Assembly: GCF_039654945.1 (NCBI RefSeq)
Contig: NW_027361869.1
Coordinates: 7,378,001-7,442,000 of the forward strand
DNA: 64,000 nt
Direction: 5' to 3'
DNA from: Dendrobates tinctorius
Taxonomy: Eukaryota
Below the pieces are notes generated by a model. The model had not been told where the DNA came from. It saw only the letters and a program-made list of their open reading frames with translations, and did no database searches. Each line of letters opens with the position of its first letter. Position 1 is the first letter of the stretch. The position numbers were made by a program, and so were the translations under genes. Shown piece after piece: positions 1-64,000 of the stretch.

Positions 1-1524
1 GCTCTGCAGTGACGAGGTTGTGGCAATGATCATGCAGTTCTGCAGGGATGATTCAGTAGCACAGATCATACAGCCCTGCAGGGATGAAAGGGTGGCACTG
101 ATCATAGAGCTCTGCAGGGAAAAGTTGGTGACACTGATCATACACCTTTGTGGCGACAAGGTGATGGTACTGATCATACAGCTCTGCAAGGACCAGGTGG
201 TGGCACTGATCATAAAGCTCTGCAGGGATGAGGTGGTGGCACTGATCATACAGCTCTGCAGAGAGGAGGTGGTGGCACTGATCATACACCTCTGCGGGGA
301 CAAGGTGGTGACACTGATTATACACGTCTGTGGCGACGAGGTGCTGGTACTGATCATACAGCTCTGCAGGGAGGAGGTGGTGGCACTGATCATACACCTC
401 TGCAGCAACAAGGTGGTGGTACTGATCATACAGCTCTGCGGGGACAAGATGGTGGCACTGATCATAAAGCTCTGCAGGGAGGAGGTGGTGGCACTGATCA
501 TACAGCTCTGAATGGAATAGGTGGTGGCACTGATCATAAAGTTCTGCAGTGACGAGGTGGTGGCACTAATCATACTGCTTTGCAGGGAGGAGGTGGTGGC
601 ACAGATCATACAGCTCTGCAGAGAGGAGGTGGTGGCACTGATTATACAGCTTTGCAGGGAGGAAATGGTGGCACTGATCATACAGCTCTGCAGGGAGTAG
701 GTGGTGGCACTGATCATACAGCTCTCCCGGGACAATTTGATGGCACTGATCATACAGCTCTGCTCGGACAAAGTGTTGGCACTTATGATACAGCTTTGTG
801 GGGACAAGGTGGTGGCACTGATCATACAGCTCTGCAGTGACGAGGTCGTGGCACTGATCATGCAGTTCTGCAGGGATGATTCAGTAGCACAGATCATACA
901 GCCCTGCAGGGATGAAGTGGTGGCACTGATCATACAGCTCTGCAGGGAAAAGTTGGTGACACTGATCATACACCTCTGTGGCGACAAGGTGGTGGTACTG
1001 ATCATACAGCTCTGCAAGGACCAGGTGGTGGCACTGATCATAAAGCTCTGCAGGGATGAGGTGGTGGCACTGATCATACAGCTCTGCAGAGAGGAGGTGG
1101 TGGCACTGATTATACAGCTTTACAGGGAGGAGATGGTGGCACTGATCATACAGCTCTGTGTGGACAATTTGATGGCACTGATCATACAGCTCTGCTCGGA
1201 CAAAGTAGTGGCACTTATGATACAGCTTTGCGGGGACAAGGTGGTGGCACTGAACATATAGCTCAGCGTGGACAAGGTGGTGGCTCTGATCTTAAAGCTC
1301 TACAAGGATTAGGTGGAGGTTCTAATCATACAGCTCTGCAGGGAGGAGGTGGTGGCACTGATCATACAGCTCTGCGAGGACAAGATGGTGGCACTAATCA
1401 TAAAGCTCTGCAGGGATGAGGTGGTGGCACTGATCATACAGCTTTGCGTGGACAAGGTGGTGGCACTGATCATGTAGCCCTGAGCGGAGGACGTGGTGGC
1501 ACTGATCATACAGCTCTGCAAGGA

Positions 1525-1694
1525 AAAAATAACTCAAAGATGGATGGGAATGAGAAATCCCACAGGATAAAAAAGATGCTACATGAATGATAAAAATAAT
1601 AACAATGATAATAATAAATGGCACAATTTTTATTTTTTTAAATAAAGATGCCTTTATTAAAATATTGACACAACAATTAAGTGCATTAAAAAAA

Positions 1695-1740
<46 letters not shown>

Positions 1741-2047
1741 GTATACAATCACTTTAGCCAAAACCAATCCATATCAAAAAGGCTTAATTAATGAACCAGG
1801 TACAAAAATGCATATATATAGTGACACAAGGATAATTACATAAAAAGAAAATAAATATATGTATAATGAATGTGCCCAAAGTGCAGAGGTGCAGCTGTGC
1901 AAAAAATTCAAATCGCACTAAGGCGTGTGCAACAAAACACAAAGTGTAAAATACCTGTAAGCAGATTGACTCTATGTGAGTTGTATAAGAAAATGCCCCG
2001 ACGGGCGTTTCGGAAATAAATCTCCTTCGTCAGGTGGATAGATACGC
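1525..2047 (-). mobile_element. AT-rich insert with (TA)n, probable Penelope-like element terminal fragment, copy 1
   Basis: Non-satellite sequence flanked by the 9-bp direct repeat CTGCAAGGA (1516-1524, 2048-2056). Minus strand carries CTGACGA...CGAAACG, typical of Penelope-like terminal repeats. Family assignment is inference. Confidence 0.55.
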
Positions 2048-5000
2048 CTGCAAGGAGTAGGCGGTGGCACTGATCATACAGCTCTGCATGGAAAGGTGGT
2101 GGCACTGAACAAACAGCTCTGCAGGGAAAAGGTGGTGGCACTGATGAGACAGCTCTACAGGGAGGAGGTGGTGGCACTCAACATACTTGTTTGCCGGGAT
2201 GAGGTAGTGGCACTGATTATACAGCTCTGCAGGGATGAGGTGGCGGCACTGAAGATACAGATCTGCAGGGATGAGTTGGTTGCACTGATCATAAGGATCT
2301 GCAGGGACAAGGTTGTGTCACTGATCTTAAAGCTCTGCAGGGATGAGGTGGCACTGTTCATACAGTTCTGCAGGGAGGAGGTGGTGGCACTGATCATACA
2401 GCTCTGTGTGGATAAGATGGTGGCAATGATCATACAGCTCTGCAGGGAGGAGGTGGTGGCACTGATCATACAGCTCTGTGTGGATAAGATGGTGGCAATG
2501 ATCATACAGCTCTACAGGGAGGAGGTGGTGGCACTGAACATACTTGTTTACAGGGATGAGGTAGTGGCACTGATCATACAGCTCTGCAGGGATGAGGTGG
2601 TGGCACTGACGATACAGCTCTGCAGGGATGAGGTGGTTGCACTGATCATAAAGCTCTTTGGGGAGGAGGCGGTGGCACTGATCATAAGGCTCTGCAGGGA
2701 CAAGGTTGTGTCACTGATCTTACAGCTCTGCATGGATGAAGTGGTGGCACTGATCATACAGTTCTGCAGGGAGGAGGTGGTGGCACTGATCATACAGCTC
2801 TTCAGGGAGGAGGTGGTGGCACTGATCACACAGCTCTGCAGGGAGTAGGTTGTGGCACTGATAATACAGCTCTGTGTGGCTAAGATGGTGGCACTGATCA
2901 TACAGCTCTGCATGGAGGAGTTGGTGGCACTGATCATACAGCTCTGCAGGGAAGAGGAGGTGACACTTATCATACAGATCTGCAAGGATGAGGTGTTGGC
3001 ACTGATCATACAGCTTTGCGGGGACAATGTGGTTGCACTGATCATACACCTCTGCGGTGACAAGGTGGTGGTACTGATCATACAGCTCTGCATGGAGAAG
3101 GTGGTGGCACTGATCATACAGTTCTGCAGTGACGATTTGGTGGCACTAATGGTACAGCTCTGCAGGGATGAGGTAGTGGCACAGATCATACAGCTCTGCG
3201 GGGACAATGTGGTGACACTGATCATAGAGCCCTGCAAGGGCCAAGTGGTGGCACTGATCATAAAGATCTGCAGGGAAGAGTTGGTGGCACTGATCATACA
3301 GCTCTGCGGGGACAATGTGGTGACACTGATCATAGAGCCCTGCAAGGGCCAGGTGGTGGCACTGATCATAAAGATCTGTAGGGAAGAGTTGGTGGCACTG
3401 ATCATACAGCTCTGCAGGGACGAGGTGTTGGCACTTATCATACAGCCTTGCGCAGACAAGGTGGTGGCACTGATCATACATCTTTACGGGGACCATGTGG
3501 TTATACTGATTATACATCTCTTTAGGGATAAGTTGGAGGCACTGATCATGTGGTTCTGCAAGGATGAGGTTGTGGCACTGATCATACAGCTCTGCAGAGA
3601 GGAGGTGGTGGCACTGATCATACAGCACTGTGTGGACAATTTGATAGCACTGATCATACATCTCTGCTCGGACAAAGTGGTGGCACTTATGATACAGCTT
3701 TGCGGGGACAAGGTGGTGGCACTGATCTTATAGCTTTGCAAGGATGAGGTGGAGGTACTAATCATACTGCTCTGCAGTGAAGAGGTGGTGGCAATGATTA
3801 TACAGCTCAGCGCGGACAAGGTGGTGGCACTGATCAGACAGCTCTACAGGAAGGAGGTGGTGGCACTGAAAATACTTGTTTGCCGGGATGAGGTAGTGGC
3901 ACTGATTATACAGCTCTGCAGGGGTGAGGTGGTGGCACTGAAGATACAGTTCTGCAAGGATGAGGTGGTTGCACTGATCATAAGTCTCTGCAGGGACAAG
4001 GTTGAGTCACTGATCTTAAAGCTCTGCAGGGATGAGGTGGTGGCACTGATCATACAGTTCTGCGGGGAGGAGGTGGTGGCATTGATCATACAGCTCTGCA
4101 GGGAGGAGGTGGTGGCACTGATCACACAGCTCTGCAGGGAGTAGGTGGTGGCACTGATCATACAGCTCTGTGTGGATAAGATGGTGGCAATGATCTTGCA
4201 GCTCTGCAGGGAGGAGTTGGTGGCACTGATCATACAGCTCTGCAAGGATGAGGTGTTGGCACTGATCATACAGCTTTGCGGGGACAATGTGGTTGCACTG
4301 ATTATATATCTCTTTAGGGATAAGTTGGAGGCACTGATCATGCGGTTCTGCAGGGATGAGGTTGTGGCACTGATCATACAGCTCTACGGGCACAAGGTGG
4401 TGGTACTGATCATACAGCTCTGCAGGGAGGAGGTGGTGGCGCTGTACATACAGCACTGCAGGGAAAGGTGGTGGCACTGAACATACAGCTCAGCGTGGAC
4501 AAAGTGGTGGTACTGATCAGACAGCTCTACAGGGAGGAGTTGGTGGCACTGAACATACAGCACTGCAGGGAAAGGTGGTCGCACTGAACATACAGCTCAG
4601 CACGGACATAGTGGTGGTACTGATCAGACAGCTCTACAGGGAGGAGGTGGTGGCACTGAACATACTTGTTTGCAGGGATGAGGTAGTGTCACTGATCTTA
4701 CAGCTCTGCAGGGATGAGGTGGTGGCACTGAAGATACAGCTCTGCAGGGATGAGGTGGTTGCACTGATCATACAGCACTGTGGTGAGGAGGCGGTGGCAC
4801 TGACCATAAGGCTCTGCAGGGACAAGGTTGTGTCACAGATCTTACAGCTCTGCAGGGATGAGGTGGTGGCACTAATTATACAGTTCAGCAGGGAGGAGGT
4901 AGTGGCACTGATCATACAGCTCTTCAGGGAGGAGGTGGTGGCACTGAACACACAGCTCTGCAGGGAGAAGTTGGTGGCACTGATCATACAGCTCTGCAGG

Positions 5001-8000
5001 GAAGAGGTGGTGACACTGATCATACACCTCTGCGGCCACAAGGTGGTGGTACTGATCATACAGCTCTGCAGGGAGGAGGTGGTGGCACTGATCACACAGC
5101 TCTGAAGGGAATAGGTGGTGGCACTGATCATACAGTTCTGCAGTGACGAGGTGGTGGCACTAACCATACAGTTCTGAAGTGACGAGGTGGTGGCACTAAT
5201 CATACAGCTTTGCAGGGATGAGGTAGTGGCACAGATCGTACAGCTCTGCAGGGAAGAGGTGGTGACACTGATCATACAGTTTTGCAAGGATGAGGTGTGG
5301 CACTGATCATACAGCTTTGCGGGGACAATGTGGTTGCACTGATTATATATATATCTTTAGGGATAAGTTGGAGGCACTGATCATGCGGTTCTGCTGGGAT
5401 GAGGTTGTGGCACTGATCATACAGCTCTGCGGGGACAAGGTGGTGACACTGATCATACACCTCTGCGGCGACAAGGTGGTGGTACTGATCATACAGCTCA
5501 ACAGGGAGGAGGTGGTGGCACTGATCATACAGTTCTGCAGTGATGAGGTGGTGGCACTAATCATACAGTTCTGCAGTGACGAGGTGGTGGCACAGATCAT
5601 ACAGCCCTGCAGGGACGAGGTGGTGGCACTGATCTTATAGCTCTGCGGGGACAAGGTGGTGACACTGATCATACACCTCTGCGGCGACATGGTGGTGGTA
5701 CGGATCATACAGCTCTGCAGGGAGGAAATGGTGGCACTGATCATGCAGCTCTGCTCGGACAAAGTGGTGGCACTTATGTTACAGCTCAGCGTGAACAAGG
5801 TGGTGGCACTGATCTTAAAGCTCTACAAGGATGAGGTGATGGTTCTAATCATACAGCTTTGCAGGGAGGAGGTGGTGGCACTGATCATACAGCTCTGCGG
5901 GGACAAGATGGTGGCACTGATCATAAAGCTCTGCAGGGACGAGGTGGTGGCACTGATCATACAGCTTTGCATGGACAAGGCGGTGGCACTGATCATATAG
6001 CTCTGAGGGGATGACGTGGTGGCACTGATCAAATAGCTCTGCAGGGATTAGGTGGTGGCAATGATCATACAGCTCTGCAAGGAGTAGGCGGTGGCACTGA
6101 TCATACAGCTCTGCGGGTACTAGGTGGTGGTACTGATCATACTGCTCTGTGCTGACCAACTGGTGGCACTGATCATACAACTTTGTGGTGACAAGGTGGT
6201 GGCACTGATTATACAATTCTGCGGCTACAAGGTGGAGGCACTGATCACACAGGTCTGCAGGGAAAAGGTGGTGGCACTGAACATACAGCTCAGCACGGAC
6301 AAGGTGGTGGCACTGATCAGACAGCTCTACAGGGAGGAGGTTGTGGCACTGAACATACTAGTTTGCAGGGATGAGGTAGTGGCACTGATCATACAGCTCT
6401 GCAGGTATGAGGTGGTGTCACTGAAGATACAGCTGTGCAGGGATGAGGTGGTTGCACTGATCATGCAGCTCTGTGGGGAGGAGTTGGTGGCACTGATCAT
6501 GCAACTCTGCAAGGACGAGGTGTTGGCACTGATCATACAGCTTTGCGGGGACAATGTGGTTGCACTGATTATACATCTCTTTAGGGACAAGTTGGAGGCA
6601 CTGATCATGCAGTTCTGCAGGGATGAGGTTGTGGCACTGATCATACAGCTCTACAGGGATGAGATAGTGGCTCAGATCATACAGCTCTGCAGGGACGAGG
6701 AGGTGGCACTGATCATACACCTCTGCGGGGACAATGTGGTGACACTGATTATACACGTCTGTGGCGACAAGGTGCTGGTACTGATCATACAGCTCTGCAG
6801 GGAGGAGGTGGTGGCACTGATCATACAGCTCTGCAGGGAGGAGGTGGTGGCACTGATCATACAGCTCAGCAGGGAGGAGGTGGTGGCACTGATCATACAG
6901 CTCAGCAGGGAGGAGGTGGTGACACTGATTATACAGCTCTGCAGGGATGAGGTAGTGGCACAGATCCTACAGACCTGCAGGGACAAGGTGGTGGCACTAA
7001 TCATACAGCTTTGCGGGGACAATGTGGTTGCACTGATTATACATCTCTTTAGGTATAAGTTGGAGGCACTGATCATGCGGTTCTGAAGGGATGAGGTTGT
7101 GGCACTGATCATACAGCTCTGCAGGGATGAGGTAGTGGCACAGATCATACAGCTCTGCAGGGATGAGGTAGTGGCACAGATCATACAGCTCTGCAGAGAG
7201 GAGATGGTGACACTGATTATACAGCTTTGCAGTGAGGATATGGTGGCACTGATCATACAGCTCTGCGGGGACAATTTGATGGCACTGATCATACAGCTCT
7301 GCTCGGACAAAGTGTTGGCACTTATGATACAGCTTTGTGGGGACAAGGTGGTGGCACTGATCATACAGCTCTGCATTGACGAGGTCGTGGCACTGATCAT
7401 GCAGTTCTGCAGGGATGATTCAGTAGCACAGATCATACAGCCCTGCAGGGATGAAGTGGTGGCACTGATCATACAGCTCTGCAGGGAAAAGTTGGTGACA
7501 CTGATCATACACCTCTGTGGCGACAAGGTGGTGGTACTGATCATACAGCTCTGCAAGGACCAGGTGGTGGCATTGATCATAAAGCTCTGCAGGGATGAGG
7601 TGGTGGCACTGATCATACAGCTCTGCAGAGAGGAGGTGGTGGCACTGATTATACAGCTTTACAGGGAGGAGATGGTGGCACTGATCATACAGCTCTGTGG
7701 GGACAATTTGATGGCACTGATCATACAGCTCTGCTCGGACAAAGTAGTGGCACTTATGATACAGCTTTGCGGGGACAAGGTGGTGGCACTGAACATATAG
7801 CTCAGCGTGGACAAGGTGGTGGCTCTGATCTTAAAGCTCTATAAGGATTAGGTGGAGGTACTAATCATACAGCTCTGCAGGGAGGAGGTGGTGGCCCTGA
7901 TCATACAGCTCTGCGGGGACAAGATGGTGGCACTAATCATAAAGCTCTGCAGGGATGAGGTGGTGGCACTGATCATACAGCTTTGCGTGGACAAGGTGGT

Positions 8001-8063
8001 GGCACTGATCATGTAGCCCTGAGCGGAGGACGTGGTGGCACTGATCATACAGCTCTGCAAGGA

Positions 8064-8226
8064 AAAAATAACTCAAAGATGGATGGGAATGAGAAATCCC
8101 ACAGGATAAAAAAGATGCTACATGAATGATAAAAATAATAACAATGATAATAATAAATGGCACAATTTTTATTTTTTTAAATAAAGATGCCTTTATTAAA
8201 ATATTGACACAACAATTAAGTGCATT

Positions 8227-8268
<42 letters not shown>

Positions 8269-8617
8269 TATATATATAGATATATATTAGAGTATACAAT
8301 CACATTAGCCATGTGTTTATGGATAATGGAAAACCAATCCATATCAAAAATTCTTAATTAATGAACCAGGTACAAAAATGCATATATATAGTGACACAAG
8401 GATAATTACATAAAAAGAAAATAAATATATGTATAATTAATGTGCCCAAAGTGCAGAGGTGCAGCTGTGCAAAAAATTCAAATCGCACTAAGGCGTGTGC
8501 AACAAAACACAAAGTGTAAAATACCTGTAAGCCGATTGACGCTACGTGAGTTGTATAAGAACATGCCCCCACGGGCGTTTCGGAAATAAATCTCCTTCGT
8601 CAGGTGGATAGATACGC
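8064..8617 (-). mobile_element. Same AT-rich insert, copy 2
   Basis: Near-identical to 1525-2047 with the same CTGCAAGGA flanks. Confidence 0.55.
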
Positions 8618-9447
8618 CTGCAAGGAGTAGGCGGTGGCACTGATCATACAGCTCTGCGGGGACTAGGTGGTGGTAATGATCATACAGCTCTGTGCTGACC
8701 AACTGGTGGCACTGATCATACAGCTTTGCGGTGACAATGTGGTGGCACTGACTATACAGTTCGGCGGCGACAGGGTGGTGACACTGATCATACAGCTCTG
8801 CATGGAAAGGTGGTGGCACTGAACAAACAGCTCTGCAGGGAAAAGGTGGTGGCACTGAACATACAGCTCAGCGCGGACAGGGTGGTGGCACTGATCAGAC
8901 AGCTCTACAGGGAGGAGGTGGTGGCACTGAACATACTTGTTTACAGGGATGAGGTAGTAGCACTGAACATACAGCTCTGCAGGGATCAGGTGGTTGCACT
9001 GATCATACAGCTCTTTGGGAAGGAGGCGGTGGCACTGATCATAAGGCTCTGCAGGGACCAGGTTGTGTCACTGATCTTACAGCTCTGCATTGATGAGGTG
9101 GTGGCACTGATCATACAGTTCTGCAGGGAGGAGGTGGTGGCACTGATCATACAGCTTTGCGGGGACAATGTGGTTGCACTGATTATATATGTCTTTAGGG
9201 ATAAGTTGGAGGCACTGATCATGCGGTTCTGCAGGGATGAGGTTGTGGCACTGATCATACTGCTCTGCGGGGACAAGGTGGTGACACTGATCATACACCT
9301 CTGCGGCGACAAGGTGGTGGTACTGATCATACAGCTCTGCAGGGAGGAGGTGGTGGCACTGATCACACAGCTCTGAAGGGAATAGGTGGTGGCACTGATC
9401 ATACAGCTCTGCAGGGAATAGATGGTGGCACTGATCATAGAGTTCTG

Positions 9448-9698
9448 ATGATATTGGAGACTGCGGACAGACTGTCACTGGCGTTCTGTATTACAGAGGG
9501 GTAAGGTCGGGGGAAGACGTATACAGTTGTGTGTCATCAGCATAAAGATGCTACCGAAAGCCAAATTTGCTGATGGTCTGTCCAATTGGGGCGGTATAGA
9601 GCAAGAAGAGATGGGGGCCAAGGACTGAGCCCTGAGGTACCCAGAAAGCAAGAGGAAGAGGAGATGAAGTGGAGCCAGCGAACAAAACACTGAAGAAC
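9448..9698 (-). mobile_element. Internal L2 LINE reverse-transcriptase fragment, copy 1
   Basis: Minus strand translates to VPQGSVLGP...[14 protein letters not shown]..(L)YADDTQLY, homologous to the L2 RT at about 31.7-31.9 kb. Confidence 0.9.
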
Positions 9699-9895
9699 TC
9701 TGCAGAGACGAGGTGGTGGCACCGATCATACAGGTCAGCAGGGACGAGGTGGTGGCACTCATTATAGAGCTCTGCAGGGATGAAGTGGTGGCACTGATCA
9801 CACAGCTCTGCGGGGAGGAGGAGGTGGCACTGATCATACAGGCCAAAATTGGGGTACTGTGTATGGCATGCGGATGGAGAGCACATTGATGCTGG

Positions 9896-10054
<159 letters not shown>

Positions 10055-12953
10055 TCATACAGCTCTGCATTGACGAGGTGGTGGAACTGTTCATGCAGTT
10101 CTGCAGGGATGAGGTTGTGGCACTGATCATACAGCTCTGCAAGGACCAGGTGGTGGCATTGATCATAAAGCTCTGCAGGGATGAGGTGGTGGCACTGATC
10201 ATACAGCTCTGCAGAGAGGAGGTGGTGGCACTGATTATACAGCTTTACAGGGAGGAGATGGTGGCACTGATCATACAGCTCTGTGGGGACAATTTGATGG
10301 CACTGATCATACAGCTCTGCGGGGACAAGGTGGTGACACTGATCATACACCTCTGCGGCGACAAGGTGGTGGTACTGATCATACAGCTCAACAGGGAGGA
10401 GGTGGTGGCACTGATCATACAGTTCTGCAGTGATGAGGTGGTGGCACTAATCATACAGTTCTGCAGTGACGAGGTGGTGGCACAGATCATACAGCCCTGC
10501 AGGGACGAGGTGGTGGCACTGATCTTATAGCTCTGCGGGGACAAGGTGGTGACACTGATCATACACCTCTGCGGCGACATGGTGGTGGTACGGATCATAC
10601 AGCTCTGCAGGGAGGAAATGGTGGCACTGATCATGCAGCTCTGCTCGGACAAAGTGGTGGCACTTATGTTACAGCTCAGCGTGAACAAGGTGGTGGCACT
10701 GATCTTAAAGCTCTACAAGGATGAGGTGATGGTTCTAATCATACAGCTTTGCAGGGAGGAGGTGGTGGCACTGATCATACAGCTCTGCGGGGACAAGATG
10801 GTGGCACTGATCATAAAGCTCTGCAGGGACGAGGTGGTGGCACTGATCATACAGCTTTGCATGGACAAGGCGGTGGCACTGATCATATAGCTCTGAGGGG
10901 ATGACGTGGTGGCACTGATCAAATAGCTCTACAGGGATTAGGTGGTGGCAATGATCATACAGCTCTGCAAGGAGTAGGCGGTGGCACTGATCATACAGCT
11001 CTGCGGGTACTAGGTGGTGGTACTGATCATACTGCTCTGTGCTGACCAACTGGTGGCACTGATCATACAACTTTGTGGTGACAAGGTGGTGGCACTGATT
11101 ATACAATTCTGCGGCTACAAGGTGGAGGCACTGATCACACAGGTCTGCAGGGAAAAGGTGGTGGCACTGAACATACAGCTCAGCACGGACAAGGTGGTGG
11201 CACTGATCAGACAGCTCTACAGGGAGGAGGTTGTGGCACTGAACATACTAGTTTGCAGGGATGAGGTAGTGGCACTGATCATACAGCTCTGCAGGTATGA
11301 GGTGGTGTCACTGAAGATACAGCTGTGCAGGGATGAGGTGGTTGCACTGATCATGCAGCTCTGTGGGGAGGAGTTGGTGGCACTGATCATGCAACTCTGC
11401 AAGGACGAGGTGTTGGCACTGATCATACAGCTTTGCGGGGACAATGTGGTTGCACTGATTATACATCTCTTTAGGGACAAGTTGGAGGCACTGATCATGC
11501 AGTTCTGCAGGGATGAGGTTGTGGCACTGATCATACAGCTCTACAGGGATGAGATAGTGGCTCAGATCATACAGCTCTGCAGGGACGAGGAGGTGGCACT
11601 GATCATACACCTCTGCGGGGACAATGTGGTGACACTGATTATACACGTCTGTGGCGACAAGGTGCTGGTACTGATCATACAGCTCTGCAGGGAGGAGGTG
11701 GTGGCACTGATCATACAGCTCTGCAGGGAGGAGGTGGTGGCACTGATCATACAGCTCAGCAGGGAGGAGGTGGTGGCACTGATCATACAGCTCAGCAGGG
11801 AGGAGGTGGTGACACTGATTATACAGCTCTGCAGGGATGAGGTAGTGGCACAGATCCTACAGACCTGCAGGGACAAGGTGGTGGCACTAATCATACAGCT
11901 TTGCGGGGACAATGTGGTTGCACTGATTATACATCTCTTTAGGTATAAGTTGGAGGCACTGATCATGCGGTTCTGAAGGGATGAGGTTGTGGCACTGATC
12001 ATACAGCTCTGCAGGGATGAGGTAGTGGCACAGATCATACAGCTCTGCAGGGATGAGGTAGTGGCACAGATCATACAGCTCTGCAGAGAGGAGATGGTGA
12101 CACTGATTATACAGCTTTGCAGTGAGGATATGGTGGCACTGATCATACAGCTCTGCGGGGACAATTTGATGGCACTGATCATACAGCTCTGCTCGGACAA
12201 AGTGTTGGCACTTATGATACAGCTTTGTGGGGACAAGGTGGTGGCACTGATCATACAGCTCTGCATTGACGAGGTCGTGGCACTGATCATGCAGTTCTGC
12301 AGGGATGATTCAGTAGCACAGATCATACAGCCCTGCAGGGATGAAGTGGTGGCACTGATCATACAGCTCTGCAGGGAAAAGTTGGTGACACTGATCATAC
12401 ACCTCTGTGGCGACAAGGTGGTGGTACTGATCATACAGCTCTGCAAGGACCAGGTGGTGGCATTGATCATAAAGCTCTGCAGGGATGAGGTGGTGGCACT
12501 GATCATACAGCTCTGCAGAGAGGAGGTGGTGGCACTGATTATACAGCTTTACAGGGAGGAGATGGTGGCACTGATCATACAGCTCTGTGGGGACAATTTG
12601 ATGGCACTGATCATACAGCTCTGCTCGGACAAAGTAGTGGCACTTATGATACAGCTTTGCGGGGACAAGGTGGTGGCACTGAACATATAGCTCAGCGTGG
12701 ACAAGGTGGTGGCTCTGATCTTAAAGCTCTATAAGGATTAGGTGGAGGTACTAATCATACAGCTCTGCAGGGAGGAGGTGGTGGCCCTGATCATACAGCT
12801 CTGCGGGGACAAGATGGTGGCACTAATCATAAAGCTCTGCAGGGATGAGGTGGTGGCACTGATCATACAGCTTTGCGTGGACAAGGTGGTGGCACTGATC
12901 ATGTAGCCCTGAGCGGAGGACGTGGTGGCACTGATCATACAGCTCTGCAAGGA

Positions 12954-13116
12954 AAAAATAACTCAAAGATGGATGGGAATGAGAAATCCCACAGGATAAA
13001 AAAGATGCTACATGAATGATAAAAATAATAACAATGATAATAATAAATGGCACAATTTTTATTTTTTTAAATAAAGATGCCTTTATTAAAATATTGACAC
13101 AACAATTAAGTGCATT

Positions 13117-13168
<52 letters not shown>

Positions 13169-13527
13169 TATATATATATATATATATAGATATATATTAG
13201 AGTATACAATCACATTAGCCATGTGTTTATGGATAATGGAAAACCAATCCATATCAAAAATTCTTAATTAATGAACCAGGTACAAAAATGCATATATATA
13301 GTGACACAAGGATAATTACATAAAAAGAAAATAAATATATGTATAATTAATGTGCCCAAAGTGCAGAGGTGCAGCTGTGCAAAAAATTCAAATCGCACTA
13401 AGGCGTGTGCAACAAAACACAAGGTGTAAAATACCTGTAAGCCGATTGACGCTACGTGAGTTGTATAAGAACATGCCCCCACGGGCGTTTCGGAAATAAA
13501 TCTCCTTCGTCAGGTGGATAGATACGC
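12954..13527 (-). mobile_element. Same AT-rich insert, copy 3 (longer TA tract)
   Basis: Near-identical to 8064-8617, with the TA tract 20 bp longer. Confidence 0.55.
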
Positions 13528-14357
13528 CTGCAAGGAGTAGGCGGTGGCACTGATCATACAGCTCTGCAGGGACTAGGTGGTGGTAATGATCATACAGCTC
13601 TGTGCTGACCAACTGGTGGCACTGATCATACAGCTTTGCGGTGACAATGTGGTGGCACTGATTATACAGTTCGGCGGCGACAGGGTGGTGACACTGATCA
13701 TACAGCTCTGCATGGAAAGGTGGTGGCACTGAACAAACAGCTCTGCAGGGAAAAGGTGGTGGCACTGAACATACAGCTCAGCGCGGACAGGGTGGTGGCA
13801 CTGATCAGACAGCTCTACAGGGAGGAGGTGGTGGCACTGAACATACTTGTTTACAGGGATGAGGTAGTAGCACTGAACATACAGCTCTGCAGGGATCAGG
13901 TGGTTGCACTGATCATACAGCTCTTTGGGAAGGAGGCGGTGGCACTGATCATAAGGCTCTGCAGGGACCTGGTTGTGTCACTGATCTTACAGCTCTGCAT
14001 TGATGAGGTGGTGGCACTGATCATACAGTTCTGCAGGGAGGAGGTGGTGGCACTGATCATACAGCTTTGCGGGGACAATGTGGTTGCACTGATTATATAT
14101 GTCTTTAGGGATAAGTTGGAGGCACTGATCATGCGGTTCTGCAGGGATGAGGTTGTGGCACTGATCATACTGCTCTGCGGGGACAAGGTGGTGACACTGA
14201 TCATACACCTCTGCGGCGACAAGGTGGTGGTACTGATCATACAGCTCTGCAGGGAGGAGGTGGTGGCACTGATCACACAGCTCTGAAGGGAATAGGTGGT
14301 GGCACTGATCATACAGCTCTGCAGGGAATAGATGGTGGCACTGATCATAGAGTTCTG

Positions 14358-14608
14358 ATGATATTGGAGACTGCGGACAGACTGTCACTGGCGTTCTGTA
14401 TTACAGAGGGGTAAGGTCGGGGGAAGACGTATACAGTTGTGTGTCATCAGCATAAAGATGCTACCGAAAGCCAAATTTGCTGATGGTCTGTCCAATTGGG
14501 GCGGTATAGAGCAAGAAGAGATGGGGGCCAAGGACTGAGCCCTGAGGTACCCAGAAAGCAAGAGGAAGAGGAGATGAAGTGGAGCCAGCGAACAAAACAC
14601 TGAAGAAC
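14358..14608 (-). mobile_element. L2 RT fragment, copy 2
   Basis: Matches copy 1 at offset 4910. Confidence 0.9.
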
Positions 14609-14805
14609 TCTGCAGAGACGAGGTGGTGGCACCGATCATACAGGTCAGCAGGGACGAGGTGGTGGCACTCATTATAGAGCTCTGCAGGGATGAAGTGGTG
14701 GCACTGATCACACAGCTCTGCGGGGAGGAGGAGGTGGCACTGATCATACAGGCCAAAATTGGGGTACTGTGTATGGCATGCGGATGGAGAGCACATTGAT
14801 GCTGG

Positions 14806-14964
<159 letters not shown>

Positions 14965-17900
14965 TCATACAGCTCTGCATTGACGAGGTGGTGGAACTGT
15001 TCATGCAGTTCTGCAGGGATGAGGTTGTGGCACTGATCATACAGCTCTGCAGGGAGGAGAGGAGGTAGTGGCACAGATCATACAGCCCTGCAGTGATGAG
15101 GTGGTGGCACTGAACATACTTGTTTGCCGGGATGAGGTAGTGGCACTGATTATACAGCTCTGCAGGGATGAGGTGGCGGCACTGAAGATACAGGTCTGCA
15201 GGGATGAGTTGGTTGCACTGATCATAAGGATCTGCAGGGACAAGGTTGTGTCACTGATCTTAAAGCTCTGCAGGGATGAGGTGGTGGCACTGTTCATACA
15301 GTTCTGCAGGGAGGAGGTGGTGGCACTGATCATACAGCTCTGTGTGGATAAGATGGTGGCAATGATCATACAGCTCTGCAGGGAGGAGGTGGTGGCACTG
15401 ATCATACAGCTCTGTGTGGATAAGATGGTGGCAATGATCATACAGCTCTACAGGGAGGAGGTGGTGGCACTGAACATACTTGTTTACAAGGATGAGGTAG
15501 TGGCACTGATCATACAGCTCTGCAGGGATGAGGTGGTGGCACTGACGATACAGCTCTGCAGGGATGAGGTGGTTGCACTGATCATACAGCTCTTTGGGGA
15601 GGAGGCGGTGGCACTGATCATAAGGCTCTGCAGGGACAAGGTTGTGTCACTGATCTTACAGCTCTGCATGGATGAAGTGGTGGCACTGATCATACAGTTC
15701 TGCAGGGAGGAGGTGGTGGCACTGATAATACAGCTCTTCAGGGAGGAGGTGGTGGCACTGATCACACAGCTCTGCAGGGAGTAGGTTGTGGCACTGATAA
15801 TACAGCTCTGTGTGGCTAAGATGGTGGCACTGATCATACAGCTCTGCAGGGAGGAGTTGGTGGCACTGATCATACAGCTCTGCAGGGAAGAGGAGGTGAC
15901 ACTTATCATACAGATCTGCAAGGATGAGGTGTTGGCACTGATCATACAGCTTTGCGGGGACAATGTGGTTGCACTGATCATACACCTCTGCGGTGACAAG
16001 GTGGTGGTACTGATCATACAGCTCTGCATGGAGAAGGTGGTGGCACTGATCACACAGCTCTGAAGGGAATAGTTGGTGGCACTGATCATACAGTTCTGCA
16101 GTGACGATTTGGTGGCACTAATGGTACAGCTCTGCAGGGATGAGGTAGTGGCACAGATCATACAGCTCTGCGGGGACAATGTGGTGACACTGATCATAGA
16201 GCCCTGCAAGGGCCAGGTGGTGGCACTGATCATAAAGATCTGCAGGGAAGAGTTGGTGGCACTGATCATACAGCTCTGCGGGGATAATGTGGTGACACTG
16301 ATCATAGAGCCCTGCAAGGGCCAGGTGGTGGCACTGATCATAAAGATCTGCAGGGAAGAGTTGGTGGCACTGATCATACAGCTCTGCAGGGACGAGGTGT
16401 TGGCACTTATCATACAGCCTTGCGCAGACAAGGTGGTGGCACTGATCATACATCTTTACGGGGACAATTTGGTTGTACTGATTATACATCTCTTTAGGGA
16501 TAAGTTGGAGGCACTGATCATGTGGTTCTGCAAGGATGAGGTTGTGGCACTGATCATACAGCTCTGCAGAGAGGAGGTGGTGGCACTGATAATACAGCTC
16601 TGTGTGGACAATTTGATAGCACTGATCATACATCTCTGCTCGGACAAAGTGGTGGCACTTATGATACAGCTTTGCGGGGACAAGGTGGTGGCACTGAACA
16701 TATAGCTCAGCATGGACAAGGTGGTGGCTCTGATCTTATAGCTTTGCAAGGATGAGGTGGAGGTACTAATCATACTGCTCTGCAGGGAAGAGGTGGTGGC
16801 ACTGATTATACAGCTCAGCGCGGACAAGGTGGTGGCACTGATCAGACAGCTCTACAGGAAGGAGGTGGTGGCACTGAAAATACTTGTTTGCCGGGATGAG
16901 GTAGTGGCACTGAATATACAGCTCTGCAGGGGTGAGGTGGTGGCACTGAAGATACAGTTCTGCAAGGATGAGGTGGTTGCACAGATCATAAGTATCTGCA
17001 GGGACAAGGTTGAGTCACTGATCTTAAAGCTCTGCAGGGATGAGGTGGTGGCACTGATCATACAGTTCTGCGGGGAGGAGGTGGTGGCATTGATCATACA
17101 GCTCTGCAGGGAGGAGGTGGTGGCACTGATCACACAGCTCTGCAGGGAGTAGGTGGTGGCACTGATGATACAGCTCTGTGTGGATAAGATGGTGGCAATG
17201 ATCATGCAGCTCTGCAGGGAGGAGTTGGTGGCACTGATCATACAGCTCTGCAAGGATGAGGTGTTGGCACTGATCATACAGCTTTGCGGGGACAATGTGG
17301 TTGCACTGATTATATATCTCTTTAGGGATAAGTTGGAGGCACTGATCATGCGGTTCTGCAGGGATGAGGTTGTGGCACTGATCATACATCTCTGCGGGGA
17401 CAAGGTGGTGGTACTGATCATACAGCTCTGCAGGGAGGAGGTGGTGGCGCTGAACATACAGCACTGCTGGGAAAGGTGGTGGCACTGAACATACAGCTCA
17501 GCGTGGACAAACTGGTGGTACTGATCAGACAGCTCTACAGGGAGGAGTTGGTGGCACTGATCATACAGCTCTGCAAGGATGAGGTGTTGGCACTGATCAT
17601 ACAGCTTTGCGGGGACAATGTGGTTGCACTGATTATATATCTCTTTAGGGATAAGTTGGAGGCACTGATCATGCGGTTCTGCAGGGATGAGGTTGTGGCA
17701 CTGATCATACATCTCTGCGGGGACAAGGTGGTGGTACTGATCATACAGCTCTGCAGGGAGGAGGTGGTGGCGCTGAACATACAGCACTGCTGGGAAAGGT
17801 GGTGGCACTGAACATACAGCTCAGCGTGGACAAACTGGTGGTACTGATCATACAGCTCTGCAGGGAGGAGTTGGTGGCACTGAACATACAGCACTGCAGG

Positions 17901-18938
17901 GAAAGGTGGTGGCACTGAACATACAGCTCAGCACGGACATAGTGGTGGTACTGATCAGACAGCTCTACAGGGAGGAGGTGGTGGCACTGAACATACTTGT
18001 TTGCAGGGATGAGGTAGTGTCACTGATCTTACAGCTCTGCAGGGATGAGGTGGTGGCACTGAAGATACAGCTCTGCAGGGATGAGGTGGTTGCACTGATC
18101 ATACAGCACTGTGGTGAGGAGGCGGTGGCACTGACCATAAGGCTCTGCAGGGACAAGGTTGTGTCACAGATCTTACAGCTCTGCAGGGATGAGGTGGTGG
18201 CACTAATTATACAGTTCAGCAGGGAGGAGGTGGTGGCACTGATCATACAGCTCTTCAGGGAGGAGGTGGTGGCACTGAACACACAGCTCTGCAGGGAGAA
18301 GTTGGTGGCACTGATCATACAGCTCTGCAGGGAAGAGGTGGTGACACTGATCATACACCTCTGCGGCCACAAGGTGGTGGTACTGATCATACAGCTCTGC
18401 AGGGAGGAGGTGGTGGCACTGATCACACAGCTCTGAAGGGAATAGGTGGTGGCACTGATCATACAGTTCTGCAGTGACGAGGTGGTGGCACTAACCATAC
18501 AGTTCTGAAGTGAGGAGGTGGTGGCACTAATCATACAGCTTTGCAGGGATGAGGTAGTGGCACAGATCGTACAGCTCTGCAGGGAAGAGGTGGTGACACT
18601 GATCATACAGTTTTGCAAGGATGAGGTGTGGCACTGATCATACAGCTTTGCGGGGACAATGTGGTTGCACTGATTATATATATCTTTAGGGATAAGTTGG
18701 AGGCACTGATCATGCGGTTCTGCAGGGATGAGGTTGTGGCACTGATCATACAGCTCTGCGGGGACAAGGTGGTGACACTGATCATACACCTCTGCGGCGA
18801 CAAGGTGGTGGTACTGATCATACAGCTCAACAGGGAGGAGGTGGTGGCACTGATCATACAGCTCTGAAGGGAATAGGTGGTGGCACTGATCATACAGCTC
18901 TGCAGGGAATAGATGGTGGCACTGATCATACGGTTCTG

Positions 18939-19189
18939 ATGATATTGGAGACTGCGGGCAGACAGTCACTGGCGTTCTGTATTACAGAGGGGTAAGGTCG
19001 GGGGAAGACGTATACAGTTGTGTGTCATCAGCATAAAGATGGTACCGAAAGCCAAATTTGCTGATGGTCTGTCCAATTGGGGCTGTATAGAGAGGGAAGA
19101 GATGGGGGCCAAGGACTGAGCCCTGAGGTACCCAGACAGCAAGAGGAAGAGGAGATGAAGTGGAGCCAGCGAACAAAACACTGAAGAAC
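18939..19189 (-). mobile_element. L2 RT fragment, copy 3
   Basis: ORF 18982-19440(-) contains VPQGSVLGP...[12 protein letters not shown]. Confidence 0.9.
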
Positions 19190-20711
19190 TCTGCAGGGAC
19201 GAGGTGGTGGCACCGATCATACAGGTCAGCAGGGACGAGGTGGTGGCACTCATTATAGAGCTCTGCCGGGATGAAGTGGTGGCACTGATCATACACCTCT
19301 GCAGCGACAAGGTGGTGGTACGGATCATACAGCTCTGCGAGGACCAGGTGGTGGCACTGATCATACACCTCTGCAGGGACGAGGAGGTGGCACTGATCAT
19401 ACACCTCTGCGGGGACAATGTGGTGACACTGATTATACACGTCTGTGGCGACAAGGTGCTGGTGCTGATCATACAGCTCTGCAGGGAGGAGGTGGTGGCA
19501 CTGATCATACAGCTCTGAAGGGAATAGGTGGTGGCACTGATCATAAAGTTCTGCAGTGACGAGGTGGTGGCACTAATCATACAGCTCAGCAGGGAGGAGG
19601 TGGTGGCACTGATCATACAGCTCAGCAGGGAGGAGGTGGTGACACTGATTATACAGCTCTGCAGGGATGAGGTAGTGGCACAGATCCTACAGACCTGCAG
19701 GGACAAGGTGGTGGCACTGATCATACAGCTTTGCGGGGACAATGTGGTTGCACTGATTATACATCTCTTTAGGTATAAGTTGGAGGCACTGATCATGCGG
19801 TTCTGAAGGGATGAGGTTGTGGCACTGATCATACAGCTCTGCAGGGATGAGGTAGTGGCACAGATCATACAGCTCTGCAGAGAGGAGATGGTGACACTGA
19901 TTATACAGCTTTGCAGTGAGGATATGGTGGCACTGATCATACAGCTCTGCGGGGACAATTTGATGGCACTGATCATACAGCTCTGCTCGGACAAAGTGTT
20001 GGCACTTATGATACAGCTTTGTGGGGACAAGGTGGTGGCACTGATCATACAGCTCTGCAGTGACGAGTTCGTGGCACTGATTATGCAGTTCTGCAGGCAT
20101 GAGGTAGTGGCACCGATCATACAGCTCTGCAGGGATGATTCAGTATCACAGATCATACAGCCCTGCAGGGATGAAGTGGTGGCACTGATCATACAGCTCT
20201 GCAGGGAAACGTTGGTGACACTGATCATACACCTCTGTGGCGACAAGGTGGTGGTACTGATCATACAGCTCTGCAAGGACCAGGTGGTGGCATTGATCAT
20301 AAAGCTCTGCAGGGATGAGGTGGTGGCACTGATCATACAGCTCTGCAGAGAGGAGGTGGTGGCACTGATTATACAGCTTTACAGGAAGGAGATGGTGGCA
20401 CTGATCATACAGCTCTGTGGGGACAATTTGATGGCACTGATCATACAGCTCTGCTCGGACAAAGTAGTGGCACTTATAATACAGCTTTGCGGGGACAAGG
20501 TGGTGGCACTGAACATATAGCTCAGCGTGGACAAGGTGGTGGCTCTGATCTTAAAGCTCTATAAGGATTAGGTGGAGGTACTAATCATACAGCTCTGCAG
20601 GGAGGAGGTGGTGGCCCTGATCATACAGCTCTGCGGGGACAAGGTGGTGGCACTGATCATGTAGCCCTGAGCGGAGGACGTGGTGGCACTGATCATACAG
20701 CTCTGCAAGGA

Positions 20712-20876
20712 AAAAATAACTCGAAGATGGATGGGAATGAGAAATCCCACAGGATAAAAAAGATGCTACATGAATGATAAAAATAATAACAATGATAATA
20801 ATAAATGGCACAATTTTTATTTTTTTAAATAAAGATGCCTTTATTAAAATATTGACACAACAATTAAGTGCATAAA

Positions 20877-20907
<31 letters not shown>

Positions 20908-21244
20908 TATATATTAGAGTATACAATCACATTAGCCATGTGTTTATGGATAATGGAAAACCAATCCATATCAAAAATTCTTAATTAATGAACCAGGTAC
21001 AAAAATGCATATATATAGAGACACAAGGATAATTATATAAAAAGAAAATAAATATATGTATAATGAATGTGCCCAAAGTGCAGAGGTGCAGCTGTGCAAA
21101 AAATTCAAATCGCACTAAGGCGTGTGCAACAAAACACAAAGTGTAAAATACCTGTAAGCCGATTGACGCTACGTGAGTTGTATAAGAACATGCCCCGACG
21201 GGCGTTTCGGAAATAAATCTCCTTCGTCAGGTGGATAGATACGC
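20712..21244 (-). mobile_element. Same AT-rich insert, copy 4
   Basis: Near-identical to the other copies with the same flanks. Confidence 0.55.
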
Positions 21245-22577
21245 CTGCAAGGAGTAGGCGGTGGCACTGATCATACAGCTCTGCGGGGACTAGGTGGTGG
21301 TAATGATCATACAGCTCTGTGCTGACCAACTGGTGGCACTGATCATACAGCTTTGCGGTGACAATGTGGTGGCACTGATTATACAGTTCGGCGGCGACAG
21401 GGTGGTGACACTGATCATACAGCTCTGCATGGAAAGGTGGTGGCACTGAACAAACAGCTCTGCAGGGAAAAGGTGGTGGCACTGAACATACAGCTCAGCG
21501 CGGACAAGGTGGTGGCACTGATCAGACAGCTCTACAGGGAGGAGGTGGTGGCACTGACCATACTTGTTTGCCGGGATAAGTTAGTGGCACTGATTATACA
21601 GCTCTGCAGTGAGAGGTGGTGGCACTGAAGATACAGCTCTACAGGGATGAGGTGGTTGCACTGATCATAAGGATCTGCAGGGACAAGGTTGTGTCACTGA
21701 TCTTAAAGCTCTGCAGGGATGAGGTGGTGGCACTGATCATACAGTTCTGCAGGGAGGAGGTGGTGGCACTGATCATACAGCTCTGTGTGGATAAGATGGT
21801 GGCAATGATCATACAGCTCTGCAGGGAGGAGTTGGTGGCACTGATCATACAGCTCTGCAAGGATGAGGTGTTGGCACTGATCATACAGCTTTGCGGGGAC
21901 AATGTGGTTGCACTGATTATATATCTCTTTAGGGATAAGTTGGAGGCACTGATCATGCGGTTCTGCAGGGAAAAGGTGGTGGCACTGAACATACAGCTCA
22001 GCGAGGACAAGGAGGTGGTACTGATCAGACAGCTCTACAGGGAGGAGGTGGTGGCACTGAACATACTTGTTTACAGGGATGAGGTAGTAGCACTGATCAT
22101 ACAGCTCTGCAGGGATGAGGTGGTTGCACTGATCATACAGCTCTTTGGGAAGGAGGCGGTGGCACTGATCATAAGGCTCTGCAGGGACCAGGTTGTGTCA
22201 CTGATCTTACAGCTCTGCATGGATGAGGTGGTGGCACTGATCATACAGTTCTGCAGGGAGGAGGTGGTGGCACTGATCATACAGCTTTGCGGGGACAATG
22301 TGGTTGCACTGATTATATATGTCTTTAGGGATAAGTTGGAGGCACTGATCATGCGGTTCTGCAGGGATGAGGTTGTGGCACTGATCATACTGCTCTGCGG
22401 GGACAAGGTGGTGACACTGATCATACACCTCTGCGGCGACAAGGTGGTGGTACTGATCATACAGCTCTGCAGGGAGGAGGTGGTGGCACTGATCACACAG
22501 CTCTGAAGGGAATAGGTGGTGGCACTGATCATACAGCTCTGCAGGGAATAGATGGTGGCACTGATCATAGAGTTCTG

Positions 22578-22828
22578 ATGATATTGGAGACTGCGGACAG
22601 ACTGTCACTGGCGTTCTGTATTACAGAGGGGTAAGGTCGGGGGAAGACGTATACAGTTGTGTGTCATCAGCATAAAGATGGTTCCGAAAGCCAAATTTGC
22701 TGATGGTCTGTCCAATTGGGGCTGTATAGAGCAAGAAGAGATGGGGGCCAAGGACTGAGCCCTGAGGTACCCAGAAAGCAAGAGGAAGAGGAGATGAAGT
22801 GGAGCCAGCGAACAAAACACTGAAGAAC
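22578..22828 (-). mobile_element. L2 RT fragment, copy 4
   Basis: ORF 22621-23034(-) contains VPQGSVLGP...[10 protein letters not shown]. Confidence 0.9.
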
Positions 22829-23025
22829 TCTGCAGAGACGAGGTGGTGGCACCGATTATACAGGTCAGCAGGGACGAGGTGGTGGCACTCATTATAGAGC
22901 TCTGCAGGGATGAAGTGGTGGCACTGATCATACAGCTCTGCGGGGAGGAGGAGGTGGCACTGATCATACAGGCCAAAATTGGGGTACTGGGTATGGCATG
23001 CGGATGGAGAGCACATTGATGCTGG

Positions 23026-23184
<159 letters not shown>

Positions 23185-23508
23185 TCATACAGCTCTGCAT
23201 TGACGAGGTGGTGGAACTGTTCATGCAGTTCTGCAGGGATGAGGTTGTGGCACTGATCATACAGCTCTGCAGGGAGGAGAGGAGGTAGTGGCACAGATCA
23301 TACAGCCCTGCAGTGACGAGGTGGTGGCACTGATCATACAGTTCTGCAGGGACAAGGTGGTGACACTGATCATACACCTCTGCAGCGACAAGGTGGTGGT
23401 ACTTATCATACAGCTCTGCGAGGACCAGGTGGTGGCACTGATCATAAAGCTCTGCAGAGAGGAGGTGGTGGCACTGATTAGACAGCTTTGCAGGGAGGAG
23501 ATGTTGGC

Positions 23509-24305
23509 TGTTGTGAGTTCATTTTCCCCTTCACTACTGAGGCCCGATGAACTCCCTCTTCTGGTAAAGAAAGGTAGTGAGCCTGATTATCAAACACCTG
23601 AGCCTAATGATGATGACTGGCTGAGTGGAGTTACTGACTGGATATAAGGCCGCCGACGCCCTTCTGCCCTGCGGGTGATTTCTCTGTGGGATCCTTGGAG
23701 ACCAGTCTGAATTCCTGCTCTTCTAAAGCTAAGTTTTCTGCTCGGCTTTTTGCATTTGTGCTTTGACTTTGTTTTGCTTTGTTTTTCTGGATTTCTGCCA
23801 TTCCCTGCTGGGGTGAGCTGAATTCCTTTAGCTCTGTCTTCTGAAAATACCTTAGTGCTGATTTAGTTTTTGAAGCCTAGCTGCTTCAGGGTCTTTTTCC
23901 ATATCAGCTTGTTGGCTTATGTCTTTGATATGGTTTTGGCAGATTGCAGACAGCAACCTTCCTTTCCTGTTCTGTTTAGTTAGCTTGGGCCCCATCGTTT
24001 GCTCAGCCAATCTTTCTATCTGTGTGAGTGTTTTTTCATCTTGCTTCACCGTCATTATATGTTGGGGGCTGCCTTTTACTTTGGGGTCTGCTCTGGGGCA
24101 GTTTAGATTTCCTTTTCTGTCTTTAGGCTATTTAGCTCTCCGGCTGTGATTGAGGGGTCTAGGGCACCGTAGGAACCCCCCACGGCTACTGGTAGTTGTG
24201 TTGATAGGTTCAGGGGTCTGCAGTCTGATAGTTGCCAACTTCTCTGGTTTTCTGGACGTAGCTTCTATTTTTGTGTCTGCCTCCTACGGTGACTCAATCA
24301 TAACA
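23509..24305 (+). repeat. 5' LTR
   Basis: TGTTGTGAG...TCATAACA. TATAA at 23643-23647. About 20 mismatches to the 3' LTR counted by eye. Confidence 0.95.
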
Positions 24306-24316
24306 GAATCACCCGC
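24306..24316 (+). promoter_or_regulatory. Primer-binding site, self-priming type (GAATCACCCGC)
   Basis: Directly follows the 5' LTR, lacks the TGG of tRNA-type PBS, and is complementary to LTR 23671-23681 (GCGGGTGATTT). Confidence 0.8.
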
Positions 24317-24440
24317 CATACCGCAGATCCTAGGGTACTCAATAGCAGGAAAGAATTGTAAAAAAAAAAAAAAAAAAAAGTGTGTATATTTTTTCCTCTA
24401 TATCTCTGAGGCCGTAGGGGGATTTTTTTTTTTTCTCTCA

Positions 24441-27400
24441 ATGGAGATAAAGCAATTGTCTGATCGTGTGGAGCAGCTCGCTGCGGAAGTGCGTGGAATT
24501 TCCGCCTACCTTGCTCATTCACATGCTGCTGAACCAAAGATTCCTACACCTGATGTATTTTTTGGGGATCGGTCTAAATTTTTGAATTTCAAAAATAATT
24601 GTAAATTATTTTTTGCCTTGAAGCCTAACTCGTCAGGGAGCTCCGCGCAGCAGGTTAAAATTGTCATCTCTTTGCTGCGTGGCGATCCCCAGGATTGGGC
24701 GTTTTCTTTGAAACCAGATGATCCTTTTCTGACTAATGTGAACGCATTTTTTCAAGCCTTGGGGTTGTTGTATGACAAACCTAATGCCATTGATCAGGCT
24801 GAAAAGACCCTGCTGGCATTGAACCAGGATCGAGATTCTGCAGAATTGTACTGTCAAAAATTCCGAAAATGGGCAGTACTTACTACCTGGAATGATAATG
24901 TCTTGGCTGCTCTCTTTCGGAAGGGGTTGTCAGAAGCCGTAAAAGATACTATGGTGGGATTTCCTGTTCCCTCTGGTCTTGACGATTCTATGTCATTAGC
25001 TATTCAGGTTGATCGGCGTTTGCGCGAACGCAAAACTGCACGAGAGGTGTTGCCACCTGTTGAACAAATGTCTGAACCTATGCAATGTGATAGAGTTTTG
25101 TCCAGAGAGCAGCGTCAGGAGTTCAGAAGGCGTAATAAGTTGTGTTTTTTTTTCTGTGGAGATGCCTCGCATGTTATTTCTGTCTGCCCTAAACGAGAGA
25201 AACGCTTTGCACACACGTTTTCTGTTGGTAGTGTTCAACCTAAGTTTCTTCTGGCTATTACTCTGATCTGCTCCCTGTCCACATTTTCCGCCAAGGCTTT
25301 TGTGGATTCGGGAGCAGCCCTAAACCTAATGGACTTGGATTTTGCTAAACGTTGTGGATTTCCGATGACACCTCTGCAGACGCCTATCCCTTTGAGGGGG
25401 ATTGATGCTACTCCTTTGGCTAAAAATAAACCTCAGTTTTGGACCCAGGTGGTAATGCGGGTCGCCCCAGACCATCAAGAAAATTGCAGATTTTTGGTGT
25501 TGCATAATCTGCATGATACTATTGTTCTGGGGTTTCCCTGGTTACAAATTCATAATCCAGTTTTGGATTGGAAATCTGTGTCTATGGTGAGTTGGGGTTG
25601 TCGGTGTGCCTTTAGTGAGGCTCCGGTGTTTTCCACCTCTCCTCAGTCGCATGATGTTCCTGATTATTTGGCGGACTTTTATGATGTATTTAGTGAGAAT
25701 GAGTCTGCGTCTCTGCCTCCTCATAGGAGTTATCACTGTGCAATTGAACTGAGCCCGGGGTGTAAATTTCCCAAGGGTCGGCTCTTCAATTTATCTGTAC
25801 CCGAGCATGAGGCTATGCGATCCTATATTAAGGAGGCGTTGGAGAAGGGTCATATTAGACCATCCTCGTCACCCTTAGGTGCCGGGTTTTTTTTTGTAGC
25901 CAAAAAGGATGGATCATTAAGACCTTGTATTGATTATCGTGCCCTCAACAAAATTACTGTTAAATATCAGTATCCGTTACCCCTGATTTCTGATCTATTC
26001 TCCAGAGTTAAAGGTGCTTGCTGGTTTACCAAGCTTGACCTCAGGGGGGCGTATAATCTTATTCGCATTAAGCATGGGGATGAATGGAAGACGGCGTTTA
26101 ATACTCCGGAGGGACATTTTGAGTACCTGGTGATGCCTTTTGGGCTCACTAATGCCCCTTCTGTCTTCCAGTGCTTCATGAACGATATTTTCTGAGATTT
26201 TGTCGATAAATTTTTGATTATCTATCTGGATGATATTTTGATCTTCTCCAAGGACTGGGATTCTCATGTGGAACATATTCGGACTGTGTTCCGGATCTTG
26301 AGGGAGAATTCCCTGTATGTCAAAGGATCTAAATGTCTTTTTGGAGTACAGAGGATTTCTTTTTTGGGATTTATTTTGTCCCCGTCAACTATTGAAATGG
26401 ACCCGGCCAAGGTACAGGCCATTTACGATTGGGTTCAGCCCACTTCTTTGAAGGCCCTCCAGAAGTTTTTGGGTTTTGCTAATTTTTATCGGAAATTTAT
26501 AGCAAAATTTTCTAGTATTGCCAAGCCATTGACTGATTTGACTAAGAAGGGTGCTGATGTGTTAAATTGGTCTCCGGAGGCTGTTTCTTCCTTTCAGGAG
26601 CTGAAGCGAAGATTCACCTCCGCCCCGGTTTTGCGGCAACCTGATGTCTCACTTCCGTTCCAGGTAGAGGTGGATGCTTCTGAGATTGGTGCAGGAGCTG
26701 TTTTGTCCCAAAAGGATCCTGTAACATCTAAAATGAATCCCTGTGCTTTCTTTTCCCGAAAGTTCTCTCCATCTGAACGTAACTATGATGTGGGGAATCG
26801 GGAACTGTTGGCCATGAAAGGGGCATTTGAGGAGTGGAGACATTGGTTGGAGGGAGCTAAGCATCAAGTCGTGGTCCTCACTGACCACAAGAATTTGATT
26901 TACCTAGAGTCGGCTAAGCGCTTGAGCCCTAGACAGGCTAGGTGGGCCTTGTTTTTTTACACGTTTTGATTTTGTGGTTTCTTTTCTTCCTGGAACTAAG
27001 AATGTCAAGGCAGACGCCCTCTCTAGGAGCTTCTTTGCTGATTCTCCTGTGGTGACCAAGCCTGCTACCATCTTAGGCGAAGGGGTAGTTCTTTCTGCCA
27101 TCTTGCCCGATTTGAGACGTGCTCTGGAAGAGTTCCAGGAGGACAAACCTGAGCGTTGTCCCAGTGGAAAGTTGTATGTTCCTGACCAGTGGAAGAAGAG
27201 AGTGATGTCTGAAGTTCATTGCTCTGCTTTGGCTGGTCATCCAGGTATTTTTTTTACTAGACATCTGGTGAGTCGATCTTTTTGGTGGCCCTCCTTGTCT
27301 CGTGATGTCAGGAATTTTGTGCAGTCCTGTGGGACGTGCTCCCGGTCTAAATCGTGTTCTCGCTCTAGTGGGTTGTTGATGCCTTTGCCTGTCCCCAAGA

Positions 27401-28637
27401 GGCCATGGACCCATATTTCAATGGATTTCATCTCTGATATGCCTGTCTCTCAAAGGATGACTGTTATTTGGGTGATTTGTGATAGGTTCTCTAAGATGGT
27501 TCATCTTGTACCACTCCCTAAGTTGCCGTCTTCCTCTGAGTTGGTGCCCCTGTTTTTGCAACAGGTGGTTCGCTTGCAAGGGATTCCTGAGAACATTGTA
27601 TCTGACAGAGGAGTTCAGTTTGTGTCTAGATTTTGGAGAACTTTCTGTTCCAAGCTGGGAATTCAGTTGTCCTTCTCCACTGCTTTTCACCATCAGACCA
27701 ATGGGCAGACAGAGAGAACAAACCAGACCTTTGAGTCATATTTGAGATGTTTTATTTCTGCTGATCAGGATGATTGGGTTTCATTTTTGCCCTTGGCCAA
27801 ATTTGCTTTAAATAATGGAGCTAGTTCTGCCACTTTGATGTCACCTTTTTTTGTAACTTTGGGTTTCATCCTCGATTTTCTTCAGGGCAGGTGGAGCCCT
27901 CTGCCTGCCCAGGTGTTGACACTGTGGTGGAGAGAATGCACCAGATCTGGGACCAAGTGGTGGATAAGTTATCTCTCTCCCAGGAAAAGGCCCAGCGGTT
28001 TTCCAACCGACATAGGACCATTGGTCCCCAGTTTAAGGTTGGTGATATGGTGTGGTTATCATCAATAAATATTGCTATGAAGGTGGCTCCTCCTAAGTTT
28101 AAGCCTAGATTTATTGGACCTTACAAGATTTTGGAGATTATTAATCCGTTCTCTTTTCGTTTGGCTCTTCCTGTCACATTTAAAATCCATAATGTGTTCC
28201 ATAAATCTTTGTTGAAGAGGTTTGTTGAACCTGTTGTTCCGGGGGTGGCACCTCCAGACCCTGTATTGGTTGAAGGTAACATGGAATATGAGGTAGAGAA
28301 AGTACTGGATTCCCGTCTGGCTAGACGGAGACTCCAGTATTTGGTTAAGTGGAAGGGTTATGGTCAGGAGGATAATTCCTGGGTCTCTGCCTCTGATATT
28401 CATGCCAAAAGATTGGTGCGTGCCTTTCATCGGTCTCACCCGGATCGCCCTGGTGGCATGGATGAGGGTTCGGTGACCCCTCCTCAAGGGGGAGGTACTG
28501 TTGTGAGTTCATTTTCCCCTTCACTACTGAGGCCCGATGAACTCCCTCTTCTGGTAAAGAAAGGTAGTGAGCCTGATTATCAAGCACCTGAGCCTAATGA
28601 TGATGACTGGCTGAGTGGAGTTACTGACTGGATATAA
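24441..28637 (+). pseudogene. gag-pol polyprotein (gag with CCHC knuckle, protease DSGA, RT YLDD, RNase H DAS, integrase HHCC/DDE, GPY/F, chromodomain), disrupted
   Basis: ORFs 24150-26195, 26214-26969, 26974-28068 and 27891-28637. In-frame TGA at 26193-26195 (likely CGA>TGA). Frameshifts at poly-T runs near 26955 and 27850. Chromodomain EYEVEKVLDSR...YLVKWKGY...NSW. The last ORF reads into the 3' LTR. Confidence 0.93.
28486..28495 (+). promoter_or_regulatory. Polypurine tract
   Basis: AAGGGGGAGG ending 3 nt before the 3' LTR. Confidence 0.85.
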
Positions 28638-29295
28638 GGCCGCCGACGCCCTTCTGCCCTGCGGGTGAATTCTCTGTGGGATCCTTGGAGACCAGTCTGA
28701 ATTCCTGCTCTTCTAAAGCTAAGTTTTCTGCTCGGCTTTTTGCATTTGTGCTTTGACTTTGTTTTGCTTTGTTTTTCTGGATTTCTGCCATTCCCTGATG
28801 GGGTGAGCTGAATTCCTTTAGCTCTGTCTTCTGAAAATAACTGAGTGCTGATTTAGTTTTTGAAGCCTAGCTGCTTCAGGGTCTTTTTCCATATCAGCTT
28901 GTTGGCTTATGTCTTTGATAGGGTTTTGGCAGATTGCAGACAGCAACCTTTCTTTCCTGTTCTGTTTAGTTAGCTTGGGCCCCATCGTTTGCTCAGCCTA
29001 TATTTCTATCTGTGTGAGTGTTTTTTCATCTTGCTTCAGCGTCATTATATGTTGGGGGCTGCCTTTTACTTTGGGGTCTGCTCTGGGGCAGTTTAGATTT
29101 CCTTTTCTGTCTTTAGCCTAATTAGCTCTCCGGCTGTGATCGAGGGGTCTAGGGCACCGTAGGAATCCCCCACGGCTACTGCTAGTTGTGTTGATAGGTT
29201 CAGGGGTATTCAATCTGATAGTTGCCAACTTCTCTTTTTTTCTGGACGTAGCTTCTATTTTTGTGTCTGCCTCCTACGGTGACTCAATCATACCA
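28499..29295 (+). repeat. 3' LTR
   Basis: Direct repeat of 23509-24305, same length, ends TCATACCA. Confidence 0.95.
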
Positions 29296-30554
29296 GTTGG
29301 CACTGATCATACAGCTCTGCAGGGAGTAGGTGGTGGCACTGATCATACAGCTCTGCGGGGACAAAGTGGTGGCACTTATGTTACAGCTTTGCGGGGACAA
29401 GGTGGTGGCACTGATCATACAGCTCTGCAGGGAGGAGTTGGTGGCACTGAACATACAGCTCAGCGTGGACAAAGTGGTGGCACTGATCTTAAAGCTCTAC
29501 AAGGATGAGGTGGTGGTACTAATCATACAGCTCTGCAGGGAGGAGGTGGTGGCACTGATCATACAGCTCTGCGGGGACAAGATGGAGGCACTGATGATAA
29601 GGCTCTGCAGGGATGATGTGGTGGCACTGATCGTACAGGTCTGCAGGGATGAGGTGGTAGCACTCATCATACAGCTTTGCGTGGACAAGGTGGTGGCACT
29701 GATCATATAGCTCTGAGGGGATGACGTGGTGGCACTGATCAAATAGCTCTGCAGGGATTAGGTGGTGGCACTGATCATACAGCTCTGCAAGGAGTAGGCG
29801 GTGGCACTGATTCAACAGCTGTGCGAGGAGTAGGTAGTGGTACTGATCATACAGCTCTGTGCTGACCAACTGGTGGCACTGTTCATGCGGTGACAAGGTG
29901 GTAGCACTGATTATACAGTTCTGCGGCGACAAGGTGGGGGCACTGATCATACATGTCTGCAGGGAAAAGGTGGTGGCACTGAACATACAGATCAGCGCGG
30001 ACAAGGTGGTGGCACTGATCAGACAGCTCTACAGGGAGGAGGTTGTGGCACTAAACTGGTTTGCAGGGATGAGGTAGTGGCACTGATTATACAGCTCTGC
30101 AGTGAGAGGTGGTGGCACTGAAGATACAGCTGTGCAGGGATGAGGTGGTTGCACTGATCATACAGCTCTGCAGGGAGTAGGCGGTGGCACTGATCATACA
30201 GCTCTGCGGGGACTTGGTGGTGGTACTGATCATACAGCTCTGTGCTGACCAACTGGTGGCACTGATCATACAACTTTGTGGTGACAAGGTGGTGGCACTG
30301 ATTATACAGTTCTGCGGCTACAAGGTGGTGGCACTGATCATACAGGTCTGCAGGGATGAGTTGGTGGCACTGATCATGTAGCCCTGAGGGGATGACGTGG
30401 TGGCACTGATCAAATAGCTCTGCAGGGATTAGGTGGTGGCACTGATCTTACAGCTTTGCGGGGACAATGTGGTTGCACTGATTATATATCTCTTTAGGGA
30501 TAAGTTGGAGGCACTGATCATGCGGTTCTGCAGGGATGAGGTTGTGGCACTGAT
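29296..30554. repeat. 36-bp satellite, block 2
   Basis: Same monomer, resumes in register after the LTR. Confidence 0.95.
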
Positions 30555-30558
30555 AATG

Positions 30559-30592
<34 letters not shown>

Positions 30593-33500
30593 AAAATTTT
30601 ATTTTTATAGCGCCGACATATTCCGCAGCACTTTACATTTCAAAGGGGATTTGTACAGACAATAGACATTACAGCATAACAGTAATCACATACAGTAGAT
30701 TATAACAAATACCAAGAGGAAAGAGGGCCCTGCTCGCAAGTTTACAGTCTATGAGGAAAGAGGTAGACACGAAAGGTGGGTGGTAACAGTTGCCCTGATT
30801 GTAGGAACCAGCCATACTGTTAGGTATGTGACAGTACGGACACAGAGGGCTAATGGATGCATAAAACATGTGAGAACATGATGCGGGAAAACTGCTTATG
30901 GTAAAACTTTTGGCTGTGCCACACGGGGATAGATTAGGTTAATGTGTTGAGGCGATAGACCAGTCTGAATAAATGCGTTTTCAGGGCACGCTTAAAATTG
31001 TGGGGATTGGGGACTAATCGTATTGACCTGGGAAGTGCATTCCAAAGAATTGGCGCTGCACGTGTAAAGTCATGGAGACGGGAGTGGGAGGTTCTGACTA
31101 TTGAGGATGCTAACCTCAGGTCATCAGCAGAACGGAGGGCGCGGGTAGGGTGGTATACTGAAACAAGGGAGGAGATGTAGGGTGGTGCTGAGCCATGGAA
31201 GGCTTTGTGGGTGAGGGTAATAAGTTTATACTGAATTCTGGAGTGGATGGGTAGACAGTGTAATGACTGGCACAAGGTAGAGGCATCGGTGTAACGATTG
31301 GTGAGGAATATAATCCTGGCTGCAGCATTCAAGACAGATTGGAGGGGGGAGAGTTTGGTAAGAGGGAGACTGATTAGAAGAGAGTTACAATAGTCGAGAG
31401 GAGAATGAATAAGGGAAACAGTAAGAGCTTTTGCAGAGTCAAAAGTAAGAAAAGGTCGAATTCTAGAAATGTTTTTGAGGTGCAGATGACAAGAGCGAGC
31501 CAGTGATCGAATGTAGGGGGCAAAGGAAAGCTCGGAATCAAGTATGACCCCAAGACAGCGGGCCTTTTACTGGGGAGTAATAGTGGAACCACACACAGAA
31601 ATAGCAATGTTGGGTATAGGTACATTAGTAGAGGGAGGAAACATCAGGAGTTCAGTCTTTGACAGGTTCAGTTTCAGATATAGTGAGGACATGATATTAG
31701 ACACAGTGTTTAGACAATCGCCGGTGTTTTCTAGAAAGGCTGGCGTGATGTCAGGAGAAGAAGCGTATAATTGGGTGTCATCAGCATAGAGATGGTACTG
31801 GAAACCAAATCTACTGATTGTTTGACCAATAGGGGCAGTGTACAAGGAGAAGAGGAGAGGGCCTAGAACCGATCCTTGGGGGACCCCAACAGTAAGGGGA
31901 AGGTGAGAGGAGGAGGAACCGGCAAAAGATACAGTAAAGGAGCAGTCAGAGAGATAGGAGGAGAACCAGGAGAGAACGGTGTCCTTGAGGCCAATGGAAC
32001 GGAGCATAGTGAGGAGGAGCTGATGATCCACAGTGTCGAATGCTGCAGAGAGATCCAAGAGAATTAGCATGGAGTAATGACCATTTGATTTAGCTGTTAG
32101 CAGATCATTATAGACTTTAGTGAGGGCAGTTTCAGTGGAGTGTACAGAACGGAAATCGGATTGGAGAGGGTCGAGAACAGAGTTTTCTGAGAGATAGCGG
32201 ATAAGACGGGAGTGGATCAGGCGTTCCAGGAGTTTAGAGATGAAGGGAAGATTAGAGACAGGTCTATAGTTAGCGGCACAGTTTTGGTCGAGGGATGGTG
32301 TTTTAAGTAGTGGATGTTTGATGGCAAACTTAAATGTGGAGGGAAAAATACCTGAAGAGAGAGAGGTTAACTAGTTTAGTTAGGTGAGGGGTGACAGCAG
32401 GGGAAAGGGACTGGAGGAGATGTGACGGAAATGGGTCACTGGTGCAAGTAGTTGGGCGAGAAGATGCAAGGAGCCTGCTTACTTCTTCTTCTGTGACTGG
32501 TTCAAAATCAGAGAGTGAGCTAGATGCAGTGGGGGAGGGAGGACAGTGCATGGTATGAGGTGATTGGGAGATAATTTCCTGTCGGATCTGGTCAATTTTT
32601 TCTTTGAAGTAATTGGCCAGATAGTCAGCTCGGAGCTCCGTGGTTGGGGCCTGTACTCTTGGGTTGAGAAGAGAATGAAAAGTGTCAAAGAGACGTTTCG
32701 AGTTATTGGACAGTGAGGTGATGAGGGTGTTGAAATAGGTTTGTTTGGAGAGGTGAAGGGCAGTGTTGTATGTTCAAAGCATAAACTTATAATGGATGAA
32801 ATCTTCGTGTAGATTGGATTTTCTCCACAGACGTTCGGCGCACCTGGAGCACCGCTGCAGGAAACGTGTTTGGGAAACGTGTTTGCACCGTGTGCCAGGG
32901 TTGTCGCCGTCTGTGTTGTGGTGTTCTAGTTATAAGGGGTGCAAATTCATCCAGGGCACTTTGAAGTGTTTCATTGTAATGCTTCAATGCAGAATCAGGG
33001 CATGAGAGGGAGGAGATAGGGGCCAATGAAGACTGCAAGTTCTTCGTAAGTTTCTGGGTGTTAATGGCCTGTATGTTTCTATAAGTCTGGACAGTGGGGG
33101 TGACCTGAGCAGCCTGGCAGTTCTTGATAGAGAATGAAAGAAGATTGTGGTCAGAGAGCGGGAGAGGGGAGTTTGCAAAATCATCCACTGCACAAAGCCG
33201 AGAGAAGACCAAGTCGAGGGAGTTTCCAACTTCATGCGTTGGAGAATTAGTAAGCTGCGAAAGGCCAAATGAGGAGGTTAGAGATAAAAGGTGAGCAGCA
33301 GATGGTGAGAGGGGAAGAGCAATGGGAATGTTGAAATCTCCCATGATGAGGGTAGGGATGTCACAGGAGAGAAAATGTGGAAGCCAAGTGGCAAAATGAT
33401 CCAGGAACTGATGGGAGGGGCCGGGAGGACGATACACCACCGCCACTCGCATGGAGAAGGGGGTGTAGAGTCTGACGGCATGGACCTCAAAAGAAGGGAA

Positions 33501-34271
33501 GACAAGTGAGGGTACTTGAGGGATAACCTGAAAGGTACATTTTGGTGATAGGAGCAGACCAACGCCTCCACCTGCTCTACTGTCTGATCTTGGGGTATGA
33601 GAGAAGTGTAGCCCCCCGTATGAAAGAGCAGCAGCAGCGGTAGTGTCTGACTGCTGGATCCAGGTTTCAGTAAGAGCCAGAAGGTTAAGAGAATTAGAAA
33701 GGAAGAAGTCATGGATGAAGGAGAGTTTGTTACAAACTAAGCGAGAATTCCAAAGTGCACAATTAAGAGAGACAGATGGCATGCAGGGAATATTAATAAG
33801 ATTAGAGGGGTTTCTAAGTGTAGCAGTTGGGGGGTTTGACTTTCTATAACATGGGGGACCAAGGTTGGGAGCAATGTCTCCTGCGACTAGGAGAAGGAGG
33901 ATAGAAAGAGTGAGCAGATTGTTAAGTGATTTGTGAGAGCGTCTCTGATGTTGAATGGTGGGACTGACTGGATCTGTGCAATTTAACAATGTGAAAAGAG
34001 CGTGAGTGCTATACATAGGAGAGGAAAGGAGCGAGGGGCCGATATGGATGGAGTGTAGAGAGTTAATGCAAGGGCGGTGGATGTGTGTGAATGCAGCGGC
34101 CAGGATATAAATTATACAAATGCTTATGGTATATATTTGATGTGCTCCAAATGTACAGGGAGTAGATGTATATAAATGTCTTACCTGTCTCCTGCCCTGT
34201 CTAACTGCCATGCTATAACTGACAGTAGTACTTTGATTCATGTACTTCGATTACATGTGCATAAATGCCAC
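30555..34271 (-). mobile_element. L2-clade LINE, 5'-truncated, with decayed ORF2 (APE endonuclease + RT) and (ATT)n tail
   Basis: APE motifs WNSR, LALTETW, MGDFN, LSDH (ORF 32787-34241). RT motifs [25 protein letters not shown] (ORF 31567-32070). 3' end TGTAAAGTGCTGCGGAATATGTCGGCGCTATAAAAATAAA plus (ATT)n at about 30555-30640. Possible TSD CACTGAT (30548-30554, 34272-34278). Confidence 0.93.
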
Positions 34272-37200
34272 CACTGATCATACAACTCTGCGGGGACAGG
34301 GTGGTGGTACTGATAATACAGCTCTGCAGGGAGGAGGTGGTGGTGCTGAACATACAGCTCTGCAGGGAAAAGGTGGTGGCACTGAACATACAGCTCAGCG
34401 TGGACAAGGTGGTGGTACTAATCAGACAGCTCTACAGGGAGGAGGTGGTGGCACTGAACATACTTGTTTGCAGTGATGAGGTAGTGGCACTGATCATACA
34501 GCTCTGCAGGGATGAGGTGGTGGCACTGAAGATACAGCTCTGCAGTGATGAGGTGGTTGCACTGATCATACAGCTCTGTGGGGAGGAGGCGGTGGCACTG
34601 ATCATAAGGCTCTGCAGGGACAAGGTTGTGTCACTGATCTTACAGCTCTGTAGGGATGAGGTGGTGGCACTGATCATACAGTTCTGCGGGGAGGAAGTGG
34701 TGGCACTGATCATACAGCTCTTCAGGGAGGAGGTGGTGGCACTGATCATACAGCTCTTCAGGAATGAGGTAGTGGCACAGATCATACAGCTCTGCAGAGA
34801 GGAGGTGGTGGCACTGATTATACAGCTTTGCAGGGATGAGGTAGTGGCACAGATCCTACAGACCTGCAGGGACAAGGTGGTGGCACTGATCATACAGCTC
34901 TGCAGTGACAAGGTGGTGACACTGATCATACACCTCTGCGGCGATAAGGTGGTGGTACTGATCATACAGCTCTGCAAGGACCAGGTGGTGGCACTGATCA
35001 TACAGCTTTGCGGGGACAATGTGTTTGCACTGATTATACATCTCTTAAGGTATAAGTTGGAGGCACTGATCATGCGGTTCTTCAGGGATGAGGTTGTGGC
35101 ACTGATCATACAGCTCTGCAGGGATGAGGTAGTGGCACAGATCATACAGCTCTTCAGGAATGAGGTAGTGGCACAGATCATACAGCTCTGCAGAGAGGAG
35201 GTGGTGGCACTGATTAAACAGCTTTGCAGGGATGAGGTAGTGGCACAGATCCTACAGACCTGCAGGGACAAGGTGGTGGCACTGATCATACAGCTCTGCA
35301 GGGACAAGGTGGTGACACTGATCATACACCTCTGCGGCGATAAGGTGGTGGTACTGATCATACAGCTCTGCAAGGACCAGGTGGTGGCACTAATCAAACA
35401 GCTCTGCAGAGACGAGGTGGTGGCACTGATTATACAGCTCTGCAGGGAGGAGATGGTGGCACTGATCATACAGCTCTGCAGGAAGTAGGAGGTGGCACTG
35501 ATTATACAGCTCTGTGTGGATAAGATGGTGGCACTGATCATACAGCTCTGCAGGGAGGAGTTGGTGGCACAGATCACACAGCTCTGCAGGGACGAGGAGG
35601 TGGCACTGATCATGCAGCTCTATAGGTAAGAGGTGATGTCACTGATCATACTGCTCTGCAGGGAAGAGGTGGTGACACTGATCAAACAGCTCTGCAAGGA
35701 CGAGGTGTTGGCACTGATCATACAGCTTTTCGGGGACAAAGTGGTTGCACTGATTATACATCTCTTAAGGTATAAGTTGGAGGCACTGATCATGCGGTTC
35801 TTCAGGGATGAGGTTGTGGCACTGATCATACAGCTCTTTAGGGATGAGGTAGTGGCACAGATCATACAGCTCTGCAGAGAGGAGGTGGTGGCACTGATTA
35901 TACAGCTTTGCAGGTAGGAGATGGTGGCACTGATCATAAAGCTCTGCAGGGAGTAGGTGGTGGCACTGATCATACATCTCTGCGGGGAGAATTTGATTGC
36001 ACTGATCATACAGCTCTGCGGGGAGAATTTGATTGCACTGATCGTACAGCTCTGCTCGGACAAAGTGGTGGCACTTATGATACAGCTTTGTGGGGACAAG
36101 GTGGTGGCACTGATCATACAGCTCTGCAGTGGCTAGGTTGTGGCACTGATCATGCAGTTCTGCAGGGATGAGGTAGTGGCACAGATCATATAGCTCTGTA
36201 GGGATGAGGTAGTGGCACAGATCATACAGCTTTGCAGGGAGGAGATCGTGGTACTGATCATAAAACTTTGCAGGGAGTAGGTGGTGGCACTGATCATACA
36301 GCTCTGCGGGGACAATTTGATGGCACTGATCATACAGCTCTGCTCGGACAAAGTGGTGGCACTTATGATACAGCTTTGTGGGGACAAGGTGGTGGCACTG
36401 ATCATACAGCTCTGCAGTGACTAGGTTGTGGCACTGATCATGCAGTTCTGCAGGGATGAGGTGGTGGCACTGATCATACAGCTCTGCAGGGAAAATTTGG
36501 TGACACTGATCATACACCTTTGCGTCGACAAGGTGGTCGTACTGATCATACAGCTGTGCAAGGACCAGGTGGTGGCACTGATCATAAAGCTCTGCAGAGA
36601 GGAGGTGGTGGCACTGATTATACAGCTTTGCAGAGAGGAGATGGTGGCACTGATCTGTGGGGACAATTTGATGGCACTGATCAAACAGCTCTGCTCAGAC
36701 AAAGTGGTGGCACTTATGATACAGCTTTGCGGGGACAAGGTGGTGGCACTGAACATATAGCTCAGCGTGGACAAGGTGGTGGCTCTGATCTTAAAGCTCC
36801 ACAAGGATGAGGTGTAGGTACTAATCATACTGCTCTGCAGGGAGGAGGTGGTGGCACTGATCATACAGCTCTGCGGGGACAAGATGGTGGCACTGAACAT
36901 GAAGATCTGCAGGGATGATGTGGTGGCACTGATGATACAGTTCTGCAGAGATGAGGTGGTAGCACTCCTCATACAGCTTTGCAGGGACGAGTTGGTGGCA
37001 CTGATCATACAGCTTTTCATGGACAAGGTGGTGGCACTGATCAAACAGCTCTGCAAGGACGAGGTGTTGGCACTGATCATACAGCTTTGCGGGGACAATG
37101 TGGTTGCACTGTTTCTACATCTCTTTAGGTATAAGTTGGATGCACTGATCAGGGATGATGTTGTGGCACTTATCATACAGCTCTGCAGGGATGAGGTAGT

Positions 37201-40200
37201 GGCACAGATCATACAGCTCTGCAGAGAGGAGGTGGTGGCACTGATTACACAACTTTGCAGGGAGGAGATGGTGGCACTGATCATACAGCTCTGCTCGGAC
37301 AAAGTGGTGGCACTTATGATACAGCTTTGTGGGGACAAGGTGGTGGCACTGATCATACAGCTCTGTAGTGACGAGGTTGTGGCACTGATCATGCAGTTCT
37401 GCAGGGATGAGGTAGTGGCAGCGATCATACAGCTCTGCAGGGATGATTCAGTAGCACAGATCATACAGCCCCGCAGGGATGAGGTGGTGGCACTGATCAT
37501 ACAGCTCTGCAGTGAAAAGTTGGTGACACTGATCATACACCTCTGCGGCGACAAGGTGTTGGTACTGATCATACAGCTCTGCAAGGACCAGGTGGTGGCA
37601 CTGATCATAAAGCTCTGCAGAGAGGAGGTGGTGGCACTGATTATTCAGCTTTGCAGGGAGCAGATGGTGGCACTGATCATACAGCTCTGTGGGGACAATT
37701 TGATGGCACTGATCATACAGCTATGCTCGGACAAAGTGGTGGCACTTATGATACAGCTTTGCGGGGACAAGGTGGTGGCACTGAACATATAGCTCAGCGT
37801 GGACAAGGTGGTGGCTCTGATCTTAAAGCTCTACAAGGATGAGGTGGAGGTACTAATCGTACAGCTCTGCAGGGAGGAGGTTGTGGCACTGAGCAAACAG
37901 CTCTGCATGGAAAGGTGGTGGCACTGAACATACAGCTCAGCGTGTACAAGGTGGTGGCACTGATCAGACAGCTCTACAGGGAGGAGGTTGTGGCACTGAA
38001 CATACTGGTTTGCAGGAATGAGGTAGTGGCACTGATCATACAGCTCTACAGGTATGAGGTGATGGCACTGAAGATACAGCTCTGCAGGGATGAGGTGGTT
38101 GAACTGATCTTGCAGCTCTGCAGGGAGTAGGTGGTGGCACTGATCATAAAGCTCTGCGGGGACAATTTTATGGCACTGATCATACAGCTCTGCTCGCACA
38201 AAGTGGTGGCACTTATCATACAGCTTTGTGGGGACAAGGTGGTGGCACTGATCATGCACTTCTGCAGGGATGAGGTAGCGGCACCGATCATACAGCTCTG
38301 CAGGTATGATTCAGTAGCACAGATCATACAGCCTGCAGGGATGAGGTGGTGGCGTGTCACTGATCATACAGCTCTGCAGGGAAAAGTTGGTGACACTGAT
38401 CATACACCTCTGCGGCGACAAGGTGGTGGTAATGATCATACAGCTCTGCAAGGACCAGGTGGTGGCACTGATTATACAGCTCTGCAGGGATTAGATGGTG
38501 GCACTGATCATACAGCTCTGCAGGCAGTAGGAGGTGGCACTGATTATACAGCTCTGTGTGGATAAGGTGGTGGCACTGATCATACAGCTCTGCAGGGAGT
38601 AGTTGGTGGCACTGATCATGCAGCTCTGCAGGTAAGAGGTGGTGTCACTGATCATACAGCTCTGCAGGGACAATGTGGTTGCACTGATTATACATCTCTT
38701 TAGGTATAAGTTGGAGGCACTGATCATGTGGTTCTGCAGGGATGAGGTTGTGGCACTGATCATACAGCTCTGCTCGGACAAAGTGGTGGCACTGATCATA
38801 CAACTTTGCGGTGACAAGGTGGTGGCACTGATTTACAGTTCTGTGGCGACACGGTGGTGGCACTGATCATACAGGTCTGCAGGGAGGAGGTTGTCGCACT
38901 GAACATACTGGTTTTCAGGGATGAGGTGGTGGCACAGATCATACAGCTCTGCAGAGAGGAGGTGGTGGCACTGATTATACAGCTTTGCAGGGAGGAGATG
39001 GTGGCACTGATCATACAGCTCTGCAGGGAGTAGGTGGTGGCACTGATCATACAGCTCTGCGGGGACAATTTGATGGCACTGATCATACAGCTCTGCTCGG
39101 ACAAAGTGGTGGCACTTATGATACAGCTTTGTGGGGACAAGATGGTGGCACTGATCATACAGCTCTGCAGTGACGAGGTTGTGGCACTGATCATGTAGTT
39201 CTGCTGGGATGAGGTGGTGGCACTGATCATACAGCTCTGCGGGGACAAGATGGTGGCACTGAACATGAAGATCTGCAGGGATGATGTGGTGGCACTGATG
39301 ATACAGTTCTGCAGAGATGAGGTGGTAGCACTCCTCATACAGCTTTGCAGGGACGAGTTGGTGGCACTGATCATACAGCTTTTCATGGACAAGGTGGTGG
39401 CACTGATCAAACAGCTCTGCAAGGACGAGGTGTTGGCACTGATCATACAGCTTTGCGGGGACAATGTGGTTGCACTGTTTCTACATCTCTTTAGGTATAA
39501 GTTGGATGCACTGATCAGGGATGATGTTGTGGCACTTATCATACAGCTCTGCAGGGATGAGGTAGTGGCACAGATCATACAGCTCTGCAGAGAGGAGGTG
39601 GTGGCACTGATTACACAACTTTGCAGGGAGGAGATGGTGGCACTGATCATACAGCTCTGCTCGGACAAAGTGGTGGCACTTATGATACAGCTTTGTGGGG
39701 ACAAGGTGGTGGCACTGATCATACAGCTCTGTAGTGACGAGGTTGTGGCACTGATCATGCAGTTCTGCAGGGATGAGGTAGTGGCAGCGATCATACAGCT
39801 CTGCAGGGATGATTCAGTAGCACAGATCATACAGCCCCGCAGGGATGAGGTGGTGGCACTGATCATACAGCTCTGCAGTGAAAAGTTGGTGACACTGATC
39901 ATACACCTCTGCGGCGACAAGGTGTTGGTACTGATCATACAGCTCTGCAAGGACCAGGTGGTGGCACTGATCATAAAGCTCTGCAGAGAGGAGGTGGTGG
40001 CACTGATTATTCAGCTTTGCAGGGAGCAGATGGTGGCACTGATCATACAGCTCTGTGGGGACAATTTGATGGCACTGATCATACAGCTATGCTCGGACAA
40101 AGTGGTGGCACTTATGATACAGCTTTGCGGGGACAAGGTGGTGGCACTGAACATATAGCTCAGCGTGGACAAGGTGGTGGCTCTGATCTTAAAGCTCTAC

Positions 40201-43200
40201 AAGGATGAGGTGGAGGTACTAATCGTACAGCTCTGCAGGGAGGAGGTTGTGGCACTGAGCAAACAGCTCTGCATGGAAAGGTGGTGGCACTGAACATACA
40301 GCTCAGCGTGTACAAGGTGGTGGCACTGATCAGACAGCTCTACAGGGAGGAGGTTGTGGCACTGAACATACTGGTTTGCAGGAATGAGGTAGTGGCACTG
40401 ATCATACAGCTCTACAGGTATGAGGTGATGGCACTGAAGATACAGCTCTGCAGGGATGAGGTGGTTGAACTGATCTTGCAGCTCTGCAGGGAGTAGGTGG
40501 TGGCACTGATCATAAAGCTCTGCGGGGACAATTTTATGGCACTGATCATACAGCTCTGCTCGCACAAAGTGGTGGCACTTATCATACAGCTTTGTGGGGA
40601 CAAGGTGGTGGCACTGATCATGCACTTCTGCAGGGATGAGGTAGCGGCACCGATCATACAGCTCTGCAGGGATGATTCAGTAGCACAGATCATACAGCCT
40701 GCAGGGATGAGGTGGTGGCGTGTCACTGATCATACAGCTCTGCAGGGAAAAGTTGGTGACACTGATCATACACCTCTGCGGCGACAAGGTGGTGGTACTG
40801 ATCATACAGCTCTGAAGGGAATAGGTGGTGGCACAGATCCTACAGACCTGCAGGGACAAGGTGGTGACACTGATCATACACCTCTGCGGCGACAAGGTGG
40901 TGGTAATGATCATACAGCTCTGCAAGGACCAGGTGGTGGCACTAATCATACAGCACTGCAGAGACGAGGTGGTGGCACTGATTATACAGCTCTGCAGGGA
41001 TTAGATGGTGGCACTGATCATACAGCTCTGCAGGCAGTAGGAGGTGGCACTGATTATACAGCTCTGTGTGGATAAGGTGGTGGCACTGATCATACAGCTC
41101 TGCAGGGAGTAGTTGGTGGCACTGATCATGCAGCTCTGCAGGTAAGAGGTGGTGTCACTGATCATACAGCTCTGCAGGGACAATGTGGTTGCACTGATTA
41201 TACATCTCTTTAGGTATAAGTTGGAGGCACTGATCATGTGGTTCTGCAGGGATGAGGTTGTGGCACTGATCATACAGCTCTGCTCGGACAAAGTGGTGGC
41301 ACTGATCATACAACTTTGCGGTGACAAGGTGGTGGCACTGATTTACAGTTCTGTGGCGACACGGTGGTGGCACTGATCATACAGGTCTGCAGGGAGGAGG
41401 TTGTCGCACTGAACATACTGGTTTTCAGGGATGAGGTGGTGGCACAGATCATACAGCTCTGCAGAGAGGAGGTGGTGGCACTGATTATACAGCTTTGCAG
41501 GGAGGAGATGGTGGCACTGATCATACAGCTCTGCAGGGAGTAGGTGGTGGCACTGATCATACAGCTCTGCGGGGACAATTTGATGGCACTGATCATACAG
41601 CTCTGCTCGGACAAAGTGGTGGCACTTATGATACAGCTTTGTGGGGACAAGATGGTGGCACTGATCATACAGCTCTGCAGTGACGAGGTTGTGGCACTGA
41701 TCATGCAGTTCTGCTGGGATGAGGTAGTGGCACAGATCATACAGCTCTGCAGGGATGTTTCAGTAGCACAGATCATACAGCCCTGCAGGGATGAGGTGGT
41801 GGCACTGATCATACACCTCTGCGGCGACAAGGTGGTGGTACTGATCATACAGCTCTGCAAGGACCAGGTGGTGGCACTGATCTTAAAGCTCTGCAGGGAT
41901 GAGGTGGTGGCACTGATCATACAGCTCTGCAGAGAGGAGGTGGTGGCACTGATTATACAGCTTTGCAGGGAGGATATGGTAGCATTGATCATTCAGCTCT
42001 GTGTGGATAAGATGGTGGCACTGATCATACAGCTCTGCAAGGACGAGGTGTTGGCACTGATCATACAGCTTTGCGGGGACAATGTGGTTGCACTGATTAT
42101 ACATCTCTTTAGGGATAAGTTGGAGCCACTGATCATGCAGCTCTGCAGGGATGAGGTTGTGGCACTGATCATACAGCTCTGCAGGGATGAGTTAGTGGCT
42201 CAGATCATACAGCTCTGCAGGGATGAGGTAGTGGCACAGATCACACAGCTCTGCAGGGACGAGGAGGTGGCACTGATCATACAGCTCTGTGGTGAGGAGG
42301 CGGTGGCACTGATCATAAGGCTCTGCAGGGACAAGGTTGTGTCACTGATCTTACAACTCTGCAGGGAGTAGGTGGTGGCATTGATCATTCAGCTCTGTGT
42401 GGATAAGATGGTGACACTAATCATGCAGCTCTGCAGGTATGAGGTGGTGTCACTGATTATACAGCTCTGCAGGGAAGAGGTGGTGACACTGATCATACAG
42501 CTCTGCAAAGACGAGGTGTTGGCACTGATCATACAGCTTTGTGGGGACAATGTAGTTGCACTGATTATACATCTCTTTAGGGATAAGTTGGAGCCACTGA
42601 TCATACAGCTCTGCAGGGACGAGGAGGTGGCACTGATCATACAGCTCTGTGGAGACAAGGTGGTGGCACTGATAATACACCTCTGCGGCGACAACGTGGT
42701 GGTACTGATCATACAGCTCTGCAGAGAGGAGGTGGTGACACTGATCATACAGCTCTGAAGGGAATAGGTGGTGGCACTGATGATACAGCTCTGTAGGGAT
42801 GAGGTGGTTGCACTGATCATACAGCTCTATGGGGAGGAGGCGGTGGCACTGATCATAAGGCTCTGTAGGGACAAGGTTGTGTCACTGATCTTACAGCTCT
42901 GCAGGGAGTAGGTGGTGGCATTGATCATTCAGCTCTGTAGGGAAGAGGTGGTGACACTGATCATAAAGCTCTGCAGGGATGAGGTAGTGGCACAGATCAC
43001 ACAGTGCTGCAAGGACCAGGTGGTGGCACTGATCACACAGCTCTGCAGGGACGAGGAGGTGGCACTGATCATACAGCTCTGCGGGGACAAGGTGGTGACA
43101 CTGATAATACACCTCTGAGGCGACAAGGTGGTGGTACTGATCATACAGCTCTGCAGAGAGGAGGTGGTGGCACTGATCATACAGCTCTGAAGGGAATATG

Positions 43201-45269
43201 TGGTGGCACTGATCATAAAGTTCTGCAGTGACGAGGTGGTGGCACTAATCATACTGCTTTGCAGGGAGGAGGTGGTGGCACTGATCATACAGCTCAGCAG
43301 GGAGGACGTGGTGGCACTGATTATACAGCTCAGCAGGGACAAGGTGGTGGCACTGATCATACAGCTTTGCGGGGATAATGTGGTTGCACTGATTATACAT
43401 CTCTTTAGGGATAAGTTGGAGGCACTGATCATGCAGTTCTGCAGGGATGAGATAGTGGCTCAGATCATACAGCTCTGCAGGGACGAGGAGGTGGCACTGA
43501 TCATACACCTCTGCGGCCACAAGGTGGTGGTACTAATCATACAGCTCTGCAGTGACGAGGTTGTGGCACTGATTATGCAGTTCTGCAGGGATGATGTAGT
43601 GGCACCGATCATACAGCTCTGCAGGGATGATTCAGTAGAACAGATCATACAGCCCTGTAGGGATGAGGTGATGGCACTGATCATACAGCTCTGCAGGGAA
43701 AAGTTGGTGACACTGATCATACAGCTCTGCTCGCACAAAGTGGTGGCACTTATGATACAGCTTTGTGGGGACAAGGTGGTGGCACTGATCATGCAGTACT
43801 GCAGGGATGAGGTAGTGACACCGATCATACAGCTCTGCAGGTATGATTCAGTAGCACAGATCATACAGCCTGCAGGGATGAGGTGGTGGCACTGATCATA
43901 CACCTCTGCGGCGACAAGGTGGTGTTACTGATCATACAGCTCTGCAAGGACCAGGTGGTGGCACTAATCATACAGCTCTGCAGAGACAAGGTGGTGGCAC
44001 TGATTATACAGCTCTGCAGGGAGGAGGTTGTCGCACTGAACATACTGGTTTGCAGGGATGTGGTGGTGGCACAGATCATACAGCTCTGCAGAGAGGAGGT
44101 GGTGGCACTGATTATACAGATTTGCAGGGAGGAGATGGTGGCACTGATCATACAGCTCTGCAGGGAGTAGGTGGTGGCACTGATAATAGAGCTCTCCCGG
44201 GATAATTTGATGGCACTGATCATACAGCTCTGCTCGGACAAAGTGGTGGCACTTATGATACAGCTTTGTGGGTACAAGATGTTGGCACTGATCATACAGC
44301 TCTGCAGTGATGAGGTCGTGGCACTGATCATGCAGTTCTGCAGGGATGAGGTAGTGGCACCGATCATACAGCTCTGCAGGGATGTTTCAGTAGCACAGAT
44401 CATACAGCCCTGCAGGGATGAGGTGGTGGCACTGATCATACAGCTCTTCAGGGAAAAGTTGGTGACGCTGATCATACACCTCTGCGGCGACAAGGTGGTG
44501 GCACTGATTATACAGTTCTGCGGCGACAAGGTGGTGGCACTGATCACACAGGTCTGCAGGGAAAAGGTGGTGTTATTGAACATACAGCTCAGCGCGGACA
44601 AGGTGGTGGCACTGATCAGACAGCTCTACAGGGAGGAGGTTGTGGCACTAAACATACTGGTTTGCAGGGATGAGGTTGTGGCACTGATCATACAGCTCTG
44701 CAGGGAGGAGGTGGTGGCACTGATCATACAGCTCTGCAGGGAATAGGTGGTGGCACTGATCGTACAGCTCTGCTGGGACAAGATGGTGGTACTGATCATA
44801 AAGCTCTGCAGGGATGATGTAGTGGCACTGATCATACAGGTTTGCAGAGACGAGGTGGTGGCACTGATCATACAACTTTTCGTGGACAAGGTGGTGGCAC
44901 TGATCAGACAGCTTTGCGTGTACAAGGTGGTGGCACTAATCAGGTAGCCCTGAGGGGATGACGTGGTGGCACTGATCAAAAAGCTCTGCAGGGATTAGGT
45001 GGTGGCACTGATCATACAGCTCTGCAAGGAGTAGGTGGTGGCACTGATCATACAGCTTGCGTTGACAATGTGGTGGCACTGATTATACAGTTCTGCGGCG
45101 AAAAGGTGGTGGCACTGATCATACAGCTCTGCATGTAAAGGTGGTGGCACTGAACATACAGCTCTGCAGGGAAAAGGTGGTGGCACTGAACATACAGGTC
45201 AGCAGGGACGAGGTGGTGGCACTCATTATAGAACTCTGCAGGGGTGAAGTGGTGGCACTGATCATACAG
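34272..45269. repeat. 36-bp satellite, block 3
   Basis: Same monomer. Contains a 2366-bp tandem duplication. Ends about 1 kb from the H2A 3' end. Confidence 0.97.
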
Positions 45270-46287
45270 GCCAAAAATGGGGGACGGGGTATGGAGTATG
45301 GCATGCGGATGGAGAGCACATTGATGCTGGAACCAGCGCGTCGCCTATCACGCTCCCCCATCAGTACATAGGTTTTCATCTGTGCTTTTTTTTTTTTTAG
45401 TAATTACAGAAAAGCAGGAGGATTTGTGGTTTATTGGCTTAATTAATTTTCTTCTGTTACATAATATTTGTTCAGTGAACCTGCGGATAATTACACTACA
45501 CTAATGTGGGGTTAACCCTCTGTGTAGCTCTAGGACTTTTCACCAATGATGGCAATTAGCTCGATCTGCACGTGCCGCAATCTCCTCAGTCACTTACAGT
45601 ATTATCGGGACTCCCAGCTGTTTCTGCACTGATTACAGGGGGCTATAAGCAGCAGATGTTCTCGAGGAGCCCGATGTGAGATGAAGGTGGCGCATCTATG
45701 AACACTGGTAAATAAGAGGGGATCAGCAGGAACAAGGCAAGTAAGAGGTTAAACAGAGGAGGAAAGGCGTCTATGTACATCGCTGAAGGCGGCGCTTAAC
45801 CGAGGATTCCCGCTCATTGTCTGATCGCAGGATCCGTTTGGGGATTTGAACTTCCCGCTCTTCTTCCGCCGAGGATTATTAGCGGACATCACAATCCGGT
45901 CACACAGAGAACCGCGCAGAGTCCGGCCCTCCAGAGCCGCCATCACGGGATCGCCCTCCGGGAGGAGCAGCAGTCACTGATGTGGACAATCACCGGCCGC
46001 CATCCCCCGATACTCCGGGACGTGATAACCGCATGTAATCTCCACAGCGGAGTCAGGGGCCCGAGTATCAAGACATTCACTAATGAGGGACATTTCCTGT
46101 GACTATTCGAGGACTCCTCTCCCCACACAGGTCTGAGGCTTCATGTGATAACCCAGACATGGGCATCCTCAGTGTTTTGTGTTGAACCCCGGAATCAAGT
46201 GTGTATGGGCACCAACCTACAAACTGGTGGCGGCAGCCCGTGGTGCCTAACGTCAGTCCCATGTGAGCACGCAGAGATCAGCGGTGT

Positions 46288-46328
46288 CAGCTCTTGTGGC
46301 GACGGTGTGGGTGGCTCTTAGAAGAGCC
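46288..46328 (-). terminator. H2A 3' stem-loop (46313-46328, GGCTCTTCTAAGAGCC) and HDE (AAGAGCTG, 46288-46295)
   Basis: Matches the replication-dependent histone stem-loop consensus, followed by ACCCA and a purine-rich U7 site. Confidence 0.95.
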
Positions 46329-46361
46329 TTTGGTGTTGTGGACAGAGATCGGCGGCAGCGC

Positions 46362-47449
<1,088 letters not shown>

Positions 47450-47483
47450 TCTGCTCAGTCTGCTGCTCCGCCATCACCCCAAA

Positions 47484-47524
47484 GGCTCTTCTAAGAGCCA
47501 CCACCCCATCTCCATCAGAGCTGT
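47484..47524 (+). terminator. H2B 3' stem-loop (47484-47499) and HDE (AGAGCTGT, 47517-47524)
   Basis: AAA-GGCTCTTCTAAGAGCC-ACCA...CAGAGCTGT. Confidence 0.95.
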
Positions 47525-48516
47525 GGCTGCTCCTGTGTCCTTTCCCGTCTCCCCGAGTTGTCTGCTCCACCGCCTGGGTCTCTGCGTCTAGTGACGGGAA
47601 GTGACAGGTGAAGGAAGTAGGGATGATGAATGCTACCAAGGAGATTGTGAGAACCGAGGACCTTCTAAATAATAACCTGGTCACTTCTCCATAAGTTGCT
47701 CTGTGTTCAGGGACTACTCTTTAACCCCTTGCTCCACAGATCTTGATATTCTGGGGTCTCATTCATTTGGTATAACATGATTCGGTTTAGTTCATGATAC
47801 ACCATGATGACTAATAACACTTTCTAAGCCGGGATGCTTTGAGACTGAATTTTCTCCCCCATGCAGCACCAGACAGTGAGCTGACGATTTTCCTCTCTGC
47901 ACTTAGTTCATGATTCTCGTGTTTTTCCTCAAATAACAGGAGACATTTGTAGTCGGTGCAGTTTTATCTAGAGATTATGCTGGAGTCTTCACTGTAAAGG
48001 GAAGCGGTGACGACATTTTAGAAGCAGCGGGAAATTCAAACCCCCTAACCGTCCTGTGTTCAGCCAATCCGCAGAGGGAGGGGAGGAGCTAATGTTCCCA
48101 ATGGTTGACACGTTTGCAGTTCCCGCTTTTTCTGTTCTTTGTCTCCATATAACGCGCGGTCCCAGGACGGAGCGATGTCGGGGAATCTGCAGGTGTTGAG
48201 AGGTCGCTTACATCCCATACAGGAGTCTGCAGCTGTTCCTGGTTAGAGAATGAATCCGCGTTAGGCAGATGCTGTGATGCCCCGTGTGTCTGACCTGCAG
48301 GCGATCACATCTCCCTTTCTCGTCATAATCCGTATTGTGGAGACAATATATTGGCTAGAGATGTATCCTACAAGAGATATTTCAGGGGAGACCAATTCTG
48401 CTCTTCCAAGCAGATCCCACCTGCAGCTCCAGGCAGGAGGTCTGAGATGGGAAATGTGCGATCATGTAGAGAAGATTGCCGAGAGCTCAGTGCACAATAC
48501 ATTACACTGTGATGTC

Positions 48517-48593
48517 CCCGCTTAATTGTAAAGTGCTGCGGAATATGTTGGCGCTATATAAATAAAAATTATTATTATTATTATTATTATTAT
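48517..48593 (+). mobile_element. Very short L2 3'-end insertion (or L2-mobilised SINE tail) with (ATT)n
   Basis: TGTAAAGTGCTGCGGAATATGTTGGCGCTATATAAATAAA(ATT)n, the same tail as the L2 at 30.6 kb. Flanked by TGATGTC at 48510-48516 and 48594-48600. Confidence 0.85.
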
Positions 48594-49277
48594 TGATGTC
48601 AGGATCCTCTAGGTCAGACATGTCATGACATCATCTCCCATCACATCCTCCTCACAGATGTTTTTTAAATAATTACTGCAGGATATGGGGCGATATTGGC
48701 GGCTGGGATCAGTCAGGATCACTGCTGAGCTCTGATTTTCAGCCTTTTCTGTCATTGTTAATAATTGTTTTTCCTAATTAATTGTAGCTGACAGCAGGTC
48801 CCTACTCTGCAGCAATGTGAGCTATGATGTGGTGGAAAAAAGAATCATTGCCAGGGGAAGAAGAAAACACAAATATAAGGACAATAGTGTCATAATTGCC
48901 CGAAGTAATGATGACTCCTATCATAGCACAAATGTCCCTAATGCGGGAATATAAGACCTGAATAAAGGCAGAGAGGGCTTAGCCCTGGGGTTAATATAAA
49001 TGTAATATTCTCTATGAAAACCGGAGATCCTGTGATTACTGAGGACTGAGCCTTAGATCAGGCAGTGTATCTACCGGTGTGAGATCCCCTGGGCGGCTGC
49101 CTGTAATATCTGTGGTTACAGTCTGTTCTGTCCTCCTGACATATACTGGGGCCGTGTCTGCTCCCCTCTATTTGTGCTGCCCATTTATCTATAGGCTGAA
49201 TCTGGAATAATTCTCATCACAGGGGAAGAAGTGACATTATATTACAAGCTGGAAAGAAAAGGGAAACTGAACAATGA

Positions 49278-49779
<502 letters not shown>

Positions 49780-49809
49780 TTGTATTCTCTTCTGTGCTGA
49801 TAACCCAAA

Positions 49810-49825
49810 GGCTCTTTTCAGAGCC
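49810..49825 (+). terminator. H4 3' stem-loop
   Basis: GGCTCTTTTCAGAGCC followed by ACCCA. Weaker HDE-like GAGAGGCT at about 49843-49850. Confidence 0.95.
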
Positions 49826-51479
49826 ACCCACATCTTCTACCTGAGAGGCTACGATTTCCTATTCCTGCATTCTGGTGCCTGTAAGTATACTAGTTGTCAC
49901 AGCCTGGCATGTGTCTTGCACTTTCCTCCTTCCATACTGGAGCTGGCACCGCGGACTTGGGGTGATGTGGTTTATTCTCCTTGACCTATAATATACAGCT
50001 GCCAGGTTCTGGGGGCATACAGTATATCCGCACTGTGCAGCACAGACATCTCTGCACCACAGTACATACCTCGCTGTGATGTGGTCACTACAGAGCAGAA
50101 ATCCAAGTTCTGCCGTGAGATGAACGTGATTCTGCTACAGGTCTTACTGATCAGATCAGTGTGTGTGTCAGGAGGCAGCGAATACTCCCGGGGATTGTCG
50201 CTGGATAGATGCGCCTCCCCCAAAGGCTCCTATCAGAGCCGCACACATGTGTTCTGGAGAAGCTACAATTCCTGATATTTGATGACTGCGGTGATGGAGT
50301 CTGGTCAGATCCTATTTCTCAGGATTGGTGTAAATCCAGTGAGGAGCGGTCACCTCCTGTACCGGTAACTGCTCCCCCTTGTTAGTGGCGGCTCCCCGGT
50401 ATGTCCAGCGCCTGCATCTCATCACTACCACCCTCCTCATTTACCATCTACATGTGGCCACTGATTGTGACCTCCTGACTGCTCCTAATAACATGGACTG
50501 GAGCTACAGCCGGCAGCGGTCTCCTGTGCTCGGGCTGATGGATGAAGCCGCTCCCTCCCCGCAGCCGGACATTAGCGGCTCGTTCCCCTCATGACGGGGA
50601 GGTTTCTGGTGTCTTATCCTATTTATCAGTAGTCGGAGCCAGAAGAGAGAACAGAGTCCGCACCCCGAATGTACAGCGCCGTCATCCGAGCCCGGCGGAC
50701 CATAGCGAGGACTGGAGATGAGGCGGCTCCGGAGCCTGTGTATTTCTGAGTGCGGAGAGCGCCATCCCTCCAGAGGAGAAAAAGTCTCGCATACAAGATA
50801 ACTGCATAAATGTGGTTGGTGAGATAATGAGCAGCGGCCACCGTTCTGGGGATTGAGGGGTTAATACAATCTCACTTTACCACATGAGCTGCAGGTATAA
50901 TGGCCGCTTACTCCTGACAGTGATTGGGAAATGATGTCTCTTCCACAAGCAGAGAACAGTCACTGAAGGGTTAATGATCGAGGGCCGAGAGCACGACTGA
51001 GCGGGAGATTCAAATCATCAAACGGTTATAAAGCTCCGCCCACAGGAACCGACCAATCGATAGACGTGCTTCCTCCTACGTTTAACTCCTTATTGCCCTT
51101 CTACCTGCTGCTCCTCATGTACACGTGTTCTCCCGGCAGCGCTCAGCACATCGGGCTCCTCCTGGTAGAACATGTGCGGATTGTATCATCCGATCTGTGC
51201 TAGATGCGGCCTCCTGTGATCAGTGCGGACCCCACACGGAGACGCCCAGATATAACGTTACCGGGTCTCCGTGTGGGGTCCGCTCCGATCACTGCTGGAA
51301 GTGGAGTTGAGACTGATCAGCCCTGGAGCTGCAGGCAATGTATACACACCCCGTACGGTGCTGCACATCCTCCATACCACCTACTGGGTGGTATACAGCA
51401 CTACAAAGCCTACGTGTGCTGTATACTCCCCATCTAGTGCTGCAGACACAAATCCGAGAGCATCTGTTCTATATAAGCC

Positions 51480-51672
51480 TGAATCATGGAATGTTCCAGC
51501 TTAGTGCAAGATTCATTAAATCCTCCCAGACGGATGTCTGTCCAGCCTCTGTTTGAAGACTTCCATTGAAGGAGAACTCACCACCTCCAGTGGCAGCCTG
51601 TTCCACTTATTGATCATCCTCACTGTCAAAAAGTTCTCTTTAATATCTAATCCGTGTCTCCTCCCATTCAGA
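51480..51672 (-). mobile_element. CR1 LINE 3'-end fragment
   Basis: CTCACCACCTCC..GGCAGCCTGTTCCAC...CTCACTGTCAAAAAG resembles the antisense of the CR1 ORF2 C-terminus/3'UTR (recognised from memory, not searched). Confidence 0.65.
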
Positions 51673-51679
51673 ATCATCT

Positions 51680-52120
51680 ACAGAATACCCCCATATAGTG
51701 CTGTAAACCCCAAATAGCTATTGTATGTATAGGCTCACATAGTGCTGGATACCCTCCATATAGTGACATGAGCATAAGGTAGTGCTGATACCTACATATT
51801 GCTGAATACTCTGCACAAAGTGCTGTGGGCCCTCCATATTGTTCTATATAACATCATATGTGGCTGTATACCCCCATATAGTGCTGTAAGCTGCCAAATA
51901 CTGTTGTATACGGACACATTGTGCAGTATACCCTTCAAGTAGTATTATATACCTCCATATAGTGCTGATAATCCAACATATAGTATTTTATAGTTGAATA
52001 TCCTGTATCCATACAGTGCTGTATACTCCCCATATATTCGTGCACACCCTCATGTATTGCTGTATACCCCCATAGAGTGACATGTATGCTCCTGAAAGGG
52101 CTGAATAATCCATATATCGG
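51680..52120. repeat. Degenerate minisatellite-like tract (ATAGTGCTGTATA-type motif)
   Basis: Recurring (C)ATAGTGCTG(T)ATA(CCC) words at irregular spacing of roughly 20-40 bp. Confidence 0.55.
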
Positions 52121-52254
52121 ATATTCTGGACTCCGAGCTCCTGATCTACAATCCCCACAACACTGCGCACCACAGAGATGAAGTTACTGCGGGATCTCGT
52201 CACTTCTCCTCACGTTTTCTGACCTCATTATTGCGGGTCAGGATGATTTCGGAT

Positions 52255-53930
52255 TAGTGATGGGCGAGCTCATCGGGTGCTCGTTGTTAAGGTCAAGCAA
52301 ATTAGAATACTCGGGTACTCGGTCAGGACAACGAGCCCCATGTAAGTCTATGGGAGACCTGAGCATTTTTGCAGCGATTCCCCCCGGGGGTCCATTTAAG
52401 GTCTAAAAACATCTGAAAATGAAGGAAACACTGCTCAAATGACACGGGGACATAATGCGGATCGCTTCTGGAACCATTCCTGACTCCTAGGTCACAGTTT
52501 CAAACAATGTTGTCAGAGTTTCATGCCATTGTTACCAGTGCACCAAATAATATACCAAAACGGATTTTGCTGGGATAAATTTTAAGGTACATCCTTTCCA
52601 GGTTAAAGACTAGTATATAAGGCAAAATAAATAACCCCAAGTCAAAATGTTCCTCCACCACTTGGTCTATGTTCAGACGCAGCGTTTTTGAAGCGTTTTG
52701 CAACTTTAACATTGCTTTCAATCAAAACTAATGCATTCACTTGGAAATGTCATTGTAACATTTAACAACCCCAGCTGGCCATGCGGTGTGTGACACATAA
52801 GCAGACACATCTTGTTTTATTTATGAAGGAGGGACTCGGTCACAGAGCCTATTTTTACAGGGGCCTCAGGCGGCATTAATCTACTTAAAGGGCCATTATT
52901 AAACAGTGGGTCTCCTAAATGGTTATTGTCTATGCAGTGACTGGATGGGCTACCAAGAATTACAACACACCCAATACCCCTTTCACGAGATGTCCAGGAG
53001 GGCCTCCATAAAAAATGTTGCATTGAATGCAAGGCCTGCCCTGCTACAAAGTCATGTGCACCCCAATAAACCTTTGAACCCACATACTGGTTGGGCCCAG
53101 GACAATCCACTTCACATAGAATCAAAGAACATTATTACTTTCGTACTCCAATTCTGTTTTCTTATGGATTCACGGCAAGGCCTGCCCTGCTACCAAGTCA
53201 TATGCACCCCAATAACTCCAATCCCCCCTTGGAATAAAATATAGAGGGCCTTTTAAAAAATGTCTCATTAAAAAAAGAACCGGATCTCCTAGACTTGTAA
53301 TGCCCATACACTAAGTGTGTTGGCTGGCAAACATGTTGCCCTGTGGGTTACACCTCAACCTTTTCCATAACCAGTATTTTACGCCCAGCAAAACCACCCA
53401 CCCTTGTTCGTGTGAGGACTCCTGGAGTGGACCCTGTGGGCCATGATTCCAACCCACCCTGGGCGAGCTGACCTGGTAAGGACCACCCAGGGATACAGGA
53501 AGCATCAGAACGCCCTGGGAAATAAAGTACCATGACTGCTGGAACCAGGTGGCAGGCTCGAAGGAGGCACAAGAGACAGTGTTTAGCAGGATGAAGTGGT
53601 GGATGATATAGTAACTGACCCAAGCTAGCAGGAGGACATGCAAAGTGAGGACAGCAGCATAGGGGGAGGGAGGCATAGCGCCCCAACAGCCAGGAAGAAG
53701 CAGTGTGGTTGCCGCAGACAGAAGGCCGGCGACTATTAACAGTAACACCAACATGATGGAAGTTGCCTGTCCATCTGTTAGGCCTTCTCAAGTCTAGTTG
53801 TTTTTTAATACTCTGCCCATAACCCCAAAAGAGGTCATTTGCACCACCTGCCATGCCAGCATCAGCAGGGGTAGCAAAACTACCAGCCTCACCACCACGA
53901 GCATGATCAGGACCATGGTTGGTAGCAAAG
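52255..53930 (+). mobile_element. Truncated hAT-type DNA transposon remnant with BED zinc-finger fragment
   Basis: Starts TAGTGATGGGCGAG (hAT-like terminus with CTCGGG subterminal words). 53783-53915 translates SQV*LFF...VICTTCHASISRG...LTTTSMIR, a BED finger with W>stop. No right TIR found. Confidence 0.6.
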
Positions 53931-53980
53931 CCGGCAGTATTAAAGGTCAGGAATTCGCTCTTCTTGAGGGAGGATTGGGT

Positions 53981-53996
53981 GGCTCTGAAAAGAGCC
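53981..53996 (-). terminator. H3 3' stem-loop
   Basis: GGCTCTTTTCAGAGCC-ACCCA on the minus strand, with HDE-like AAGAAGAGC about 10 nt further on. Confidence 0.95.
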
Positions 53997-54027
53997 TTTG
54001 TGTTGCAGTCAGGTGGGCAGGACAGAT

Positions 54028-54599
<572 letters not shown>

Positions 54600-54910
54600 C
54601 ACTGTACAGAGAAGGCTCAACCTGACTCACAGTTCAGCTATCACCCACTGCTCTGATACACAGGGTCACATCCAATCTCCAGGCGGCTTCTACAGCGGAA
54701 GCTCCGATTCTATATTCCCAGTACCCAGAGAGGTACAGCAGCTCCTCTATAATCAGTCACTGACGCTCCAACTCTCACATCGGAGTTATAACCTCACACC
54801 ACTCTTACTAAGATGTGGGTTACAGGTGGTGATAATTAGGATGATGGAAGTAACGTGATTTCTGCTGCACATCGGCCCCTTCCCTCCATTACACAGAACT
54901 GTCACCTGAA

Positions 54911-55991
54911 GGCACCGATCATACAGCTCTGCGGGGAGGAGGTGGAGGCACTGATCATACAGCTCTGCGGGGACAGGGTGGTGGCACTGATCATACAGCT
55001 CTGCGGGGAGGAGGTGGAGGCACTGATCATACAGCTCTGCGGGGACAGGGTGTTGGCACTGATCATACAGCTCTGCGGGGAGGAGGTGGAGGCACTAATC
55101 ATACAGCTCTGCGGGGAGGAGGTGGAGGCACTGATCATACAGCTCTGCGGGGACAGGGTGGTGGCACTGATCATACAGCTCTGCGGGGAGGAGGTGGAGG
55201 CACTGATCATACAGCTCTGCGGGGAGGAGGTGGAGGCACTGATCATACAGCTCTGCGGGGACAGGGTGGTGGCACTGATCATACAGCTCTGCGGGGAGGA
55301 GGTGGAGGCACTGATCATACAGCTTTGCGGGGACAGGGTGGTGGCACTGATCATACAGCTCTGCGGGGAGGAGGTGGTGGCACTAATCATACAGCTCTGC
55401 GAGGACAGGGTGGTGGCACTGATCATACAGCTCTGCGGGGACAGGGTGGTGGCACTAATCATACAGCTCTGCGGGGACTGGGTGGTGGCACTAATCATAC
55501 AGCTCTGCGGGGGACAAGGTGGTGGCACTAATCATACAGATCTGCGAGGACAGGGTGGTGGCACTGATCATACAGCTCTGCGGGGACAGGGTGGTGGCAC
55601 TAATCATACAGCTCTGCGGGGACAGGGTGGTGGCACTGATCATACACCTCTGCGGGGACAGGGTGGTGGCACTGATCATACAGCTCTACGAGGACAGGGT
55701 GGTGGCACTGATCATACAGCTCTGCGGGGACAGGGTGGTGACTCAGATCATACAGCTCTGCGGGGACAGGGTGGTGGCACTGATCATACAGCTCTGCGGG
55801 GACAGGGTGGTGGCACTAATCATACAGCTCTGCGAGGACAGGGTGGTGGCTCAGATCATACAGCTCTACGAGGACAGGGTGGTGGCACCGATCATACAGC
55901 TCTACGAGGACAGGGTGGTGGCTCAGATCATACAGCTCTGCGAGGACAGGGTGGTGGCACTGATCATACAGCTCTGCGGGGACAGGGTGGT
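54911..55991. repeat. 36-bp satellite, block 4 (about 30 homogeneous monomers abutting the H1 stem-loop)
   Basis: Monomers GGGGACAGGGTGGTGGCACTGATCATACAGCTCTGC and GGGGAGGAGGTGGAGGCACTGATCATACAGCTCTGC, much less diverged than the other blocks. Confidence 0.97.
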
Positions 55992-56007
55992 GGCTCTGAA
56001 AAGAGCC
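55967..56007 (-). terminator. H1 3' stem-loop (55992-56007) and HDE (AGAGCTGTA, 55967-55975, inside the first satellite monomer)
   Basis: Minus strand reads AAA-GGCTCTTTTCAGAGCC-ACCACCCTGTCCCCGC-AGAGCTGTA-TGATCAGTGCC-ACCA... Confidence 0.93.
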
Positions 56008-56034
56008 TTTGTGTAAAATAACTGGGTCCGCAAC

Positions 56035-56652
56035 TTATTTCTTGGCCGCGGGCTTCTTGGCTTTCTTAGCCGGACTCTTGGCAGCTTTAGGTTTGGCCGC
56101 CTTTTTAGCCGGACTCTTCGTCGCCTTCTTAGGCTTGGGAGCGGCTTTCGACTTCTTGGGGCTCTTGGCCGCTTTCTTGGCAGCTGCGGGCTTCTTGGCC
56201 TTTTTCGGGCTCTTCTTGGCCGTGGTCAGAGCCTTCTTGGGCTTCTTCGGAGATTTGGCGGCTTTCTTAGCAGCAACGGGTTTCTTGGGCTTGGCTGCTG
56301 ACTTCTTGGCCACTTTAGTCTCCTGCTTCTTGTTGAGTTTGAAGGACCCGGAGGCGCCGCTGCCCTTCACCTGGAGGAGGGTGCCCTTGGTGACCAGAGA
56401 CCTGACGGCCAGCTTCAGGCGGCTGTTGTTCTTCTCTACATCGTACCCTCCGGCAGACAGCGCCTTCTTCAGGGCGGCCAGAGACACCCCACTGCGCTCC
56501 TTAGAGGCTGACACGGCTTTCACGATCAGCTCGGAGACGCCAGGACCGGAGGATTTCTTGCTGCTCTTGGCGGCGGATTTCTTTGGCTGCTTCTTGGCTT
56601 TGGCAGCCGGTTCTGCGGGAGGGGGAGCGGCGGCTAGCGCGGTCTCTGCCAT
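56035..56652 (-). CDS. H1: Linker histone H1, somatic replication-dependent type (205 aa)
   Basis: [15 protein letters not shown]...[30 protein letters not shown]...[14 protein letters not shown] plus K/A/P-rich tail with SPKK motifs. Stem-loop present. Confidence 0.97.
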
Positions 56653-56723
56653 CCTTATGCTACGGAGCCAAAACACAAAAATCTCCCGATAGGAAAACAC
56701 TAAGGCCGGAGCTGGAGGAGTCT

Positions 56724-56893
56724 GTTATATGTACAGGCTTACTGTGCACTGATTGGCTGCTGAGCTACAGGCTTACTGTGCACTGATTGGCTGCTGAGCT
56801 ACACCGTCCTGAGCATCTATTGGCTGACACTGCATACATGCCCCGCCTCTTCCCAGCTGAGAACGAGTGAAGCTCCGCTCTCCCCTTGTGCTT
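56724..56893 (-). promoter_or_regulatory. H1 promoter
   Basis: ATATAA (minus) at 56725-56730. CCAAT at 56752, 56786 and 56819. GC box at 56841-56847. H1-box-like AAGCACA at about 56887-56893. Confidence 0.75.
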
Positions 56894-57588
56894 CCCTGCC
56901 CGGAATAAAAGCCCTTTACCGGCTGACACCGGACAGCAGAGCGCGCTTCCTCCGCCGCTTTTTCTTCGCCATCTTCTCCACCGACCGTCTGTAGCTGTCA
57001 CTAGCAGAGACGCCGGGGAAGAGCGGAGAGGAGGTCCCGGGATCATCGCCGTCGTCCTCCAGATCTGCACATCGCTGTGTATCCGGGAAGATACATCTGC
57101 TGGGGGAACTCGTTCCTCCTGTTCCCGGCTCCTGTCACCATCACAGGGATCTTTACTACAATGTCTATCGTACAGGACGCTGATTGTACGATGTGGGGAC
57201 GACCTGGAGCTGCTGAGAGCCCAGAAGGGTAACACAGGCGATGGCTCCGCTGACTGCCGCCTCCCTGACCTGTGACCTCCCTGTACCCCGTATGTGCGGA
57301 GTATTGGGGGTGACAGATGCTCCACATCAGGAGATGATCCACATCGGCTGATTGCAATGACCTGCTAAAATCTGGTCTCACCCATTGTGGAGCTGTGACC
57401 GCTGAGGCCTGTAATGGTGGAAGAGAACTGATAAGGGGCAGCTTCATAATGCGACTCACTCCCCAACCAGACGCATCTCCGGGGAGAAAACTGTGAGATA
57501 TTCCTGGATTTATGTGACCCAACTATTGTGCAAAAGGGGAATATTGGGAGAAAAGAGGAGACACAAAATCCAATTTCTACACACAGAG

Positions 57589-58914
57589 CACAGCTGTATA
57601 GGGATGAGGTGGTGGCACTTATCATAAAGCTCTGCAGGGATGAAGTGGTGGCACTGATGATACAGGTGTGCAGGGACGAGGTGGTGGCACTGATCATACA
57701 GCTCTGCAGGGAGTAGGTGGTGGCACTGATCATACAGCTCTGTGTGGATAAGATGGTGGCACTGATCATGCAGCTCTGCAGGGATGAGGTTGTGGCACTG
57801 ATCATACAGCTCTGCAGGGATGAGGTAGTGGCACAGATCACACAGCTCTGCAAGGACCAGGTGGTGGCACTGATCATACAGCTCTGCGGCGACAAGGTGG
57901 TGGTACTGATCATACAGCTCTGCAGAGAGGAGGTGGTGGCACTGATCATACAGCTCTGAAGGGAATGTGTGGTGGCACTGATCATAAAGTTCTGCAGTGA
58001 CGAGTTGGTAGCACTAATCATACTGCTTTTCAGGGAGGAGGTGGTGGCACTGATCATACAGCTCTGCAGGAATGAGGAGGTGGCACTGATCATACAGCTC
58101 TGCGGGGACAAGGTGGTGACACTGATAATACACCTCTGCGGCGACAAGGTGGTGGCACTGATCATACAGCTCTGCGGGGACAAGGTGTTGGTACTGATCA
58201 TACAGCTCTGCAAGGACCAGGTGGTGGCACTTATCATACAGCTCTGCAGAGAGGAAGTGGTGGCACTGATCATACACCTCTGCGGCGACAAGGTGTTGGT
58301 ACTGATCATACAGCTCTGCAAGGACCAGGTGGTGGCACTTATCATACAGCTCTGCAGAGAGGAGGTGGTGGCACTGATCATGCAGCTCTGCTCGGACAAA
58401 GTGGTGGCACTTATGTTACAGCTTTGCAGGGACAAGGTGGTGGCAATGATAATACAGCTCTACAAGGATGAGGTGGTGGTACTAATCATACAGCTCTGCA
58501 GGGAGGAGGTGGTGGCACTGATCATACAGCTCTGCGGGGACAAGATGGTGGCACTGATCATAAAGCTCTGAGGGGATGACGTGGTGGCACTGATCAAATA
58601 GCTCTGCAGGGATTAGGTGGTGGCACTCATCGTACAGCTCTGCAAGGAGTAGGCGGTGGTACTGATCATACAACTTTGCGGCGACAAGGTGGTGGCACTG
58701 ATCATACAGGTCTGCAGGTAAAAGGTGGTGGCACTGAACATACAGCTCAGCGCGGACAAGGTGGTGGCACTGATCAGACAGCTCTACATGGAGGAGGTTG
58801 TGGCACTGAACATACTGGTTTGCAGGGATGAGGTAGTGGCACTGATCATACAGCTCTGCAGGTATGAGGAGGTGGCACTGAAGATACAGCTGTGCCTGGA
58901 TGAGGTGGTTGCAC
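57589..58914. repeat. 36-bp satellite, block 5
   Basis: Same monomer variants and orientation as blocks 1-3. Confidence 0.96.
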
Positions 58915-59170
58915 CATATATATTTTATATATATATATATAATTGTGTGTGTGTGAAACAAACTGGGGCGTTCATCAGGCCCCCCTGTCATAGCCCCCAT
59001 CAGCACCATGGGATCAAAAGGGCAAGAAAACAAGCAACTGGGAAAATACCCTTACCATAAATATTTGGCTGCGCTAAAGGAGAATTGGGCGCCTGCACCT
59101 GGCACCTACAGTGTATGGAGTGGGCTCAGCACCTGAGCCCGCTTCATACATCCACCCCCTCCTTAGTACG

Positions 59171-62100
59171 ACCAGGGGAAGGGTCTTGAGGAGATCATTT
59201 GCATATTCCCAGTGCCTTCTGGGATAAGTGAAGAGTCTCCGCGAGCTCTACGATCACTGGGTTTTGGCCGTTGCAGCTGAAAAGAGGAAATCGGAAAACC
59301 AGGGGAAGGGTCTTGAGGAGATCATTTGCATATTCCCAGTGCCTTCTGGGATAAGTGAAGAGTCTCCGCGAGCTCTACGATCACTGGGTTTTGGCCGTTG
59401 CAGCTGAAAAGAGGAAATCGGAAAACCAGGGGAAGGGTCTTGAGGAGATCATTTGCATATTCCCAGTGCCTTCTGGGATAAATGAAGAGTCTCCGCGAGC
59501 TCTACGATCACTGGGTTTTGGCCGTTGCAGCTGAAAAGAGGAAATCGGAAAACCAGGGGAAGGGTCTTGAGGAGATCATTTGCATATTCCCAGTGCCTTC
59601 TGGGATAAGTGAAGAGTCTCCGCGAGCTCTACGATCACTGGGTTTTGGCCGTTGCAGCTGAAAAGAGGAAATCGGAAAACCAGGGGAAGGGTCTTGAGGA
59701 GATCATTTGCATATTCCCAGTGCCTTCTGGGATAAGTGAAGAGTCTCCGCGAGCTCTACGATCACTGGGTTTTGGCCGTTGCAGCTGAAAAGAGGAAATC
59801 GGAAAACCAGGGGAAGGGTCTTGAGGAGATCATTTGCATATTCCCAGTGCCTTCTGGGATAAGTGAAGAGTCTCCGCGAGCTCTACGATCACTGGGTTTT
59901 GGCCGTTGCAGCTGAAAAGAGGAAATCGGAAAACCAGGGGAAGGGTCTTGAGGAGATCATTTGCATATTCCCAGTGCCTTCTGGGATAAGTGAAGAGTCT
60001 CCGCGAGCTCTACGATCACTGGGTTTTGGCCGTTGCAGCTGAAAAGAGGAAATCGGAAAACCAGGGGAAGAGTCTTGAGGAGATCATTTGCATATTCCCA
60101 GTGCCTTCTGGGATAAGTGAAGAGTCTCCGCGAGCTCTACGATCACTGGGTTTTGGCCGTTGCAGCTGAAAAGAGGAAATCGGAAAACCAGGGGAAGAGT
60201 CTTGAGGAGATCATTTGCATATTCCCAGTGCCTTCTGGGATAAGTGAAGAGTCTCCGCGAGCTCTACGATCACTGGGTTTTGGCCGTTGCAGCTGAAAAG
60301 AGGAAATCGGAAAACCAGGGGAAGAGTCTTGAGGAGATCATTTGCATATTCCCAGTGCCTTCTGGGATAAGTGAAGAGTCTCCGCGAGCTCTACGATCAC
60401 TGGGTTTTGGCCGTTGCAGCTGAAAAGAGGAAATCGGAAAACCAGGGGAAGAGTCTTGAGGAGATCATTTGCATATTCCCAGTGCCTTCTGGGATAAGTG
60501 AAGAGTCTCCGCGAGCTCTACGATCACTGGGTTTTGGCCGTTGCAGCTGAAAAGAGGAAATCGGAAAACCAGGGGAAGAGTCTTGAGGAGATCATTTGCA
60601 TATTCCCAGTGCCTTCTGGGATAAGTGAAGAGTCTCCGCGAGCTCTACGATCACTGGGTTTTGGCCGTTGCAGCTGAAAAGAGGAAATCGGAAAACCAGG
60701 GGAAGAGTCTTGAGGAGATCATTTGCATATTCCCAGTGCCTTCTGGGATAAGTGAAGAGTCTCCGCGAGCTCTACGATCACTGGGTTTTGGCCGTTGCAG
60801 CTGAAAAGAGGAAATCGGAAAACCAGGGGAAGAGTCTTGAGGAGATCATTTGCATATTCCCAGTGCCTTCTGGGATAAGTGAAGAGTCTCCGCGAGCTCT
60901 ACGATCACTGGGTTTTGGCCGTTGCAGCTGAAAAGAGGAAATCGGAAAACCAGGGGAAGAGTCTTGAGGAGATCATTTGCATATTCCCAGTGCCTTCTGG
61001 GATAAGTGAAGAGTCTCCGCGAGCTCTACGATCACTGGGTTTTGGCTGTTGCAGCTGAAAAGAGGAAATCGGAAAACCAGGGGAAGAGTCTTGAGGAGAT
61101 CATTTGCATATTCCCAGTGCCTTCTGGGATAAGTGAAGAGTCTCCGCGAGCTCTACGATCACTGGGTTTTGGCCGTTGCAGCTGAAAAGAGGAAATCGGA
61201 AAACCAGGGGAAGAGTCTTGAGGAGATCATTTGCATATTCCCAGTGCATTCTGGGATAAGTGAAGAGTCACCGCGAGCTCTACGATCACTGGGTTTTGGC
61301 CGTTGCAGCTGAAAAGAGGAAATCGGAAAACCAGGGGAAGAGTCTTGAGGAGATCATTTGCATATTCCCAGTGCCTTCTGGGATAAGTGAAGAGTCTCCG
61401 CGAGCTCTACGATCACTGGGTTTTGGCCGTTGCAGCTGAAAAGAGGAAATCGGAAAACCAGGGGAAGGGTCTTGAGGAGATCATTTGCATATTCCCAGTG
61501 CCTTCTGGGATAAGTGAAGAGTCTCCGCGAGCTCTACGATCACTGGGTTTTGGCCGTTGCAGCTGAAAAGAGGAAATCGGAAAACCAGGGGAAGGGTCTT
61601 GAGGAGATCATTTGCATATTCCCAGTGCCTTCTGGGATAAGTGAAGAGTCTCCGCGAGCTCTACGATCACTGGGTTTTGGCCGTTGCAGCTGAAAAGAGG
61701 AAATCGGAAAACCAGGGGAAGGGTCTTGAGGAGATCATTTGCATATTCCCAGTGCCTTCTGGGATAAGTGAAGAGTCTCCGCGAGCTCTACGATCACTGG
61801 GTTTTGGCCGTTGCAGCTGAAAAGAGGAAATCGGAAAACCAGGGGAAGGGTCTTGAGGAGATCATTTGCATATTCCCAGTGCCTTCTGGGATAAGTGAAG
61901 AGTCTCCGCGAGCTCTACGATCACTGGGTTTTGGCCGTTGCAGCTGAAAAGAGGAAATCGGAAAACCAGGGGAAGAGTCTTGAGGAGATCATTTGCATAT
62001 TCCCAGTGCCTTCTGGGATAAGTGAAGAGTCTCCGCGAGCTCTACGATCACTGGGTTTTGGCCGTTGCAGCTGAAAAGAGGAAATCGGAAAACCAGGGGA

Positions 62101-63488
62101 AGAGTCTTGAGGAGATCATTTGCATATTCCCAGTGCCTTCTGGGATAAGTGAAGAGTCTCCGCGAGCTCTACGATCACTGGGTTTTGGCCGTTGCAGCTG
62201 AAAAGAGGAAATCGGAAAACCAGGGGAAGAGTCTTGAGGAGATCATTTGCATATTCCCAGTGCCTTCTGGGATAAGTGAAGAGTCTCCGCGAGCTCTACG
62301 ATCACTGGGTTTTGGCCGTTGCAGCTGAAAAGAGGAAATCGGAAAACCAGGGGAAGAGTCTTGAGGAGATCATTTGCATATTCCCAGTGCCTTCTGGGAT
62401 AAGTGAAGAGTCTCCGCGAGCTCTACGATCACTGGGTTTTGGCCGTTGCAGCTGAAAAGAGGAAATCGGAAAACCAGGGGAAGAGTCTTGAGGAGATCAT
62501 TTGCATATTCCCAGTGCCTTCTGGGATAAGTGAAGAGTCTCCGCGAGCTCTACGATCACTGGGTTTTGGCCGTTGCAGCTGAAAAGAGGAAATCGGAAAA
62601 CCAGGGGAAGAGTCTTGAGGAGATCATTTGCATATTCCCAGTGCCTTCTGGGATAAGTGAAGAGTCTCCGCGAGCTCTACGATCACTGGGTTTTGGCCGT
62701 TGCAGCTGAAAAGAGGAAATCGGAAAACCAGGGGAAGAGTCTTGAGGAGATCATTTGCATATTCCCAGTGCCTTCTGGGATAAGTGAAGAGTCTCCGCGA
62801 GCTCTACGATCACTGGGTTTTGGCCGTTGCAGCTGAAAAGAGGAAATCGGAAAACCAGGGGAAGAGTCTTGAGGAGATCATTTGCATATTCCCAGTGCCT
62901 TCTGGGATAAGTGAAGAGTCTCCGCGAGCTCTACGATCACTGGGTTTTGGCCGTTGCAGCTGAAAAGAGGAAATCGGAAAACCAGGGGAAGAGTCTTGAG
63001 GAGATCATTTGCATATTCCCAGTGCATTCTGGGATAAGTGAAGAGTCACCGCGAGCTCTACGATCACTGGGTTTTGGCCGTTGCAGCTGAAAAGAGGAAA
63101 TCGGAAAACCAGGGAAAGAGTCTTGAGGAGATCATTTGCATATTCCCAGTGCCTTCTGGGATAAGTGAAGAGTCTCCGCGAGCTCTACGATCACTGGGTT
63201 TTGGCCGTTGCAGCTGAAAAGAGGAAATCGGAAAACCAGGGGAAGAGTCTTGAGGAGATCATTTGCATATTCCCAGTGCCTTCTGGGATAAGTGAAGAGT
63301 CTCCGCGAGCTCTACGATCACTGGGTTTTGGCCGTTGCAGCTGAAAAGAGGAAATCGGAAAACCAGGGGAAGAGTCTTGAGGAGATCATTTGCATATTCC
63401 CAGTGCCTTCTGGGATAAGTGAAGAGTCTCCGCGAGCTCTACGATCACTGGGTTTTGGCCGTTGCAGCTGAAAAGAGGAAATCGGAAA
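59171..63488 (+). repeat. 34 tandem copies of a 127-bp monomer, near-identical, probable amplified CR1 5'UTR/promoter unit
   Basis: Unit starts at 59171+127k (59298, 59425 ... 63362). Each unit has ATTTGCAT and a TCCCAG..CTGGGA inverted repeat. The array ends 63 nt before the CR1 ORF1 ATG. Confidence 0.95.
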
Positions 63489-63551
63489 AACCGCGCGCCT
63501 ATCGGCGCGCAAATTTTGGCTCATCTTTCATCGTTTTTAAGAGATCTCAAC

Positions 63552-64000
63552 ATGGAAGAGGCCAGGAGCCATTTGGTGAGCTGCATTTCTTGCTACATGT
63601 TCACAGACTTACCAGTGGAAAAGCCAAATTTCACATGCCACAAATGCAAGCTTGTGTCCCTGTTGGAGGAAAAGTTGCAAAATCTCGAAGAGAGGTTGGC
63701 TACGTTGAAGATCATTAAGGAAGGTGAAGAGTTCTTGGACAGAGCAGAATTATCTCTTCATGTTACAGAAAGAGAAGAAATTCGAAGTGCACCTGAAGAA
63801 ACCAGTACCAGGCTCTCACGCAGGAAAACGATGAAGAAATACATCAGGATAAGACTTTGCCAACAAACAGCAACCTTGTACGCCCTCAGAGTCCTCCTGG
63901 ATGGAGAAAGAAAAATGTTGTGAAGAAGAAACGGAGAGTGGTGGTCATGGGGGATTCCCTGCTGAGAGGAACAGAGGCCGCTATCTGCAGACCGGATATA
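63552..64000 (+). mobile_element. CR1 LINE ORF1 (zinc finger/leucine zipper + SGNH esterase), frameshifted, runs off the window
   Basis: MEEARSHLVSCISCYMF...FTCHKCKLVSLLEEKLQNLEERLATL (CxxC..CxxC plus heptads). In another frame from about 63914: KKKRRVVVMGDSLLRGTEAAICRPD, the GDS(L) esterase block of CR1 ORF1p. Confidence 0.88.

Follow-up and report, generated by a model that had tools for sequence, protein, structure and literature searches.

Organization of the histone locus

The stretch of DNA analysed here (the window, 64,000 bp) holds a cluster of five histone genes and, in addition, 939 units of a 36-bp tandem repeat, which account for 53% of the window and all lie in the orientation of H1. 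The H1 coding sequence (205 amino acids plus stop) occupies 56035..56652 on the minus strand; it was recognised through Pfam Linker_histone (PF00538, E 1.4e-21), and the exact protein is encoded in assembly GCA_039654945.1. Direct reading of the sequence identified a promoter-like region at 56700..56830 (minus strand), a putative H1 promoter in which CCAAT occurs three times and ACATATAA resembles a TATA box, and which includes a perfect 34-bp tandem duplication at 56732-56803 (TRF, 2.1 copies, 100% matches).

H3 lies on the same strand at 54028..54438 (Pfam Histone PF00125, E 8e-49), followed by a stem-loop at 53996-53981 (Rfam, 34.7 bits) and the HDE-like (histone downstream element) motif AGAAGAGCG. 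On the plus strand we found H4 with its 3' signal at 49468..49850 (CDS 49468-49779; Pfam, Rfam and motif scan) and H2B with its 3' signal at 47070..47524, the latter N-masked at 47170-47306 and ending in a stem-loop (47484-47499) and the HDE AGAGCTGT. H2A completes the cluster on the minus strand (46288..46766 including the 3' signal; CDS 46766-46362), with its stem-loop at 46328-46313 and AAGAGCTG as HDE. Each of the five genes has a stem-loop and then an AGAG-type HDE 16-19 nt past the stem; with the Rfam Histone3 model, H4, H1 and H3 pass the gathering score, while H2B (31.9 bits) and H2A (30.8 bits) fall just below it.

The H1 3' end and the adjacent array

The H1 stem-loop (GGCTCT-TTTC-AGAGCC, 55992..56007, minus strand; Rfam RF00032 and motif scan) has 16 nt, with a 6-bp stem and a 4-nt loop, and the Rfam Histone3 match (35.9 bits against a gathering score of 34) extends over 56012-55966, that is, over the stem-loop together with the first repeat unit. 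Read on the minus strand, the 3' end of the gene is GGCTCTTTT-CAGAGCC-ACCA-CCCTGTCCCCGC-AGAGCTGTA-TGAT, followed by CAGTGCC-ACCA and further repeats, so that the stem-loop (56007-55992) passes into 30 tandem 36-bp units (55998-54911) with no junction. Direct reading, TRF and the unit scan agree on this point, as the first-pass annotation had described it. That annotation had also divided the monomer into the 3' stem arm, ACCA, a spacer and the HDE, and unit 1 (55963..55998, minus strand; direct reading, unit list and pattern scan) reads exactly so, with the last loop base and a terminal TGAT to be added: C plus AGAGCC, the last loop base and the 3' stem arm, at 55998-55992; ACCA at 55991-55988; the 12-nt spacer CCCTGTCCCCGC at 55987-55976; the HDE AGAGCTGTA at 55975-55967; and TGAT at 55966-55963. 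The HDE begins 16 nt past the stem in H1, and 17-19 nt past it in H2A, H2B, H3 and H4. On the 5' side of C 55998 the H1 sequence GGCTCTTTT and the end of a unit, GCTGTATGAT, are unalike and share nothing, and therefore the register of the array starts inside the hairpin loop.

The array next to H1 extends over 54911..55998 (minus strand; TRF and unit list). TRF reports 54911-55999 with period 36, 30.2 copies, 91% matches and 0% indels, and an ungapped scan resolves 30 units (55998-54918) plus a 7-nt partial unit, CGGTGCC, at 54917-54911; one of the units measures 37 bp. From the distal end of the array to the H3 start codon there are 472 bp. Proximal units have the spacer CCCTGTCC(C/T)CGC, and distal ones alternate with TCCA-CCTCCTCCCCGC. 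The motif AGAGCTGTA is kept in 27 of the 30 units and CG at unit positions 21-22 in all 30. Units 2-30, like the bulk units described below, retain only the 3' stem arm, mostly mutated to CAGTGCC, and have no stem-loop; the array copies are half-signals without a hairpin. In agreement with this, a search of 45000-59200 with Rfam Histone3 at E<=1 gave no match besides the five gene ends, and no unit but unit 1. Units 3, 5 and 8, which read GAGCC or GAGTC with A at position 4, might be taken for survivors of the ancestral form; since each is a copy of the others and GAGCC also occurs in 12 bulk units, we gave this reading no weight.

The first-pass annotation had also noted that the monomer resembles the H2B 3' flank. 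That flank is present (47484-47524), but its likeness to the monomer is not significant, since shuffled spacers come as close to the monomer spacer as the H2B spacer does (p 0.09-0.23), and H2B was discarded as the source of the satellite. The H1 spacer, by the same measure, is closer to the monomer spacer than a shuffled one (p 0.013). On this sequence comparison, the H2B likeness comes down to common functional motifs (GCCACCA and AGAGCTGT) and C-rich composition.

Complementarity to U7 snRNA

The 5' ends of human and mouse U7 are given as (C/A)AGUGUUACAGCUCUUUUAG (PMC7026596, PMC12360213). Against these printed sequences the HDE of unit 1, AGAGCUGUA, is perfectly complementary to UACAGCUCU of both species over 9 contiguous pairs, which bears out the 9-nt complement to vertebrate U7 proposed in the first reading of the locus. 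Computed with the 5' 20-mer of human U7 (sequence from PMC12360213 and PMC7026596) in place of the host's own U7, the duplex of H1 unit 1 has an energy of -14.5 kcal/mol, inside the range of the other four histone genes (-9.9 to -18.7 kcal/mol), and with the same 20-mer the satellite units have a median of -13.0 kcal/mol against a mean of -6.85 for shuffled units. No U7 gene was detected with Rfam at the gathering level across the window, nor at E<=1 over 45000-59200.

Bulk satellite in the window

Beyond the array next to H1, the satellite occupies four further tracts, all of them on the minus strand and delimited by TRF and the unit scan. One array of 37 units lies 5' of H1 (57585..58916). 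Another array (34277..45260), with 297 units scored, begins some 1 kb past the 3' end of H2A and contains internal segmental duplications of 2.37-2.51 kb. A segment of 33 units at 29306..30552 lies between a LINE and an LTR retrotransposon insertion; the bulk arrays carry transposable elements of both kinds. Finally, a domain with 542 units scored (1..23512) carries duplications of 4.89-4.91 kb and is broken by repeated non-satellite pieces and by three relics of the histone cluster. The spacing between units is exactly 36 bp in 891 cases, and the composite pattern GCCACCA-N12-AGAGCTGTA occurs 184 times, always on the minus strand, compared with no occurrence in 100 shuffles. With long head-to-tail arrays, a single orientation and segmental structure, the repeat is satellite DNA.

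The bulk arrays differ from the H1-adjacent array in how they begin. Where they border unique sequence they start at unit position 29, as the 34277..45260 array does (TGTATGAT), and never at a stem-loop. The three relics, of 221 bp each, run from the last third of H3 to the hairpin loop (96% identical to 54131-53985), and each fuses this H3 piece to the sequence of 45332-45261, at the H2A-side border of the 34277..45260 array; whole cluster units have therefore collapsed into the satellite.

Bulk units fall into two clades. The first is H1-like, with TG at positions 15-16 and CG at 21-22 (168 units), and the second, larger and derived, has C[G/A/C] at 15-16 and TG at 21-22; most bulk units depart from unit 1 at positions 14-16 and 21. 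The C14 of unit 1 is almost confined to the array next to H1, where 21 of 30 units have it compared with 11 of 909 in bulk, and pairwise difference is 12% in that array versus 21-23% in bulk. The 9-mer HDE is kept in 345 of the 909 bulk units (38%). Its positions are 83-95% identical to the consensus, like the rest of the unit, and as block averages identity is about 90% for the HDE and 87-92% for the other blocks.

The H1 flank in other frogs

To compare H1 3' flanks among frogs we used annotated H1 proteins whose models run through the stop codon, setting the possible codons of each residue against the window sequence; at this protein level, codon degeneracy leaves positions such as 14 unread. 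The first-pass annotation had called for a search for a single-copy ancestor of the H1 flank, and such a flank was found, at the protein level, in H1 models of Pseudophryne corroboree (Myobatrachoidea; p<=0.001). In P0013, PSCPGRAV corresponds to CCA CCC TGT CCC CGC AGA GCT GTA, the minimum being 2 differences over 24 nt (p = 0.001), and about 55 non-periodic residues follow beyond the HDE. In P0009, TLSRQSC corresponds to ACC CTG TCC CCG CAG AGC TGT, the minimum being 1 difference over 21 nt (p < 0.001), and the model ends 4 residues past the HDE. Pelobates fuscus P0044 and Gastrophryne carolinensis P0097 also fit the spacer and HDE, more weakly (p about 0.03 each), the Gastrophryne model with about 34 residues of non-repeated sequence downstream. 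Two fish-like tails taken as controls gave no fit (permutation, p 0.97). Compatibility stops right after AGAGCTGT(A) in all four frog outgroup models. A single copy is evident in P0013 and Gastrophryne only, the P0009 and Pelobates models ending too early to show it.

Because the flank stands in single copy behind H1 in these non-hyloid frogs, the H1-type flank seems older than the satellite, and the spacer and HDE of unit 1 look like an old, H1-specific flank that predates it. At this protein-level reading, the satellite would thus have what is expected of one derived from a gene element, a homologous unit with a single-copy source in outgroups. The outgroups also changed our view of the ancestral spacer. 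The counts at positions 15-16 of the units (TG 278, CA 210, CG 61) had led us, on the assumption of CpG decay, to an ancestral spacer CCTCGTCCCCGC from which unit 1 would be derived, but this was overturned by the TGY at positions 15-17 of Pseudophryne P0013, which indicates that TG is ancestral and that a CG-type founder applies only to the larger bulk clade.

Among the other material, one Pristimantis contig ends inside H1, and two Logan contigs have unrelated AT-rich flanks with a fish-like look.

The junction in Ranitomeya and other organisms

An H1 gene model of Ranitomeya imitator (P0010, Dendrobatidae), a single model from one assembly, carries the stem-loop and about two satellite units in the register seen in the window, and its tail ends in PPPPPRRAV. 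From the stem-loop through unit 1 to the CAGTGC that opens unit 2, at least 4 of 51 nt differ, and after a one-base shift unit 2 fits CCA CCA CCT CCT CCC CGC AGA GCT GTA with 0 differences in 27 nt, with the stop at TGA. The borders of the units and the T at position 4 match the units of the window. The unit-1 spacer of this model, CT.CT.CC.GC, is the type-b variant found in the distal and bulk units of the window and is missing from the outgroup H1 flanks. One H1 copy of the related Ranitomeya variabilis carries a different, H4-like 3' signal, which indicates that H1 3' ends can be swapped.

Run contigs of three other organisms (coded B, C and D) also contain units of the 36-bp family. A 93-nt contig of organism D, with 5 differences, extends from the last part of the H1 coding sequence across the stem-loop into the HDE, and at place 55949 the contigs of all three organisms read T at unit position 14. 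Protein searches gave no matches with the translated satellite ORF, and with the Ranitomeya read-through tail only the tail itself was matched.

Bufonidae and Dendrobatidae, both families of Hyloidea, separated some tens of millions of years ago. The assembly GCA_039654945.1 is listed as Rhinella marina in PMC12822217, while the sequence record says Dendrobates tinctorius; presuming that the host is R. marina, and provided that the single Ranitomeya model is correct, the satellite seems to have been linked to H1 already before the two families diverged.

Origin of the satellite

Taken as a whole, we consider it likely that part of the H1 pre-mRNA 3'-processing signal was amplified in tandem to give the 36-bp satellite, and that unit 1 is still the signal of H1. 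On the protein-level evidence, the signal itself is probably ancient, and it probably gave rise to the satellite before toads and poison frogs parted. The amplified piece would extend from the last base of the hairpin loop to 4 nt past the U7-binding HDE. By the known mechanism of histone 3'-end formation, SLBP would bind the stem-loop at 56007-55992, the U7 snRNP would pair with AGAGCUGUA at 55975-55967, and cleavage would fall at or beside ACCA, near 55988. The exact junction and the 9-nt complementarity to U7 also uphold the earlier identification of the first monomer as the H1 HDE. As for the accompanying proposal that the satellite arose at a histone 3' end by slippage or unequal exchange, the place of origin is favoured by the same two observations together with the outgroup flanks, while the two processes are indistinguishable here. 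Units 2-30 and the roughly 900 bulk units, having no 5' stem arm, would most likely be neutral by-products. Neutral decay of the bulk is indicated by its pairwise difference, by an HDE no better kept than the other blocks, by the minority of units with an intact 9-mer and by the transposable elements inserted in the arrays. The bulk may have spread through unequal exchange and large segmental duplication into the spacers round the cluster, engulfing collapsed cluster units on the way; its descent from the H1-adjacent array is a presumed step, and the bulk arrays themselves start at no stem-loop.

This last property, together with the greater age and far larger size of the bulk arrays, is what would be expected if an unrelated satellite, already present and similar by chance, had recombined into the H1 3' end, the alternative that the first-pass annotation had put forward. 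We regard such an invasion as very improbable. By our own estimate, chance would yield GCCACCA and AGAGCTGTA at the right spacing in about 1e-6 of families; none was seen in 100 shuffles, and the H1 genes of the outgroups share with the window the spacer as well as the motifs, with AGAGCTGT behind it. It is more improbable still that the array or its junction is an artefact of assembly. Satellites are often mis-assembled and their copy numbers in assemblies are unreliable, but contigs of the satellite occur in three other organisms and the Ranitomeya imitator gene model shows the same junction.

A different reading refines our explanation and does not exclude it. The satellite would have been derived from H1 long ago, and the present unit 1 would be an array unit that in-register unequal exchange later set beside the stem-loop, so that the H1 HDE would now be provided by the satellite. 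We hold this as a real but tentative possibility. The Ranitomeya imitator unit-1 spacer fits the type-b form and not the CCCTGTCC type, C14 of the window's unit 1 is shared mostly with its own array, with T at this position in the contigs of organisms B, C and D, and the H1-adjacent array is the more uniform one. On the other side, unit 1 of the window reads TGT at positions 15-17, like the TGY of Pseudophryne P0013, and could be the retained ancestral flank, and position 14 is one that outgroup proteins cannot show. Whether or not unit 1 has been replaced in this way, amplification from the H1 signal remains the origin that we favour for the satellite, and the uniformity of the array, the near-private C14 (T elsewhere) and the type-b unit 1 of Ranitomeya suggest that array units can overwrite unit 1. 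Since unit 1 stands in register with the array, an in-register unequal exchange could give it the spacer and HDE of an array unit, and H1 3'-end formation would therefore depend on whichever unit sits first.

Possible function of the arrays

The organization of the satellite raises the possibility that the arrays are used. Read-through RNA with hundreds of HDEs would recruit U7 snRNP, and might provide fail-safe sites of cleavage and termination ahead of the H3 promoter, act as a sink for U7, or scaffold the histone locus body. All 939 units are in the sense orientation and lie downstream of minus-strand H1 and H2A, the H1-adjacent array keeps a perfect HDE in nearly all of its units, and the junction seems conserved between two frog families. 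U7 has been reported to act on HDE-like motifs in human LTR12 repeats (PMC11417402), and bodies that contain U7 are reportedly attached to the histone loci of amphibians (Wu and Gall 1993, as cited in PMC5054213).

Against this, the units have no stem-loop, and in bulk the U7-pairing motif is kept no better than its neighbours, with the 9-mer lost from most units; because bulk units decay evenly, function beyond unit 1 is unsupported. The run data point the same way. In X2 and X12, two of the four runs, the ratio of satellite to H1 depth is 21-24, close to the count of H1-type units for each H1 gene, and an X12 contig also spans the H1 promoter, so the satellite signal in these runs looks like DNA carry-over. 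In a third run (X6), H1 depth reaches about 20,000 and satellite depth is 3-169. These depths come from Logan assembler contigs of runs presumed to be RNA and cannot show absence. Neither HDE conservation in bulk nor the run depths gave any sign of array function beyond unit 1, and the perfect HDEs of 27 of the 30 H1-adjacent units fit either youth or selection acting through exchange with unit 1. We thus consider a use of the arrays through U7 recruitment unlikely.

The broader idea, that the histone locus of hyloid frogs makes use of its tandem HDE arrays, to enforce cleavage and termination ahead of the next promoter or to build or anchor a U7-rich body, is to us equally doubtful. If it were true, sense transcripts that read through from H1 and H2A would hold U7 sites by the tens to hundreds, which would capture U7 snRNP, and the role of the arrays would explain why the junction between H1 and the satellite has lasted since before the split of toads and poison frogs.

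Comparison with known systems

A full-text literature search (for the monomer, for satellite together with histone downstream element, and for toad satellites) returned no description of the 36-bp satellite, nor any satellite described as built from an mRNA 3'-processing signal; BamHI-800, the sole published toad satellite that it returned, is unrelated (PMC9385698). The new elements here are the outgroup state, the evidence across families, the negative test of H2B and the comparison of read depths. The case would make the birth of a satellite readable, with its source, its breakpoints (in the hairpin loop), its outgroup state and its later spread. Since unit 1 would still be the gene's own signal, 3'-end formation of an essential gene would be tied to satellite turnover, and a histone locus with thousands of perfect U7 target motifs would offer a natural test of U7 snRNP titration or of SLBP-free recruitment.

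Compared with the canonical histone 3' signal, the H1 stem-loop and unit 1 have every element at normal spacing, pass RF00032 and pair with UACAGCUCU of U7. The difference is that here the stretch that starts with the last base of the loop and ends 4 nt beyond the HDE recurs in 30 tandem copies, with about 900 more nearby, and that the copies are without the 5' arm.

Satellites descended from parts of genes are known, for example from 5S rDNA: PcP190, a satellite common to several families of hyloid frogs, derives from the transcribed region of 5S rDNA and has units of about 190 bp (PMC11675491, PMC4201667). Like the repeat described here, it is found across frog families, and its unit goes back to a functional piece of a tandem multigene family. 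PcP190 combines its longer units with an origin in the body of an RNA gene, whereas the present satellite has 36-bp units derived from an mRNA processing signal, is linked to its source, and has a first unit that would still serve the gene.

In the newt Notophthalmus, long tracts of satellite reportedly separate the histone clusters, and lampbrush loops carry satellite transcripts produced by read-through (Stephenson, Diaz, Gall and co-workers, 1981). In both animals an amphibian histone cluster is embedded in satellite located downstream of histone genes. Read-through transcripts are part of the newt case, while the satellite of the window is known here from DNA, and we know of no description of the newt satellite as derived from a histone 3' signal.

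Lastly, U7 snRNA represses HDE-like motifs in human HERV1/LTR12 repeats (PMC11417402), which resemble the arrays of the window in being repeated DNA with perfect matches to the U7 5' end outside the normal histone 3' end. The LTR12 elements are dispersed LTRs of an origin unrelated to histone genes, whereas the motif in the window would have been inherited from a histone gene.

H3 relics and segmental growth of the satellite

Inside the 36-bp satellite lie three relics of 221 bp, all on the minus strand (22963-23183, 14743-14963 and 9833-10053), each of which begins with a satellite unit and continues with the final third of H3 and its 3' UTR as far as the hairpin loop. The H3-derived part shows 96% identity to 54131-53985 and is fused in every relic to the sequence (45332-45261) that borders the big array below H2A. 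The deletion joint falls within the hairpin loop (TTYCAG), and this position coincides with the spot at which the satellite starts at H1.

Large segmental duplications enlarged the satellite at 5408-15057 and 36845-41700, the offsets within it being 4890, 4910, 2366 and 2510 bp. Co-duplicated with the satellite were LINE fragments of 255 bp (9434-9688, 14344-14598, 18925-19179 and 22564-22818), and the segmental duplications also carry AT-rich blocks of approximately 500 bp. Two transposable elements are inserted in the satellite: an LTR retrotransposon (23513-29305), with gag-pol ORFs at 24150-28637 on the plus strand, and a LINE (30553-34276), with ORFs at 30934-34241 on the minus strand and a trinucleotide ATA-repeat as its tail (30553-30591).

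Other repeats and the surroundings of H1 and H4

In the H1 promoter region a perfect 34-bp tandem duplication (56732-56803, minus strand) has turned one CCAAT motif into two. In another organism, coded D, a contig has just a single copy of the duplicated element, with 34 bp skipped at 56734-56769. Elsewhere, 34 copies of a 127-bp tandem repeat with 99% identity occupy 59171-63489, and the octamer ATTTGCAT is present in this repeat. As for provenance, assembly GCA_039654945.1, the source of the H1 protein, is given as Rhinella marina in the list of PMC12822217.

Downstream of the H4 3' processing signal, at a distance of 412 bp, we found a degenerate second stem-loop plus HDE, the U7-pairing downstream element (50217-50275, plus strand; GGCTCCTATCAGAGCC ... 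GGAGAAGCT), which may be what remains of the 3' end of a gene since lost. It is similar to the H4 flank and also to the 3' flank (...GCSYQSRPHLLLEKL...) spelled out by P0001, a Ranitomeya variabilis H1 protein model that reads through its stop codon.
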